Part shown: positions 1 to 64,000 of the stretch, one piece after another
Layout: the number at the start of each line of letters is the position of its first letter
How positions within the stretch are numbered: position 1 is the stretch's first letter
Assembly (NCBI GenBank): GCA_045563435.1
Contig: JBJLJD010000008.1
Span: 46,241 to 110,240, forward strand
Direction of reading: 5' to 3'
Length of the DNA stretch: 64,000 nt
From: Gammaproteobacteria bacterium
GTDB lineage: Bacteria > Pseudomonadota > Gammaproteobacteria > Magnimaribacterales > TMED112
Made by a program: the position numbers and the translations under genes
Notes under the pieces: generated by a model
Told to the model about the DNA's origin: nothing
The model's input: only the letters and a program-made list of their open reading frames with translations
Database searches by the model: none

Positions 1-38
1 TTTTCCTTTTTTAAATTTATTTGAATTTTTTAGGATAC

Positions 39-692
39 TCATAAATATTTTTTGTATTCTTCTGATGGATTTTCAGAATTGATTATTGGTCTTCCTACAA
101 CTATAAAATCTGCTCCGCTCGCATATGCTGATTTAGATGACATTATTCTTTTTTGATCGTCTGAAACATCATTATTTCTTATTCCAGGAACAACTTTAAT
201 GAGGTTATCATCACTTATTTTAACTAGCTCATGAGAACTACATACTATTCCATGCGTTTTTGTATCCGTTATAACTTTGAGAAGCATTTCGAATTGTTTT
301 TCAAAATCATTATCATACAGTCTTGAAATGTCTTCCCTATCTAAACTTGTTAAAAGGCTTACAGCAAGAATCTTTATATCATTTGACTGGTCAAGAGCTG
401 CATTTATCATTTCAACTCCACCTTGAGAATGAATTGTGGTCATTTTTATATTAAATTTCTGAATTTCTTTGATCGCTCTAGCGACTGTATTTGGAATATC
501 ATGTAGTTTTAAATCCAAAAAAATTTCAAAACCTTGCTCGCTTAAATAGTCTAGAACTTCTTTTCCATGTGCAATATATAACTGAAGACCTACTTTCATT
601 AAACATAATTTTGGATCAAAAAGAGCGCTTAGTTTCTTAACAAGATATAAGTCATCAGTATCTAGAGCAATTATCAGCCTTTTAGACGTCAT
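39..692 (-). CDS. pyrF: orotidine 5'-phosphate decarboxylase
   Basis: 217-aa ORF. 'LIIALD' N-terminus and 'DLKLHDIPNTV' catalytic-Lys motif are typical of type-1 OMP decarboxylases. Confidence 0.9.
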   Translation of the reverse strand: MTSKRLIIALDTDDLYLVKKLSALFDPKLCLMKVGLQLYIAHGKEVLDYLSEQGFEIFLDLKLHDIPNTVARAIKEIQKFNIKMTTIHSQGGVEMINAALDQSNDIKILAVSLLTSLDREDISRLYDNDFEKQFEMLLKVITDTKTHGIVCSSHELVKISDDNLIKVVPGIRNNDVSDDQKRIMSSKSAYASGADFIVVGRPIINSENPSEEYKKYL

Positions 693-725
693 AAGAAAAA
701 TTGTATTTTAAAGAGGCTTTGAAAT

Positions 726-2039
726 CTAGGAAAGAAGAGTTAATGAAATTCTCTCCCTCTCCGAGTCCATTCCACTAATAGAGACATTTATAGCTTGTCC
801 CTCTTGATAGACTTCTTCTATTGATTGAGTGCCTGTATCGATTTCAGAGTGATGAATAAGGCCATCTATACCTCCCTCAAGATCAACAAATATTCCAAAA
901 TCTGTGACCGACTTTATCTTTAACCCTTCTAAAACATCGCCATTATTATGTTTATCCTCAAAGGCTTTCCATGGATTTTCGGAAGTATGTTTTTTACTCA
1001 AAGATATTTTTCTTTCTCCCATATCAATTTCCATAATTTTTACTTCAATTTTGTCGCCTTTATTCAATATCGAAGATGGGTTGATGTTCTTATTTTTCCA
1101 ATCTAAGTCTGTGATATGTACTAATCCCTCAATGTGTTCTTCAAGTTTTACAAAACAACCATAATCAGTGGTGAGTGTTACCTCTCCTTCAATAACTTGT
1201 CCTACATGATATTTAGTTTCAAGTTCTTTCCATGGGTCCTCAGTTAGTTGTTTTAAACCGAGAGAAACTCTCATTTTTTCTTTATCGAATGATAAGACTA
1301 AAAATTCCATTTTGTCACCAACTTTCAAAACGTCTTTTGGTTGAGCAACACGCTTCCATGACAAATCAGTAACATGCAAAAGACCGTCCATGCCACCTAA
1401 ATCTACAAACGCTCCATAGTCAGTTAGATTCTTAACTGTACCTTCAATTTTTTCTCCCTCTTTAATAACCTTAAGGAGCCTTTCTCTTTCTTCAGAATTT
1501 TGTTCTTGTAAAACTGCTTTTCTTGATAGAACAATATTTGTTCTTTTCTTATCAAATTTCATAACTTTAAATTCAAGAATTTGTCCGGTTAAATCTGGAT
1601 AGTCTTTACCACCTTTTGGATCTACTAGAGATCCTGGTAAAAAGGCTTTTACTAAATCAACAAAGACAGTAAAACCACCTTTTACTTTATTGGTGACCTT
1701 TGCCTCAATATATTCACCGTCACTATGAGCTTTCTCAAGCTTGTCCCAGATTTCCTGTTTTCTTGCCTTTTCACGTGAAAGTCTAATTTCTCCAAATCCA
1801 TCATCAAGAGTATCAAGAATGACTTCTGTTTCATCTCCTACTTCTATTTCAATACCATTTTTGTGATCTTGAAATTCTTCCAGAGGAACAAGCCCATCAG
1901 ATTTAAAACCTACATCAAGTGTTACCCATTTTTTGCCAATTTCTAAAACACGTGCTTTCACAAGTGAGCCCTGGACTAAATTGAACTCACTAAAACTTTT
2001 ATCAATTAAATCTTTTAAAACTTTTTCAGTATCTTTCAT
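726..2039 (-). CDS. rpsA: 30S ribosomal protein S1 (five S1 domains)
   Basis: 437-aa ORF with five tandem S1/OB repeats (e.g. 'GEKIEGTVKNLTDYGAFVDLGG', 'GQVIEGEVTLTTDYGCFVKL', 'GDVLEGLKIKSVTDFGIFVDLEGG'). It lies directly downstream of cmk, the conserved arrangement. Confidence 0.93.
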   Translation of the reverse strand: MKDTEKVLKDLIDKSFSEFNLVQGSLVKARVLEIGKKWVTLDVGFKSDGLVPLEEFQDHKNGIEIEVGDETEVILDTLDDGFGEIRLSREKARKQEIWDKLEKAHSDGEYIEAKVTNKVKGGFTVFVDLVKAFLPGSLVDPKGGKDYPDLTGQILEFKVMKFDKKRTNIVLSRKAVLQEQNSEERERLLKVIKEGEKIEGTVKNLTDYGAFVDLGGMDGLLHVTDLSWKRVAQPKDVLKVGDKMEFLVLSFDKEKMRVSLGLKQLTEDPWKELETKYHVGQVIEGEVTLTTDYGCFVKLEEHIEGLVHITDLDWKNKNINPSSILNKGDKIEVKIMEIDMGERKISLSKKHTSENPWKAFEDKHNNGDVLEGLKIKSVTDFGIFVDLEGGIDGLIHHSEIDTGTQSIEEVYQEGQAINVSISGMDSERERISLTLLS

Positions 2040-2667
2040 TTATTAATTCTTCTATAACTTCTAAGGTTTCCTCAACGCTTTTGGAAGTATTATCTATGAG
2101 AAAAGAATCTTTCGATTCTCTCAAAGGTGAAACTTTTCGATTGCTATCTTTAAAGTCTCTTGCCTCAATCTCACTTTTAAGTTTTGAGATATTAACCTTT
2201 TGTCCTGCATTTCTCAACTGGTTTGCCCTTCTATTAACTCTTTCATCAATATTAGCAGTGAGGAAAATTTTTACTTTTGAATCTAAAAAAACTCTAGTAG
2301 ACATATCTCTACCTTCAGCAACAAGACCTGGTTCCTTAAGATAAGATTTTTGTATTTGTAACAAACGCTTCCTTACATCAATTTTTTGAGATAATTCAGA
2401 TGAAAGAGTAGTAATATCAGGACCTCTTATAATATTTGTAATTTTATTTCCATTAAAAGTAATTTCCTCATAATCTTTATCATAGAAATGTTCAATATTA
2501 ATAATTTCCTCTTCAATATTCCTAACACCCTTAGAAAATAAGTAAGCAAAACATCTATATATGAGACCACTATCAAGATAATTCCATTTCTTTTTTATAG
2601 CTAAAGCTTTTGAAAGTGCTCCTTTACCAGAACCTGATGGACCATCTATTGTTACTATTGGTACCAT
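2026..2667 (-). CDS. cmk: cytidylate kinase
   Basis: P-loop 'IDGPSGSGKG'. aroA-cmk-rpsA synteny. Confidence 0.92.
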   Translation of the reverse strand: MVPIVTIDGPSGSGKGALSKALAIKKKWNYLDSGLIYRCFAYLFSKGVRNIEEEIINIEHFYDKDYEEITFNGNKITNIIRGPDITTLSSELSQKIDVRKRLLQIQKSYLKEPGLVAEGRDMSTRVFLDSKVKIFLTANIDERVNRRANQLRNAGQKVNISKLKSEIEARDFKDSNRKVSPLRESKDSFLIDNTSKSVEETLEVIEELINERY

Positions 2668-3836
2668 TTTTTTAGTAATTCAAAAAAATTTGGGAAAGAA
2701 GTTTCTACACATCTTTTATTATCAATATGTATTTTTTTCTTATCTTTAAGTGAGGCTATCATAAAGCTCATTGCAATTCTGTGATCTCCTTGAGTTTCGA
2801 TTTCAACAGAACTATTACTTTCATTCAACTCTGGAATTATGTCAAATCCGTCATCATACTCATTGATAGTTGTGTTTGGATTGAATTTTTTAATGTTTGA
2901 TAACAATAGACTTATTCTATCTGATTCCTTATACCTTAATTCTTTAGCATCTCTTATCGTTGTTCTTCCTCTTGCAAACATAGCTAGTGTGCCAATAAGA
3001 GGAATCTCATCAATTAGATTTGGTATTTTGTCTCCATAAATCTCAACGCCCTTAAGCTCTTGCTTACAATTAACCATAATATCAGCTCTAGGTTCATTTG
3101 ATTTTGATGATTTATTTTTTAAAGAGACTGTTGCTCCCATTTCTTCAAGTGTATTCAAAAAGGCTATTCTAGTTGGATTGACGCCTACATTTTCTAAAAT
3201 TATTGATTTGTTTGAAAGCAGATTTGCTGCTAGTAGATACGCTGCTGATGAAAAATCTCTTGGGATATCAATGAATTTCTTTTGAATTTTTTTCCTACCA
3301 TCAAAAATTATTTTATTTTCTTTCCTAATAATATCCGCTCCACATTCTTCAAGAATTCTTTCTGTATGATCTCTTGATGGAATTATCTCTGTAATTTCAA
3401 TTTTTGATTGGGAGGTTAAAGCTGCCATCAGCATGCATGATTTAATTTGTGCGCTTGGGATATTTAAAGTGAATTCAAAATTATCCTTCAAAGAAGACTT
3501 TGAGATATCAATTGGCGCATACCTATCTGCACTCAATTTAATATTTGCTCCCATGCTATTAAGTGGACCTGTTATTCTGTCCATAGGTCTTGATGAGAGT
3601 GAGGCATCGCCCTTTAAAATACATTCCTTGCCTGTTCCTGCGATGTACCCAGTTAACAATCTCATTCCCGTGCCTGAATTTCCAAGATCTAAGACTATTT
3701 TTTCATTACTCTCTGAAAATTCCTTTGTAGCTTTCAAAGTGCTCTTTATGTCCTCACCAATTTCATCTTTATTAAAATCTAGACCTAGGATTGCGCATCT
3801 CTGTGCTATTGATTTATCTACAGGCAATTCAATCAC
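2655..3836 (-). CDS. aroA: 3-phosphoshikimate 1-carboxyvinyltransferase (EPSP synthase, class II-like motifs)
   Basis: Motifs 'LGNSGTGMRLL', 'SAQIKS', 'RDHTER', 'NPTR'. The GTG start overlaps the tyrA stop (GTGA). Confidence 0.9.
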   Translation of the reverse strand: MIELPVDKSIAQRCAILGLDFNKDEIGEDIKSTLKATKEFSESNEKIVLDLGNSGTGMRLLTGYIAGTGKECILKGDASLSSRPMDRITGPLNSMGANIKLSADRYAPIDISKSSLKDNFEFTLNIPSAQIKSCMLMAALTSQSKIEITEIIPSRDHTERILEECGADIIRKENKIIFDGRKKIQKKFIDIPRDFSSAAYLLAANLLSNKSIILENVGVNPTRIAFLNTLEEMGATVSLKNKSSKSNEPRADIMVNCKQELKGVEIYGDKIPNLIDEIPLIGTLAMFARGRTTIRDAKELRYKESDRISLLLSNIKKFNPNTTINEYDDGFDIIPELNESNSSVEIETQGDHRIAMSFMIASLKDKKKIHIDNKRCVETSFPNFFELLKKWYQ

Positions 3837-4555
3837 TTCAAATATTTATTTACTTTTTCTATTAAGAATTCTAGATTTTTTTTATTGTCTGAAAAAATTT
3901 CATCCCATAAATCTTTATCTGACTCTGATAAGCGTAAAATTTCTTTTAAACTGTCTCCAGATAAACGTTTGTAATCAATTTTCTCTTCCTCTAGTATTTT
4001 TTTATAGATAAAGCTGAAATAATGAGGGAAATGGCTTAAAAATGCATATATTTTATTATGTTCATCTATATCCATGTATGTGACTTTTGCTCCAATCGAA
4101 TTCCAGAATAATTCGATTTTTTCTGATAAAAATTTGTTAGGATTTGATATAACTATTACTTCTTTATTCTTAAAAAGTTCACTGTCAGAGTATTGAGGAC
4201 CAGTATTATGACTTCCACAAATTGGGTGAGAAGAAATAAAATTTTCTGGCATATTATGTGTTTTTAAAAAGTTCTTTGAGCTTGAAATTTCTGTAATTAT
4301 TGAACTTGGGTATTTTTTTGAAACCTCATTAATCTTATCAGGAACTGATTTTTGTCGAGAACAAATAATTATCAAATCAAAATCTCTATCTCCTGCTTCA
4401 TCAAGAGAGCTGTATATATTCTTATAAATTTTTTGATTTATTAAGAAATCTTTAAATGGTGAGTGCTCCTCCACACAAGAAATATGTTTATTACCTACAG
4501 CTAAAGCAATTGAGGTGCCCATAAATCCTGAGCCAATGATTAAAATATTTTTCAT
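3833..4555 (-). CDS. tyrA: prephenate (or arogenate) dehydrogenase
   Basis: N-terminal Rossmann 'IIGSGFMGTS' and 'SSHPICGS' catalytic-His region. Position between the chorismate mutase gene and aroA. Confidence 0.8.
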   Translation of the reverse strand: MKNILIIGSGFMGTSIALAVGNKHISCVEEHSPFKDFLINQKIYKNIYSSLDEAGDRDFDLIIICSRQKSVPDKINEVSKKYPSSIITEISSSKNFLKTHNMPENFISSHPICGSHNTGPQYSDSELFKNKEVIVISNPNKFLSEKIELFWNSIGAKVTYMDIDEHNKIYAFLSHFPHYFSFIYKKILEEEKIDYKRLSGDSLKEILRLSESDKDLWDEIFSDNKKNLEFLIEKVNKYLK

Positions 4556-4833
4556 TTCTCTTGATGTTTTAAAGAGGTTTTTAAAATTATTTTAAATACA
4601 GCTTTTAAATCTTCAACTGGATAATTTGTTTTAAGTAATGATAATTTTTCCATTATTTGATCATGTCTTTCTTGATCAAAAAAATCTCTACTATTATTTT
4701 TTTTGAATTTTCCTATCTCAGCGGAAATTAACAACCTAGATTCTAATAGGCTCACAATTTCCATATCAATAGAATCTATCTCTTCTCTTAGCAATGCTAA
4801 ATCAATTTCATCCATATTTTTTTTCAAAATCAA
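4552..4833 (-). CDS. monofunctional chorismate mutase (AroQ type)
   Basis: 93-aa helical protein with 'LLREEIDSIDMEIVSLLESRLLISAEIGKFKK'. It sits where pheA lies in Pseudomonas-type operons but has no prephenate dehydratase domain. An alternative ATG at 4815 would shorten the overlap with serC. Confidence 0.75.
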   Translation of the reverse strand: MILKKNMDEIDLALLREEIDSIDMEIVSLLESRLLISAEIGKFKKNNSRDFFDQERHDQIMEKLSLLKTNYPVEDLKAVFKIILKTSLKHQEK

Positions 4834-5893
4834 TCATGTACTGACCTAAGCGCTCGACACACTCAAACTCAAGAGGATTATATATACTTGCTCTCATTCC
4901 ACCAACACTTCTATGACCTTTAAGATAAAACAAACCGTTATCCTCAGCACCTTGTAGGAACTTGCTCTCTAATTCATCATTTTGAAGTGTGAAAACAACA
5001 TTGCAAATTGACCTCTGCTCTTTGAATACAGGATTCATATAAAAATCAGAATTATCGATTATGTGATATAAATGATTTGTTTTTTTAATACTATTTTTCT
5101 CCATTTTCCTTATGCCTCCATTTTTCTTGTACCAGCTGAATATTTTACCAGCCACATACCAACCAAAAGTATTTGGAGTATTTAACATTGAATTTTCTTT
5201 TGCATGAGCGTCATATCTAAGAATATTTGGAAGATCTTTATTTGATTTTTCTAGTAATTCTCTTTTTAAGATAATTAACGTGATTCCAGATGGCCCAAAG
5301 TTTTTTTGTGCGCATGCATATATAAAATCATATTTTTTAATATCTATAGTTTCTGAAAAAAGGCATGATGACATATCAACAAAGAGTGGATGATTGGTCT
5401 CTATATCATTATTTACCCTTACTCCTTGTATGGTCTCATTTTTACAATAATGAACAATTGAAGTATCTTGAGCTATATTCCATTCATCGAAATTTTCTAT
5501 CTTTGTAAAATTATTATCTTTTGATGAAGTACATATATGCACATCACAAATATTACTTGCTTCTTTAATAGCTTTTGATGACCACGATCCAACTTCAGCG
5601 AAGTTTGCCACTTTACCAAGATATGAAAAATTTAAAGGAATCATTGAGAACTGCAAAGTAGCACCACCTTGAAGAAAAATGACCTCATAATCATTCGGAA
5701 TATTAAGCAAATCTATTACATCAATTTTTGCTTGGTTTGCGATATCAACGAAAGTTTTATCTCTATGACTAATTTCAATAATTGATGAACCAATATTTTT
5801 ATAATCTAGCAATTCATCTTTAACTTCTTGTAAAACTTCTTGTGGAATTGCTGCTGGACCAGCACTGAAATTTGCAATCTTACTCTTCATCAA
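4808..5893 (-). CDS. serC: phosphoserine aminotransferase
   Basis: 361-aa class-V aminotransferase ('FSAGPA', '[10 protein letters not shown]' PLP-Lys region). gyrA-serC synteny. Confidence 0.92.
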
Positions 5894-8420
5894 GAGTTTC
5901 TTTAAATCCTACTGCATCAACAAGACTTTCTTCATCTCTTGTTGAAACTACTTTTACTCCTTGAGTATTCCTTCCTATAACGCTTATTTGGTTAACCTGA
6001 GTTCTTATCAATGTTCCGCGGTTTCCAATTAACATTACCTCATCTCCGTCAATTACTTGAACTGCAGCAATCATTTTTCCATTTCTTTGTGAGGTATTTA
6101 ATGCAATTACACCTTTCCCACCCCTTTTTTGCCCACTAAATTCTGAAATATTTGTTCGTTTTCCATAACCATTCTGACTAATGGTTAAAAGTTTGGCCTC
6201 AGGAATTACTTTCATAATAGAAATCACTTTATCCTCTTTGTGAATATTCATTCCTTTTACACCTCTTGTAGATCTTCCCATTGGTCTTACATCAGTTTCA
6301 TTAAATCTTATAGCTTTTCCAGACTCAGAAGCTAAACATATTTCGTCAGAACCATCTGTAATTACTGTACCAATAAGTTTATCGCCATCATCTAAATTTA
6401 TTGCTCTAAGTCCTGGAGCGTATTTTTTTTCAAAAGCCTTTAAAACTGTTTTCTTTACTACTCCATTTCTTGTAGCCATTAAGATGTAATGTCCATCTTT
6501 ATATTCATCTACTGGTAAAAAAGAGGTTACTCTTTCGTCTTCTTCTAAAGGAAGTACATTTGAAATAGGTCTACCTTTTGCAGTACGAGACATTATGGGT
6601 AATTTATAGATTTCAAGCCAATGGACTTTACCTTTAGTTGTAAAACAAAGAACTTGAACATGAGTGTTCAGAACTAGCACTTGTTTAATAAAATCCTCAT
6701 CTCTTAGAGCTGAAGCTGTTTTTCCAACTCCACCCCTTCTCTGAGATCTATATTCTGCGAGTTGTTGAGTTTTTACAAACCCATTATTTGATATAGTGAA
6801 TACTCTCTCCTCTTCTGGTATTAAATCAGCATCATCAATTGTTAGTCGCTTTTCGATTATTTCAGTTCTTCTTTCATCGCCAAAATTTGATTTAATTTCT
6901 TCTAGTTCTTTTTTTACAACTTTTATAAGAACTGATTCTGTAGAGAGTATCTCTTGAAGTCTTTTAATTTCTTTAATTAGTTCTTCATATTCCTCTTTTA
7001 ACTTATCAGTTTCAAGAGCAGTTAATCGACTTAATCTTAACTCAAGAATTGCTTTAGCTTGCACAACAGACAACTTATATTTTTTTCCGTTGAGACCAAA
7101 ACCTTTTTCAAGACCCTCAGGTTTACATATATCTGGATCGTCTACCTTATCAAGTAAAGGTTTGATTGTGTCAGCTGACCAATCTCTTTCGCACAACTTC
7201 TCAGAAGCAACCTTAACATTTTCAGATTTTTTTATAATATCAATAACTTCATCTATATTTGCAATTGCAACAATTAAACCCTCAACTACATGCCCTCTCT
7301 CTTTTGCTTGTCTTAATTCAAATAATGATCTGTTTGTAACTACTGTTTTTCTATGTTCAAGAAAAATATTTAGAAGTTCTTCTAAGTTACATAATTTAGG
7401 CCTACCATCTACTAGAACAACATTATTAATTCCAAAAACTTGTTCTAATTGTGAATTTTTAAATAAGTTATTTAGAACAACCTCTGGAACCTCACCTTTT
7501 TTTAATTCAATTACAGCTCTAATTCCGTCCTTATCTGATTCATCTCTAATTTCACCTATACCCTCGAGCTTTTTCTCTTTCACTAGTTCAGCTATTCTTT
7601 CTAGCATACGTGCCTTATTCACCATGAATGGTATTTCAGTAATTACAATTGCTTCTTTACCACCTTTTATTTGTTCGAATGAGGTTTTTGCTCTTGTATA
7701 AACCTTTCCTTGACCTGTTCTATATGCTTGTTCAATTCCATCTATGCCAGTAATAATACCACCTAATGGGAAATCAGGACCCTTTACGATTTTAAGCAGG
7801 TCCTCAATTGTGCAACTAGGATTATCAAGGATATGAAAACAAGCATCTAAGATTTCTGTAGCATTATGTGGTGGAATATTAGTTGCCATACCAACTGCGA
7901 TTCCAGAAGATCCATTAATTAAAAGATTTGGTACTCTTGTAGGTAAAACATCGGGTATGTCTTCAGTCCCGTCATAATTTGGAGAGTAGCTAACTGTCTC
8001 CTTTTCAATATCTGCAAGAATTTGATCGGTAATTTTCTGCATTCTTATTTCTGTATATCTCATTGCTGCAGCTGAATCACCATCAATACTTCCAAAATTC
8101 CCCTGACCCTCCACTAGTGGATAACGAAGTGAAAAATTTTGAGCCATCCTAACAATTGCATCGTAAACAGCAGTATCGCCATGTGGATGGTATTTCCCTA
8201 TTACCTCTCCAACCACTCTTGCAGACTTTTTATAGGGTTTGTTATAAGTATTTGAAAGCTTATGCATAGCATACAAAATTCTCCTGTGAACAGGCTTCAT
8301 TCCATCTCTAGCATCAGGTAATGCACGGCCAATGATGACGCTCATGGCGTAGTCTAGATATGACTTTTTTAACTCGTCTTTAACGTCTACAGAAAGGACT
8401 TCTTTAGCAAAATCTTGCAC
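5880..8420 (-). CDS. gyrA: DNA gyrase subunit A
   Basis: 846 aa. '[17 protein letters not shown]' QRDR, 'AAMRYTE' catalytic Tyr, C-terminal beta-pinwheel repeats. GTG start. Confidence 0.97.
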
Positions 8421-8447
8421 AAAGTAATTTTATCATAATAGCTGGTA

Positions 8448-9842
8448 CTAATCTTTAAATTCAGCCACTAATTTGGAGATACTTTCTTTGGCATCACCGA
8501 AAAGCATTCTACTGTTTTCTTTGAAGAATAAAGGGTTTTGTACTCCTGCAAAACCAGATGACATTGATCTTTTTAAAATAATAACAGTCTTTGCTTTATG
8601 AACTTCTATTATTGGCATTCCATAAATAGGACTACCAGGTTGCTCAGTTGCAGAAGGATTCACAACATCATTAGCACCAATCACTAAGACTACGTCGACA
8701 GTGCTCATTTTCGGATTTATATCTTTTGGTTCAAGCAAGTTATCGTAGGGAACATTTGCCTCAGCTAAAAGCACATTCATATGTCCAGGCATCCTACCAG
8801 CTACAGGATGTATTCCGAAATTTATCTCACATCCATTCTCTTCAAGAAGATCTCCAAGTTCTTTTACAACATGTTGTGCTTGAGCAACCGCCATTCCATA
8901 CCCTGGTACAACTAATACTGAACTTGCTGATTCTAGAATTAAAAAACTATCCTCAGCACTAATGGGCTTAACTTCTCCAGCCACTTCTTGAGCATCGCCT
9001 TTAGAAGCTGCATATCCAACAAAGAAAATATTGTACAAAGATCTATTCATAGACTTAGCCATGATTAGGGTTAAGACAAGACCAGAAGCTCCAACTAAAC
9101 ATCCTGCAACAATTAATGAAGTATTTGAAATAACAATTCCTGCAAAAGCAGCTGCGACACCAGACAATGAATTTAATAATGAAATTACTACAGGCATATC
9201 TCCACCGCCTATTGGTAATACAAAAAATATTCCAGCAAGAATTGAGACAATAAGTAAGACTATAAATCCATCACTTACAGCTAAAAGACTTGGTCCAAAA
9301 TTAAATAAATCCAGTAAAACAGTTACAGTAAAAAATCCGAGATAAATTAGTGATGTTATGAGAAATACTCTCGAAAATTTATCTAAAAATGCAGGGGATG
9401 CTTTTAAACTCTCAGATAACTTTAAAAATGCAATAACACTTCCAGAGAAAGTTACACCACCAATGAATACAGTTAAAGAGGTGATTAATATCAAAATATT
9501 CATTTCAGATGTTGATGTAAATTCAGACCATGCCAAAAAGAAAGAGGATAAACCTCCAAAACCATTGAATAATGCAACCATTTCAGGGATTGAGGTCATT
9601 TTTACTCTTAATGCAAACAATGCACCAATACTACCTCCAAGCAAGATTGCAACTAAAACTAGTACTGGATTAATAATATTAGTTACAGTAACTAAAACAG
9701 CCAAAAACATACCTAAAGAAGATACAAGATTACCTCTGGCTGCGGAGCTTTCCTGACCCAGCATTTTTAGTCCAAAAATAAATAAAATAGCTGCTAAAAT
9801 GTAACCAAATTCTTGTAAGAAAATATAATTAAAATCCATCAT
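8448..9842 (-). CDS. pntB: NAD(P) transhydrogenase subunit beta
   Basis: Polytopic N-terminus plus C-terminal dIII domain ('GYGMAVAQAQH', 'HPVAGRMPGHMNVLLAEA'). Confidence 0.93.
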   Translation of the reverse strand: MMDFNYIFLQEFGYILAAILFIFGLKMLGQESSAARGNLVSSLGMFLAVLVTVTNIINPVLVLVAILLGGSIGALFALRVKMTSIPEMVALFNGFGGLSSFFLAWSEFTSTSEMNILILITSLTVFIGGVTFSGSVIAFLKLSESLKASPAFLDKFSRVFLITSLIYLGFFTVTVLLDLFNFGPSLLAVSDGFIVLLIVSILAGIFFVLPIGGGDMPVVISLLNSLSGVAAAFAGIVISNTSLIVAGCLVGASGLVLTLIMAKSMNRSLYNIFFVGYAASKGDAQEVAGEVKPISAEDSFLILESASSVLVVPGYGMAVAQAQHVVKELGDLLEENGCEINFGIHPVAGRMPGHMNVLLAEANVPYDNLLEPKDINPKMSTVDVVLVIGANDVVNPSATEQPGSPIYGMPIIEVHKAKTVIILKRSMSSGFAGVQNPLFFKENSRMLFGDAKESISKLVAEFKD

Positions 9843-10111
9843 TTTTTCTTAAACATCCTCAACATTCTATTTGTGACAAGATAACCTCCAACTACATTTA
9901 TTGATGCAAACGTAATAGAGCAAAATGCTAAAACTATTTGAAGTGTGTTGCCAGTTTCAAGTGTAAGAGCACCCACAAGTGTAATTCCACTAATTGCGTT
10001 TGCACCAGACATAAGGGGTGTGTGGAGAGTGCTTGGTATTTTTGAAATTAACTCTAAACCTAAAAAAACTGCCAAGACTAATATAAATAGTAGTAATAGC
10101 ATTATTTCCAT
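9839..10111 (-). CDS. pntAB: NAD(P) transhydrogenase subunit alpha, part 2 (membrane piece)
   Basis: 90-aa protein, three hydrophobic helices by eye, wedged between pntAA and pntB with 4-nt and 1-nt overlaps. Confidence 0.85.
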   Translation of the reverse strand: MEIMLLLLFILVLAVFLGLELISKIPSTLHTPLMSGANAISGITLVGALTLETGNTLQIVLAFCSITFASINVVGGYLVTNRMLRMFKKK

Positions 10112-11229
10112 TAATCAAACTCCTTTTTAAGAATTTTACCAGCACTTACAACGGTAGCACTTTGTAAAATTTCATCTTCTAGATTTAAATTAAAGGATTT
10201 TTTTTCATTGTCATAAAAATCTGAAATGAGATTGATAAAGTTATTACTTAAAGCAAAGGATGCGTGACTTGAAACATAAGATGGCAAGTTACTAAACCCA
10301 ACAACATTTACACCATTTATATTTTCTATTGAGTCAATCTTTGAACCCTCTACATTTCCACCAGTCTCAATCGCCATATCAAAAACAACACTTCCTTCTT
10401 TCATGGCTTTTATTGTATTTAAGTCAATTAATTTTGGAGCAGGCTTTCCAAAGATTTGTGCTGTTGTAATTACGATATCAGATTTCTTACAAACATCAGC
10501 TTGTAGATTTTTTTGTAATTTAAGTTGTTCTTTTGTTAATTCTTGAGCATAACCTTGCGAAGTTTCTCCAGTATTACCAAGATCTATCTTTACAAACTTC
10601 GCCCCCAGAGATTTTACTTGCTCCTCAACAATTGGTCTTGTATCAAAAGCTTCGACCTTAGCTCCTAACCTTTTTGCAGTTGCAATAGCTTGCAAACCAG
10701 CAACACCCACACCTATAACAAAAACATTGGCAGGCTTTAATGTTCCGGCGGCAGTCATCATCATTGGCAAAGCTGCATTCAGTAATTTTGCAGATTCAAT
10801 TACTGCTACATATCCTGCCAAGTTAGACTGACTTGATAAAACATCCATTTTTTGAGCTCTAGTTATTCTTGGTATAAATTCCATACTTATGGCAGTATTG
10901 CCTCTCTTTTTAAATTGTTGAAACTGTTCCATATTGTTGAAAGGATTAAGAAGACCCATAAAAATTGAATTAATTTTCATATCCATGATTTCATCGTCAT
11001 TCAATTTTCCTGGAGAAAGCAAAATATCGGACGATCTAATACAATCATCTCGTGATTTGCTTCTAGCACCAATTTTCTCGAATTTGCTGTCAGTCGTGCA
11101 AATGCCATTACCAGCTCCACTTTCAAAAATGACTTCTATACCCATATCAAAAAGGTACTTAATAGTGTCAGGATGAATGGCTGATCTAAAGTCTTTTTTA
11201 TCGGTTGATGAAATTGCTCCAAGGATCAT
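10111..11229 (-). CDS. pntAA: NAD(P) transhydrogenase subunit alpha, part 1 (dI)
   Basis: 372 aa, alanine-dehydrogenase/PNT fold, NAD-binding 'VIGVGVAGLQAIATAKRLGA'. Confidence 0.92.
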   Translation of the reverse strand: MILGAISSTDKKDFRSAIHPDTIKYLFDMGIEVIFESGAGNGICTTDSKFEKIGARSKSRDDCIRSSDILLSPGKLNDDEIMDMKINSIFMGLLNPFNNMEQFQQFKKRGNTAISMEFIPRITRAQKMDVLSSQSNLAGYVAVIESAKLLNAALPMMMTAAGTLKPANVFVIGVGVAGLQAIATAKRLGAKVEAFDTRPIVEEQVKSLGAKFVKIDLGNTGETSQGYAQELTKEQLKLQKNLQADVCKKSDIVITTAQIFGKPAPKLIDLNTIKAMKEGSVVFDMAIETGGNVEGSKIDSIENINGVNVVGFSNLPSYVSSHASFALSNNFINLISDFYDNEKKSFNLNLEDEILQSATVVSAGKILKKEFD

Positions 11230-11275
11230 AAAAGTTTAAAAGATTTATATTTTGACATTAATTATACTTTAACCA

Positions 11276-11968
11276 ATGGAAAATTTTGATAAATCAGAAA
11301 TAGAAAAGTTTAGTTCTTTAGCTGATCAGTGGTGGGATCCATCTGGCAAGTTCAAGCCTCTTCACCTAATTAACCCTTTAAGAGCTGATTACATTTCAAG
11401 TAAAGTTAATTTAAATAGCAAAAAAATTCTAGATGTAGGTTGCGGTGGAGGCATTTTAGCAGAGTCTTTAGCATTAAAAGGTGCGAAGGTGAAGGGAATT
11501 GATTTAGCTGATGGTCCTTTAGAAGTAGCAAAAATAAGGGAGCAAAAAAGAAAGCTTGGAATAACTTATGAGAAGATTGAAACTTCTAAATTAATTAAGA
11601 AAAAAGAAAAATTTGATGTAATTACCTGTTTAGAGATGCTAGAACATGTTCCCGATCCAGGAAAGACCGTTAAAGAGTGTTCAGAATTATTAAATAATAA
11701 TGGTGATATTTTCTTTTCTACAATTAACAGAAATCTAAAAGCATTTACTTTAGCAATTCTTGGGGCTGAGTATATATTAAATATATTGCCGAAGGGAACA
11801 CATGACTATGAAAAGCTTATCAAACCCTCAGAACTCTTAACTTACATAGATAAGGGTGGTTTAAATTTCTTAGAAATTAAAGGAATGACATATATTCCCT
11901 TTTTCGATGTTGTGAAATTATCAAATGATCCGTCCGTTAACTATATAATCCATGCCCGAAAAAAATAA
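11276..11968 (+). CDS. ubiG: bifunctional 3-demethylubiquinol / 2-polyprenyl-6-hydroxyphenol O-methyltransferase
   Basis: 'WWDPSGKFKPLHLINPLR', SAM motif 'LDVGCGGGILAESLA', 'CLEMLEHVPDP'. Confidence 0.9.
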   Translation: MENFDKSEIEKFSSLADQWWDPSGKFKPLHLINPLRADYISSKVNLNSKKILDVGCGGGILAESLALKGAKVKGIDLADGPLEVAKIREQKRKLGITYEKIETSKLIKKKEKFDVITCLEMLEHVPDPGKTVKECSELLNNNGDIFFSTINRNLKAFTLAILGAEYILNILPKGTHDYEKLIKPSELLTYIDKGGLNFLEIKGMTYIPFFDVVKLSNDPSVNYIIHARKK

Positions 11969-12602
11969 AGCACTAATTTTTGATCTTGATGGAACACTTC
12001 TTAATTCTGCAATTAATTTTCATAAAATTGTGAATGAACTAAAGTCAGAGAAAGGGCAAAAAGATTCACCATTTGATGATGTCAGAAAATTTTCTTCCCG
12101 TGGAGCATATCTTGTTTTAAGAAACTGTTTTAAAAATGAAAGTGAAGAAGAAATAAATAATCTTAAAAGAGAGTTTTTAAAACGCTATCACTCTTCAATG
12201 ATAGAGGAAATTAACTTATATCCAGATGTAGATAATTTAGTAAGAAAAATGACGGAAAAAAAATTACCGTGGGGAATAATGACTAATAAATCAAATACAT
12301 ATACTACTCCTATTATGCAAAAATTAGGATGGGACAAACTTACATCTGCCATCGTTTGTCCTGAAGATGTATCAGAGGCAAAACCAAATCCGGAAGGAGT
12401 TTTAAAATGCTTAGAGATTCTAAATGCAGATACTAAAAGATCATTTTATATTGGTGATCATGAAAGGGATATAATTACAGGTAAAAATGCAGGATTACAA
12501 ACAATAGCATGTACTTATGGTTACTTTGAATCCGATCCGTTTACTTGGCAAGCTGACTTTCTTGTGAATGAGCCAATCGAACTGCAAGAGTTTTTAAAGT
12601 GA
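11952..12602 (+). CDS. HAD-superfamily phosphatase (phosphoglycolate phosphatase / MupP-like)
   Basis: 'LIFDLDGTLLNS' DxDxT motif and 'IGDHERDIITGKNAG'. The ubiG-HAD-SDR order matches the Pseudomonas ubiG-mupP-yciK block. Substrate cannot be assigned from sequence. Confidence 0.75.
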   Translation: MPEKNKALIFDLDGTLLNSAINFHKIVNELKSEKGQKDSPFDDVRKFSSRGAYLVLRNCFKNESEEEINNLKREFLKRYHSSMIEEINLYPDVDNLVRKMTEKKLPWGIMTNKSNTYTTPIMQKLGWDKLTSAIVCPEDVSEAKPNPEGVLKCLEILNADTKRSFYIGDHERDIITGKNAGLQTIACTYGYFESDPFTWQADFLVNEPIELQEFLK

Positions 12603-13333
12603 AAATACCAAAATTTAAACTTATTATAAATTCCTTAAAAGAACAGACAATAATAGTGACTGGAGCAGGTTCAGGAATTGGAAGGGCTCTTTCTTTTGAA
12701 CTCGCCAAAAATAATGCAGATTTAATTTTATTATCAAGAGATCAAGAAAAATTGGATTCTTTACAAGATGATATTAAAGGGAAATTTGGAATTGAACCTC
12801 TTACAGTTGAATTCGACTTTTTTAAAGCAAAAGAAAGTGAATATAACTTTCTCATTGAAAATCTTATAGATAATTACACAAAAATTGATGGATTAGTTCA
12901 TGTGGCTGGAATCCTTGGGTATCTTTCTCCATTTACGAGCACTTCACTTTCACAGCTTGAAACTGTCATGAAAGTTAATTTTGAAAGTAATTTTCTGCTG
13001 ACAAAGGCTTTGATGCCGTTATTAGAAAAGTCAGAGTGTCCATCAGTAATATTTACATCTTCGGGAGTTGGAAGAAAAGGACGAGCGTTTTGGACTTCAT
13101 ACTCAATCTCAAAATTTGCTGTAGAAGGATTAATGCAAGTACTTGCAGATGAATATGAAGGTAGAATTAAATTTAATTCCTTTAACCCAGGTCCAACAAG
13201 AACTAAAATGAGAGAACAGGCCTTTCCTGCTGAGGATCCTCTAACATTAAAGAGTGCCCAAGATGTCGCGAAGTGTTATTTATGGTTGCTGTCAAAAGAA
13301 TGTAAAGTAACAGGAAAAAGTTATGACTATTGA
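12599..13333 (+). CDS. short-chain dehydrogenase/reductase (YciK-like)
   Basis: 'VTGAGSGIGRA' cofactor motif and 'YSISKFAVEGL' YxxxK. Confidence 0.8.
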   Translation: MKIPKFKLIINSLKEQTIIVTGAGSGIGRALSFELAKNNADLILLSRDQEKLDSLQDDIKGKFGIEPLTVEFDFFKAKESEYNFLIENLIDNYTKIDGLVHVAGILGYLSPFTSTSLSQLETVMKVNFESNFLLTKALMPLLEKSECPSVIFTSSGVGRKGRAFWTSYSISKFAVEGLMQVLADEYEGRIKFNSFNPGPTRTKMREQAFPAEDPLTLKSAQDVAKCYLWLLSKECKVTGKSYDY

Positions 13334-13562
13334 AGATATGATTGACTCCCTCAAAAAAGGTGTAGTAAATATTACTTTTAAAAAAATTGACTCTGGTGAA
13401 ATTAGAAAAATGCCCTCAACTCTCAAATCAGACCTAATACCAGACGGAACAAAGATTCAAAGCATTTCATCTAATAGTGACACCATTATGGTATGGTCAC
13501 TTGATAAAAATGCATGGAGAGATATAAGAGTTGATACTATAAGCTCTTGGGAAGTTGTATAG
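13323..13562 (+). CDS. small hypothetical protein, DUF2693 / SH3-beta-barrel-like (phage-associated family, recalled from memory)
   Basis: 79 aa. 'VVNITFKKIDSGEIRKM...TIMVWSLDKNAWRDIRVDTI' resembles the DUF2693 pattern (xTFxKxdGexRxm...vWDxxkxxWRsfrxdsv). Overlaps the SDR stop by 11 nt and the rluB 3' end by 26 nt. Confidence 0.5.
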   Translation: MTIEDMIDSLKKGVVNITFKKIDSGEIRKMPSTLKSDLIPDGTKIQSISSNSDTIMVWSLDKNAWRDIRVDTISSWEVV

Positions 13563-14301
13563 AGTATTTTTTTAAAAAACTTTCAATATCTTTTTTTGAA
13601 AGATTTTTCCATTGCCCTTTTTTCAATGTGTCTGGTAAAAAAATTGAGCCAAATCTTACTCTTATAAGTCTATTAACAGTCAACTTTTGTGTTTCCCAGA
13701 GTTTTCGAACTTCCCTATTTTTTCCTGAAAAAATACATACATAAAACCAATTATTTTTCGATGATCCAGATTTTTTTACTGGTGCTATATCAGAGAAACT
13801 ACAAAGCTCTCCTCCAATTTTTACGCCTTCAACTAAATTTGAAATTTTTTTGTCTGTAGTTTCTCCATAAACTCTACATAAGTATTCTCTGTCAATACCT
13901 GAGCTTGGATGCATCAATACATTTACTAGATCGCCATTGTTTGAGAATAAAATTAATCCTGAAGTATTTACATCAAGACGACCAACCATAATCCACTTGC
14001 CATTTTTTCTTTCAGGCAAATGATTAAATACATTATCATGAGATTCCTTATTGGAATTTGAACAAATTTGTCCTACAGGCTTATGATAAATTAAGATTTC
14101 TGTCTTTGGATTTAAGTCAACAACAATTTCTTCGCCATTTATATAAAGCACGTCGCCATTAGAAATAAAATCTGTAAATCTTGCATTTTTATTATTTAAA
14201 AGAATTTTTGAACTTTTGAAGAAATCTCCTGTATCTCTTCTATTTGTTAAACCTAAGTTAGAAAGGTATTTGCCAATTTTTTCTTTAGACTTCTTTCTCA
14301 T
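13537..14301 (-). CDS. rluB: 23S rRNA pseudouridine synthase (RsuA/RluB family)
   Basis: S4-like N-terminus and 'GRLDVNTSGLILFSNNG' catalytic-Asp motif. scpA-scpB-rluB order. Confidence 0.85.
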   Translation of the reverse strand: MRKKSKEKIGKYLSNLGLTNRRDTGDFFKSSKILLNNKNARFTDFISNGDVLYINGEEIVVDLNPKTEILIYHKPVGQICSNSNKESHDNVFNHLPERKNGKWIMVGRLDVNTSGLILFSNNGDLVNVLMHPSSGIDREYLCRVYGETTDKKISNLVEGVKIGGELCSFSDIAPVKKSGSSKNNWFYVCIFSGKNREVRKLWETQKLTVNRLIRVRFGSIFLPDTLKKGQWKNLSKKDIESFLKKYSIQLPKSL

Positions 14302-14866
14302 CGACCTGATCTGTCTTCACCTCTAGTGCTAGCTCAGGACTGATATTGATTGGATCTGGCAATTCGGGCAGTTTTGGTAAATCATCTAAATGTTTCATTG
14401 AGAAATCATCTAAAAATTTATTAGTAGTTATAAAAAGAGCAGGTCGTCCAGGAACATCTCTATATCCTTTAATTTTAATCCAACCCTGGTCAATAAGAAG
14501 TTTGACAACATTTGTTGCAACATTAACGCCTCTTACATCCTCAATATCTCCTCTAGTGACAGGCTGCATATAGGCAATTATAGAAAGTGTTTCAAGAGTA
14601 GCTTTAGAGAGTCTTAATGGTTTAATTTCCCATAATTTTGCAATATCCTCTGAAAATTCTTGTTTAATTTGCAATCTGTAGCCATTAGAAACTTCTACTA
14701 AATTACTAGGTCTATTTTCATATTCTTTTTGAAGATTAAAAATTGCATTCAAAATCTCTGACTCCTCTTCTTCCGATGAAATTTCTAACATTTCTTTGAA
14801 ATCTGTTATTGATAGTGGTCTATTAGCAGCTAAAAGTAGTGCTTCAATTCTTGATTTAATATCCAT
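14285..14866 (-). CDS. scpB: segregation and condensation protein B
   Basis: 193 aa, tandem winged-helix ScpB pattern ('EALLLAANRPLS', 'AYMQPVTRGDIEDVRGV'). Follows scpA with a 1-nt overlap. Confidence 0.88.
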   Translation of the reverse strand: MDIKSRIEALLLAANRPLSITDFKEMLEISSEEEESEILNAIFNLQKEYENRPSNLVEVSNGYRLQIKQEFSEDIAKLWEIKPLRLSKATLETLSIIAYMQPVTRGDIEDVRGVNVATNVVKLLIDQGWIKIKGYRDVPGRPALFITTNKFLDDFSMKHLDDLPKLPELPDPINISPELALEVKTDQVDEKEV

Positions 14867-15663
14867 TAATGAAAAGCCTCCTCAGAGCTTTTGAAATAAA
14901 CTTCACTAAATTGCTCTGCCTGTACGATCTCAACATAACCTTTTTTATTTAACTCAAGTCCTGCAACTAAAATTACAGAGATAGCTAGTTTAGACTCCCC
15001 TTTTTGAACGAGTTCTGGCAAAGATATAAAATCTCTGTCTTTCAATATATTTAAAATTTGTTTCATTTTTGATTCAACAGTTATATTTTCAAAAGTAATC
15101 TTATGACTTTGTAGCCTATCCATCTCAGATAAAAGATTTTTTAATGCAAATGCCAAATCAGCTTTCTCATAATTATTTTTTGGTTTTGGAAGCTCAAATT
15201 CTGGGATTTTAGCGGACGCAGGAAAAATATCTCTATCAATTCTTGGCATGGTGTCAATTTCTAAAGATATATCCTTGAACCTTTTATACTCTTGAAGTCT
15301 TCGAATTAATTCTGCTTTCGGATCATCTTCTTCTTCATCATTTATTTCTTCGCGTGGTAAAAGAATTCTTGATTTTACTTCAGCTAGATATGCAGCCATT
15401 GCTAAATAATCTCCAGCAAGTTCATATTCAAAGTCGTCCATCATATCTATATATGCTATATATTGATCTGTGATTTCAACTAGATTCACCTCTAAAATAT
15501 CAAGGTTTTTTCTTTGTACAAGATACAAAAGAAAATCCATTGGGCCTGAAAAAACATCAAGGAGAAGTAGTAGAGCTTTTGGAGGTATGTATAAATTTTC
15601 TGGAAGGGAGTCTACAGTACTCCCTTTAACTCTTGGTAAAGCTATTTCCTGAGCTATTTCCAT
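14866..15663 (-). CDS. scpA: segregation and condensation protein A (kleisin)
   Basis: 265 aa. 'FSGPMDFLLYLVQRKNLDILEVNLVEITDQY' is a typical ScpA N-terminus. Confidence 0.88.
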   Translation of the reverse strand: MEIAQEIALPRVKGSTVDSLPENLYIPPKALLLLLDVFSGPMDFLLYLVQRKNLDILEVNLVEITDQYIAYIDMMDDFEYELAGDYLAMAAYLAEVKSRILLPREEINDEEEDDPKAELIRRLQEYKRFKDISLEIDTMPRIDRDIFPASAKIPEFELPKPKNNYEKADLAFALKNLLSEMDRLQSHKITFENITVESKMKQILNILKDRDFISLPELVQKGESKLAISVILVAGLELNKKGYVEIVQAEQFSEVYFKSSEEAFH

Positions 15664-15798
15664 ACACTACATATTGTATATAAAAATCAATTTAAATACT
15701 AAATATTGTGTTTTAATTTTTTTTTAGACTTTTTTTTAAAAATAACAGCATAAGCAAACATAATCTTAATTAGTAGGGTAAAATTTACCTTCTTAAAC

Positions 15799-16851
15799 AT
15801 GATGTATATAACTGACAATAGCAGAATTTTATCAAGAGAAGAGCTTTCGACTCCTGAAGAGATTACAAACGAGATACCTTTAGACAAAGAGTCCTCAAAA
15901 TTAATATTTGGAGCAAGAAGCAATATAAGCAAAATTCTTCATGGTCTGGATGACAGAATTATTGCAGTTGTAGGTCCATGCTCTATTCATGACCCAAAGG
16001 CAGCAATTGAATATGCGAAAAGACTTAAACTCCTTGCTGAAAAAATTGAAGATGAAGTAGTTGTTATTATGCGAGTATATTTTGAAAAACCACGTACAAC
16101 TGTAGGATGGAAGGGTTTAATTAATGATCCAAGAATAGATAATTCTTTTAAAATAAATGAAGGGCTAAGAGTTGCTAGGAAGGTCTTGAGAGATATAGCG
16201 AATCTAGGCCTTCCTGCGGGAACTGAATTTTTAGATCTAATATCTCCGCAATATATTTCAGACCTTGTTAGTTGGGGGGCTATTGGCGCAAGAACTTCTG
16301 AGAGTCAAGTTCACAGAGAGCTAACATCAGGTCTTTCATGCCCTGTTGGCATCAAAAACTCAACAAATGGTGAGTTTAAAGCTGCTATTGACGGGATGAA
16401 GTCCGCACAATATCAACATGTTTTTTTAGGAACCACTAAGCAAGGAAAGGTTGCTATCTTCAAAACCTCAGGAAATGATGACACACACATAATTTTAAGA
16501 GGTGGCAAGCAACCAAATTACGAAGCTAAAGATATTCAAAAATGTTTAAAAGAACTTGAAAAATCAGAAGTGAATAAATGTATTATGGTTGATTTTAGTC
16601 ATGGTAATAGTCAAAAAATTCCTAGCAATCAAAAAAAGGTATGTCAGTCAGTTTGTAAGCAAATCGAGACTGGAAATAAAAATATTGTAGGTATAATGAT
16701 TGAAAGTAATATTGAAGAAGGTAATCAAAAAATATCTGATAATATGGAGTATGGAAAAAGCATTACTGATGCCTGTCTTGGATGGGAAGATACTGAAATT
16801 TTATTAAAAGATCTGTCCTCTTCAGTAAAAAAGAGAAGAAATATTGGATAA
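15799..16851 (+). CDS. 3-deoxy-7-phosphoheptulonate (DAHP) synthase, class I-alpha
   Basis: 'GPCSIHD', 'KPRTTVGWKGL', 'DFSHGNS'. Feedback isozyme type (F/G/H) is not assignable. Confidence 0.92.
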   Translation: MMYITDNSRILSREELSTPEEITNEIPLDKESSKLIFGARSNISKILHGLDDRIIAVVGPCSIHDPKAAIEYAKRLKLLAEKIEDEVVVIMRVYFEKPRTTVGWKGLINDPRIDNSFKINEGLRVARKVLRDIANLGLPAGTEFLDLISPQYISDLVSWGAIGARTSESQVHRELTSGLSCPVGIKNSTNGEFKAAIDGMKSAQYQHVFLGTTKQGKVAIFKTSGNDDTHIILRGGKQPNYEAKDIQKCLKELEKSEVNKCIMVDFSHGNSQKIPSNQKKVCQSVCKQIETGNKNIVGIMIESNIEEGNQKISDNMEYGKSITDACLGWEDTEILLKDLSSSVKKRRNIG

Positions 16852-17647
16852 AAAATTTTCATTTTCGAAGGATATCGCTTCAACAATAGGTTTAGAGTGC
16901 GCGGTAATCTACGAGTTCTTAAAAAATAAAAAAACTGATTACATTACAATAAGCGAATTGAATGATGAGCTAAATTTTTGGCCTAATCGAAAAATAATTG
17001 AGTACGTCGCTGAATTAGATCAAAAGGGTTTAATAAGCTTTGATTTAAAAAAGGGAAGGTTAAGGATAAAAAACAAAATTAGTAAAACTAAACTCCAAAC
17101 TCCAAAATCATTTGATAAATCAGAAATGGGAATAAATTGGCAGCCATCAGATGATGTTGTTGAGATTTTGCTTAAAGCAGAAATTAATGAAGAGTTTATT
17201 CTCAACTTAATTCCTGAATTTAGAGTTTATTGGATGGAGAAGCCTGGAATTCATGTATCTTATAATTCAAAGTTCATTGAGTATGCTAGGTTTAAATGGG
17301 CCCAATACACTGCAGAGGTAGACACTAGAACCAAACCCTTTGTTATTGATGATAGTTGGCAACCATCAGATGAGTGTAGAGAAGTATTGTCATTATCTGG
17401 AATATCAGAGGATTTTGCTAATGAAAAAATTCTTGATTTTATTTTATATTGGAAACAAGACGGTAGAGCTTTCAATACATGGGATGTTAAATTCTTAAAT
17501 CACGTAAAAAATTGTTGGAATAAAGAAGTTGAAAAAATTAAAAAAGAGCCCAAAGCTAATATCGATTTTTATGAAGCTGAAGAAAAACCAAAATCAAAAA
17601 AATCAAACTTAAATCTGAAAAAATACAGAAAAAAATACAATATCTAG
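16844..17647 (+). CDS. hypothetical protein with N-terminal winged-helix-like region and two tandem DnaT-like (DnaT_2) domains
   Basis: TTG start overlapping the DAHP synthase stop. Two 54-aa repeats, W99-W152 and W172-W225, both 'WQPSD...(I/L)x(E/D)Fxx YW...(K)F(I/L)..(V/A)+..W'. Lys-rich tail. Confidence 0.5.
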   Translation: MDKKFSFSKDIASTIGLECAVIYEFLKNKKTDYITISELNDELNFWPNRKIIEYVAELDQKGLISFDLKKGRLRIKNKISKTKLQTPKSFDKSEMGINWQPSDDVVEILLKAEINEEFILNLIPEFRVYWMEKPGIHVSYNSKFIEYARFKWAQYTAEVDTRTKPFVIDDSWQPSDECREVLSLSGISEDFANEKILDFILYWKQDGRAFNTWDVKFLNHVKNCWNKEVEKIKKEPKANIDFYEAEEKPKSKKSNLNLKKYRKKYNI

Positions 17648-17680
17648 CAACTAAAATTAGTTTTTATTGGTATTAAGAAC

Positions 17681-18679
17681 ATGAATAATAAAAATATAAG
17701 AATGGCAGGGATTATACTGGGCGGTGTTTTCATCTGGATGCTTTTAGGGCTCTTTGCTCCAAGTGAGAGAAAGCCTGAAACTAGAGATGTTGAAAAGCAA
17801 ACAGTTTTAACTGTAAATTCTGCAGCCCAAGACTATAGTCTGCCAATAAGCATACAGTCGATTTCAGAGGCATTTTCAAAAGTTGATTTAAGATCACAAA
17901 CATCAGAGAAGGTGAAAAAAATACATTTTCTCGATGGTGAATTTGTGAAAAAAGATCAAGTAATTTGTGAATTAGAACCAGGACAGAAATATGCAAACTT
18001 TAAAAAATCTGAAATACAATATGAGTCATCAAAAAATCTTTATGATAAAGGGCTTATTTCTGAATCAGGATTAGTAACTTCTGAAGCAACATATGAAGCA
18101 TCAAAGGTTGATTATGAAAGAACGAAAATTAAAGCCTCATTTGATGGTTTTGTAGAAAACCTAGCAAAAGAAGGACAACTTCTTCAGAATGGTCAGTTGT
18201 GTGCCTCCTTGATTTCTTTATCTCCATTAAAGATTGTTGGAAATGTTTCAGAACTTTTAGTTAATAAAGTAAAAATTGGACAAAATGTTACTGTGAAATT
18301 CCTTTCAGGTGAGGAGTACAAGTCAAATTTGACCTTTATAAGCTCCTCAGCTGATAAACAAACTAAAACATTTCAAGTCGAAACTGAAATTAAAAATGTT
18401 TCGAATCTTATCAAAGATGGCTTAACAGGTACAATGACAATCTTTACTGATCCGGAAAAGGCTCACTTTATTCCAACATCAGCATTTTTGTTAGCCGACA
18501 ACGGAAATGTTTCACTAGCATTAGTCATTGATGAGAAAATAGAAATAGTTGTTGTGAAGATTCTTAGAGACACAATTGAAGGGGCTTGGGTTAGTGGGCT
18601 ACCAAATTTATCAAGAATAGTAGTAGCAGGCCAAGGATTTGTTACACAAGGCGAAGAGGTAAATTTTAAGGATAAATAA
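17681..18679 (+). CDS. efflux RND transporter periplasmic adaptor (membrane fusion protein)
   Basis: N-terminal TM anchor and biotinyl-lipoyl/beta-barrel MFP pattern. 1-nt overlap with the RND pump gene. Confidence 0.85.
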   Translation: MNNKNIRMAGIILGGVFIWMLLGLFAPSERKPETRDVEKQTVLTVNSAAQDYSLPISIQSISEAFSKVDLRSQTSEKVKKIHFLDGEFVKKDQVICELEPGQKYANFKKSEIQYESSKNLYDKGLISESGLVTSEATYEASKVDYERTKIKASFDGFVENLAKEGQLLQNGQLCASLISLSPLKIVGNVSELLVNKVKIGQNVTVKFLSGEEYKSNLTFISSSADKQTKTFQVETEIKNVSNLIKDGLTGTMTIFTDPEKAHFIPTSAFLLADNGNVSLALVIDEKIEIVVVKILRDTIEGAWVSGLPNLSRIVVAGQGFVTQGEEVNFKDK

Positions 18680-21600
18680 TGGGAATAGTTTCAACAGCGG
18701 TAACTAAATTCAGAACAAGTATCTTAATAATGATTTTCTGTGTTCTTGCTGGGATATTAGGTAGAGCAAGTATGCCTATAGCATCAAACCCAAACGTTAC
18801 ATTTCCATGGGTTAATGTTGTTGTTACTCTTGCAGGAGCTTCCCCGGAAGATATGGCAAGACTTGTTGCAAAACCTATTGAAAATAGATTTCTAAGACTA
18901 GAGGGGCAAGAAGAAGTCTTTTCAGTAAGTGGACAAAGCTATACCTATGTAAGGGTTAAATATGATATTGATTATGATATTGATCAAGCAATATTAGATG
19001 TTGAAAGAGCTGTTGGTGAGGTAAGAAATCAACTCCCTCCTGAAGCAGAAGACCCAAGAGTTGTTGAATATGCTGATAATGACCAACCAATACTTGTTTA
19101 TAGTATTAGCGGTTTTTCGAATTTAAGGGCTGGATATCAAGTTGCCAAGAATATTGAAGAGCGATTAGAAAAAGTTCCGGGTGTTTTGGAGATTTCTGTT
19201 GATGGAGTACCAGAAGAGCTTCTTGAAGTTTCTGTATCAAAATCGAAACTTGAGGGGCTTGGTGTTACTCTTGGAGAAATTGCTAATGCAGTTAGATTTA
19301 ACAATGTATTAATACCAGCAGGTTTTCAAGATACAGGGTCAGGAAGGTTTGCTGTTGAGATTCCAAGTGTTTTTGAAACCAGTGAGGATGTTTACAACCT
19401 TCCAATCAAAGCGTCAGGTTCAAAAGTTGTAAAGCTTGGAGATGTTGCCCAAATAAAAAGAACATTCAAAGATCCTTCAAGCTTTTCAAGAGTAAATGGA
19501 AAAGATGCAATCACTCTCTCCATTAAAAAAAGAGTTGGATTTAATGAACTTGATATTGCAAACACAGTAAGAGAACAAATAGATGGCTTTAAATCTGAGC
19601 TGCCTCAAAAACTATTAATTACTCCTGGATTAGATACAACGCAATTTGCTGGAGACATGGTTAATGAGTTACAAGGCAATATCATTACCGCTGTTGTTTT
19701 AGTAATGGTTCTTGTGGTCGCCACGCTAGGATTAAGAAACGGAATTATAGTAGGTATTGCCATTCCATTTTCTTTTCTTGTAACTTTTGGAGTCCTTTAT
19801 TACGTCCTAGGTTACGAATTCAATTTCCTAGTAATGTTTGGAATGCTACTAGGTCTTGGCATGTTAATAGATGGTGGGATAGTTATTGTCGAATACGCCG
19901 ATAAGCTTATTGATAAAGGTCAGAACCGACTAGAGGCTTATAAAAATTCTGCTCAAAGAATGTTTACCCCAGTTGTTGCCTCTGTACTTACGACGGTTGC
20001 TGCATTTACTCCATTAATGGTTTGGCCAGGCATGTCAGGTAAATTTATGAGATATTTGCCAATAACTGTTTTTGTTGTTCTGATGGCCTCTTTAGCTTAT
20101 GCATTAATATTTGCTCCTGTTATTGGTTCATTATTTGGTAGAAGAAAAGGACAAAAAGATGAATCAAACGATAATGACGATACATTTCTTAAAAGAATAT
20201 ATAAAAGAGCAATTAACTTTTCTCTGAAGAACCCACTTGAAACAATTGCATATACTTTTTTCTTTGTACTCTTGGTAATCCCTTTAGGAATTGTAGGAAA
20301 TTATGGAAAAAGTTTTGTCTACTTTCCAAGTGTTGATCCATGGATAATTAATGTCAATATTCAGGCAAGAGGAAATATTTCTCCTTATGAAGCTAAAAAT
20401 ATGGCCTTAGAAGTTGAAGATAAAATTATTGGTCTCAAAGGGGTTGATGACGTTCTAATGACAGTATCAAATTCTGAATGGGGTGGGGGATCAGGTGTTG
20501 CAAGAGGGTATATTCTTGTTGAAGATCCTAAAACATTAGATATCAGTGGTTTTGAAGTTCTAGACAATATTAGAAATCAATTTGACGATAATGCTGGTTA
20601 CAAGGTGACTGTTAGAGAGGTTAAAGAAGGGCCTGGGCAATTTACAGCACCCGTTGAAATCAGACTTCTTAGTGAAAATAGAGACTTAATAGATCAAAAG
20701 ACTATTGAGCTGAGAGACTATATTGAAAATAATATTGATGGTCTAACTGGCCTATCAGATACAACTCCTAAATATAAAATTGAATGGAAATTAGATGTTG
20801 ACAAAGAGCGCGCATATCAAGCTGGAATAAATTTATTTGAAATTGGCTCTGCAGTTCAGATGGTTACTAATGGAATATTATTAGGAGAATATAGACCAGA
20901 CGATTCACGTGAAGAAATTGAAATTAGAGCAAGATTTCCAGCAGATCAAAGGACTCTCTCAAGCCTGGACCAAATTTCAGTAAATACAAGGAATGGTGCT
21001 GTTCCTGTTTCAAGTTTTGTTAAGGTTGATGCAAGACAGAATGCTACATCCTTAAATAAAATTGACGGGAAATATTACCATGAGATAAGTGGAATTAATA
21101 AACCGGGATATAACCTCTATGATGAAATATCAAAAATAAAACAATGGATGATAGATAATGATTTTGAGGACTCTAGAATGGAAGTTAGATTTGGTGGATT
21201 AACTCAACAAGGTGATGAGGCTACTAGCTTCCTACTTATGGCAATGGTTGGAGCATTATTTTTAATGTTCATTATCTTAGTAACACAATTTAATAGCATA
21301 TCCCAACCTATAATCATTCTGATGTCTGTCATTTTTTCAACTTCTGGAGTTTTCTTAGGACTTACTATTTCACAGGTTGAGCCTTCAACTATTATGACTG
21401 GAACAGCAATAGTAGGTCTTGCAGGAATTGTTGTAAATAACAACATTGTTTTGATAGATACATTTAATCGACTAAAAATAGATTTTCCTGATAAAAACAT
21501 TGAGCAGCTAATCACAGAAACTTGTATGAGTAGATTGCGACCTGTTCTTCTTACAACAATTACTACAATATTTGGTTTAATTTTCCTTGCCTCTGGATAT

Positions 21601-21795
21601 AGTATCGATTTACTAAATCAAACAGTTTATGAGGGAACTTCAACAGTAAAATGGTATCAAGCATTTGGAATCAGTATTTGTTGGGGCTTAGGGTTTAGTA
21701 CTGTGATTACACTTATAGCCACCCCTGCCCTTCTTATGATTCTTGAAAAATTTACAAAATGGTCTAAGAATTTACGTAATAGTTATAGTGGCTAA
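18679..21795 (+). CDS. efflux RND transporter permease (AcrB/AcrD/AcrF family)
   Basis: 1038 aa, duplicated 6-TM plus large periplasmic-loop architecture, conserved 'FNFLVMFGMLLGLGMLIDGGIVIVE' TM4 region. Confidence 0.92.
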   Translation: MGIVSTAVTKFRTSILIMIFCVLAGILGRASMPIASNPNVTFPWVNVVVTLAGASPEDMARLVAKPIENRFLRLEGQEEVFSVSGQSYTYVRVKYDIDYDIDQAILDVERAVGEVRNQLPPEAEDPRVVEYADNDQPILVYSISGFSNLRAGYQVAKNIEERLEKVPGVLEISVDGVPEELLEVSVSKSKLEGLGVTLGEIANAVRFNNVLIPAGFQDTGSGRFAVEIPSVFETSEDVYNLPIKASGSKVVKLGDVAQIKRTFKDPSSFSRVNGKDAITLSIKKRVGFNELDIANTVREQIDGFKSELPQKLLITPGLDTTQFAGDMVNELQGNIITAVVLVMVLVVATLGLRNGIIVGIAIPFSFLVTFGVLYYVLGYEFNFLVMFGMLLGLGMLIDGGIVIVEYADKLIDKGQNRLEAYKNSAQRMFTPVVASVLTTVAAFTPLMVWPGMSGKFMRYLPITVFVVLMASLAYALIFAPVIGSLFGRRKGQKDESNDNDDTFLKRIYKRAINFSLKNPLETIAYTFFFVLLVIPLGIVGNYGKSFVYFPSVDPWIINVNIQARGNISPYEAKNMALEVEDKIIGLKGVDDVLMTVSNSEWGGGSGVARGYILVEDPKTLDISGFEVLDNIRNQFDDNAGYKVTVREVKEGPGQFTAPVEIRLLSENRDLIDQKTIELRDYIENNIDGLTGLSDTTPKYKIEWKLDVDKERAYQAGINLFEIGSAVQMVTNGILLGEYRPDDSREEIEIRARFPADQRTLSSLDQISVNTRNGAVPVSSFVKVDARQNATSLNKIDGKYYHEISGINKPGYNLYDEISKIKQWMIDNDFEDSRMEVRFGGLTQQGDEATSFLLMAMVGALFLMFIILVTQFNSISQPIIILMSVIFSTSGVFLGLTISQVEPSTIMTGTAIVGLAGIVVNNNIVLIDTFNRLKIDFPDKNIEQLITETCMSRLRPVLLTTITTIFGLIFLASGYSIDLLNQTVYEGTSTVKWYQAFGISICWGLGFSTVITLIATPALLMILEKFTKWSKNLRNSYSG

Positions 21796-21838
21796 TTTAT
21801 ATCAAATAGTTTTATAAAATTTAAGTTAAAATATTTTT

Positions 21839-22051
21839 ATGGCAAAGTTTGAAGAATCAATAAAAGAACTAGAAAAAATTGTAAAAACACTTGAAGATGA
21901 TGATCCCAGCTTAGAGGATTCCTTAAAGAAATTTGAAAAAGGTGTAGCATTAATAAAAGTTTGTCAAAAAGAACTTGAGACAGCAGAAAATAAAATTAAA
22001 GAGCTTACTGAAAATGGCGACACAAAAATCTTCGAAGAAAACAGTTCTTGA
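21839..22051 (+). CDS. xseB: exodeoxyribonuclease VII small subunit
   Basis: 70 aa with 'FEESIKELEKIVKTLE...LEDSLKKFEKGVAL'. xseB-ispA-dxs synteny. Confidence 0.9.
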   Translation: MAKFEESIKELEKIVKTLEDDDPSLEDSLKKFEKGVALIKVCQKELETAENKIKELTENGDTKIFEENSS

Positions 22052-22907
22052 TCTTGAAAACTTTGAATCACTTGTTGATGAAAGACTAAATTCAATATTC
22101 CAGAGAGTAGTAAAAAATCAAACTAAAATAGATGAATCCATTTACTATGCTTTATCTAATCCAGGAAAAAGAATACGACCAACCCTGGTTTTTCTAGTAG
22201 GTGACTTTCTAGGGATAGAAACATCTCGTTTAGAAAGTATTGCTGGTGCAGTCGAATTAATACATACATATTCCTTAGTTCATGATGACCTACCCTGCAT
22301 GGATGACGATGATTTAAGAAGAGGAAAACCAACTCTTCATAAAAGATTTAATGAATCAACTGCTGTTCTAGCAGGTGATGCTCTACAAACATTAGCTTTT
22401 AATTTAATTCTAGAGGATAAAAATTTAGATAGTACTGAAAAACGTGATTTACTTAGTGACTTGGCAAAAAAGATAGGTCCTGAAGGAATGGTTTTAGGTC
22501 AAAATTTAGATATTGAATATGAGAACAAAAATCCAAGTTTTAATGAAATTATGGAAATGAATAGATTAAAAACTGGATTATTAATAGAATTTTCAATTCT
22601 ATCTTCATTTTATTTAAAAGGAGATTTAACTAAAGAATGGAAACAGTTAGCTGAAAATGTTGGATTAAGTTTTCAATTAATTGATGATGTACTTGATTTG
22701 TCAGAAACTACAGAAATAATTGGTAAAACAGCAAAAAAAGATCTCAAGAATAATAAAAAAACTATTCCAATATGTTTTGGAATTAACAAAACAAGTATTG
22801 AAATTGATAAATTCAAAGAAAGTACAATGGAAATATGTGAAAAACTTTGTTTAAATAACCACCCTCTATCAGCTTTTATTGATAGTTTATTTTCAAGAAA
22901 ATTTTAA
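22014..22907 (+). CDS. ispA: (2E,6E)-farnesyl diphosphate synthase
   Basis: Asp-rich motifs 'LVHDDLPCMDDDDLRRG' and 'FQLIDDVLD'. I prefer the ATG at 22014 to the ORF-track start at 21975, which is buried deeper in xseB. Confidence 0.88.
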   Translation: MATQKSSKKTVLDLENFESLVDERLNSIFQRVVKNQTKIDESIYYALSNPGKRIRPTLVFLVGDFLGIETSRLESIAGAVELIHTYSLVHDDLPCMDDDDLRRGKPTLHKRFNESTAVLAGDALQTLAFNLILEDKNLDSTEKRDLLSDLAKKIGPEGMVLGQNLDIEYENKNPSFNEIMEMNRLKTGLLIEFSILSSFYLKGDLTKEWKQLAENVGLSFQLIDDVLDLSETTEIIGKTAKKDLKNNKKTIPICFGINKTSIEIDKFKESTMEICEKLCLNNHPLSAFIDSLFSRKF

Positions 22908-24773
22908 ATGAAAAAATTTGATAAATTTCCTTTAAAGGAACCGATTTCTGAATTTTTAAAAGAAATAGATTCTCCAAAGGATTTAAAAAAATTAAATCTA
23001 GAACAACTCAATATACTTGCTGATGAATTAAGAGAATTTTTACTGTACTCAGTCAGCCTATCTGGAGGACATTTTGGGGCTGGATTAGGTGCAATTGAGC
23101 TTACCATTGCTCTTCACAGCATCCTTAATTTGCCGGAAGACAAAATTGTCTGGGATACAGGACACCAGGCATATCCTCATAAAATTCTTACTGGCCGTAA
23201 AGATAAAATGCATCTTATGAGGAAGCTTGATGGTATTGCAGCCTTTCCATCTATAACTGAATCAGTTTATGACGCAATGAGTGTTGGACACTCAAGCACA
23301 TCTATAAGTGCTGCACTTGGAATGAATGAGGCAAATTTAAATAAAAATAATAAAAAAAATGTTTTTGCTGTTATTGGTGACGGTGCAATGACAGCAGGTA
23401 TAGCTTTTGAGGCAATGATGCATGCCGGACATCTTGATAATAATCTCAAAATTATTTTAAACGATAATGATATGTCAATTTCTAGGAATAAAGGTGGGCT
23501 ATCCGATTATCTTGCTAAAGTATGGGCATCAAAATCTTATAAAAAATTAAAATCTAGTGGTAAAAGTGTATTAAGCAAACTTCCTTATGCTCTACATATT
23601 TCAAGAAATTTAAAGGATGGAATAAAGTCAGCAATAATGCCAGGAAATCTTTTTGAGGATATAGGAATTAATTATATTGGTCCGATTGATGGTCATGACA
23701 TTGAGTTACTTCAAAAAACAATCAAAAGAATGATGGAGAAGGGCTCACCATATTTACTTCACATAATCACAAAAAAGGGGGCTGGATTCATACCTGCTGA
23801 AGAAGAAAGAATTAAATATCATGCGATTTCAAAGATTGAACTACAGAAAAAAAGTTCGAAACCAAAATTCCAAGATATTTTTGGTGATTGGTTATGTGAT
23901 AAAGCAGAAACTGACAAAACGCTAGTTGGTATAACTCCTGCAATGAAAGAAGGATCTGGAATGGTAAACTTTGAAAAAGAATATCCTGAAAGATTTTATG
24001 ATGTTGCAATTGCAGAACAACATTCTGTAACTTTTGCTGCTGGATTATCTTTAGGAGGCTTAAAACCGGTTGTAGCAATATATTCAACATTTTTACAAAG
24101 AGGATATGATCAGTTCATACATGATGTATGTTTGGAAAATCTTGACGTTACTTTTGCAATAGATAGGGCTGGAATTGTTGGAGAAGATGGTCCTACACAT
24201 ACTGGAAGTTTTGATATTAGTTTTATGCGATGCATTCCGAATATTGTGATTGCTTGTCCATCGAATGAGCATGAGCTTTGGCATCTTTTGGATATCTGTT
24301 ATGAGTATAAAGGACCGGCTGCAATAAGATATCCAAGAGGATCTGGAATTGGTGTAGAGCCAAGGCCTAAAGATATCGAAGGTTTTCAAATTGGTAAGGC
24401 TAAGAAAATAAATGATGGTCAATCTGTTTGTATTTTAAATTTTGGGGTATTGATAGACCAAATAGATCGAATTGCTGAGAAAAGGAATTACACCTTTTAT
24501 GATATGAGATTTATTAAACCAATTGATGAAGATGCATTAAAACATGCTATGCAACATGAGGTAATTATTACCTTAGAAGACAATACTCTACTGGGCGGAT
24601 GTGGCAGCGCTGTTGGTGAGAAATTACACAAACAGAAATTTAAAGGAGATTTTCTATCAATTGGGCTAAAAGATGAGTTCCCAGCTCATGGAAGTAGAGA
24701 TGAAATTCTTAGACAAAATGGATTGGATAAAGAAAGCATTCAGAAGACAATCGATGATTTCTTAAAAAATTAA
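22908..24773 (+). CDS. dxs: 1-deoxy-D-xylulose-5-phosphate synthase
   Basis: 621 aa. 'GHFGAGLGAIELT', 'WDTGHQAYPHKILTGR', ThDP motif 'GDGAMTAG'. Confidence 0.96.
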   Translation: MKKFDKFPLKEPISEFLKEIDSPKDLKKLNLEQLNILADELREFLLYSVSLSGGHFGAGLGAIELTIALHSILNLPEDKIVWDTGHQAYPHKILTGRKDKMHLMRKLDGIAAFPSITESVYDAMSVGHSSTSISAALGMNEANLNKNNKKNVFAVIGDGAMTAGIAFEAMMHAGHLDNNLKIILNDNDMSISRNKGGLSDYLAKVWASKSYKKLKSSGKSVLSKLPYALHISRNLKDGIKSAIMPGNLFEDIGINYIGPIDGHDIELLQKTIKRMMEKGSPYLLHIITKKGAGFIPAEEERIKYHAISKIELQKKSSKPKFQDIFGDWLCDKAETDKTLVGITPAMKEGSGMVNFEKEYPERFYDVAIAEQHSVTFAAGLSLGGLKPVVAIYSTFLQRGYDQFIHDVCLENLDVTFAIDRAGIVGEDGPTHTGSFDISFMRCIPNIVIACPSNEHELWHLLDICYEYKGPAAIRYPRGSGIGVEPRPKDIEGFQIGKAKKINDGQSVCILNFGVLIDQIDRIAEKRNYTFYDMRFIKPIDEDALKHAMQHEVIITLEDNTLLGGCGSAVGEKLHKQKFKGDFLSIGLKDEFPAHGSRDEILRQNGLDKESIQKTIDDFLKN

Positions 24774-25666
24774 ATAAATGAATCCCAACCTGATTTATTG
24801 AAATTTAATTTATTCTTATTTTGATCATACACATCAAGTTTTTGTTCTTTTTTAATCTTTCCAACAAAGCGAGAATCTGGAAGCATTTTTGTTAAGTCTT
24901 TTTCGTCTAAATTTGATGTAAAACACAAAACATAATCATCGCCACAAATTAAGTCTTCTTTACCATTTGTGCAAAAATTTTTATTTAAAAAGATGTCTGC
25001 TCCAACCTTTGATGAAGTTAATATACGTTTTAAATCTATTAAAAAGCCATCTGATACGTCAATACAAGAACTTGCAACTTCTCTTATTATATCAATGTCA
25101 TGTATAGGAATTTTTGGCATTAAATAATGATTTAGGTTTGTGTCAACTTGTCTATATTCTAATCGTCCTAGATAGCCTCTTCCTAATGTTCCTGATATAA
25201 AAATATTTTCATTTACTTCAGCGCCATCTCTCTTAAGAATTTTGTCGTTTGTTTTTCCTATTACTGTGACTCCAATATTTAAATTTCCTTTTGTAAGGTC
25301 GCCTCCAAGTAAAGACATGTTATGTCGTTCTAAAAATTCATTTACACCATTTGAGAATTCTTTAAACCATCTATCGGAAGGCTTATTTATTGTAATAGAC
25401 AATAGACATCCCTCAGGCCTTGCTCCCATAGCTAAAATATCACTAGCAGCAACGGCTATAGACCTATAACCAATGAAAAAAGGATCTAAATCTTTTGGAA
25501 AATGCTGTCCTTCTACAAATGAATCAACACTTATTAGAGAATTAAAATTAACTAAAGAAGAATCGTCCCCATTAGAAATGGGGAATGATTCATTTATTTT
25601 TGAAAGAGGTTTTAAATATTTCTCAATGAAATATTCTTCATTTTTTTTATGATGGGTATCTTTCAA
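24770..25666 (-). CDS. thiL: thiamine-monophosphate kinase
   Basis: AIR-synthase-like fold: 'ISNGDDSSLV', 'AVAASDILAMGARP', 'GGDLTKG'. The start is uncertain. The ATGs at 25726 and 25717 overlap the thiolase gene by 80 and 71 nt. The TTG at 25666 gives an N-terminus ('..KKNEEYFIEKYL') that aligns with typical ThiL starts. GTGs at 25693 and 25690 are also possible. Confidence 0.8.
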   Translation of the reverse strand: MKDTHHKKNEEYFIEKYLKPLSKINESFPISNGDDSSLVNFNSLISVDSFVEGQHFPKDLDPFFIGYRSIAVAASDILAMGARPEGCLLSITINKPSDRWFKEFSNGVNEFLERHNMSLLGGDLTKGNLNIGVTVIGKTNDKILKRDGAEVNENIFISGTLGRGYLGRLEYRQVDTNLNHYLMPKIPIHDIDIIREVASSCIDVSDGFLIDLKRILTSSKVGADIFLNKNFCTNGKEDLICGDDYVLCFTSNLDEKDLTKMLPDSRFVGKIKKEQKLDVYDQNKNKLNFNKSGWDSFI

Positions 25667-26840
25667 GAAGGCCTGCTGCTCCCATTCCACCACCGACGCA
25701 CATTGTGACCACTCCATACTGCGCATCTCTGTTATTTAATTCTCTAATCATATGTCCTGCAAGCCTTGAACCTGTCATGCCATAAGGATGACCAATCGCA
25801 ATTGAACCACCATCCAGATTTAACTTATCCATAGGAATACCAAGCTCATCTCTGCAATATACTACTTGAACTGCAAAAGCTTCGTTTAATTCCCATAGGT
25901 CTATATCTTCTATAGATAATTTATATTTCTCTAACAATTTTGGAATAGCAAAAACAGGACCAATCCCCATTTCATCTGGACCACAACCAACTGTAGTGAA
26001 TCCTCTAAAATATGCTTTTGGTATCAAACCCAAATCTAAAGCTTTTTCTTCAGACATCACTAATGTAACTGAAGCTCCGTCTGATAACTGAGAGGAGTTC
26101 CCTGCTGTTACACTTCCATTTTCAGGATCAAAGACTGGTTTCAAGCCAGATAGTCCCTCAATTGTAGTTTCAGGTCTGTTGCATTCATCTTTTACACATT
26201 CTGCGTCTATAACTTTTTGCTCTCCAGTCTCCTTATTTGTCAGAAGCATTTGAGTTTTCATAGGGATTATTTCGTCATCATACCTGCCTGCCTCCTGTGC
26301 CTCAGCACATCTTTGTTGGCTCTGCAAAGAATACTCATCTTGTGATTCACGAGAAACTTTGTATCTTTTCGCAACAACTTCAGCAGTTTGACCCATAGGA
26401 AAATATATCCCCGGTTCATTTTCATTTATTTTTTCATTAACAAAGCCATTCATGTTTATTACAGGTTGTGTTTGGGTTATTTGCTCAACACCACCTGCCA
26501 TAATGACATCATAGCCGCCAGCCATTATTTGTCCGGCTGCCATTGAAATAGTTTGAAGACCTGAAGAACAGTACCTATTTACAGTAGTTCCACTTGTTGA
26601 GATTGGAAGATTTGATAATACAACTGCATTTCTCCCTATATTATGGCCTGTAGGACCTTCTGGATTACCACAACCCATAATAATATCTTCAACACTATTG
26701 GGATCTAAATTTTTATTTCTATCTAGTAAGGCATTAATACAGTGAGCAACCATATCGTCACCTCTGGTCATGTTAAATGTACCTCTAAAAGATTTACTGA
26801 GACCTGTTCTTACGCTATCAACAATTACAACATTTTTCAT
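25647..26840 (-). CDS. acetyl-CoA C-acyltransferase (thiolase)
   Basis: 397 aa. Active-site 'NRYCSSGLQ', 'NEAFA', 'GHPYGMTG', 'CVGGGMG'. Confidence 0.92.
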   Translation of the reverse strand: MKNVVIVDSVRTGLSKSFRGTFNMTRGDDMVAHCINALLDRNKNLDPNSVEDIIMGCGNPEGPTGHNIGRNAVVLSNLPISTSGTTVNRYCSSGLQTISMAAGQIMAGGYDVIMAGGVEQITQTQPVINMNGFVNEKINENEPGIYFPMGQTAEVVAKRYKVSRESQDEYSLQSQQRCAEAQEAGRYDDEIIPMKTQMLLTNKETGEQKVIDAECVKDECNRPETTIEGLSGLKPVFDPENGSVTAGNSSQLSDGASVTLVMSEEKALDLGLIPKAYFRGFTTVGCGPDEMGIGPVFAIPKLLEKYKLSIEDIDLWELNEAFAVQVVYCRDELGIPMDKLNLDGGSIAIGHPYGMTGSRLAGHMIRELNNRDAQYGVVTMCVGGGMGAAGLLERYPS

Positions 26841-26860
26841 TTTAAATTCTCCGGAAAAGA

Positions 26861-27172
26861 TTATTCTAACTTGTTTTCATCATTATTTAAATCAAGCTTT
26901 TTATACCAATTAGGAATAATATCTACTTGGTGTTTTTTTGCTAAACGAATGAAGAATGGAATTGTGACTGGTGAAAAAGGAATAATTAATAAAATACCAA
27001 GGCCAGCACTTTTTAAATTTTCTCTAAATTGTGTGTTAGCTGAATCAAGTGCATCATTATCACCTGTTTCTAAATAATCAAAATATGCGTGAAGCATATT
27101 TTCGTTTGCCTTCGTTTCATTTGAAAGTGAAAGCGCGATCTTTTCAAGATTTTTCTTAATATCAAATAACAT
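26861..27172 (-). CDS. small hypothetical membrane protein (weak LETM1-like 'PF..IPF...IIPxxY' hairpin motif)
   Basis: 103 aa with a hydrophobic segment 'GLGILLIIPFSPVTIPFFIRL'. A perfect GGAGG lies 8 nt upstream of the ATG, which supports a real gene. Confidence 0.5.
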   Translation of the reverse strand: MLFDIKKNLEKIALSLSNETKANENMLHAYFDYLETGDNDALDSANTQFRENLKSAGLGILLIIPFSPVTIPFFIRLAKKHQVDIIPNWYKKLDLNNDENKLE

Positions 27173-27198
27173 AAAAAAAGCCTCCCGAAGGAGGCTTT
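27173..27198 (-). terminator. Rho-independent terminator after the TonB-dependent receptor gene
   Basis: Minus strand reads AAAGCCUCC-UUCG-GGAGGCUUU-UUUU: a 9-bp GC-containing stem, UUCG tetraloop and 7-U run, 20 nt after the receptor stop codon. Confidence 0.85.
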
Positions 27199-27218
27199 AA
27201 TTTTAGCAAATCTTTCTA

Positions 27219-30200
27219 CTAGTATCTTACGAAGAATTGTAAGTTAGTTGCTGTAGGTCTAAGCTGATAATAATTTATCACCCCACCATTAAGCTGTGAA
27301 CTTACGTTTCCTCCGATAATAAGATCTTCATCAAGCAAGTTGTAAACTTTTAGGTTAAATCCAAATCTATCTGAAGAGTGGACATACCTTAATGAAAGGT
27401 TTGAGAATTGATATGAAGGTAACTCCATCTCATTAAATTCTGTTACAAATCTTTCACCTACAAACATATGCTCAAATCTTAAAGTCATTGTACCTGCAGC
27501 ATTATTCATTAAGTCTTGTTCAAGACCAAACTTATAAGCTAGTTCTGGTACATATTGAACCTTATTACCACTTAAGTCTTGGTTAACACCAGCGTTTGGA
27601 CATGTCAGTGCAAACACTGTATTACAGTATGATCCAAATTGTGAAAATACCGGTCCAACATCTGTCATGCCGTAAGTAGTAATTGCATATATTGCACCAG
27701 CATTAGCACCAAAAGCTTGCGCTAAAGCTGCATGATTTAAGTTAAGGTAGTTTTGACCTACACCAGGAATACCAGCTGCTGCAAAAGCTGCATTATTGAA
27801 ACTCTGAATTAATGTTCCATCAGCTCCAAGTGGAAGAAGTTGTGTTGCACCAAATGGGTTTCTTGGGTTTACACCGTCTGCATTTGTATAAACGTGGTCA
27901 TTACCAGAGATGCTTGCATCAAGCCTTGTACTTTCACTTAAGAAAGCAAAAGCCTCAACTTCAAAACCAGTGTTTTCTGTGTCACCGTTATATGTAGTTG
28001 TAGCAAGTCCAGCAAGTCTCTGCAATTGGTTTCCATTAATAGTATTTTGATAAGCATTTACATTTAATATCAATGCACCGCCAAAATAGCTTCCTTTAGT
28101 ACCAATTTCAAAAATATCATGCTCTTCTGCATCAACTAAAATGTCATCTCTTTGAACAGCACTTTGTGTATCAACCGCAGGCTCATAACCACCAGGTTTT
28201 GTACCTCTGTTGAATCCAAAGTAAAGCAAAGTATCTTCATCGATTTGATAATCAAATATAACCCTACCAGTTACTGTTTCAAAGTTAGCTCTATTTTGAG
28301 GTAAGGATGCATTAGCTTCAGCCTCTGTTGCATAGTGAACGCTTTGGAATTGGTTAATATCTAAAACACCACTTCTTGCTAAGCTGTCTTTTCTTGTGTC
28401 CATCCATCTAACACCAAGTCTTACTTGCCATTTATCTGAAAGGTCATAATCCATTTCCGCAAAAATAGCTTCTTCAACATTCTTTGCTTCTTGATCACTA
28501 GCAAATTTATTTTGCCATTCACTGAAAGCAGGTTTGAATGTTGCAAGACCTGAAGCTTCTAAAAACTGTACTGTACCAGCGGCTTGAGCCATAGTACCTT
28601 GCACAGCTGCTCCTCTTAAAGCAGGGTTGCTAAAGTTTGATAAAACAAGCTGACCTGTTGCTGCTGCTTGAGCTTGCGCTAGGGTTAAACCAGATGCCAC
28701 TAATCCTGGCACTGCTGCTGCTATTGCTGCAAGTGATGCAGGGTCAGATAAAACAAAATTTGTTGCTGCTGTTTGCAGGTTTGAATAAATATTTGCATTA
28801 TAAACTCCTGTGAATGCAGCCCAGAATGTAAGTCCACCTTTATTTGCTAAGGCAGGGAACATTTGGCCAACAGGCCCAGCTCCAGCATTACCAAAGTATT
28901 CTAAACCTGGACTTTCAAGCTCATAAATAGTTGTTGATTTATAAACTCTTGAATAAAGTCCAGCAACGTAATTAAGTGGACCATCACTATCGGATAATAC
29001 TCTTAATTCTAGTTCTTGGTTTTTATTGTCAGAATATGATCTATCAACAACCATATCTCTTGTATATTGACCGCTATATTTACCTTGATAGAGATCAGCA
29101 TTTATAACTGCTCCCATATGGTAAGGTTGATCCATTTGAGCTTCGTTTAAAAGTCCATAGGAATCATATTCATGTTCATAATATGCATAGTTCAATACAA
29201 AATCGTGTCCAAGCATGTTTTGTTCAAGATTTAAACTGAATAAGTTAGAGTCAATTTCTTTATGGGGTGTTAAAGGGTGACTAACTTTATAAGCATCAAC
29301 TGGTACTTGTGCGTTTTCATAAACATTAATTAATGGATCAGAAATTAATCCGTTTCCTGGGTATATACCTGTTAATAAATCAATACTTGTAAAATATGAA
29401 GTAGTTGTATCAACCAATCCTCCTGGATCTGGAAAACCACCAGTTAATGTATGCTGGCAACCAAAAATAACTACACCATCACAGGCAGTTTTCATTAGCC
29501 TTCCACTCTTATCATCTCTTGATTGATGGAAAGCTGTAAACCTTAAAGTTGCTCCGTTATCAAAGTCATACTCAGTAACCATTCTGGCTCCTAAATAGTC
29601 TTTATCATCAATTTTTTCTCCGGTTTGTAAGTTCATTACAAAACCATCTCTATTAGTTTTTCTTATTGCAAATCTTGTTGCAGCTTTATCAGAAAAACGA
29701 ACAGTGTGACCTAAAGTGAACTTCGATAGCTCATGATCTCCTATTTCAAAATCAAAATAGTTATGTTTTGCTGAAGTAGGAGTTGCAGATGAAATAATTA
29801 TTGAACCTGCGGGGTTACTACCACCAAATAGTGTTCCTTGAGGCCCACGAAGTACTTCGAGAGCTTGAACATCAAACATCTCTCCGTCAGCAAACCAAGC
29901 TGCGGTTACATTAGAACCATCCATTCTGTAAGAAACATTACCTGAGAATGATGCTCCTGCACCACCTATATTTGGTACACCTCTAATAGATACTGCTGCT
30001 CCTGTAAAGACACCTTGAGTAAAGTATAGCCCTGGTGCTTGGAATTGAGCATCTTCGAGGTCTCTTATACCTCTTTCATCAATATCATCACCAGTTAAAA
30101 CTGTAACAGCAACCGATGCATCCTGTACTGTCTCTTCTTTTAAAAGAGCAGTCGTAACAACATTTTCAATTGAATTCTCATCAAAGCCTTCTTCAGCTTC

Positions 30201-30260
30201 TTGAGAAAACACGAACGAGCTTGTGACAAGCACAAGTAATAATAAAAAGATCTTTTTCAT
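27219..30260 (-). CDS. TonB-dependent receptor (large, substrate unknown)
   Basis: Signal peptide 'MKKIFLLLLVLVTSSFVFSQ', TonB-box-like 'ENVVTTA', plug domain ('VLRGPQGTLFGGSNPAG'), long beta-barrel ending in an aromatic residue '...LQFFVRY'. I prefer the ATG at 30260, which is preceded by GGGGAGAG, to the ATG at 30272. Confidence 0.9.
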   Translation of the reverse strand: MKKIFLLLLVLVTSSFVFSQEAEEGFDENSIENVVTTALLKEETVQDASVAVTVLTGDDIDERGIRDLEDAQFQAPGLYFTQGVFTGAAVSIRGVPNIGGAGASFSGNVSYRMDGSNVTAAWFADGEMFDVQALEVLRGPQGTLFGGSNPAGSIIISSATPTSAKHNYFDFEIGDHELSKFTLGHTVRFSDKAATRFAIRKTNRDGFVMNLQTGEKIDDKDYLGARMVTEYDFDNGATLRFTAFHQSRDDKSGRLMKTACDGVVIFGCQHTLTGGFPDPGGLVDTTTSYFTSIDLLTGIYPGNGLISDPLINVYENAQVPVDAYKVSHPLTPHKEIDSNLFSLNLEQNMLGHDFVLNYAYYEHEYDSYGLLNEAQMDQPYHMGAVINADLYQGKYSGQYTRDMVVDRSYSDNKNQELELRVLSDSDGPLNYVAGLYSRVYKSTTIYELESPGLEYFGNAGAGPVGQMFPALANKGGLTFWAAFTGVYNANIYSNLQTAATNFVLSDPASLAAIAAAVPGLVASGLTLAQAQAAATGQLVLSNFSNPALRGAAVQGTMAQAAGTVQFLEASGLATFKPAFSEWQNKFASDQEAKNVEEAIFAEMDYDLSDKWQVRLGVRWMDTRKDSLARSGVLDINQFQSVHYATEAEANASLPQNRANFETVTGRVIFDYQIDEDTLLYFGFNRGTKPGGYEPAVDTQSAVQRDDILVDAEEHDIFEIGTKGSYFGGALILNVNAYQNTINGNQLQRLAGLATTTYNGDTENTGFEVEAFAFLSESTRLDASISGNDHVYTNADGVNPRNPFGATQLLPLGADGTLIQSFNNAAFAAAGIPGVGQNYLNLNHAALAQAFGANAGAIYAITTYGMTDVGPVFSQFGSYCNTVFALTCPNAGVNQDLSGNKVQYVPELAYKFGLEQDLMNNAAGTMTLRFEHMFVGERFVTEFNEMELPSYQFSNLSLRYVHSSDRFGFNLKVYNLLDEDLIIGGNVSSQLNGGVINYYQLRPTATNLQFFVRY

Positions 30261-30336
30261 GTCTCTCCCCATAATTTAAGACAATATATAATGCTTATAA
30301 TATACCAAATATATTAGTTAGCAAACTTTTGATACA

Positions 30337-30990
30337 TTGAAAAAAAGCGAACGTGCAAGGAATATTTCGAAGATACTAGACAGAGTTTTTTCGACTCCTC
30401 CAGTCCCACTTGATCACTCTGATCCTTATACACTATTAATTGCAGTATTGCTCTCTGCTCAATGTACTGATGAGAGAGTAAATAAAATTACCCCCAAACT
30501 TTTTAAAGTTGCTAAAAGCCCCTTAAAAATGAGTAAATTAACTAAAAATCAAATTTATAAAATCATTAAACCATGTGGCCTTGGTCCACAAAAATCTAAA
30601 GCTATAAAGGAATTATCATCAATTTTAGTTAAAAATTTTGGTGGTAAAGTGCCAGATGACATATCAGATTTAGAAAAATTACCAGGGGTTGGACATAAAA
30701 CAGCGTCTGTAGTTGTTTCCCAAGCATTTAATATTCCTGCTTTTCCTGTTGATACTCACATTCATAGATGTGCACAAAGGTGGGGTTTGAGTAGTGGAAA
30801 AAATGTTAAAACAACAGAAAGTGATCTAAAAAATATTTTTCCTATTGAGGAATGGAATAAACTTCATATACAAATTATTATGTACGCTAGAGCATATTGT
30901 CCTGCTAGAGGATGTTATGGTCTAGAATGTGAGATATGCAAAACTTGCTATCCAAAGAGAAAATCAAAGTTTAAACATAAAAAACCATGA
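30337..30990 (+). CDS. nth: endonuclease III (DNA-(apurinic/apyrimidinic site) lyase)
   Basis: TTG start. '[19 protein letters not shown]', HhH-GPD '[12 protein letters not shown]', 'VDTHIHR', C-terminal Cys cluster. Confidence 0.9.
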
Positions 30991-32252
30991 ATGAATTTAA
31001 ATTAACACAAAATCAAAACATAGAAGAATACGACCCTGATTTGGCGGATTTCATGGGACTTGAGTTATCCCGCCAAGAAGAACATATTGAATTGATTGCC
31101 TCGGAGAACTATGCATCAAAGAGAGTTCTGGAAGCACAAGGCAGTGTGCTAACAAATAAATACGCTGAGGGTTACCCAAATAAGAGATATTACGGCGGAT
31201 GCGAACATGTAGATGGTGTAGAAAACATTGCCATCGAAAGAGCAAAAAAATTATTTGGTGCAAAATTTGCTAATGTCCAACCTCACTCAGGAGCTTCAGC
31301 TAATGCTGCAGTTTTTCTAGCATTATTGGAACCTGGCGATACTATTTTAGGTATGGCTCTCGATCAAGGAGGTCACTTAACTCATGGCGCAAAAGTAAAT
31401 TTTTCTGGAAGAAATTTTAATGCAATACAGTATGGTTTAAAAAAGGATACTGGAACAATTGATTATGAAGAAGTTGAGAAACTTGCTGATGAACACAAAC
31501 CAAAACTTATAATTGCTGGTTTTTCAGCTTATATGGGTATAGTTGACTGGAAGCGTTTTAGGGAAATTGCAGATAGAAATAACTCTTTTCTTCTAGTTGA
31601 TATGGCCCATGTTTCAGGTCTTGTAGCTGGTGGTGTTTACCCAAGTCCTGTTGAATATGCGCACGTAGTTACTAGCACAACACACAAATCCTTGAGAGGC
31701 CCTAGGTCGGGAATAATTCTCTCTAACGAAGACGAAGAATTTCAGAAAAAATTAAACTTTGGAGTTTTTCCAGGCTCTCAAGGAGGTCCACTCATGCATG
31801 TTATTGCCGCAAAAGCTGTGTGTTTTAAAGAAGCCATGACAGACGACTTTGTAAATTACCAAAAACAAATAATAAAAAATGCGAAATCAATGTGTGAAGA
31901 TTTTCAGAAATTAGGATTCGAAACTATACAACCTCAAACTGATAATCATTTGCTTCTACTGGATCTAAGAAATAAAAATATTTCTGGAAAAGATGCAGAA
32001 GAATTACTTGGTAAGGTGAATATTACTTTGAATAAGAACTCAATACCCAACGATCCTGAATCACCATTTGTAACTTCTGGAGTAAGAATTGGTACAGCAG
32101 CAGTAACTACTAGAGGCTTTAAGGAAGAGGAATGTTCAGAAATTGTTAAGCTAATTTCAGAGGCTATAGAAAATAAAAATAAACCTGAAATTCTTCAAGA
32201 AGTGAAAAAGAAAGCTGCAGATCTTTGCTCAAAATTTCCGGTCTATAAATAA
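30987..32252 (+). CDS. glyA: serine hydroxymethyltransferase
   Basis: 421 aa. 'LIASENYAS', PLP-Lys '[14 protein letters not shown]'. Confidence 0.96.
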
Positions 32253-32704
32253 TGTTTTGTCCCTTTTGTGGTAATGAAGAAACAAAAGTTATTGATTCAA
32301 GGCTTGTAGCTGAAGGATCCCAAATTAAAAGAAGAAGAGAATGTACCCACTGCGGAGAAAGGTTTTCTACTTATGAAGAGGCTGATCTTGTAATGCCAAG
32401 AATTATAAAATCAAACGGAATTAGAGAGCCTTTCGATGAAGAAAAATTAAGAGCAGGATTTCGTAAAGCCCTTGAGAAAAGACCTGTAGAGTCAGATAAA
32501 ATAGAATTTTCTATTCAGTCTATAAAAGATGCAATAAGAAAGGTGGGCGAGCGTGAAATTCCATCTCAATCGATAGGGAAGCATGTAATGAACCATTTGA
32601 AGGAATTAGATCAAGTAGCGTATGTCAGGTATGCATCTGTGTACCAAAATTTTCAAGACATTGAAGACTTTGTTGACGAAGTTTCAGAACTTTCAAAAAA
32701 ATAA
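32252..32704 (+). CDS. nrdR: transcriptional repressor NrdR
   Basis: Zinc ribbon 'CPFCG...[12 protein letters not shown]' plus ATP-cone. 1-nt overlaps on both sides. Confidence 0.94.
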
Positions 32705-33699
32705 TGGATGTAGATAAATTAATGGCAGAAGCTGTAAAGCTTTCTGTTGAACACAAACATACAACAAAACCCAATCCAGTCGTTGGAGCTCTGCTCTACT
32801 CAAACGGACAAATTGTGTCAACAGGAGCGCATGAGTATTTTGGAGGTCCCCATGCAGAGGTAAATTGTATAGACAAAGTTGATGCAGAAATTAAAAAGGA
32901 GGACCTAACTCTTTTTTGTACTTTGGAACCTTGTAACCACACTGGTAAAACACCTCCATGCACAGAAAAGATTATTAGTTCAGGAATTAAAAAAATTGTT
33001 ATTGGAGTAGTTGATCCTAATCCTTTAGTTTCGGGTCAAGGAATAAGGAAGCTGAAAGAAGCAGGTATAGATGTAACGGTAGGTGTTTTAGAGGAAGAAA
33101 TTAAGTCTTCAAACGAGTTTTATTTTTTTAAACATGAGAATAAAAGGCCTTTTGTAACCATAAAAATTGCTCAAACTATCGATAACTACGCTGCAGATAA
33201 TAATGGTAAGCCAATCAAAATTACATCGGAAAAATCAAATCATGACGTGCAAAATATTAGAGCTTTGCATGATGTGATAGTAACCGGCGGAAATACGCTT
33301 AGAAACGACAACCCAACAATGAATGCTCGGGTAAACTTTGTTGCAAATCAGCCCAAAAGAATTCTTTTAAGTTCAAAAGCAAAGGCTGATTCCAAACTCA
33401 ATTTTTTTAAAGATAATCATTTTCAAATTTTTGATGATGTTGATCTGAAAAAGGTTGTGCAAATTATTTACGAACAAAATTTTAACTCGATATTAGTTGA
33501 AGCTGGACCAAAATTAGTTGAGTCGTTTTTAAAAGATGGTTTATGTGATCGTTTAATTTCATACCAGTCACCAGAACCTCTTGGCAATGAAGGTATCAGC
33601 TGGTCAGCTGTTTTAAATTTTATTGAGAAAAATGGTTTTAATCTTACATCTTCCTATACAATTGACCGAGATATTAAACGAGTTTTTATTAATGATTAA
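32704..33699 (+). CDS. ribD: bifunctional diaminohydroxyphosphoribosylaminopyrimidine deaminase / 5-amino-6-(5-phosphoribosylamino)uracil reductase
   Basis: Deaminase Zn motifs 'HAEVNC' and 'TLEPCNHTGKTPPC', followed by a reductase domain. Confidence 0.9.
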   Translation: MDVDKLMAEAVKLSVEHKHTTKPNPVVGALLYSNGQIVSTGAHEYFGGPHAEVNCIDKVDAEIKKEDLTLFCTLEPCNHTGKTPPCTEKIISSGIKKIVIGVVDPNPLVSGQGIRKLKEAGIDVTVGVLEEEIKSSNEFYFFKHENKRPFVTIKIAQTIDNYAADNNGKPIKITSEKSNHDVQNIRALHDVIVTGGNTLRNDNPTMNARVNFVANQPKRILLSSKAKADSKLNFFKDNHFQIFDDVDLKKVVQIIYEQNFNSILVEAGPKLVESFLKDGLCDRLISYQSPEPLGNEGISWSAVLNFIEKNGFNLTSSYTIDRDIKRVFIND

Positions 33700-34771
33700 A
33701 AATACAACACAAGAAATTATAGATGATCTTAAAAATGGTCAAATGGTAATTATTCTGGATGATGAGGATCGAGAAAATGAAGGAGATCTTATTTGTGCTG
33801 CTGAGCATGTAACACCAGAAATTATTAACTTTATGGCTAAACATGGAAGAGGATTAATTTGTTTAGCTCTTAATGAGGATAAATGTAAAGATTTAGATTT
33901 AAGACCAATGACACAAAATAATATGACGACAAACAAAACAGCATTCACTGTTTCAATTGAAGCTAAAGAAGGAATTACAACTGGTATTTCTGCAAAAGAT
34001 CGGGCACATACAATCCTCACAGCTGTAAAGGAAAATTCATCAAAGAATGATATTGTCCAACCTGGTCATGTTTTTCCACTTCAAGCAATGAAAGGGGGAG
34101 TATTAGCAAGAGCTGGACATACAGAAGCAGCTTGCGATCTGGCAAGTCTTGCAGGCCTGAATGGTTCAGGTGTTATATGTGAGATTATGAATGATGATGG
34201 AACCATGGCTAGAAGAGATGATCTAATAAAGTTCGGGAAAGAATTTGGCTTAAAAGTTGGAACAATAGCAGATTTAATTGATTATAGATTAAGTAAAGAA
34301 TCAACAGTTGAAATGATTACGGAAAAAGAAGTTGAAACTGAGTTTGGACTGTTTGACCTGAAGGTTTGGAGAGATGTTATTTTTGACGAATATCATTTCT
34401 CTTTGAGTAAAGGACAATTAGATAAGGCAGAGCTTCCCCTTGTGAGAGTCCAAACACAAAGTGTTTTACAAGATACATTAGGAATTAATGAAATTGGGAA
34501 AAAATGGTCCATAAGAAAATCTTTAGAGAGACTATCTAAAGAAGACTGTGGAGTATTTGTTTTAATAAATCATAGAGATGCTAAATCATATTGGTTGCCC
34601 TTGCTAAAAGATGAGGTTGTAGAACCAAAAAGAAATAGAAGAGTAATTGGAGTTGGATCACAAATTCTTAGATCGCTGGGTTTAAATAAAATTAAAGTCT
34701 TAGGAACAACTACGAGATATAGTGGACTCTCAGGATTTAATATAGAAATTGAGGAGTTTGTGAATGAATAA
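33692..34771 (+). CDS. ribB: 3,4-dihydroxy-2-butanone-4-phosphate synthase fused to a degenerate GTP-cyclohydrolase-II-like domain
   Basis: 'DDEDRENEGDLI' and 'RAGHTEAACDLA' DHBP-synthase motifs. The C-terminal domain lacks the GCH-II Cys/His Zn site: it reads 'VRVQTQSVLQDTLG' where 'VRVHSECLTGD' is expected. The ATG at 33692 overlaps the ribD stop by 8 nt and is preferred to 33623. Confidence 0.88.
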   Translation: MIKNTTQEIIDDLKNGQMVIILDDEDRENEGDLICAAEHVTPEIINFMAKHGRGLICLALNEDKCKDLDLRPMTQNNMTTNKTAFTVSIEAKEGITTGISAKDRAHTILTAVKENSSKNDIVQPGHVFPLQAMKGGVLARAGHTEAACDLASLAGLNGSGVICEIMNDDGTMARRDDLIKFGKEFGLKVGTIADLIDYRLSKESTVEMITEKEVETEFGLFDLKVWRDVIFDEYHFSLSKGQLDKAELPLVRVQTQSVLQDTLGINEIGKKWSIRKSLERLSKEDCGVFVLINHRDAKSYWLPLLKDEVVEPKRNRRVIGVGSQILRSLGLNKIKVLGTTTRYSGLSGFNIEIEEFVNE

Positions 34772-35180
34772 ATTTTTTGTAGTTCATACCTCTTGGTATG
34801 AGGAATATATTAATGATATGAAGGAAATTATTTCTGAAGAGCTAGCAGGTTTAGACGTAAGTTTTTATGAAGTTCCTGGATCCTTAGAACTTGCAGCAAT
34901 GGGAGAAAGAATTTTAAAGGAATATTTTAAGGATACAGGTGTAGAGGGAATTATTTTTTGTGGAGTAGTTATTAGAGGTGAAACTACTCATTATGAACTT
35001 GTTACAACAGAAACTTTCAGAGAAATAGGGAATTTAGCACTTGATCACCCTTCTGTAGCAATAATCAATAACGTAATCTGTGTAGAAAATGAAGAGCAAT
35101 TAAAAATAAGGAACAAAAAAAATACACTCAATAATGTCAAGGCACTCAAGACTCTAGCAAAATCAAAAGATGAACTATGA
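34764..35180 (+). CDS. ribH: 6,7-dimethyl-8-ribityllumazine synthase (divergent, short)
   Basis: 138 aa. 'VPGSLELA' and 'VIRGETTHYELV' match the lumazine synthase core. Position ribBA-ribH-nusB. Confidence 0.8.
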   Translation: MNKFFVVHTSWYEEYINDMKEIISEELAGLDVSFYEVPGSLELAAMGERILKEYFKDTGVEGIIFCGVVIRGETTHYELVTTETFREIGNLALDHPSVAIINNVICVENEEQLKIRNKKNTLNNVKALKTLAKSKDEL

Positions 35181-35593
35181 AAAACCTTGCCAAATATAAG
35201 GATAAGGTCAACGCTAGAGAGCTTTTGATTCAGGCGATGTACGAATTTTCTTTTGGACATAATAAATCTTCTGAAATAGAAAAGTCCTTCTTAAAGGATT
35301 TTACTAAAACCAAAGTAGACTATATTTTTTTTAAAAATGTTTTTTCACATGCAACTAAAAACTTTGAAAAGATTAAATTAGTAATCAATGAAAAATCCGA
35401 GCTAGATTTATTTGGAATCAAAAAAATTGACCTGATGGAAGAGAATTTAATGGTGTTGGCAATTTCAGAACAAGAGACTGAATCTACGCCTAAGAGTATA
35501 TTAATTGATGAATCTGTAAGATTGGCTAAGAAATTTGGGACAGAAAATTCTTATAAATTTGTCAACGCAACTTTAGAAAAAATATTAAACTGA
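35177..35593 (+). CDS. nusB: transcription antitermination factor NusB
   Basis: 138 aa helical protein with 'ARELLIQAMYEF' and 'FVNATLEKI'. Follows ribH. Confidence 0.85.
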   Translation: MKNLAKYKDKVNARELLIQAMYEFSFGHNKSSEIEKSFLKDFTKTKVDYIFFKNVFSHATKNFEKIKLVINEKSELDLFGIKKIDLMEENLMVLAISEQETESTPKSILIDESVRLAKKFGTENSYKFVNATLEKILN

Positions 35594-35597
35594 CACG

Positions 35598-36371
35598 ATG
35601 TTAAATTTTGCTTTTTTAGGTTGTGGTCATATTGCTAAATCTCTAATTCAAGGCTTCCAAAAAAATACAGAAATAAAAATTTTTGGGTATGACATACTGG
35701 AACAAAATAAAGAATGGTTGGGGAACAATAATCATAGCTCATGTTCTCTTGAAGAATGCATTGAAAAAAGTGACATCATTTTTCTGTGTGTGAAACCGCA
35801 AGATCTGAAAACACTTTGTGACGAAATAATGGAATTTAATATAAGTTCTAAAACTTTTGTTAGTGTTGCAGCAGGGGTAAAAATTAGTGAATTAGAGAAT
35901 TTACTACCAAGCTCTAAAATTTTTCGAGCTATGCCAAATGTAGGTGCTAAGGATAATTTAGGAGTAACAGCCATCTACTCTAATCAGGATAATAAAGAGA
36001 TGGTTGAGACATTCAAATTCATTGGTGAGTCTTACGAAGTTGAGAATGAAGACCAGATTGACCTTCATACTGTTTTGATAGGAAGCGGACCAGCTTTTTT
36101 TTATGATCTAATGCAAGAATTTGAAAAAAGACTTGATGAATTATTGACTGATAAAGAGTCTAAGAGGCTTGTTTCAATTGTTTTTTTATCAAGTATTATT
36201 AACGCCATTAAAAATGGAGAAAATCTTGAAGAACTTGTAGAGAGTGTAGCTTCAAAAGGTGGTACTACTGAGGCTGCTCTACAAAAACTTGATGAAAAAG
36301 GTTTTAAAAAAATATTTTCGGAAGCAGTTGATGCGGGTATAAAACGAGCGAAAGAATTATCTGTGAATTAG
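35598..36371 (+). CDS. proC: pyrroline-5-carboxylate reductase
   Basis: 257 aa. 'FLGCGHIAKSLI' Rossmann motif, 'RAMPNVGA', 'SKGGTTEAAL'. Confidence 0.88.
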   Translation: MLNFAFLGCGHIAKSLIQGFQKNTEIKIFGYDILEQNKEWLGNNNHSSCSLEECIEKSDIIFLCVKPQDLKTLCDEIMEFNISSKTFVSVAAGVKISELENLLPSSKIFRAMPNVGAKDNLGVTAIYSNQDNKEMVETFKFIGESYEVENEDQIDLHTVLIGSGPAFFYDLMQEFEKRLDELLTDKESKRLVSIVFLSSIINAIKNGENLEELVESVASKGGTTEAALQKLDEKGFKKIFSEAVDAGIKRAKELSVN

Positions 36372-37619
36372 ATCATTTCTTTGAGGGCCGTTTGAAATAA
36401 GACTTATTTTCACTTTAGTATAATCCTCAATGAATTCAAGAAACTCTCTTGCTTCCTTAGGTAACTCTGAATAATTTTGGCACTTACTGAGAGATTGTTC
36501 CCAGCCCTTAAATATCTTGTATTTTGGTTTAACTTTATGCAGCTGCCTAGATTTATATTGAACAATTTCGTTATCAATTTCATATTCATCACATACTTTT
36601 ATTTCAGAAAATGAATCGAGCACATCAAGTTTTGTGACACATAAACTGGTTAGATTGTTTAGTTTTGCAGAGTACTTCAAAGCTACAAGATCTAGCCACC
36701 CACATCTCCTTGGTCTGCCTGTTGTGGCGCCAAACTCATTTCCTATCTTTGCAATCTTCTCACCATATTCATCATGCAGCTCAGTTGGAAATGGACCCTC
36801 ACCTACTCTTGTTGTGTAGGCTTTAACAATACCCAATACATCAGCATAGATGCTTTTAGGAAATCCAGAGCCCACACCTACTGATGTGGCAAGAGTATTT
36901 GAAGACGTAACATATGGATAAGTACCATAATCTACATCAAGTAAAGTTCCTTGTGCACCTTCATAAAGTATATGGTTTCCTTTTTCATAAATTTCTTCGA
37001 GTGAGTCTGTAACATCTCCAAAAAATTTTGAAGTTTTACTATAGGTCTCTTTGAGATTATCAAATACTTCTTGATAGTTAAATTTTTCAGCTTTGTGAAT
37101 ATTTTCTATTTGAAAATTATAGTAATCCAGAAGGTTTTTCAATTTGTCTACAAGAAGAGAGTCATCTTCAAGATCAAAAGCTTTAATACTTCTTCTGGCT
37201 GTCTTGTCCTCGTATGCTGGTCCAATACCTCTTCTAGTAGTTCCAATTTTATTTTTATTATCCTCTCTTAATTGATCAATCTTTGCATGAACGGGAAGCA
37301 GGAGACTGCAGTAACGACTTATACGTAATTTTCCATCAAGATTTATTCCCTTAGATTCAATTGTCTCAACTTCTTCGAGCAATGAATCTAATGACAAAAT
37401 AACTCCTTGGCCGATAAAGCAAGAAACATGATCGTAGAAAATCCCAGAGGGAATTAAATGCAATACAAATTTTTTCTTATCATTGTAGATAGTGTGCCCA
37501 GCATTATGTCCACCCTGGAATCTACATACTGCAGAAAATTTTTCTGAAAAGTAGTCAACAATTTTTCCTTTTCCTTCATCTCCCCACTGTGTTCCAACAA
37601 GGATTAGGGAATTTTCCAT
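36357..37619 (-). CDS. purA: adenylosuccinate synthetase
   Basis: 'GTQWGDEGKGK', 'GTTRRGIGPAYEDK', 'GATTGRPRRCGW'. Confidence 0.97.
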   Translation of the reverse strand: MENSLILVGTQWGDEGKGKIVDYFSEKFSAVCRFQGGHNAGHTIYNDKKKFVLHLIPSGIFYDHVSCFIGQGVILSLDSLLEEVETIESKGINLDGKLRISRYCSLLLPVHAKIDQLREDNKNKIGTTRRGIGPAYEDKTARRSIKAFDLEDDSLLVDKLKNLLDYYNFQIENIHKAEKFNYQEVFDNLKETYSKTSKFFGDVTDSLEEIYEKGNHILYEGAQGTLLDVDYGTYPYVTSSNTLATSVGVGSGFPKSIYADVLGIVKAYTTRVGEGPFPTELHDEYGEKIAKIGNEFGATTGRPRRCGWLDLVALKYSAKLNNLTSLCVTKLDVLDSFSEIKVCDEYEIDNEIVQYKSRQLHKVKPKYKIFKGWEQSLSKCQNYSELPKEAREFLEFIEDYTKVKISLISNGPQRNDLIHR

Positions 37620-37622
37620 AAA

Positions 37623-38495
37623 CTATTGTTGTTCCGATTTATTCAAATATTTAAAGTAATCGCTATCAGGATCTATCAAGAGAATATCACCTTGATCATT
37701 AAAAGTACTTTTGTACGCTTTTAAGCTTCTAGTAAAATCATAAAATTCAGGGTCTTGATTGAATGCTTCAGCATAAGTACCTGCTGCAATTGCATCACCT
37801 TGGCCTCTAATTTTTTCTGCTTCTCTAGTAGCCTCAGCAAGAATAATGGTACGATTTTTATCAGCGTTTGCTCTTATCTCTTCAGCTAACTCTCTGCCTT
37901 CAGCTCTTAATTCTTCTGCAATCCTGTTTCTCTCAGTTTTCATTCTCTCGAATACTGAAGATCTAATTTCCCTTTCGAAGTCTATCCTTTTCACTCTGAA
38001 ATCAACTATTTCAACCCCTAATTCTCCAGAATCTTCGCCTAATGAGTTTTTAAGTGCGAGCATTAAGCCATCCCTATCTCCAGATACAACATCTTGAAGA
38101 GTTCTTTTACCGAATTCATTTCTTAACTTATCTCTGACACGTCTTTGCAATGTGTCCTCAGCAACTCTATCCTGACCACCGTTAGTAGATGTGTAGAATG
38201 TTTCAGCATCAACAATTTTATACTTCACAAATGAATCTACGAAAAGTGGCTTTGATTCTTCAGAAAGCACTCTATCTGGCTGGGTATCTAAAGTTCTTAA
38301 CCTTGCTTCAAACTTCATGACGTCATCAATGAACGGAATTTTTAAACTTAATCCAGGCTCGATTGTTCTCTCGAATGCTCCAAGCTTAAGTAAAATAGCT
38401 TTTTCTGTATCTCTTACTATGACAATGGTCTGTGTAGCGAGAAATACTAGCACTAATGTTAATAATATTGCTAGTGAACCTTTATTCATCTTCAT
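37623..38495 (-). CDS. hflC: protease modulator HflC (SPFH/band-7)
   Basis: 290 aa, N-terminal TM plus SPFH domain. hflK-hflC-purA order. Confidence 0.9.
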   Translation of the reverse strand: MKMNKGSLAILLTLVLVFLATQTIVIVRDTEKAILLKLGAFERTIEPGLSLKIPFIDDVMKFEARLRTLDTQPDRVLSEESKPLFVDSFVKYKIVDAETFYTSTNGGQDRVAEDTLQRRVRDKLRNEFGKRTLQDVVSGDRDGLMLALKNSLGEDSGELGVEIVDFRVKRIDFEREIRSSVFERMKTERNRIAEELRAEGRELAEEIRANADKNRTIILAEATREAEKIRGQGDAIAAGTYAEAFNQDPEFYDFTRSLKAYKSTFNDQGDILLIDPDSDYFKYLNKSEQQ

Positions 38496-39498
38496 CCTCC
38501 TGTTTTTTAATTAGTTGGTCTAACGGAAGGTAAAGTAAATTATTACCGCCTTCGACATCTATCATGACTTTTGTACTTGATGAGAGCACCTCTTCAAGGG
38601 CATCAATGTATAGCCTTTCTCTAGTTACCTCTGGTGCCTTTTGATACTCTACTAAAAGAGCTAGAAATCTTTCAGATTCACCTTCTGCAATTGCTATAAC
38701 TTTTTGTTTATATGCTTCTGCATCTTGAAGAGCTCTTTGTGCATCCCCTCTTGCAACTGGAACAATTGAAAGTGCATATTTCTGTGCCTCGTTTCTAAGT
38801 CTTTCCTTGTCTTCTCTTGCCGCAACAACATCTCTAAAGGAATCAATTACTTCAGCTGGTGGCTGTCTTTGTTCAATATTTACTTGTTGTACAGAAATTC
38901 CTGCATCATAAATTTGTAAATACTCATCTAGACGCAGTAGTATTCCTGAACTAATTGCAGCTGCTCCTGAAGTTAATAGGTCATCCATATTGTTTTCACC
39001 AACAACATGACGTAGTGCACTTTCTGTTGCCTGTCTTATTGTTATCTCCGGATCCTCAACATTTAAGGAATACTTTTTTAAATCACTTATTGTATATTGA
39101 ACATTTAACTCGACGTCAACAATATTCTCGTCCTTTGTAAGCATATTTGTTGGAAGAACAAACGTTCTTATTCTTGATATATTTTCAGAGGCAAAAACTT
39201 CCTCAAAGAAAGGAAAATGGAACTGTAATCCTGGACCTAAAACTCTATTATATTTACCTAGTGTGAAAACCACTTCTCGGTTTGCCTCATTTACTATCCT
39301 GACACCTAAAAATATATACAAAGCCAGTAAACCAAGAATTAAATAAGAGAAAAATTTAAAATTAAATTTAAATGGCGCTCCTTTACCACCGCCACCGCCA
39401 GAAAACATTTTTCTGAACTGATTTATAGCCTCATCGAGGTCTGGTGGATTATTATTTTTTTTACCCCATGGATCGTTTTCGTTTGGATTCCAATTCAT
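38482..39498 (-). CDS. hflK: protease modulator HflK (SPFH/band-7)
   Basis: 338 aa. 'NPPDLDEAINQFRKMF', Gly-rich linker, TM and SPFH domain. Confidence 0.9.
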   Translation of the reverse strand: MNWNPNENDPWGKKNNNPPDLDEAINQFRKMFSGGGGGKGAPFKFNFKFFSYLILGLLALYIFLGVRIVNEANREVVFTLGKYNRVLGPGLQFHFPFFEEVFASENISRIRTFVLPTNMLTKDENIVDVELNVQYTISDLKKYSLNVEDPEITIRQATESALRHVVGENNMDDLLTSGAAAISSGILLRLDEYLQIYDAGISVQQVNIEQRQPPAEVIDSFRDVVAAREDKERLRNEAQKYALSIVPVARGDAQRALQDAEAYKQKVIAIAEGESERFLALLVEYQKAPEVTRERLYIDALEEVLSSSTKVMIDVEGGNNLLYLPLDQLIKKQEDEDE

Positions 39499-40445
39499 TT
39501 ATTAAAGCTCCTTAAATAAGTGTTTATTGTATCAGAAAAAGTCTCTGAATCATCGGCATACTCTGCATTCATTGAATTATTGAAATTAAATTTTTTCATC
39601 CAATTAAGCTGGGTTTTAATAAGGTTTTTTGTAGCGTCAAAAGCTTGTTCAAAAGCCAATTCTAAAGAAACCTTACCATCAAGATGTGCTAAGAACTGCT
39701 TATAGTTGATAGCATTCATGCTTTGATGACCTGCATTTAATTTATATTCCTTTTTCAAATTTTCAAGTTCATTTAAGATTCCTTGATTAACCATAATTTC
39801 TAATCTTTTTTTAGCTAATGATTCCAAGGTTGATTTTTTGTTAAATATTCCTAAAACCAAACACTTGTTGTAGTCAAAAAACTTTTCTATTTCCTGTTTT
39901 TTTAATACCGATAATTTAGTTTCGGTGATTCTTATAATCTCAACTGCTCTCTCTACTCTTCTTAAATTTTTTAAATCTATAGATGTAAAGGTATCCTCAT
40001 CTTTAAGTCTTAATTCATCGATAAGGAAATCGATTCCATTTTCTTTTTTGTCTTTTTGAATTTGTTCTCTAATATTTTCATCACTAGGAAAGTCATGTAT
40101 TCCATTAAGAAGTACCTTTTGAAAAAGCATCGATCCTCCAACAAATAAAGGAATATTTTCATTTTTTAAAATTTCTTTTGTGGCTCTATGAGTTTCTTTT
40201 AAAAATAACCCTAAGTTAAAACTTCTATTAGGTGAAACGACATCGATTAGATGATGTGGAATTCCTTTTCTCTCAAACTTTGTTGGTTTTGATGTTCCAA
40301 TATCCATTCCTTTATACACCATTGCACTATCAACACTTACTATCTCAATTGGAAGATTTTCTGCTATAGCAATTGAAGTAGCTGTTTTGCCACTCGCAGT
40401 CGGTCCAATAAGAAAGATCGCCGGAAAGTTATATTTATAATTCAT
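39495..40445 (-). CDS. miaA: tRNA dimethylallyltransferase
   Basis: P-loop 'GPTASGKT', 'VSVDSAMVYKGMDIGTSKP', 'IPHHLID'. Confidence 0.93.
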   Translation of the reverse strand: MNYKYNFPAIFLIGPTASGKTATSIAIAENLPIEIVSVDSAMVYKGMDIGTSKPTKFERKGIPHHLIDVVSPNRSFNLGLFLKETHRATKEILKNENIPLFVGGSMLFQKVLLNGIHDFPSDENIREQIQKDKKENGIDFLIDELRLKDEDTFTSIDLKNLRRVERAVEIIRITETKLSVLKKQEIEKFFDYNKCLVLGIFNKKSTLESLAKKRLEIMVNQGILNELENLKKEYKLNAGHQSMNAINYKQFLAHLDGKVSLELAFEQAFDATKNLIKTQLNWMKKFNFNNSMNAEYADDSETFSDTINTYLRSFNK

Positions 40446-41613
40446 CTAAAGCCACTAAAACTGACTCATAAGAGCCGGAAATTTTTTCTAGTGCAGTCTT
40501 TTGTTCATTTAATTTTTTTTGTCTTAATTCTGAATTTGTATATTTTTTTAGTAAAACTGAAAGCTCATTCTCTGTTTTGAAAGTTTCAAAAATTCCTGTA
40601 TCGCAAAGCTTCACTTTTAAATCTTTGTAATTTTCTAGATGATCTCCTGTTATCGAGGGGATATTGGCATAAACAGGCTCCATAAAATTATGTCCTTTTT
40701 TGAATATTATGCTTCCACCGACTATTGCAATATCAGCTTGAGAGTAAAGATCAAATAGACTTCCTACCTTGTCAAAAATATAGACGTTTTTTTGATTTTT
40801 AAAAATTTGTTTTATAAGCGAAATCCGTTCAGGATGTCTGGGAGCTAAAACAAGTACTGAATTTTCTAGATTTTTCCAAGCATTAAAAACAAATTCTTCC
40901 TCTCCCTCGTGGGAACTACCTAGAACAACTTTAAATAATTTTTTATCTTCAAAGATTTCATTAAATCCAAAATCTAAATTTTTATTAATTTCATAATTTT
41001 CTGGATTGATCTTGATATTGCCTAACAGCCGTATTTTTTCTGCATCTAGCAGCTTAAGCCTTTCTACTGTTAACCGTGATTGGGCTAGATAAAGGTCAAC
41101 TCTTCTTATCATTTTTTTCGCAAGTCCTTTTATAAGATTTAGCCTGGAAAAGGTTGTATCTGAAATAGAGGTATTTAATGACATGATTTTTAGATTTTTT
41201 GGTGACGAGTTGAGAAGGTTTGGCCAAAATTCACTTTCGAATAAAACCAGCTTCTTAACATTAAATTTCTTTATTAATTTTTTGTAGATGAATCCTAAAT
41301 CATACGGAAAGGTTAAAAAACTAACTTCTTTTTCTCTAAATACTTTATTAACCTCTTCCCTTCCTGTGTTTGTAGTGGTGCTAATTAAAACGGTCTCTCC
41401 TTGATTGATAAGCTTCTTAGCTAGAGGACTCAGTATTTTTATTTCTCCAAGACTTACTCCATGTAACCAAATAGTAGGATTCTTTGATCCTGATATATTA
41501 AATCCCAATTTTTTTGAAATAGTTTTTAATTTATTTTTTTTTATAACGATTAAATCCCTAAGAATAAGAACAGGCAGTAATAAAATATAAAAGAAGTTAT
41601 ATACAATAAGCAT
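40435..41613 (-). CDS. waaA: 3-deoxy-D-manno-octulosonic acid (Kdo) transferase
   Basis: N-terminal membrane anchor, 'WLHGVSLGE' motif, C-terminal 'GGS...GHNFMEP'. Confidence 0.88.
   Translation of the reverse strand: MLIVYNFFYILLLPVLILRDLIVIKKNKLKTISKKLGFNISGSKNPTIWLHGVSLGEIKILSPLAKKLINQGETVLISTTTNTGREEVNKVFREKEVSFLTFPYDLGFIYKKLIKKFNVKKLVLFESEFWPNLLNSSPKNLKIMSLNTSISDTTFSRLNLIKGLAKKMIRRVDLYLAQSRLTVERLKLLDAEKIRLLGNIKINPENYEINKNLDFGFNEIFEDKKLFKVVLGSSHEGEEEFVFNAWKNLENSVLVLAPRHPERISLIKQIFKNQKNVYIFDKVGSLFDLYSQADIAIVGGSIIFKKGHNFMEPVYANIPSITGDHLENYKDLKVKLCDTGIFETFKTENELSVLLKKYTNSELRQKKLNEQKTALEKISGSYESVLVALDEL
41602..41607 (+). promoter_or_regulatory. candidate -10 element (TACAAT) for lpxL, inside waaA codons
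   Basis: TACAAT lies 9 nt upstream of the lpxL ATG. The waaA and lpxL start codons are only 3 bp apart, so any lpxL promoter must lie within waaA. Hexamers like this are common in AT-rich DNA. Confidence 0.2.
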
Positions 41614-41616
41614 TAC

Positions 41617-42477
41617 ATGAATAATATCATTGTTTTTTTGATAATTTTTTTAACAAGACTTATCAGTATAATTCCAAGAAATTTTTTTATTAATAATTTT
41701 TTTATTAAGAAAATTTTTAAGATAGGCCTTAAAAAAAGAAGAAAAATTATTTCTGCAAATATTAACCACTGTTTCAGTGATAAAGACTCTAAATGGAGAG
41801 AGAAATTAGTAAACGATACTTGCGATGAGTCTATTGGTGCTATTTTTGATAATAATCTTGCATGGAATGCTACAACTAAGACAATTAAATCTCTCGATAA
41901 CAAAATCAGAGGAATTGAACTCTTGGATGAAGCCAAAAAAAATAATAAGGGTGTATTGCTTTTATTTAGACATAATCTATATATTGAACTTTCAGCAAGA
42001 ATCTTGAGCCTGCACCATGAACTTCATGCAATGGAAAGACCTAATAATTCTAAAATAATTCAAAGAGTACAAGAAAGGGGACGTTTAAAATCTGTAAAGA
42101 ATTTAATTCCAAATTCTGACATTAATAATTTAATAGAACTCCTTAGAAATGGAAAAATAATTCTTTACGGACCAGACCAAGATTACAGAAATAAAAGATC
42201 GATCGTATCTTCTTTTTTTGGTCAGAAGTGCTTAACCACAACTGTCCCCTTCTCTATTGCAAAGATAACTAATTGTAATTTGTTTTATTTTGATTTTTTT
42301 AGTAATGAAGATTGCTATGAATTAATAATTAGTGATATTTCATCTACTCTTAATTCAAAAGAATTTTTTGCAAAGAAATTAAATGAAAGAATTGAAGAAA
42401 GTATTCTAAAAAAACCTCATCAATACCTTTGGCATCACAGAAGATTTAAATCACAGAAACCAGAAATATATGATTGA
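41617..42477 (+). CDS. lpxL: lipid A biosynthesis (Kdo)2-lipid IVA acyltransferase (LpxL/LpxM family)
   Basis: N-terminal TM, 'ANINHCF' and the HX4E acyltransferase motif 'RHNLYIE' (compare E. coli 'HFMSLE'), 'YGPDQD'. Confidence 0.82.
   Translation: MNNIIVFLIIFLTRLISIIPRNFFINNFFIKKIFKIGLKKRRKIISANINHCFSDKDSKWREKLVNDTCDESIGAIFDNNLAWNATTKTIKSLDNKIRGIELLDEAKKNNKGVLLLFRHNLYIELSARILSLHHELHAMERPNNSKIIQRVQERGRLKSVKNLIPNSDINNLIELLRNGKIILYGPDQDYRNKRSIVSSFFGQKCLTTTVPFSIAKITNCNLFYFDFFSNEDCYELIISDISSTLNSKEFFAKKLNERIEESILKKPHQYLWHHRRFKSQKPEIYD
41621..41626 (-). promoter_or_regulatory. candidate -10 element (TATTAT) for waaA, inside lpxL codons
   Basis: On the minus strand, TATTAT lies 7 nt upstream of the waaA ATG. 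That spacing is compatible with a leaderless transcript. Speculative. Confidence 0.2.
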
Positions 42478-43075
42478 AAAATTTGATTCAATAAAAGGGT
42501 TCCTTGACCTTAATGAAGGAATTGCACTTTACGATGAGGTAAAAAGAGTATCTGAGAACAACTTTTGCGTAGAAATAGGTTCATATTGTGGAAAATCTTC
42601 TTGCTTTATAGGTCAAGCATGTAAAGAGAATAAATCTAAATTAATAACTATCGATCATCATAAAGGCTCTGAGGAGCAACAAATAGGAGAGTTATATTTT
42701 GATGCTGAGGTTTATGATGAAAAATTAGGAAGAGTTAATACTCTTCCATTACTAGAAAAAAATCTTGCTAAGTTTAATTTAGAGGATGTTGTAAAGCCAC
42801 TTGTAATGGATTCAATTTCTGCTTCAAAAATTGTTGAAAACAATGCAGATTTAATATTTATTGACGGAAGTCATACTTTTGAATCTGCAGAATCAGATTA
42901 TGAACTATGGAAAAATAAAATTAAAAAAGGTGGCACATTAGCTATTCATGATATTTATGATTCTGAGGATGAGGGTGGTCAAGCTCCAAATAAAATTTTT
43001 AAACAATCTCTGAATGAGGGTTTTAATTTTTTAAAACGTGTAAAAAGTCTTGTCCTTTTACAGAAATCATACTAA
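42470..43075 (+). CDS. class I SAM-dependent methyltransferase (Methyltransf_24 / TylF-CmcI-like)
   Basis: 201 aa. 'VEIGSYCGKSSCFIG', 'LITIDHH', 'LIFIDGSHTFESAESDYELW', 'GGTLAIHD'. 8-nt overlap with the lpxL stop. Confidence 0.7.
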   Translation: MIEKFDSIKGFLDLNEGIALYDEVKRVSENNFCVEIGSYCGKSSCFIGQACKENKSKLITIDHHKGSEEQQIGELYFDAEVYDEKLGRVNTLPLLEKNLAKFNLEDVVKPLVMDSISASKIVENNADLIFIDGSHTFESAESDYELWKNKIKKGGTLAIHDIYDSEDEGGQAPNKIFKQSLNEGFNFLKRVKSLVLLQKSY

Positions 43076-44056
43076 TAAGGCCTTCTTTTTTTTGGTCATA
43101 TCATATAAACAATCTTGAGCAATAATATAAGCTGCATTTGTCCAAGTTGATCTTTCATCAGGCCAAAATATTTTTTCTGAGTATTGATAACCAGTTGGGA
43201 AAATTCCATCTTTATTTTTGAAGTTTTCAATTTCACTCATTATTTTTCTTGCAAATTTAATTTCACCAACCCTAATTAAAGAAATTATTGCTTCTGAGGA
43301 CTCAGCAAAAGTCACCCATGGCTCCTCTTTAACACATTTTATTCCCATTCCTGGAACGTAAAAATCTGATAGCAAATCAAGCAGTTTTGAACCATCTAAA
43401 TTAATACCAGCTAAATATGGATAATAAGCATCCATAGAGAAACGAGAGCGTTCTATCCCATCTCTATTAAATCTACACATGTCACCAATAAACTGCTGTT
43501 CTATACTTTTTGTTATATCTTCTAGGTTTTTAGTATCTTCATTAAGAAATTTATAGATTTCTATTGCAGCTTTTAGTGAAAGATATATTGATGAGGTTGC
43601 AGAGATTAGAGAATTATCTTGAAACTCACCATTTTTTTCCGCCCAGTAAAAAAAACCATAGTCATCTCTAGAGTTAATTGTTTTTTCCACAATTTTATTG
43701 AGAGTTTCAAAGTTATTCCTTAAAAGGTCTATTTCTTCAAAAATATAAAAGCCTTGAAGTAACGGAACTGAAAAATATATTGCATGATGAATTTCATAAT
43801 ATTTTTGAGTAATCTCTTCACCCTTATACAAGGAGAAGATTTGGCTATCTTTTGATAAATTATCTACAAACCAATCTAAACCCTTGAGAAAACTTTTTTT
43901 TCTTCCCAGAATTGCTAAGGCAGTTAAACACTCAAAATGATCCCAAGCATCAAATTTTTTCTTATCATCCCAGAAGATCATTCCACTAGAGGATTGATTG
44001 CTCTCAATCCAATCAATCATTGGTTGAAATTCCTTTATTTTCTGAGATAAAAACAT
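43067..44056 (-). CDS. hypothetical helical protein, possible (alpha/alpha)6-toroid glycoside-hydrolase / 'prenyltransferase-like' fold
   Basis: 329 aa, aromatic-rich helical repeats. 'SMDAYYPYLAG', 'EEPWVTFAESSEAI' and 'STWTNAAYIIAQD' resemble, from memory, proteins auto-annotated as prenyltransferase-like next to GT4 and methyltransferase genes in Actinobacteria. The fold is not verified. Confidence 0.35.
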   Translation of the reverse strand: MFLSQKIKEFQPMIDWIESNQSSSGMIFWDDKKKFDAWDHFECLTALAILGRKKSFLKGLDWFVDNLSKDSQIFSLYKGEEITQKYYEIHHAIYFSVPLLQGFYIFEEIDLLRNNFETLNKIVEKTINSRDDYGFFYWAEKNGEFQDNSLISATSSIYLSLKAAIEIYKFLNEDTKNLEDITKSIEQQFIGDMCRFNRDGIERSRFSMDAYYPYLAGINLDGSKLLDLLSDFYVPGMGIKCVKEEPWVTFAESSEAIISLIRVGEIKFARKIMSEIENFKNKDGIFPTGYQYSEKIFWPDERSTWTNAAYIIAQDCLYDMTKKKKALLV

Positions 44057-44730
44057 TTTGATTTCCCAAAGATAGGGTCGAGCAACTTTTCAATAAATGC
44101 TGAAATTTTTGCTTGTCCAAACATCTGTTTCACCAACAAAGAGTGAAACTTTTTTAGAAATGGTGTCTCTTCCATGTCATTTCTCGCTCGAAGAATCCAA
44201 TATAAAGAATGAAATGAATGCATTCTATTTTTTTTAAATATTTTTAGATTAAGTTTTTGAAAATTTTCTAAAAGAAGCTTATTTGAGAAAATTCTTATGT
44301 GACCACCAGGAGTTTGTTTATATTTTTTTGAATACTTCCAACATAGCATCTCAGGAACATATGATGGAACACTTATAAGCAAGACTCCGCCTGGTTTCAA
44401 AATTCTATAACACTCTTTAATTACTTTTTCAAAATTTGGAACATGTTCTAAGACTTCTGAACAAATAACCATATCAAAAGAATTGTCCTCAAAGCTTATA
44501 GCTCTTATATCTTGAACATTAAAAGAATAACTATTTCCATTTTTGCAGACATGTGTTTCAAATTCGTTATTTAATTTATGGATTTCATGTTTAAGCTGAT
44601 CGACACCAAATATCTCTGCTTTCTTAAGCCTGAAACCAAGTGATTTTAAATGTCTTCCATTGCCACAACCTATATCAATAGCTTTTTTTACTTTTTTAAG
44701 ATTTAAGGATTCAAAATTAAAAGTGTCCAC
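44035..44730 (-). CDS. class I SAM-dependent methyltransferase (Methyltransf_11-like with C-terminal helical extension)
   Basis: 231 aa. 'AIDIGCGNGRH', 'VICSEVLEHVPN', 'LKPGGVLLISVP', 'GGHIRIF', 'HSLYWILRA'. Confidence 0.75.
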   Translation of the reverse strand: MDTFNFESLNLKKVKKAIDIGCGNGRHLKSLGFRLKKAEIFGVDQLKHEIHKLNNEFETHVCKNGNSYSFNVQDIRAISFEDNSFDMVICSEVLEHVPNFEKVIKECYRILKPGGVLLISVPSYVPEMLCWKYSKKYKQTPGGHIRIFSNKLLLENFQKLNLKIFKKNRMHSFHSLYWILRARNDMEETPFLKKFHSLLVKQMFGQAKISAFIEKLLDPIFGKSKCFYLRK

Positions 44731-45952
44731 TTAAGATTTTTTGATATAAGGGTTCAAGTTTCATAGCATACTCGTCCCAATCAAAAAAATCATCCATTCT
44801 ATTAAGACTATTTAATGCAAACCTTTCTCTAAGTTTTGTATTTTCTAACATTTGTTTAATCTTGACTGTTAACTCATCCTTATCATATGGATTAAATATA
44901 AGGCCAGAATCAGATAATAGTTCTGGCAATGAACCTCCATCAGAAGCTATTACGGGAAGACCCCTTGACATCATTTCTACAAGAGGAAATCCAAATCCCT
45001 CATATATTGATGGGCATATACCTATATCTGCATCATCTAAATTTTGAATTAATTGATCCTTTGAAAGCTTTGGAAGAAATTCAATTTTATCTTCTATTTC
45101 AAGCTGTTTAATGAGATTATTATTTTTCTCTCTAAGATCTCCAATTATTTTTAATTTAATGTTGATACCCTCATCACTAAGATCTTTTAAAGATTTAAGA
45201 ACAATCTCTAAATTTTTCATTGGCACATCGGAGCTGATTATTGATAAAAGTTTTGAGGTAAATTTTTTTGGCTTAAAAGGTTCAACTTTTTTTATATTAA
45301 TTCCGTTCCATATAACTTCTATCCTCTTTTTTTCAAATGAAAATAAATTAGCGATGTCATTTTTTGAGGATTGGGTTGGTGTAACTATAATTTTTGATTT
45401 TTTAAGACTATTTTTTTGGTTTGTTAAAAATGAATACCATCTCTTTATTGAAATTTTTTTCAAAAATGTTCTTTCAAATTGAATGTCGATATCTCGGTCA
45501 ATATGTACCGGATGGTGAACAGTGGTGATCAGCCGATTTGAAATTAGATTTGAAAAGTTACTTATAGATTGATTGTCATGAAAAATATCAAAAGAATTTG
45601 CTCTTTTAATAAATTCTTTATTATTCTCCAGTCTTTTCGCAAAATAAATTGGCTCTGAAAAAACTCCAGTGATTGAATCAAAAAAGTCTTGGTAATCAAA
45701 TATTTTCTTTTCAGGATATTTTTTGAACAGATCAATTCTTTTTTTAAATTCAAAAGTTTCAAAAAAACCAGGTGTCTTTATTTCAATTAAATCAACATTC
45801 TTATTTACATCAGGTAAAGGATTACCAGAAAAAATTGTTATTTTGTGACCACGTTTAACTAGAGCATCAGATAAATTTTTTAGATATATACCTTGCCCAC
45901 CAGAAAAAGGATCACTTCTATAACTCAGTAAGGCTATTTTTAGTTTTAGCAT
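44717..45952 (-). CDS. glycosyltransferase family 4 (GT-B, retaining)
   Basis: 411 aa. N-terminal 'LSYRSDPFSGGQGIYLKNLSDALVKRGH', C-terminal 'PSIYEGFGFPLVEMMSRGLPVIASDGGSLPELL' (EX7E-type). Confidence 0.85.
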   Translation of the reverse strand: MLKLKIALLSYRSDPFSGGQGIYLKNLSDALVKRGHKITIFSGNPLPDVNKNVDLIEIKTPGFFETFEFKKRIDLFKKYPEKKIFDYQDFFDSITGVFSEPIYFAKRLENNKEFIKRANSFDIFHDNQSISNFSNLISNRLITTVHHPVHIDRDIDIQFERTFLKKISIKRWYSFLTNQKNSLKKSKIIVTPTQSSKNDIANLFSFEKKRIEVIWNGINIKKVEPFKPKKFTSKLLSIISSDVPMKNLEIVLKSLKDLSDEGINIKLKIIGDLREKNNNLIKQLEIEDKIEFLPKLSKDQLIQNLDDADIGICPSIYEGFGFPLVEMMSRGLPVIASDGGSLPELLSDSGLIFNPYDKDELTVKIKQMLENTKLRERFALNSLNRMDDFFDWDEYAMKLEPLYQKILSGHF

Positions 45953-46860
45953 TAAACTCTAGAGAGCCAGCTATTATATTTTTCTATTTTTTCTTTAACA
46001 CAGTCAAAGTATGTGGATTGAATTAGGTCAGTAACTTCTCCCTTAGATCCCTTACCAATCGAAGTTTTATCAACTGACTTAACTGGAGCAATTTCAACTG
46101 CAGTTCCACATAAAAATATCTCATCTGCAGTATAGAGCTCGTCTCTTGTAATTAGTCTTTCTTTTATCTCGATATCATTATCTTTAGCAATTTGCATTAC
46201 AGTCTTTCTAGTTATCCCATTTAAACAACAAGTTAATTCAGGGGTAAGCAAAACACCATCTTTGACCAAGAAGATATTTTGACCACTACCCTCAGCAACA
46301 AATCCAGTAGTATCCATAAGAATTGCCTCTTGATAACCATTTTTCTTTGCTTGATCGTGAGCTAATATTCCGTTTACATACCCTCCACAAATTTTAGATT
46401 TGGTCATTAAACTATTTGGGTGGGCTCTTGTGTATGATGAAACCATTACATCAATACCTTTTTCAATCGCATCTTTTCCAAAATATGATGGCCATTCTTG
46501 ACACACCACCATTACATGAACATCCATCCCAACTATATCTAGACCAAGCCTATCGCTCCCAAGAAAAACGATTGGTCTTAGGTATGCATTTTTCAAGTTT
46601 GATTTCTTTATGACTTGTTTTTGAACTTCAACCAATTCGTCAAAGGAATAACTTACCTCTAAACCTAAAATTTTAACTGACTCAAGAAGCCTGTTAGTAT
46701 GATCTTGCAGTCTAAATATATTTACCTCACCTTCATCTGAGCAGTAACACCTTACTCCCTCAAAAGCACCTAAACCATAGTGAAGTGTATGCGTTAAAGC
46801 ACTTATATTTGACTGCTCTTTCTTGATATACTCTCCATCAAGCCAATATGTATTCGACAT
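45952..46860 (-). CDS. ilvE: branched-chain-amino-acid aminotransferase
   Basis: 302 aa, fold-type IV PLP enzyme. 'LHYGLGAFEGVR', 'AYLRPIVF', 'TKSKICGGYVN'. Confidence 0.92.
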   Translation of the reverse strand: MSNTYWLDGEYIKKEQSNISALTHTLHYGLGAFEGVRCYCSDEGEVNIFRLQDHTNRLLESVKILGLEVSYSFDELVEVQKQVIKKSNLKNAYLRPIVFLGSDRLGLDIVGMDVHVMVVCQEWPSYFGKDAIEKGIDVMVSSYTRAHPNSLMTKSKICGGYVNGILAHDQAKKNGYQEAILMDTTGFVAEGSGQNIFLVKDGVLLTPELTCCLNGITRKTVMQIAKDNDIEIKERLITRDELYTADEIFLCGTAVEIAPVKSVDKTSIGKGSKGEVTDLIQSTYFDCVKEKIEKYNSWLSRV

Positions 46861-46899
46861 AGTGGTTAGTATAGTTAATTGAGAATTTAATTAAAACAA

Positions 46900-48270
46900 A
46901 TGATTAATGAAAATATTTTTCGTGCTTACGATATAAGAGGTAAAGCAGATGAAGATTTAAATGATGACATCATTAGAAAAATTGGAATTGTGCTAAGTGA
47001 GAAAATTCTTAAAACTGGTCAAAATAAAGTATACCTAGGAACTGATTGTAGATTATCTGCAAATAGAATAAAAAAATCACTTATCTCTGGCCTTTGTTCA
47101 AATGATTTGGAGGTTCTTGACCTTGGCATGGTACCTACACCTTTAGTTTATTTTGCAACAAAAATTGGAAAAACCAATTGTGGAATAATGATAACTGGCA
47201 GCCATAATCCCAAAGAAGATAATGGGTTAAAAATGGTAATTAATGATGGTGCGGTTTCTGGTCTTGAAATTAAAAACGATGTAATTAACTTAAAAAATAA
47301 AACGACAAATATAGTTAATACATCAGATGCAAGAGATTTAATTGAACAATATGAAAATGAAATTTACTCTAATTGTAAATTACCGAAAAAAATAAAAGTT
47401 GTTTTGGATTCTGGTAATGGAGCTGCTGGACCATATGCAAAAAGAGTATTTGAAAAAATTGGTGCTGAAGTTATTTCATTGAATACTAAACCAGATGGAA
47501 ATTTTCCAAACCATCACCCCGACCCAAGCAAAGAAAAGAATTTAAAAGATTTAATTGATTCTGTCTCAGTAAATCAGGCTGATTTAGGTTTCGCATTTGA
47601 TGGTGACGGAGATAGAGTCGGCATGGTAGATAACAACTCAAATATAGTTTCTCCTGATCACATCATTATGCTCTTATCCGAATATTTTTTGCAAAAAAAG
47701 AAGGGTCCGGTGATCTATGATGTTAAATGCTCTAATCAGGTATCAAAAATAATTAAGGAAAATGGAGGTGATCCCGTAATAGAAAAGACTGGCCACTTCA
47801 ACATAAAAAACAAAATTAGAGAGACAAATGCAATTTTAGGTGCAGAAATGTCTGGCCATATTTTCATAAATTATGATTGGTATGGTTTTGATGATGGTAT
47901 TTATTCTGCAGTTATTCTTACAAAAATAATTTCTGAACTTGAAATAGATTTATCAACAAAAATTTCAGATTTTCCGAAAGTTTTTTCTACTCCAGAATTA
48001 ACTTTAGATGTAGAGGATTCTCAGAAATTTGAAATGGTTGATAAATTTAAAAATGAAGTAGACTTTTCAGGATATGAGATTCTTGATATTGATGGTGTTA
48101 GATTTTCTAGTTCCAAAGCATGGGGTCTGCTAAGAGCATCAAATACTTCACCAAAACTTGTCATGAGATTTGAGGGTGATACAAATCAAGAATTAATAAA
48201 CATAATGGCTTTTTTTAAAGATAACTTTAAAAAAATATATCAAAATTTAAATTTTGAAGATCATAACTAA
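46900..48270 (+). CDS. phosphomannomutase / phosphoglucomutase
   Basis: 456 aa. Active-site 'ITGSHNP', Mg site 'FDGDGDR', sugar loop 'GAEMSGH', phosphate loop 'RASNTSP'. Confidence 0.92.
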   Translation: MINENIFRAYDIRGKADEDLNDDIIRKIGIVLSEKILKTGQNKVYLGTDCRLSANRIKKSLISGLCSNDLEVLDLGMVPTPLVYFATKIGKTNCGIMITGSHNPKEDNGLKMVINDGAVSGLEIKNDVINLKNKTTNIVNTSDARDLIEQYENEIYSNCKLPKKIKVVLDSGNGAAGPYAKRVFEKIGAEVISLNTKPDGNFPNHHPDPSKEKNLKDLIDSVSVNQADLGFAFDGDGDRVGMVDNNSNIVSPDHIIMLLSEYFLQKKKGPVIYDVKCSNQVSKIIKENGGDPVIEKTGHFNIKNKIRETNAILGAEMSGHIFINYDWYGFDDGIYSAVILTKIISELEIDLSTKISDFPKVFSTPELTLDVEDSQKFEMVDKFKNEVDFSGYEILDIDGVRFSSSKAWGLLRASNTSPKLVMRFEGDTNQELINIMAFFKDNFKKIYQNLNFEDHN

Positions 48271-50216
48271 TTTAGAATATCTTTAAGATCATCATCTAAA
48301 AAATACTCGAAAATAGCATTATCAAAGGTGCTTGCAACTTTTCCTGTGTTCTTGTCAATTCTTACAAGAGTAATATCTTCTGGAATTAAAAAAGTTGTTT
48401 CATCTAATAAATCAATTGAATTATTCATAAAATCCAACCAAATAGGTAAAGCATTTGAACTACCAAACTGTTCATCTCCCAATGTACTTCCATCATCTTT
48501 ACCAACCCAAGAAGAGGCTATGATATTTTCAGCATAACCAACGAACCAAGTATCTCTTGCATCATTTGTTGTACCTGTCTTACCTCCAGCATTTTCAATA
48601 ACAAGATTTAGATTTCTAAATTTAAGAAACCTATCTAATCCCTCTTTTAAAATTTCTCTGGTAATAAATGCTATTTCTTCACCTAATCTTTCCTTATTTT
48701 CTTTCGAGATATTATGAAAATATACTTCACCTTTCCTATTAGTAATTTTTTCAATCATGAAAAAATCAACTGATGTGCCGCTATTTGGGAATATTGAAAA
48801 TGTCTGTGCTAATTCATAAGGTGAAATTAATCCATTTCCTAATGCCCCAGATAAGTCTTTAATGTCCATTGAACTACTAAAGCCATATCTATCGAAACAG
48901 CTGTTCATTTTTTCAAATCCAAGCATGTCGGTCAGTTTTATAGATACAGAATTTAGAGATTCAATTAAAGATTCTCTCAATCTTACTGGTCCATGAAAAT
49001 TACCTGAATTATTCTTAGGTCTCCAATAGTCCTCTAATAATTCATCTTTAACAATAATTGGCCCATCTACCACAACCGTTGCTGGCCTTAAGCCATTTTC
49101 AAATGCACAAGAATAGATGAATGGCTTGATTGTTGAGCCAGGCATCAGCTTAGCTGTTACCCTATCAAACTTTGAATCTTGAAAATTATTACCTCCCACA
49201 TAGGCCTTTATTTCTCCAGATGTGTAATCCATAGCGATGAAGGCTGCCTCTACAGGGGTACCATTTTCGTTTAAGTTATTTTCTCTAGCATTTTGTTGAT
49301 ATCTAAAAAGATTCTCATTCACTGAATTTATTGCATTTATCTGCATTTCTGAATCTAAAGTTGTGTATACATTTAAACCTAATTTGAATGCATCACTCCC
49401 ATAAATTTGTAAGACTTTTTTTCTAATACTCTCAGAAAAGTGTGGGGCTTCTAACTCCAAGATGGGAGGATAAGTTTTTGAGTCTACATTTTCTAAAATT
49501 GATTGTTGATATTGATTTGAAGATATTAGGTCTTCTTCAAACATTCTTTTTAAAATTAAATTTCTTCTCTTCTTTGTCTTTGCTGGATCTTTTTTGGGAT
49601 TGATAGTTGATGGTCTCTGTAAAATTGCAGCAAGTGTTGCTGATTCAGCTATAGATATTTCATTAAAATTTTTACCAAAATAATAATCATAGGCTGACTT
49701 AAACCCATAATTTCTATTTCCTAAAAATGTCTTGTTGAAGTAAAGCTGAAGAATTTCTTCCTTGGACATAAATTCTTCTAATCTCCAAGCCAAATAAATT
49801 TCTTTTAATTTTCTTTCATAAGTTCTTTCTGTAGACAGCAAATAACTCCTCACTACTTGCATTGATATGGTGCCTCCACCTCCAGATGGTGAGTTTGTTA
49901 ATTCTCCTAACAGAGCCCTCGCTAAGCTTGAGATTTTTACACCTGAATGATTGAAATAATCTTTATCCTCTGCTGCTAAAACAGCATTCTTAAGATTTTC
50001 TGGAATTTGTTCAAAACTTATTAATTCTCTTCTTTCAATGCCAAAAAATCCAATTAACTTTCCGTCTTTAGAGTAAATTCTAATGGGTTGTTGAAGTTCA
50101 CTTTCGGAAATTAAGTCTAGGTCTGGAGTATTTTTATCTACATATAAAAAAATACAACCAATGAATAAAAATATTATTTGAAAAAATAAAGCTAATGATT
50201 TTATGACTGTAAGCAT
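48267..50216 (-). CDS. mrcA: class A penicillin-binding protein (transglycosylase/transpeptidase), compact PBP1A-like
   Basis: 649 aa. N-terminal TM, GT51 'AAEDKDYFNHSG' and 'RKLKEI', transpeptidase 'GSTIKPF' (SxxK), 'KTGTTN'. Divergent from aroK, as ponA is in Pseudomonas. Confidence 0.85.
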   Translation of the reverse strand: MLTVIKSLALFFQIIFLFIGCIFLYVDKNTPDLDLISESELQQPIRIYSKDGKLIGFFGIERRELISFEQIPENLKNAVLAAEDKDYFNHSGVKISSLARALLGELTNSPSGGGGTISMQVVRSYLLSTERTYERKLKEIYLAWRLEEFMSKEEILQLYFNKTFLGNRNYGFKSAYDYYFGKNFNEISIAESATLAAILQRPSTINPKKDPAKTKKRRNLILKRMFEEDLISSNQYQQSILENVDSKTYPPILELEAPHFSESIRKKVLQIYGSDAFKLGLNVYTTLDSEMQINAINSVNENLFRYQQNARENNLNENGTPVEAAFIAMDYTSGEIKAYVGGNNFQDSKFDRVTAKLMPGSTIKPFIYSCAFENGLRPATVVVDGPIIVKDELLEDYWRPKNNSGNFHGPVRLRESLIESLNSVSIKLTDMLGFEKMNSCFDRYGFSSSMDIKDLSGALGNGLISPYELAQTFSIFPNSGTSVDFFMIEKITNRKGEVYFHNISKENKERLGEEIAFITREILKEGLDRFLKFRNLNLVIENAGGKTGTTNDARDTWFVGYAENIIASSWVGKDDGSTLGDEQFGSSNALPIWLDFMNNSIDLLDETTFLIPEDITLVRIDKNTGKVASTFDNAIFEYFLDDDLKDILN

Positions 50217-50254
50217 TTATATATTATTATTCACATTCACAAAATAATGTAAAA

Positions 50255-50761
50255 ATGAGAATTTTTTTAGTAGGCATGATGGGATCTGGTAAAAGTACAG
50301 TTGGTAAAAAACTAGCTGAAAGTCTTTTAGTTGATTTCCACGATTTAGATAAAATTATTGAAGCTAAATTAAAGAAAAATATTAAAGATATCTTTGAAGA
50401 AGATGGTGAAGGCTTTTTTAGAGATATTGAAAATAAATCTTTAATTGATTTTCAAAATAAGACAAAATTTGTTCTAGCTACAGGGGGTGGCATCATTACT
50501 TATAAAGGCTCTAGAAATTTCTTATCTAAAGAAAGAACTTATTTTCTAGATGGTAGTGAAGAAACTCTCTATGAACGGTCTACAAGAAGAAGAGAGTTTC
50601 GCCCGTTAATGAAAGATATGGACATTAAAGGGTTTAGTCAATTACTCAAAAAAAGAAGGAAATATTATATTGAGTCATCTATTGCTACTATTGATATTGA
50701 TAAAAAAAATATTGATGAAGTTGTAGACTGGATAAAAAATAATGAAAAAAATCATTTTTAA
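50255..50761 (+). CDS. aroK: shikimate kinase
   Basis: 'GMMGSGKSTVGK' P-loop, 'GGGII'. aroK-aroB order. Confidence 0.92.
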   Translation: MRIFLVGMMGSGKSTVGKKLAESLLVDFHDLDKIIEAKLKKNIKDIFEEDGEGFFRDIENKSLIDFQNKTKFVLATGGGIITYKGSRNFLSKERTYFLDGSEETLYERSTRRREFRPLMKDMDIKGFSQLLKKRRKYYIESSIATIDIDKKNIDEVVDWIKNNEKNHF

Positions 50762-51806
50762 GAATCAAGAACAAGAAGTGGAAATTCTTTATCAGAAAGA
50801 AATTTCTAAAATCTCAGAAAATTTCCCTGAGCATGGAAAAATGTTTTTTGTATGTGATGAAAGAGTTTTGGAAAAGAATCCACAAATGAATAAATTGTTA
50901 AACAAAAATGTTTATCTTGTTAAAAGTCCTGAAAAAGAAAAAGATTTACAGTCTACTGCTAGAATTCTTAAGTTCCTGAAAGATAGTGGTTGCAACAGAA
51001 ATGATCATCTTATTGCAATAGGTGGTGGAGCTACAACAGATTTAGGAGGATTTGCATCATCAATATATATGAGAGGAATAAATTTAATAATAATTCCAAC
51101 ATCGCTACTAGGACAGGTAGATGCTTCAGTAGGGGGAAAAACAGGAGTAAATTTTGAAAGTTATAAAAATTTAGTTGGCTCTTTTTTTAATCCTAAAAAA
51201 ATTATTATCTGTGCAAATTTTTTAGAATCACTAGATGAGCAAGAGTATCTCAATGGGCTTTCAGAGATATTAAAACACGCGATTATAACTTCAGATGACG
51301 ATGTCGATACTTTATTAAAAAATATTGAAAAAGTTACTAGCCGTGATAATGATTTTCTAGAAGAGCAAACAAGAAGATCTATAGAAATAAAAACAAAAAT
51401 TGTTACAGAAGACTTTCTGGAAGCTAAGCAAAGAAAATTCTTAAATTTTGGACATACATTTGCCCATGGAATCGAATCTGTAAATCAAAATAATCCAATA
51501 CTTCATGGTCATGCAGTAATGATAGGGATGAAAATGGCTTTAGAATTTTCCTATCAAGAGAAATTTTTAGATCAAGAAAGTTTTACAAAATCTAAAAAAC
51601 TTCTAAATAGTTTTGAATACAATCTAAGTGATATAGAGCTAGATGCAGATAAAATTCTAAGTGCAATGGAACTAGACAAGAAAAATGACGGAAACGGAAT
51701 AAATTTAGTTTTGCTAAAAAAAATTGGCGTTCCTTTTTTAAGCAAATCAAATGAATCAAATAAAATTCTAAAATTTTTAATTAACTTTATAGATAACTTT
51801 GAATAA
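50742..51806 (+). CDS. aroB: 3-dehydroquinate synthase
   Basis: 'GGGATTDLGGFAS', 'DASVGGKTGVN', 'LNFGHTFAHGIE'. Confidence 0.93.
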   Translation: MKKIIFKNQEQEVEILYQKEISKISENFPEHGKMFFVCDERVLEKNPQMNKLLNKNVYLVKSPEKEKDLQSTARILKFLKDSGCNRNDHLIAIGGGATTDLGGFASSIYMRGINLIIIPTSLLGQVDASVGGKTGVNFESYKNLVGSFFNPKKIIICANFLESLDEQEYLNGLSEILKHAIITSDDDVDTLLKNIEKVTSRDNDFLEEQTRRSIEIKTKIVTEDFLEAKQRKFLNFGHTFAHGIESVNQNNPILHGHAVMIGMKMALEFSYQEKFLDQESFTKSKKLLNSFEYNLSDIELDADKILSAMELDKKNDGNGINLVLLKKIGVPFLSKSNESNKILKFLINFIDNFE

Positions 51807-52806
51807 TTATTTTTTAAAAGCACTCAACCAAGAAAATGAAGCTCCGTATATTCCTGTATGGCTCTTGAGACAGGCCGGTAGATATATGCCAGAGTACAGA
51901 GAGGTAAGATCTCAATATAAAGATTTTTTTGAGATGATTAAAAAACCTGAAATTTGTAAAGAGCTTACTTTACAGCCTTTAAATGCATTTGATCTTGATG
52001 CGGCAATAACTTTTACAGATATACTTACCATTCCAGATGCTTTAGGTTTAAAAGTAAATTTTGTAAAAGGAAAAGGTCCAATATTTGAGAAGTCACTTTC
52101 GTCAATGGACAAAATAGATTTAAATACAAATGAATTTCATGACAAAATCCATTATGTTTACAGTGCAACTTCTCTAATTAAAGAAAATGTAAATGTACCT
52201 TTAATAGGATTTACCGGAAGTCCTTGGACACTATTTGTTTATATGTTTTATGGACAATCGCCAAAAGATTTTAAAAGTATCCAATCATATATATCTGAAA
52301 ACTCTAGAGATGCTGAAACATATTTACAAATACTTACAGATTGCTGTATTGAATATGCAAAAAAGCAAGTGCAACATGGCGCAGACTGTATTCAAATTTT
52401 TGATTCATGGGCAGGGATTCTTGAAAATAATTACGTAGATTTTTCTCTGAAGTATGTAAATCAAATTTATGAAGCTCTAAATGAGGAAGTTCCCTTAATT
52501 TTATATAATCGCGGCAAACTTCTTTCTTCTTTTGTTGATAAATCGGCTTTTAAAGCATATAGCATTAATTCTTCTGATCGAATTGAAAATTATATTGATG
52601 AAAATATAACAATACAGGGAAACCTTAATCCTGTTTTTTTCAAGAAAAATCAAGAAGAAATCGAATTAAAGGCACGTGAAATTTTTACAAAATTTAAAGA
52701 TAGAAAAAATTATATTTTTAATGTTGGTGAGGGACTTACTCCTGATTTAGATCCAGAAAAGATTAAAATTTTCCTTAAAACATTAAGAAGTCTTAATTCT
52801 CAATAA
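51799..52806 (+). CDS. hemE: uroporphyrinogen decarboxylase
   Basis: TTG start overlapping the aroB stop. 'PVWLLRQAGRYMPEYR', 'DAAITFTDIL', 'IQIFDSWAG'. Confidence 0.93.
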   Translation: MNNYFLKALNQENEAPYIPVWLLRQAGRYMPEYREVRSQYKDFFEMIKKPEICKELTLQPLNAFDLDAAITFTDILTIPDALGLKVNFVKGKGPIFEKSLSSMDKIDLNTNEFHDKIHYVYSATSLIKENVNVPLIGFTGSPWTLFVYMFYGQSPKDFKSIQSYISENSRDAETYLQILTDCCIEYAKKQVQHGADCIQIFDSWAGILENNYVDFSLKYVNQIYEALNEEVPLILYNRGKLLSSFVDKSAFKAYSINSSDRIENYIDENITIQGNLNPVFFKKNQEEIELKAREIFTKFKDRKNYIFNVGEGLTPDLDPEKIKIFLKTLRSLNSQ

Positions 52807-53673
52807 ACCTTCTTGAGTTACAGAAGAAACAACATCACCTTCTTTAGTAAAAAAAGTGCCTCTTCCCAGTCCTCGCGCATTGCCAGTATATGGGCTATCT
52901 GTTGAGTAGAGAATCCAATCATCCCATCTAAAGTTTTGTTTATGAAACCACATTGTGTGGTCTAGGCTAGCCATCATTAAATTAGGTGACATGTAACTTA
53001 ATCCATGTGGATACAAACAAGGAGCAAGTAAACCAGAATCAGAAACATATGATAAAAAAGCATGGTGTATTTCATTTTTATCAGGCAATTTTCCATTTGG
53101 CTTCATCCATAGATTTCTTATCGGAGGTAGTTTTTGTGGGTCAAAAACATCATTCCATTCAACAATTTTTAATGATATCTCTCTCTCCTTTAAGAAAAAC
53201 GGCCTTAAATCTTCAGGAATTAAATCTATGTTTTCTTCTCGCATTTCAATTTCTGTTTTTAACTCGTCAGGTCCAGGTATATCTGGCATATCTATGCTAT
53301 GTGAAAAACCTTCTTCGTGTTTATGAAATGAGACTGACATTGTAAAAATAACTTCATTATTTTGTATTGCCTTTACTGTTCGAGTAAAAAAACTTCTACC
53401 ATCTCTTATAGGGTCAACACTAAATAATACTGGTTGTTTAATAACTCCTGGTCGAAGAAAATAGGCATGAAGTGAATGGAGATGAACGTCTTCATCAAGT
53501 GTTGAGTTGGCAGCTATGTATGCTTGCGCAATGACTTGTCCACCATATATTCTTTGTATACCAGCATTTTTACCTTTGAATCTGTATAAATAGGTATCAA
53601 GTTTTTCAAGAGAGAGTCTATCAAGAACGCTTTGGAATCGATTGTCTATTTTCTTTAATTTTTCTTGATCCAT
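52783..53673 (-). CDS. tesB: acyl-CoA thioesterase II
   Basis: 296 aa double hot-dog. 'RIYGGQVIAQA', 'HSLHAYFLRPG', 'SLDHTMWFH'. Confidence 0.9.
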   Translation of the reverse strand: MDQEKLKKIDNRFQSVLDRLSLEKLDTYLYRFKGKNAGIQRIYGGQVIAQAYIAANSTLDEDVHLHSLHAYFLRPGVIKQPVLFSVDPIRDGRSFFTRTVKAIQNNEVIFTMSVSFHKHEEGFSHSIDMPDIPGPDELKTEIEMREENIDLIPEDLRPFFLKEREISLKIVEWNDVFDPQKLPPIRNLWMKPNGKLPDKNEIHHAFLSYVSDSGLLAPCLYPHGLSYMSPNLMMASLDHTMWFHKQNFRWDDWILYSTDSPYTGNARGLGRGTFFTKEGDVVSSVTQEGLLRIKTS

Positions 53674-54419
53674 TATTGAGCTGATAAACCTCCGTCGATA
53701 ACAAGTTCTGTGCCTGTAATCATCTTTGATTCATCAGATGCCAGAAATAAAATTCCATTAGCAACATCTATTGATTCTGCAAATTTTCTTATAGGTATTT
53801 GTTTTTCTAACTTTCCCAATAACTCCTCGCTAGCATTTTCAAAAAAAGTTTGCATCATTTCTGTTTTTGCAAATACAGGGTGTATGCTGTTACACCTCAC
53901 TAGATTAGTTGTTCTTGCGCAATGCAAAGCCACAGACTTTGATAAATGTCTCACGCCTGCTTTAGCACTGTTGTAAGCAGCAAAATTATGCCCAGCAACT
54001 ATACCGGATATGGAAGAGATATTTATGATCGACCCATTTCCTGATTTTCTCATTAATGGCAAGGCATATTTACATCCTAAAAATACTGAATCTAAGTCTA
54101 CCTTATGAACAAGCTCCCAATCTTCTTCACTAGTTGACTCAACATCAGATATAAAACCTATACCGGCATTGTTGACTAAAATATTTAAATTACCGGCTTT
54201 ACCTTCAATTCCATTTATAACCTCCTCCCACCTTTTCGAATCAGTTACATCATGCTCAAAAAAATCTATATCTAATTCCTTAGCTACAGTCTCTCCACGT
54301 TCAGAATTTATATCGCTTATAAAAACACTCGCGCCATGCTCTTTAAACAAACGAGCTGTTTCTTTACCAAATCCAGAGGCTCCTCCCGTGATTAGTGCTA
54401 CTTTATCTTTTAATCTCAT
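53673..54419 (-). CDS. short-chain dehydrogenase/reductase (FabG / hydroxysteroid-dehydrogenase-like)
   Basis: 'ITGGASGFGKE', 'NNAG', 'YNSAKAGVRHL'. Confidence 0.82.
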   Translation of the reverse strand: MRLKDKVALITGGASGFGKETARLFKEHGASVFISDINSERGETVAKELDIDFFEHDVTDSKRWEEVINGIEGKAGNLNILVNNAGIGFISDVESTSEEDWELVHKVDLDSVFLGCKYALPLMRKSGNGSIINISSISGIVAGHNFAAYNSAKAGVRHLSKSVALHCARTTNLVRCNSIHPVFAKTEMMQTFFENASEELLGKLEKQIPIRKFAESIDVANGILFLASDESKMITGTELVIDGGLSAQ

Positions 54420-54424
54420 TTCAA

Positions 54425-54943
54425 TTATTCAACTATTGAAGCTTTTAAAATAAGAATAGGTTTTACTGGCACATCTGAGTGGGGTGGAAAAACTCCTGTC
54501 TCAGTCATTGCTATTTTATCAACAACATCCATTCCCTCTGAAACCTTTCCAAAAACTGTATATCCCCATCCCCTAGATGTTTCAGAAGTATGATTTAAAG
54601 TAAAATTATTTTGTAAATTTATAAAAAATTGTGATGAGGCTGAATGAGGTTCTGCAGTTCTAGCCATTGCAATAGAACCTCTCTCATTTTTTAAGCCATT
54701 ATTTGCTTCATTTTGAATAGGCTCAAGATCTTTATCTTTCATTGACATGTCCTCATTATGGCCACCGCCTTGAATTACAAAATTTTCTATTACTCTGTGA
54801 AAAATGGTTTGATCGTAAAAACCAGATTCAATATATTTAACAAAATTTTGAGTTGTAATAGGGGCTAACTCTTTATTTAGTTCTATTTTTATTTCTCCAA
54901 GAGAAGTAGTTAAAAGTACCGTAACAATTCCTTCTTTAATCAT
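54425..54943 (-). CDS. ppiB: peptidyl-prolyl cis-trans isomerase (cyclophilin type, no signal peptide)
   Basis: 172 aa. 'FHRVIENFVIQGG', 'GSIAMART', 'SQFFINL', 'YTVFGKV'. Confidence 0.9.
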   Translation of the reverse strand: MIKEGIVTVLLTTSLGEIKIELNKELAPITTQNFVKYIESGFYDQTIFHRVIENFVIQGGGHNEDMSMKDKDLEPIQNEANNGLKNERGSIAMARTAEPHSASSQFFINLQNNFTLNHTSETSRGWGYTVFGKVSEGMDVVDKIAMTETGVFPPHSDVPVKPILILKASIVE

Positions 54944-55172
54944 CTTTGTTGCTCCTTCGTTTTTTTAAATAAATATAAATTGCCTCTGGAATCCCAAGAA
55001 GATTTACCAATATAAAAAATACAAACCAAAATTTTTCACCTCGTCTAGCTGATATCCACAGTACAAAAGCTTTTAATATAGTTGCTAAGATTATTATTGG
55101 AATATAGAAGTATAAGAAATTTGGCATCTCAAATAATGCCTCTAGGTTTTGAACTGGACTATATCCCATCAT
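54936..55172 (-). CDS. small two-helix membrane protein (DUF5652-like, from memory)
   Basis: 78 aa with two hydrophobic helices and 'WISARRGEKFWFVFFILVNLLGIPEAIYIY'. 8-nt overlap with ppiB. Confidence 0.45.
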   Translation of the reverse strand: MMGYSPVQNLEALFEMPNFLYFYIPIIILATILKAFVLWISARRGEKFWFVFFILVNLLGIPEAIYIYLKKRRSNKDD

Positions 55173-55206
55173 CTTTATATTTTACCATTTATTGATTTTT
55201 TAATAA

Positions 55207-55986
55207 TTAAAAATAAATCTCGCCTTGTAAATAAAGTTTTGCCTTACCAGTTATTTCTACATGATTTTTTAAAACTTCGCAGATTAACTCGCCTCCCCTT
55301 TTAGATGCTTGTCTCGCTTTCATTTTTTTTAAATTAAGAATATCGCCCCAATAAGTTGCTAGTAAAGAGTGTGCAGATCCAGTCACTGGGTCTTCATCAA
55401 CCCCTACATTTGGACCAAATACTCTTGAGGTAAAATCAGTAGCTTTACCTTTAGCAGAGACGATCAAACCTCTCGAATCTAATTCCGCAATTTTTTCTAT
55501 ATTCGGATTTATTGCTTCAACAATATTTTCATCTTTCACAATCGCAAGAAAATCATCAATCCCCCTAAAAACTTCAATAACCTCGCAATTTAGTGCATCA
55601 GAAATTCTCTCCACATCATCAACTTTTTTTGGATGATCTTTAGGAAGTGACATTGCTAATGAATCCTCTTTTTTGATTACCTTTAGTTCGCCTCTATTAG
55701 ATTTAAAAATAGTGTCTGTTGCATTTTTGTCTATAAAATTGAAGAAAATAAATGCTGAAGCCAATGTTGCATGTCCACATAAATCGACTTCTATTGTCGG
55801 ACTATAAAATTTAATTTCATTTTCTTTGGCAGTATTTATAAATGCTGTTTCGGAAAGATTATTTTCAAATGCTATATTTTGCATTGTGTTTCCATCTATT
55901 TCACCTTGATGAAAAACAACACCAGCGGCATTCCCTGAAAAAGTTTTTTCAGTAAATGTATCCACAAAATATATTTTTTGATTCAT
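55207..55986 (-). CDS. PhzF-family isomerase/epimerase-like protein
   Basis: 259 aa from the ATG at 55986. 'FVDTFTEKTFSGNAAGVV', 'SETAF', 'CGHATLA', 'EDPVTGSAH'. The upstream 31 codons of the track ORF are the tRNA-Ala gene read as protein. Confidence 0.85.
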   Translation of the reverse strand: MNQKIYFVDTFTEKTFSGNAAGVVFHQGEIDGNTMQNIAFENNLSETAFINTAKENEIKFYSPTIEVDLCGHATLASAFIFFNFIDKNATDTIFKSNRGELKVIKKEDSLAMSLPKDHPKKVDDVERISDALNCEVIEVFRGIDDFLAIVKDENIVEAINPNIEKIAELDSRGLIVSAKGKATDFTSRVFGPNVGVDEDPVTGSAHSLLATYWGDILNLKKMKARQASKRGGELICEVLKNHVEITGKAKLYLQGEIYF

Positions 55987-55993
55987 TTTAAAA

Positions 55994-56069
55994 TGGTGGA
56001 GCTGAGGAGAATCGAACTCCTGACCCCCTGCGTGCAAAGCAGGTGCTCTCCCAGCTGAGCTACAGCCCC
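55994..56069 (-). tRNA. tRNA-Ala (anticodon UGC), CCA encoded
   Basis: 76 nt: GGGGCTG-TA-GCTC-AGCTGGGA-GAGC-A-CCTGC-TTTGCAC-GCAGG-GGGTC-AGGAG-TTCGATT-CTCCT-CAGCTCC-ACCA. It folds as a cloverleaf by hand, has the G3:U70 Ala identity pair, and is close to E. coli tRNA-Ala(UGC). Confidence 0.97.
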
Positions 56070-56139
56070 ACAAGAACACAAATGATATATAGCATTCTTG
56101 TTAATTACAACATCCTAGAGTTAAAATGCTTTATCTGTT

Positions 56140-57723
56140 ATGTCTAAATTACTTGAAATAAAAAACTTATCTGTAGATTTTAAGCTAAGGGAAAATATTT
56201 TTAGAGCAGTAGATAATATTTCGTTTGAGATTGATAAGAATCAAACTTTGGCGTTAGTTGGTGAATCAGGTTCTGGAAAATCTGTAACCGCAATGTCAAT
56301 TCTAAAACTTCTTCCTTATCCAAAGGCAATGCATCCAAAGAATTCAAAAATAATATTTGAGGGAAAAAATATTTTAGAATTCGATAACAAAAGCTTGAGG
56401 CAAGTAAGGGGAAATATTATATCAATGATTTTTCAAGAGCCTATGACATCACTGAATCCATTTCATCGAGTTGGTGATCAAATTATTGAAGCTATTATTA
56501 CTCATAGTAAAACCTCTAAAAAAGAAGCAAAGAATAAAGCATTTGAATTATTAGATCTTGTTGAAATACCTGATCTCTCAAGAAGATTTAAATCTTTTCC
56601 TCATGAACTTTCAGGAGGTCAAAGACAAAGAGTTATGATTGCTATGGCTTTAGTAAATAATCCAAAACTACTTATTGCAGATGAGCCTACAACTGCTTTA
56701 GATGTAACAATTCAAGCACAAATACTAGATTTAATGTCTAAACTTCAAAAAGAACTTGGTATGTCTATTCTTTTCATTACTCATGACCTAGGTCTTGTTG
56801 ATAAATTTTCTGACAAAGTAGCAGTAATGAAAGAGGGAAAGATTGTTGAAATAGGTGAAACAAAAAAAGTCTTTACTAATCCTAAAGAGGAATACACTAA
56901 ACTTCTACTTGCATCAATTCCAAAAGAAAAAACTACAATTAAATCAGAGCCCAAACCGTTAGTTGAAATAAGCGATCTTGATGTTTTTTACAGAATCGAG
57001 TCTCAAAATATTTTTAAAGAAAATTATTTTCATGCAGTGAAAAATGTAAATCTAAAAATAAATAAAAAAACTACTATTGGTCTTGTTGGGGAATCAGGTT
57101 CGGGTAAATCTACACTTGGAAGAGCTGTTGCAAATTTACTTCCTTATAAAGGTTCAGTTATTTTTGATGGAAAGGAAATTTCATCTATTAAAGATCGAAG
57201 CGTCAGGAAAGATATCCAAATTATTTTTCAAGACCCTTATGGGTCACTTTCCCCAAGACTTACTGTAGGAGATATTATTGGAGAAGGTTTAGATATTCAT
57301 ATGAATCTGAGTAAAAAAGAAAGAAATGATTTGATAGAACAAACTATGCGAGAGGTTGAGCTTGATCCAAAGTATAGATTTAAATATCCACATGAGTTTT
57401 CAGGAGGCCAGAGACAAAGGATAGCTATAGCAAGATCAATAATACTTAAACCTAAATTTATTATTTTAGATGAACCAACTTCTGCTCTGGATAGGTCTAT
57501 TCAGATTCAAATTATTGATTTACTAAAATCACTTCAAGAGAAATATAGTTTGACTTATTTATTTATAAGTCATGATTTAAAAGTAATTAGAGCAATGTCT
57601 GACAGGATTCTTGTAATGCAAAATGGCAAAATGGTTGAAACAGGTAATGCCAAATCAATTTTTGAAAAACCCAAAGAAGAATATACAAGAGAGCTTTTAT
57701 CTGCAGCAATCAAATATTCTTAG
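56140..57723 (+). CDS. ABC transporter ATP-binding protein, duplicated ATPase (peptide/opine/nickel family, YejF-like)
   Basis: 527 aa with two Walker A motifs ('GESGSGKS' twice), two signatures ('LSGGQRQR' twice) and two Walker B motifs ('LLIADEPTTALD', 'FIILDEPTSALD'). Confidence 0.92.
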   Translation: MSKLLEIKNLSVDFKLRENIFRAVDNISFEIDKNQTLALVGESGSGKSVTAMSILKLLPYPKAMHPKNSKIIFEGKNILEFDNKSLRQVRGNIISMIFQEPMTSLNPFHRVGDQIIEAIITHSKTSKKEAKNKAFELLDLVEIPDLSRRFKSFPHELSGGQRQRVMIAMALVNNPKLLIADEPTTALDVTIQAQILDLMSKLQKELGMSILFITHDLGLVDKFSDKVAVMKEGKIVEIGETKKVFTNPKEEYTKLLLASIPKEKTTIKSEPKPLVEISDLDVFYRIESQNIFKENYFHAVKNVNLKINKKTTIGLVGESGSGKSTLGRAVANLLPYKGSVIFDGKEISSIKDRSVRKDIQIIFQDPYGSLSPRLTVGDIIGEGLDIHMNLSKKERNDLIEQTMREVELDPKYRFKYPHEFSGGQRQRIAIARSIILKPKFIILDEPTSALDRSIQIQIIDLLKSLQEKYSLTYLFISHDLKVIRAMSDRILVMQNGKMVETGNAKSIFEKPKEEYTRELLSAAIKYS

Positions 57724-57725
57724 TT

Positions 57726-58577
57726 TTAATCTGAAGAAGTTTTTGGATCTAAAGCGTCCCTAAGGCCATCACCAAAAAAGTTTAGAGAAAATAATGTGAT
57801 GGTAAAAGTAATACCAGGAAAAACTAATAACCACCAGTATTCTTCCATAGATTCAACACCATATCTTATTAACGTTCCCCAGCTACTCATTGGTGGTTGA
57901 ATCCCCAGTCCTAAGAAGCTTAAAAAAGCCTCTAGAAGCATAACTTGTGGAATAGTTAAAGTAGCATAGACTGCAATTGGTCCTAGAACATTGGGAAAAA
58001 TATGTCTTCTAAACATATAAAAATTTGATACCCCCATTGCTTTTGCTGAGAGGACATATTCTTGGTTTTTTATACTTAGCACCTGTCCCCTTATTATTCT
58101 TGCCATTGTTAACCATTCAACTGCTCCAATAGCACCAAAAAGAAGCCAGATGTTTCTACCAAATACAACCATTAATAAAATGATGAAAATTATGAAAGGT
58201 AAGCCATATAAAATATCAACTATTCTCATCATTACAGCATCTACTTTCCCTCCGTAGTAGCCTGAAACAATACCCCAAGTAACGCCTATAACCAAAGCTA
58301 CAGCTGTTGCGACAAAACCAACCATTAGAGATACTCTAGAACCATAAAGAAGCCTACTAAGAAGATCTCTTCCTAAAGTATCGGTGCCCAATAAATGTGC
58401 GCTTGAAGGAGCTGATGCTCCAAGTTCTAAATTTTGATAATCATATGGGTATGGAGATATAACTGGAGCTAAAATAGCTAAAATAATTAGAGATACAAGA
58501 ATTAATACCCCAAACATTGCTGCCCTGTTTTTCAAAAGCTTTCTTAGGGCATCAGACCATAAAGAAGAATTACTCAT
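57726..58577 (-). CDS. peptide ABC transporter permease (OppC/DppC type)
   Basis: 283 aa. 'LGTDTLGRDLLSRLLYG' and the EAA-loop region 'AKAMGVSNFYMFRRHIFPN'. Confidence 0.9.
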   Translation of the reverse strand: MSNSSLWSDALRKLLKNRAAMFGVLILVSLIILAILAPVISPYPYDYQNLELGASAPSSAHLLGTDTLGRDLLSRLLYGSRVSLMVGFVATAVALVIGVTWGIVSGYYGGKVDAVMMRIVDILYGLPFIIFIILLMVVFGRNIWLLFGAIGAVEWLTMARIIRGQVLSIKNQEYVLSAKAMGVSNFYMFRRHIFPNVLGPIAVYATLTIPQVMLLEAFLSFLGLGIQPPMSSWGTLIRYGVESMEEYWWLLVFPGITFTITLFSLNFFGDGLRDALDPKTSSD

Positions 58578-59494
58578 GAATCTCTAGCCCTAGGGTTCAA
58601 AATTAAAACTAATATATCTGAAACTAAATTGAAAAAAATAATCATTGCGGAAAAAAATATTGTTGTGCCAAGTATCATTGTGTAATCTCGATTGAAAGCC
58701 GCTTCTACATAAAATTTCCCTAAACCAGGAATTTGGAAAATTGTCTCTACCACAAAAGAACCAGCTAAAAGGCCTGCAATAGCTGGTCCTAAAAAAGATA
58801 CTACCGGCAGGATACCACCTTGCAAAGCATGATTAATCACAACCTGTCTCTCAGTAAGTCCTTTAGCTCTTGCTGTTCTGATGAAATCTTGACCTAATAT
58901 TTCTATCATTCCCCCTCTTCCTAGTCTGGCAATATATGCAGCGTAAGCAGCGCCTAGAGTAATAGAAGGAAGAATCTTATCACCAGGAAGTGTATCCCAA
59001 CCTGATACTGGAAGAAGCTCAAAATTAATTCCAAAAATTAGAACTAAGAAAGGTCCTAATAAGAATGTGGGCACACATATTCCAAGCATGGCAACAGCCA
59101 TCGGAAAATAATCAAGAAAGGTATTTCTTTTTAAAGCGGCAATTGTTCCTGATAAAAGACCTATAAAAAGTGCAAATAATATTGCATAAAAGGCCAACTC
59201 AAAAGTTACAGGTAGTCCTGTAGATATCATTTCAGTTACAGTTCTTCCTGGATATCTAAAAGAAGGACCAAAATCGCCAACTATTACATTTGAAAAATAA
59301 TCAAAAAATTGTTCATAAACAGGTGCATTCAGATTATAGACCTCATTAAGGTTATCAATTACTTCTTGAGGAAGTTTTTTTTCTGCATCGAATGGCCCTC
59401 CTGGAGCCAACCTCGTAAGAAAAAAAGTTATGCTCGCGACAATTATTAATACTGGAATTGCGATTAGAATTCTTCTAAGAATTATTCCAATCAT
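58574..59494 (-). CDS. peptide ABC transporter permease (OppB/DppB type)
   Basis: 306 aa. 'RLAPGGPF' and EAA loop 'FIRTARAKGLTERQVVINHALQ'. Confidence 0.9.
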   Translation of the reverse strand: MIGIILRRILIAIPVLIIVASITFFLTRLAPGGPFDAEKKLPQEVIDNLNEVYNLNAPVYEQFFDYFSNVIVGDFGPSFRYPGRTVTEMISTGLPVTFELAFYAILFALFIGLLSGTIAALKRNTFLDYFPMAVAMLGICVPTFLLGPFLVLIFGINFELLPVSGWDTLPGDKILPSITLGAAYAAYIARLGRGGMIEILGQDFIRTARAKGLTERQVVINHALQGGILPVVSFLGPAIAGLLAGSFVVETIFQIPGLGKFYVEAAFNRDYTMILGTTIFFSAMIIFFNLVSDILVLILNPRARDS

Positions 59495-59498
59495 TAAA

Positions 59499-61112
59499 CT
59501 AGTCTCTCTCTAGATAAACAAACTTTGGATGATGATGATCAAGAATATTTGCGTCCCAACCTTTCACATCAGGGTGAATTTGAAATTGCTTCACATAGGT
59601 ATAAATTGGAATAAGTGGCATCTCATCTATTAATATTCGTTCTGCCTCCATCAGCTTTTTATATCTTTCTTCCTGATTAGAAGTTTTATTAGCCTCTGCA
59701 ACTAACTTCTCATATTCATAGTTAGCCCAGCCTGTTTGATTATTGCCTCTTCCTGGTCTCATTATTTCAAGAAAAGTGTTTGGATCTTGGTAATCTCCTA
59801 TCCATCCAGCTCTTGAAATTTGATAGTCTAAATTATCCTGTCTGCTTAAATAAACTTTCCAATCAGTATTATAGATTTCAACATTTATACCCAAATTCAC
59901 TTTCCACATTTGTTGGATTACCTCAGCAATCTTTCTATGGCCCTCCTGAGTATTGAATAGAATTTCAATTGTTGGAAATCCATCTCCATCTGGATATCCT
60001 GCTTCTGTTAATAATTCTTTAGCCTTTTCTGGATTAAATTCAACTACTGTATCAGGATAATATTCAGAAGTTCCTGGAGGAGTAAATGAATAAGCAGTTT
60101 TTTGTCCACATTTAGATACTTTTTCAACAATTAATTTCCTATTAATTCCCATCGCTAATGCTTTTCTTACCCTTGAATCTGATAAATGAGGCAAAGTGGT
60201 ATTCACTCTGTAGTAATAAGTGCCCATGTAAGGATCAATTCTCAAAGATGGATTTTTATTCTCAAGGTAAACAGGACATTTTTCTTGTGGCACTACATTT
60301 GTGATATGTAGAGCGCCTGCCCTAAACATTCTATCTTCGGTAGATTCATTTTGAATTGGGTAATAATGAATTTCATTTAATTTTACTCTATCCGCATCCC
60401 AGTAAAATTCATTTTTCTCTACAACAATCTTTTTATTAAGTTCCCAACTTTTTAACTTCATTGGACCATTACAGACATGATTGCCAGGTCTTGTCCATTT
60501 CATACTTCTATCATCCATTTCCCCAAATTTCAAAACCGTTTCTTTATGTACAGGCCATGTCGAGTAATGAGCAAGTAGACCTACAAAAAATGGTGTTTGG
60601 TTCTCTAGTTCAACTTCAAGTTCGTAATCTGAAATTGCTTTCACACCAACTTCAGAAAAGTCATTAATTTCACCGTCATAAAACTTTTTTGCATTTTTCA
60701 CATAAAAAAGCATTTCTGAATACTGTGAGCCAAGTGTTGGGGTTAATGCTCTTTGCCAAGACCAAACAAAGTCTTCAGGTGTGACACGATCACCATTCGA
60801 CCATCTAGCATTCGGATTGAAATTGAAAACATACGTTTTTTGATCCTCCTTAAGAGTCCAGTTTTCTGCGACTCCAGGGAGGTTGTCTCTCCCACCTTTT
60901 GGATCAGTTATTGTAAGACCTTCACATACACCAATTAAAATATGATGTTCCGGAACACCTGTGACAATATGTGGGTCAATACCTTGTGGTTCGCTACCAT
61001 TTCCCCAGTGCAAGATTTGATTTTCAAGCCCCTCTTCAACTGGAGATTTTCCATTAGAGCAACTGACAATAATGAATATGGATAGTATAGAAATGAAATT
61101 TTTCATAAACAA
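59499..61112 (-). CDS. peptide ABC transporter substrate-binding lipoprotein (SBP family 5)
   Basis: 537 aa. Lipobox 'IIVSCSNG' and family-5 SBP core ('WSNGDRVTPEDFVWSW', 'GWIGDYQDP'). Confidence 0.88.
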   Translation of the reverse strand: MFMKNFISILSIFIIVSCSNGKSPVEEGLENQILHWGNGSEPQGIDPHIVTGVPEHHILIGVCEGLTITDPKGGRDNLPGVAENWTLKEDQKTYVFNFNPNARWSNGDRVTPEDFVWSWQRALTPTLGSQYSEMLFYVKNAKKFYDGEINDFSEVGVKAISDYELEVELENQTPFFVGLLAHYSTWPVHKETVLKFGEMDDRSMKWTRPGNHVCNGPMKLKSWELNKKIVVEKNEFYWDADRVKLNEIHYYPIQNESTEDRMFRAGALHITNVVPQEKCPVYLENKNPSLRIDPYMGTYYYRVNTTLPHLSDSRVRKALAMGINRKLIVEKVSKCGQKTAYSFTPPGTSEYYPDTVVEFNPEKAKELLTEAGYPDGDGFPTIEILFNTQEGHRKIAEVIQQMWKVNLGINVEIYNTDWKVYLSRQDNLDYQISRAGWIGDYQDPNTFLEIMRPGRGNNQTGWANYEYEKLVAEANKTSNQEERYKKLMEAERILIDEMPLIPIYTYVKQFQIHPDVKGWDANILDHHHPKFVYLERD

Positions 61113-61137
61113 AGGTTAAACCCTTATTATATAAGTA

Positions 61138-61542
61138 TCAATCTGCGAAATGCTTTTCTTTTTCTTCGTTTATTGATTTTACTTCTGCACAAAATTCTGC
61201 AGTTGGCCTAGAAATAAGCCTCTCTAAACCAATAGGTTCACCAGTTTCTAAACAATAGCCATAATCACCAGCTTTTATTCTTAACAGAGCCTTATCAATT
61301 TTAGGCAGAAGTTTAGATTCACGCTCGACTATTCTAAGAAAAAGCATAGAATCTATCTCATGTTGAGCACGGTCTACTTCATCACTACAAGCAGGTGGAT
61401 TGCTTAGTCTGTCTTTAGCATCTTTTATGTGCATCAAAGTCTCTTTCTTTAATTCGTTAAGCTGAGTTTTGAAAAAGGACAGTTGATCTTTGTCCATATA
61501 ATTTTTCTTAGGTGCTCTTAAAATTTTTTCTTTAGTAAGCAT
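61138..61542 (-). CDS. dksA: RNA polymerase-binding transcription factor DksA (two-Cys, apparently non-C4 zinc finger)
   Basis: 134 aa. Coiled-coil tip 'DEVDRAQ' (DxxDxA). C-terminal 'YGYCLETGEPIGLERLISRPTAEFCAEV' aligns with E. coli '[28 protein letters not shown]' but has T and V in place of two Cys. Confidence 0.88.
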   Translation of the reverse strand: MLTKEKILRAPKKNYMDKDQLSFFKTQLNELKKETLMHIKDAKDRLSNPPACSDEVDRAQHEIDSMLFLRIVERESKLLPKIDKALLRIKAGDYGYCLETGEPIGLERLISRPTAEFCAEVKSINEEKEKHFAD

Positions 61543-61600
61543 AATTGAAGTGGTTATTTTATGTTTGAATTTGAAAAATTCAACTAATTCTTTAGATTAA

Positions 61601-62842
61601 TTACTTAGATTTCACAACACTGACACTTTTAGAAATGCCGAGACCCAGGTACATTAGATAAATTGTAAGAGGGATAATTGCAAGTGGAGTTACATAGGCA
61701 ACCAAGCCTAAAGAAAATAACATGTTAAAAAGCAGACCTCCTGAGGCATCACCAAATCTATTAGTGAATGTATCAATAAAAACTGTAGATTTATATTTTT
61801 CTTTTGAATTAAGTATGGTGTAAACAGCTTCACGAGCTGGTTTATTTAACCCATACTCAAATGGTCGCATCACTCCTTGTAAGATTAGAAAAATAAGTAC
61901 TGCCGAAGATGCCAATAAGTAATCAGAGAAATATCCTGAAACTGCTAGGAAGGCCAAAGAGAATATCAAACCATAGACTGTAAGGACAAACTTTATCCCA
62001 AGAAGTTTGGATCTTAGAATCGAAGCAGTAAGAAATATTTGAACTAATAAAGTGATTAAAGGAACAATTGAGTCTGCTCTTCCAAATATCCTAGTCTTTT
62101 CAGCTGAATCGCTTGTGAAGTTGTTAATAATTTCAAGCTGAAAGAACCAAAGTGCTGTTGAGAGACATGTCCAAACGAATGCATAAAGAACGAATTGTCT
62201 AATCAAAGGATTTTTTCTTATTTGTGAAAACTGCTCAAGAGTGCTCGATAGTGTGTTATCTCTTGATGTGTTAAGAACAATCTCTTCTCTTTGAACGCGA
62301 GATGAAAAGAAAATTGCTAGTAATAAGGATGATACTGCTATGAGAAGAGAAAGATTCTCTTTGTCATAAAGAAATCCATCAACTAAAGCACCTCCGCATG
62401 AAGCGCCTAAAGATCCAAATCCACTAATAATTCCAAAGAATTTTTTTCCATCTTCAATATCAAAAGAGTTAACAGTCATTGCCCAAAAAATAGCTACTAC
62501 AAAAAAATTAAATATGTTGTACCAAACATAAAAGAATGTTTTAACAGCAAGAATTTCTGGAAAATAGTTATAAGTTAAGTAGAAACCACACAAACATATA
62601 ATAAAAAAACCATAAATATATGGCACAAGTTTTGAAAGACGAACTTTAGAAACTATCAATGAATAGATTGGATTTACTAGCAACATAACAATAACAATCA
62701 TGAGTAAATAAAAAGGCAGATCACTAGTTCCAATATTAGCTGCTATTGTGTTTCTAAATGGCCTTAACACGAACAATGAAAAAAGAACGAAAAAGAAAAA
62801 TAAGCCTGAAAAAATAGTGTTCTTAGAAAAATATGAAGTCAT
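61601..62842 (-). CDS. MFS-type transporter, possibly ATP:ADP-antiporter (AAA/TLC, Npt-like) family
   Basis: 413 aa, about 11-12 hydrophobic helices by eye. The N-terminal 'FFFVLFSLFVLRPFRNTIAANIG' resembles the 'yyiLRPvRDalg' motif of free-living TLC-like carriers (recalled from memory). Subfamily is unverified. Confidence 0.45.
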   Translation of the reverse strand: MTSYFSKNTIFSGLFFFFVLFSLFVLRPFRNTIAANIGTSDLPFYLLMIVIVMLLVNPIYSLIVSKVRLSKLVPYIYGFFIICLCGFYLTYNYFPEILAVKTFFYVWYNIFNFFVVAIFWAMTVNSFDIEDGKKFFGIISGFGSLGASCGGALVDGFLYDKENLSLLIAVSSLLLAIFFSSRVQREEIVLNTSRDNTLSSTLEQFSQIRKNPLIRQFVLYAFVWTCLSTALWFFQLEIINNFTSDSAEKTRIFGRADSIVPLITLLVQIFLTASILRSKLLGIKFVLTVYGLIFSLAFLAVSGYFSDYLLASSAVLIFLILQGVMRPFEYGLNKPAREAVYTILNSKEKYKSTVFIDTFTNRFGDASGGLLFNMLFSLGLVAYVTPLAIIPLTIYLMYLGLGISKSVSVVKSK

Positions 62843-62852
62843 TATGAAATGC

Positions 62853-64000
62853 CTATTTGCACTGATAGCCCTCTAGATTATCTATCCCTAATGCCTCTCT
62901 TATTGCAAAAAATACATCTGTATTATCCATTACTCCAGAGAAGTTTTCTGCTCCCGGCCCTTGAGCAAATACCGGAATCATAATTCCAGTATGAGTACCC
63001 CTGCCAATAGCTGTATTCCAAGAAATTTTCATTTTTCCTGTCTCCCTATAGCGTGCATCATCTTGTTCAATAAGGAGCCCTCCAGTTTCATGATCTGCTG
63101 TAACTACCACAAGAGTATCATTATTTTCTTGAGCAAAATTGAGAGCTTTCTCAACTGTTTTTTCAAATTCCTGCATTTCTTTCAAATAATATTCGTAATC
63201 ATTATCATGTGATGCCCAATCTATCTTTGAACCCTCTGCCATAATAAAAAATCCTTTACACCCGTCTGCAATCAATCTTTTAGATTCTCGGATAGAAAAA
63301 TCTAACATTTCTAACAAGTTTGGTTCAAATTCTGTTCTTTCTAAATCATCTTCTGCAAACAAACCAAATATTCTTTTTCTATCAATGTAATTAAAATTAT
63401 CTATGTCTTTTTTTGTTTCAAGATAATGGAAATTCTTTTTTATTTTTTTAACAAAATTTACCCTGTCTTCTCTTATTCCTCCTTCCTCAATTGGAAGAAA
63501 ATAGTCTGTCCCACCGCCAAGCACTATATGATTTTTTGAGTTGTAAATATGTTTGGCTATCTCTTCTTTTTCATATCTTGAACTTACATGAGAGGCAAAG
63601 GCTGCTGGTGTAGCATGAGTAATTTCTGAAGTAGAAATTATTGTATTTACAAAGCCCTTTTCAAAAAGTATTTCAGTTATATTTTTAGTAGGTTTTTTAT
63701 TGTGATCCACACCTACATATCTATTTATAGTTTTGACGCCTGAACTAAATGCTGTTGCAGATGCAGCTGAGTCTGTAACTAAAGAATTATAAGCATGTGT
63801 TTTTACATATCCTGAAAAATCAAATTTATCAAAAGAGAGCTTATGGTTAGGTCCTCCAAGAATATTTCTATAAACTGAAATATGTGTTGGCCCCATTCCA
63901 TCACCTATAAGTAAGATTATATTTCTAGCTTTAACGTCAACCTGTTTCAGTTCTTTTGGATTTACATCTTTTTTAAAATCTATAGGAAGTATTTTTTTAT
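62853..64000 (-). CDS. phoA: alkaline phosphatase, PhoA family (5' end runs off the window)
   Basis: 'DSAASATAFSSGVKT' nucleophile-Ser motif and 'DHETGG'. The frame stays open upstream of the track's ATG (63896) and encodes '...ARNIILLIGDGMGPTHISVY', the conserved GDGMG metal-site motif. The CDS therefore continues to at least base 64000. Confidence 0.9.
   Translation of the reverse strand, partial: KKILPIDFKKDVNPKELKQVDVKARNIILLIGDGMGPTHISVYRNILGGPNHKLSFDKFDFSGYVKTHAYNSLVTDSAASATAFSSGVKTINRYVGVDHNKKPTKNITEILFEKGFVNTIISTSEITHATPAAFASHVSSRYEKEEIAKHIYNSKNHIVLGGGTDYFLPIEEGGIREDRVNFVKKIKKNFHYLETKKDIDNFNYIDRKRIFGLFAEDDLERTEFEPNLLEMLDFSIRESKRLIADGCKGFFIMAEGSKIDWASHDNDYEYYLKEMQEFEKTVEKALNFAQENNDTLVVVTADHETGGLLIEQDDARYRETGKMKISWNTAIGRGTHTGIMIPVFAQGPGAENFSGVMDNTDVFFAIREALGIDNLEGYQCK

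Follow-up and report, generated by a model that had tools for sequence, protein, structure and literature searches.

Four adjacent genes in a genome of the SAR86 lineage (TMED112) raised the question of whether they form a new system, as the first-pass annotation had proposed, and of what glycan they might make together. The window, that is, the whole stretch of DNA analysed, covers 64,000 nt (contig JBJLJD010000008.1 of GCA_045563435.1, positions 46,241 to 110,240, forward). A minus-strand chain is headed by ilvE (45952-46860), a branched-chain aminotransferase gene (Aminotran_4; 387 bits against the NCBIfam ilvE_I equivalog cut-off of 246) that we place outside the system. The chain continues with the genes for a GT4 glycosyltransferase (44717-45952; 411 aa; Glycos_transf_1 and Glyco_transf_4), a class I SAM methyltransferase of the Methyltransf_11 type, MT11 (44035-44730; 231 aa, GTG start; PF08241, E 3e-23), and a helical protein (43067-44056; 329 aa) that had no Pfam or NCBIfam match. 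Convergent with the helical protein gene, and overlapping it by 9 nt, is the plus-strand gene of a Methyltransf_24-type SAM methyltransferase, MT24 (42470-43075; 201 aa; PF13578, E 6e-25). Next to MT24 are an lpxL-type lipid A late acyltransferase gene (41617-42477, plus strand; Lip_A_acyltrans, E 1.5e-44) and waaA (40435-41613, minus strand; Kdo transferase domain). At the other end a phosphomannomutase/phosphoglucomutase (PMM/PGM) gene (46900-48270, plus strand; PGM_PMM domains I-IV) diverges from ilvE with 39 bp between them. The same-strand overlaps are 1 nt (ilvE/GT4), 14 nt (GT4/MT11), 22 nt (MT11/helical protein) and 8 nt (lpxL/MT24). All the open reading frames, overlaps and domains of the first-pass annotation were borne out exactly by the ORF list and the Pfam and NCBIfam searches.

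Comparison of the GT4 protein with solved structures pointed to 3-O-methylmannose polysaccharide (MMP), a methylated mannose polymer built and recycled in the mycobacterial cytoplasm, to which fatty acyl chains bind. In a phmmer search its residues 4-407 matched ManT of Mycobacterium hassiacum (PDB 7QSG) with an E-value of 1e-55, and the next-best GT4 structure reached 1e-14. The ManT residues G15, H142, K240, E313, G314, F315 and E321 correspond to G18, H146, K246, E318, G319, F320 and E326 of the window protein, and were invariant in SAR86 save at the G15 position (glycine in 57 of 58 sequences). GT4 is predicted to be the orthologue of ManT, the alpha-(1->4)-mannosyltransferase that elongates MMP.

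The helical protein matched 7QSJ over residues 18-319 (phmmer, E 1.8e-30); 7QSJ and 7QSG are the structures of MmpH and ManT, respectively (PMC9883506). Its AlphaFold model (pLDDT 92.5, pTM 0.92) had 7QSJ as its top Foldseek match (TM 0.90, rmsd 2.0 A, E 3e-23), with the runner-up at 7e-8 and other (alpha/alpha)6 barrels far below. The functional MmpH residues D47, W49, D50, M215, Y219, E262, E265 and W315 were conserved. In particular, D36, D39 and E252 of the window protein, equivalent to MmpH D47, D50 and E262, were invariant in 62 of 62 SAR86 sequences, as were W38, M208, Y212 and E255; W305 was present in 61, the remaining one having a gap. The toroid (alpha/alpha)6 fold and acid/base pair anticipated by the first-pass annotation were therefore found, and fold and sequence together identify this protein as the predicted orthologue of MmpH, the alpha-(1->4)-endomannosidase that recycles and primes MMP.

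The two methyltransferases could be told apart by their matches. MT24 matched 6G7D, 6G80 and 6H40 over residues 6-185 (phmmer, E 1.1e-35). We take 6G7D and 6H40 to be M. hassiacum MeT1, and in actinobacterial MMP-type clusters the convergent MT24 gene encodes a protein 53-68% identical to that of 6G7D. Across 73 MT24 sequences 24 columns were invariant, including the motif D62-H63-H64-x-G66-S67-E68-E69-x-Q71 and D132, G133, H135, H160 and D161, and on sequence grounds MT24 is assigned as the probable orthologue of MeT1, the 1-O-methyltransferase that caps the MMP reducing end. MT11 was 32-34% identical, at 99-100% coverage, to the actinobacterial protein encoded between the ManT-like and MmpH-like genes, and that protein in turn returned MT11 at about 1e-46 and the other window methyltransferase at 1e-9. 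Thirty MT11 columns were invariant among 78 sequences, including the family-specific C-terminal residues G142, G143, H144, R146, I147, H171, H174, Y177 and W178. MT11 sits in the place of the MMP 3-O-methyltransferase pMeT3, itself a putative enzyme even in mycobacteria.

The region 42470-45952 is almost certainly the SAR86 version of the actinobacterial MMP cluster manT-pmeT3-mmpH/meT1, orthologous to it gene by gene. The order GT4, MT11, MmpH-like gene and convergent MT24 is that of the mycobacterial clusters manT-pmeT3-mmpH-meT1 (M. hassiacum MHAS_04402-04405; M. smegmatis MSMEG_6481-6484; Maranha 2023, PMC9883506). For three of the four window proteins the top sequence match among solved structures was an M. 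hassiacum protein (ManT, MmpH and 6G7D), as expected from the MMP-like gene set proposed beforehand, and reciprocal best hits from actinobacterial, Saccharophagus and Syntrophus proteins each returned the expected window gene. The resemblance to an actinobacterial trio noted in the first-pass annotation reflects homology. The motifs quoted there fall on columns with full or at least 95% conservation in 73-81 homologues from three phyla. The locus is therefore a described system found in a lineage that is new for it and ecologically dominant, rather than the "candidate undescribed system" first suggested. To our knowledge MMP has so far been studied only in Actinobacteria, and a literature search found no paper that discusses an MMP-type cluster in SAR86. 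The mycobacterial cluster is reportedly also the subject of a 2019 study by Ripoll-Rozada.

In addition to gene order and the convergent MeT1-type gene, the SAR86 and mycobacterial clusters share the MmpH fold, identical MmpH acid/base and ManT catalytic residues, and soluble cytoplasmic enzymes with no export genes. They differ in sequence, the window proteins being only 26-39% identical to the characterised enzymes, in the length of the hydrolase (329 aa against the 373-residue tagged chain of 7QSJ), in the position of the cluster between ilvE and lpxL, and in the host, a Gram-negative, streamlined marine gammaproteobacterium that presumably lacks mycolic acids. The acetylated MMP (AMMP) of Streptomyces griseus and the MMP-type clusters of Nocardia, Rhodococcus, Corynebacterium and Frankiales indicate that the cluster exists beyond Mycobacterium and that its product can vary chemically, for example by acetylation; the actinobacterial loci recovered in this analysis had the same four-gene layout. 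These actinobacterial enzymes are 52-60% identical to those of M. hassiacum, whereas SAR86 stands apart in all four trees. Cellvibrionaceae (Saccharophagus sp. K07, Marinagarivorans) and Syntrophia (Smithella, Syntrophus) carry a GT4-MT11-MmpH-like core in the same order, with enzymes nearer to the actinobacterial ones (42-51% identity) than to those of SAR86; unlike SAR86, they mostly lack a MeT1-type gene within 7 kb, and the one in Syntrophus is separated by 2.5 kb, past a B12-radical-SAM gene. The pathway for 6-O-methylglucose lipopolysaccharide (MGLP) in mycobacteria uses a different enzyme set, and in sequence searches the best match of each of the four proteins was something other than an MGLP enzyme. 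Its product belongs with MMP functionally: it too is a polymethylated alpha-(1->4) polysaccharide of the cytoplasm, for which a role in acyl-CoA sequestration has been proposed (PMC9883506, introduction).

Using M. hassiacum and M. smegmatis (PMC9883506) as the analogy, we consider that the best reading of the SAR86 cluster, held with moderate confidence, is the synthesis of a methylated, MMP-like alpha-(1->4)-mannan that is cytoplasmic and self-recycling. In the cytoplasm, the ManT-like GT4 would use a nucleotide sugar to extend short alpha-(1->4)-linked oligomers of a hexose, most likely mannose, with the adjoining PMM/PGM possibly supplying hexose-1-phosphate, and MT11 would O-methylate the added residues, at position 3 if it acts as in mycobacteria. 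The MmpH-like enzyme, as an inverting endo-hydrolase (acid D36/D39, base E252), would cleave mature chains, and the defined oligomers so released would prime new ones; wherever a cut exposes a reducing end, the MeT1-like MT24 would cap it with a 1-O-methyl group. The expected product is a small polymethylated oligosaccharide, amphipathic and helical, able to sequester long acyl chains (fatty acids or acyl-CoA). SAR86 presumably has no FAS-I, the proposed target of modulation by MMP in mycobacteria, and the physiological role proposed here is consequently an analogy. Acyl-chain sequestration would suit a carbon metabolism centred on lipid uptake and beta-oxidation, the latter described as central to SAR86 (PMC11582366; PMC3358033).

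It is possible, though we think it rather unlikely, that the same logic of elongation, methylation, cleavage and capping yields a different product, from another donor (UDP- or ADP-linked), another hexose such as glucose, or with another methylation pattern. ManT Asp293 is the proposed guanine-N2 contact for GDP-Man, and in an ungapped part of the alignment its position is K298 in the window protein and K, R or N in every one of the 58 SAR86 sequences, a charge reversal relative to the D or E of all 10 Actinomycetota, so that donor or sugar may differ. ManT Leu317 is likewise replaced, by F or Y in all SAR86, and the MmpH subsite pair Asn101/Phe102 is His-His in the window protein (His in 51 of 62 SAR86 at the first position, variable at the second). 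The adjoining mutase is of the bifunctional type, its top NCBIfam match being a PgmG-type PGM/PMM under the cut-off, and searches of the window and of all the loci examined yielded neither a GDP-mannose pyrophosphorylase nor any nucleotidyltransferase motif; GDP-mannose dehydratases are reported in one SAR86 single-cell genome. However, the other named donor-sugar contacts of ManT (E313, G314, F315, E321 and K240) are all invariant, as are the hydrophobic and acidic subsite residues of MmpH (W49, M215, Y219, E262, E265 and W315) save for the one gap at W315. Position 293 also varies (N, Y) in the Smithella and Syntrophus relatives, and solved GT4s have no diagnostic residue pattern there. The suggestion that a methylated manno- or gluco-oligosaccharide is made and recycled was thus supported by the enzyme set, with the reservation that one donor-contact residue differs systematically.

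An envelope role, in which the product is a methylated LPS-core or O-antigen-like glycan on lipid A-core, had been raised because of the lpxL/waaA linkage, and Oligotropha carboxidovorans shows that 3-O-methylmannose homopolymers can be LPS-borne, as a poly-3-O-methylmannose O-antigen in a Gram-negative host (PMC9883506, introduction). We consider this very unlikely. MT24 overlaps lpxL by 8 nt, waaA comes next, and this neighbourhood is kept in all sufficiently flanked SAR86 loci, but overlaps are normal in this genome: of the 45 neighbour pairs on the same strand in the window, 29 overlap (median -4 nt), including the functionally unrelated chains waaA-miaA-hflK-hflC and aroK-aroB-hemE. The coupling to lpxL, ilvE and PMM/PGM is therefore not evidence for a functional link or for an LPS-core glycan. 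The same genes occur in the same order in Actinomycetota, which have no LPS. GT4 shares its fold with WaaG, yet its match to WaaG (5e-5) is 50 orders of magnitude weaker than that to ManT, and a grouping with WaaG was not upheld. The cluster lacks a flippase, an ABC exporter, a ligase and any membrane segment, and core assembly has no use for an endo-hydrolase that is cytoplasmic and keeps its catalytic residues. Salvage, with the hydrolase degrading imported foreign methylated manno-oligosaccharides, would fit MmpH-like proteins being hydrolases and SAR86 being specialised in degradation, with numerous TonB-dependent receptors and glycosidases (PMC11582366; PMC3358033). It appears extremely improbable, as there is no transporter in the cluster, the glycosyltransferase and two methyltransferases are biosynthetic and as conserved as the hydrolase, and the latter has no predicted hydrophobic segment or signal peptide, whereas a periplasmic location is predicted for the glycosidases that SAR86 uses in degradation (PMC11582366).

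Returning to the MMP-type cluster itself, its four proteins are predicted to be soluble, with no transmembrane or signal segments, whereas LpxL (N-terminal) and WaaA have predicted membrane anchors. The four genes co-occur across the SAR86 order: there were 62 loci with an MmpH-like gene, and the full arrangement was kept in the 50 complete loci (all eight genes); 12 actinobacterial loci share the four-gene arrangement, a recurrence of order and orientation beyond chance. The lpxL/waaA/ilvE/PMM neighbourhood, kept in every SAR86 locus with enough flank, was found only in that lineage. Neither ilvE, lpxL nor PMM lies beside the cluster in the Actinomycetota or other Proteobacteria examined, and Saccharophagus and Syntrophus have unrelated genes in the flanks (his, OmpA, MscS, MFS transporter and radical SAM genes). 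We therefore regard the proximity of lpxL, waaA and ilvE as positional and not functional, which corrects the coupling described in the first-pass annotation. Across phyla, 24-30 columns per protein were invariant, and dN/dS values (0.13-0.16 for GT4, 0.08 for MT24, 0.03-0.07 for MT11; 0.03-0.16 for the four genes) resembled those of housekeeping neighbours, indicating purifying selection. All four trees placed SAR86 in one bipartition and Actinomycetota with other Proteobacteria in the other. Within SAR86 the MmpH-like/MT24 and GT4/MT11 pairs showed separate histories, which match the biochemical pairing of cleaving with capping and of elongation with methylation.

The coordinates proposed in the first-pass annotation for the cluster and its neighbors were all reproduced by a mechanical ORF list. 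The minus-strand chain comprised ilvE (45952-46860, above the equivalog cut-off), a GT4 glycosyltransferase (44717-45952, with Glycos_transf_1 and Glyco_transf_4 domains), a methyltransferase designated MT11 (44035-44730, Methyltransf_11) and a helical protein of 329 residues without any Pfam or NCBIfam match (43067-44056), hereafter the MmpH-like protein. Convergent to this chain on the plus strand was a second methyltransferase, MT24 (42470-43075, Methyltransf_24), preceded by lpxL (41617-42477, plus strand, Lip_A_acyltrans) and by waaA (40435-41613, minus strand, Kdo transferase), while a PMM/PGM gene (46900-48270, plus strand, PGM_PMM domains I-IV) was divergent from ilvE. The ORF list also bore out the five overlaps (1, 14, 22, 9 and 8 nt) and the 39 bp separating the divergent pair, and searches of Pfam and NCBIfam confirmed the domain types claimed for the GT4, both methyltransferases and the neighboring genes.

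The same annotation had taken the overlaps as coupling of the cluster to lpxL and ilvE. Although the overlaps are real, they carry no functional weight, as gene overlap is the rule in this genome. Of the 45 same-strand neighbor pairs in the window 29 overlap, with a median spacing of -4 nt, as do the 3' ends of four of the seven convergent pairs. Overlaps also run through chains of functionally unrelated genes (waaA-miaA-hflK-hflC and aroK-aroB-hemE, for example). Overlap was therefore rejected as a sign of coupling. The coding share of the window is at least 95%, its G+C content varies between 28 and 37%, and its proteins are 92-97% identical to those of the SAR86 MAG MED-G79. A promoter scan returned fewer promoter-like sites than expected from shuffled sequence (20 versus 43), and a terminator scan returned no terminator relevant to the cluster.

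Searches of all PDB chains with phmmer gave a Mycobacterium hassiacum protein as the top match for three of the four cluster proteins. The GT4 matched ManT (7QSG) over nearly its full length with an E-value of 1e-55, compared with 1e-14 for the next GT4 and 5e-5 for WaaG. The only PDB sequence matched by the helical protein was 7QSJ, "Methylmannose polysaccharide hydrolase (MmpH)" (E 1.8e-30), and the matches of MT24 were confined to 6G7D, 6G80 and 6H40 (E 1.1e-35), which we take to be structures of MeT1. In agreement with that identity, the 6G7D sequence was 53-68% identical to the convergent Methyltransf_24 gene beside mmpH in actinobacterial clusters. MT11 matched only generic methyltransferases, as would be expected since we know of no solved structure of pMeT3. 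By tblastn, MT11 was 32-34% identical, at 99-100% coverage, to the gene that separates the manT-like from the mmpH-like gene in actinobacterial loci, and the reciprocal search from the actinobacterial pMeT3-position gene favored MT11 (~1e-46) over the window's MT24 (1e-9). Reciprocal searches returned the expected window gene for all four families. The assignments of 7QSG as ManT and of 7QSJ as MmpH are those of Maranha et al. 2023 (PMC9883506), who described the M. hassiacum cluster as ManT (MHAS_04402), pMeT3 (04403), MmpH (04404) and MeT1 (04405). The order of the genes in the window, GT4, MT11, MmpH-like and convergent MT24, is that of MHAS_04402-04405.

A 22-sequence alignment (A1) was used to model the helical protein with AlphaFold, giving a pLDDT of 92.5 and a pTM of 0.92. 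The top Foldseek match of the model was again 7QSJ (TM 0.90, rmsd 2.0 Å, E 3e-23), with generic (alpha/alpha)6 barrels (GH63, GH15-like proteins and epimerases) appearing only from E 7e-8 on, so that the (alpha/alpha)6 fold and the resemblance to MmpH put forward in the first-pass annotation were both borne out. Together, the matches to ManT, MmpH and 6G7D and the shared gene order uphold its MMP-type reading of the GT4/methyltransferase/methyltransferase/hydrolase set, and the orthology of the set to MMP-type clusters is nearly certain. What did not hold was the description of the set as an undescribed system, as it is the known MMP cluster in a new lineage.

Neither MmpH nor MeT1 of M. hassiacum has an above-threshold Pfam or NCBIfam model, which accounts for the "hypothetical" label of the SAR86 genes, a label shared by their counterparts in thousands of marine sequences. 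Below threshold, M. hassiacum MmpH matched an NCBIfam oligosaccharide amylase model (54 bits versus a cut-off of 821), and the MmpH-like homologue of Saccharophagus had a weak squalene-hopene-cyclase match. A 2024 comparative study of SAR86 reported "glucoamylases (sga1)" in most Magnimaribacterales genomes (PMC11582366), and some glucoamylase annotations and "prenyltransferase-like" labels may actually refer to MmpH-like genes. The GT4 also passed the Pfam cut-off for PF20706, "GT4-conflict" (29.9 bits versus 26). Given the ManT match, this most likely reflects generic GT4 similarity with no tie to defense systems.

A profile scan with alignment A1 against one genome per GTDB species returned at least 591 hydrolase relatives, and the best 80 loci were analyzed. 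Among these, all SAR86 loci with enough flank had the same arrangement by tblastn, PMM (-), ilvE-GT4-MT11-MmpH-like (+), MT24-lpxL (-) and waaA (+). The GT4-MT11-MmpH-like trio was also present in 12 loci of Actinomycetota (Mycobacteriales, Frankiales and others), whose proteins were 52-60% identical to those of M. hassiacum. A convergent MT24 was found in nearly all of the Actinomycetota loci with enough flank, adjoining mmpH or a few kb beyond, and was not found in one (L066).

Outside SAR86 and the Actinomycetota, the trio occurred in Saccharophagus sp. K07 and Marinagarivorans (Cellvibrionaceae), a proteobacterial MAG, Smithella and Syntrophus. These non-SAR86 proteobacterial loci are L044, L045, L036, L065 and L080; in the first four the GT4 lies at ~4970-6260, MT11 at ~6160-6970 and the MmpH-like gene at ~6870-8030. 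No MeT1-type MT24 was found within 7 kb of the trio in the Cellvibrionaceae, proteobacterial MAG and Smithella loci. In Syntrophus an MT24 was located 2.5 kb away, with a B12-binding radical SAM gene (8789-10381) before the MeT1-like gene (10480-11163). The proteins of these proteobacterial loci were 42-51% identical to the actinobacterial ones, closer than to those of SAR86. These loci were flanked by his genes, OmpA, MscS or an MFS transporter, indicating that the lpxL/waaA/ilvE/PMM neighborhood is specific to SAR86. The hydrolase family as a whole is small, since in a set of 1.84 billion representatives only 848 clusters matched at E <= 1e-3 and 88 did so at E <= 1e-30. More than 1600 90%-identity clusters in a collection of 5.8 billion proteins matched a SAR86 member of the family at E <= 1e-20. 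Every hydrolase cluster listed was unannotated and without a Pfam domain.

To locate functional residues, the PDB fragments in the HMMER output were aligned to 73-81 homologues, with a numbering that reproduced all the residue types named in PMC9883506. The putative catalytic acid (Asp47/Asp50) and base (Glu262) of MmpH correspond to D36, D39 and E252 in the window and were invariant in 62 of 62 SAR86 sequences; the E262A mutant of MmpH is inactive (PMC9883506). Among the extra-subsite residues of MmpH, Trp49, Met215, Tyr219, Glu265 and Trp315 (window W38, M208, Y212, E255 and W305) were likewise invariant, with the exception of a single gap at Trp315. In the GT4, the equivalents of ManT Gly15, His142, Lys240, Glu313-Gly314-Phe315 and Glu321 (window G18, H146, K246, E318, G319, F320 and E326) were invariant in 58 SAR86 sequences, apart from Gly15, which was glycine in 57 of the 58, and the E321A and K240A mutants of ManT are inactive (PMC9883506). 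The catalytic residues of these two enzymes are intact. Across phyla there were 24 invariant columns in MT24, 30 in MT11, 26 in the MmpH-like protein and 30 in the GT4, and the motifs quoted in the first-pass annotation fall among them; those of MT24, in SAR86 and Actinomycetota, include DHHxGSEExQ and D132/G133/H135/H160/D161. The four cluster genes had dN/dS ratios of 0.03-0.16, indicating purifying selection similar to that on their housekeeping neighbors. The four proteins are soluble and have no hydrophobic segments, with N-terminal anchors present in LpxL and WaaA.

The mycobacterial product consists of 11-14 units of 3-O-methylmannose joined by alpha-(1->4) linkages and carries a methyl aglycon. 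By analogy with the mycobacterial pathway (PMC9883506), we consider a self-recycling, MMP-like methylated alpha-(1->4)-mannan to be the probable product of the SAR86 cluster. This short polymer of O-methylated, alpha-(1->4)-linked hexoses would be synthesized in the cytoplasm, with oligomer primers elongated by the GT4 and the added residues methylated by MT11. Mature chains would then be cut into primers by the MmpH-like protein, acting as an inverting endo-hydrolase, and the new reducing ends would be methyl-capped by MT24. In mycobacteria, acyl-CoA and fatty acids are sequestered by MMP, and an M. smegmatis mutant without mmpH makes no MMP and grows slowly at 15 C (PMC9883506). As lipid uptake and beta-oxidation are central to SAR86 metabolism (PMC11582366, PMC3358033), they would provide a plausible rationale, by the same analogy, for an acyl-chain-binding glycan in these bacteria.

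The residues that differ from the mycobacterial enzymes bear on whether the same machinery makes a chemically different glycan, which we hold to be possible but rather unlikely. Asp293 of ManT was proposed to contact the guanine N2 of GDP-Man, by analogy with Asp253 of PimA (PMC9883506). Leu291, which takes part in guanine recognition through its main chain, is kept in the window GT4 (L296), and Asp293, which acts through its side chain, is replaced by lysine (K298), a reversal of charge that runs through the whole lineage. At this position, where the local alignment is ungapped, all 58 SAR86 GT4s differ from Asp (K in 45, R in 11 and N in 2), with Actinomycetota having D or E. Leu317 of ManT (window F322) is Phe or Tyr in the SAR86 GT4s, and at MmpH subsite positions Asn101, Phe102 and Thr163 the window has H90, H91 and S152. 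The D293K/R switch hints at a chemically different donor or sugar, and the donor of the SAR86 GT4 may differ from GDP-mannose. Solved GT4s of known donor have His, Asp or a gap at window position 298, with no diagnostic pattern. Overall, D293K/R, L317F/Y and N101H/F102H would allow another donor or sugar, and the chemistry is the main uncertainty in the MMP-like reading. A motif search identified no nucleotidyltransferase in the window or in all 80 loci, an absence that is uninformative because mycobacterial clusters are without such genes too. The cluster neighbors a PMM/PGM gene, as identified with Pfam and NCBIfam, and GDP-mannose dehydratases have been reported, in a single literature mention, in one SAR86 single-cell genome.

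Two further roles can be weighed against the same data. The first-pass annotation had offered an LPS-core glycan as its alternative, and the one observation in favor of an LPS-core or O-antigen role is the SAR86-specific neighborhood. However, the same cluster is carried by Actinomycetota, which are free of LPS, the GT4 is closest to ManT with only a weak match to WaaG (5e-5 against 1e-55), a cytoplasmic endo-hydrolase is part of the cluster, and there are no flippase, ABC exporter or ligase genes and no membrane proteins within it. We therefore set the LPS interpretation aside as highly improbable. Catabolic use of the glycan is barely credible, given that the biosynthetic enzymes are conserved, the cluster has no transporter and the hydrolase has no signal peptide.

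Neighbor-joining trees of all four proteins separated SAR86 from Actinomycetota and other Proteobacteria in a clean bipartition, indicating that the cluster is old within SAR86 and was not recently transferred. The trees disagreed on the grouping of three lineages within SAR86 (A, B and C). The GT4, MT11 and the flanking housekeeping genes (ilvE and PMM; lpxL and waaA) grouped as A | (B+C), whereas the MmpH-like protein and MT24 grouped as (A+B) | C. Identity between A and B was 50% for the MmpH-like protein and 61% for MT24, compared with 31-32% and 44-45%, respectively, between either and C, and some B-type and C-type loci shared one cluster on concatenated housekeeping genes. Faster evolution of one SAR86 group was considered as the cause of this discordance and seems less likely, as the distance of group C to the actinobacterial outgroup was not greater than that of A or B; in-situ replacement of the MmpH/MeT1 pair is thus more parsimonious than a rate change. 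These tree topologies suggest a mosaic history, in which one SAR86 lineage had its two-gene "cleave-and-cap" module (MmpH-like/MT24) replaced in situ by that of another. Each evolutionary module corresponds to a biochemical pair in mycobacteria, MmpH/MeT1 to cleave and cap and ManT/MeT3 to elongate and methylate, as in the mycobacterial model the products of MmpH are the substrates of MeT1 and those of ManT the substrates of MeT3 (PMC9883506).

Polymethylated polysaccharides (MMP and MGLP) are currently viewed as a specialty of mycobacteria together with a handful of further Actinobacteria, with their function discussed via FAS-I and the mycobacterial envelope. SAR86 makes up ~2-6% of the surface-ocean community and is among its most abundant and most genome-reduced lineages. 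A complete, selected and syntenic MMP-type cluster is conserved throughout this group. In the full-text literature we found no paper connecting methylmannose to SAR86 or 3-O-methylmannose to Gammaproteobacteria, and the main texts of two SAR86 genomics papers (PMC11582366 and PMC3358033) make no mention of mannose, glycosyltransferases or methyltransferases. The 2023 MMP study looked for the cluster in Actinobacteria only, and Proteobacteria go unmentioned in its main text, but its automatically gathered ConSurf alignments for ManT and MmpH contain rows named "SAR86 cluster bacterium", "Gammaproteobacteria", "Saccharophagus sp.", "Deltaproteobacteria" and others (PMC9883506), showing that single-gene homologues had already been seen in passing. 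As far as we found, no earlier description exists of this conserved set of four genes in SAR86, and the data point to a known system in a new lineage with hints of a variant.

If the cluster is active, the MMP-type system would have a greater age and a much wider distribution than has been supposed, with a role independent of FAS-I and mycolic acids that may concern general acyl-chain handling or cold adaptation. Marine bacterioplankton may then supply methylated mannose oligomers in substantial amounts. The alpha-(1->4)-mannosyl linkage has been called "extremely rare in nature" (PMC9883506). A broader proposal, which we regard as unlikely, is that SAR86 universally makes a cytoplasmic polymethylated oligosaccharide with a nucleotide donor or sugar unlike that of MMP, as an acyl-CoA or fatty-acid buffer for a metabolism built around beta-oxidation, and that its cleave-and-cap pair (MmpH-like plus MeT1-like) is an exchangeable module swapped between SAR86 lineages. 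If true, polymethylated polysaccharides would be a widespread bacterial lipid-handling strategy and not an actinobacterial peculiarity, and a previously unrecognized oceanic source of methylated sugars would exist. Direct testing is possible as a SAR86 isolate, Magnimaribacter mokuoloeensis HIMB1674, has become available and both assays and substrates have been published for the mycobacterial enzymes.

Elsewhere in the window, an acyl-CoA thioesterase II (52783-53673, minus strand) and a short-chain dehydrogenase (53673-54419, minus strand) were confirmed with Pfam. By eye only, the window also seems to have a thiolase-like ORF (25647-26840, minus strand) and a TonB-dependent-receptor-like ORF of ~1000 residues (27219-30272, minus strand). 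These lipid-metabolism genes fit the lipid-centered lifestyle of SAR86. Two apparent non-coding gaps of ~0.9 kb encode thiL-like and ribD-like ORFs. The only RNA gene identified in the window by Rfam and tRNA scans was a tRNA-Ala (TGC) at 55994-56069 on the minus strand. The 5' end of a mechanical ORF on the same strand (55207-56079), whose translation starts VFLWGCSSAGRAPALHAGG, runs across this tRNA, and the ORF is therefore over-extended.
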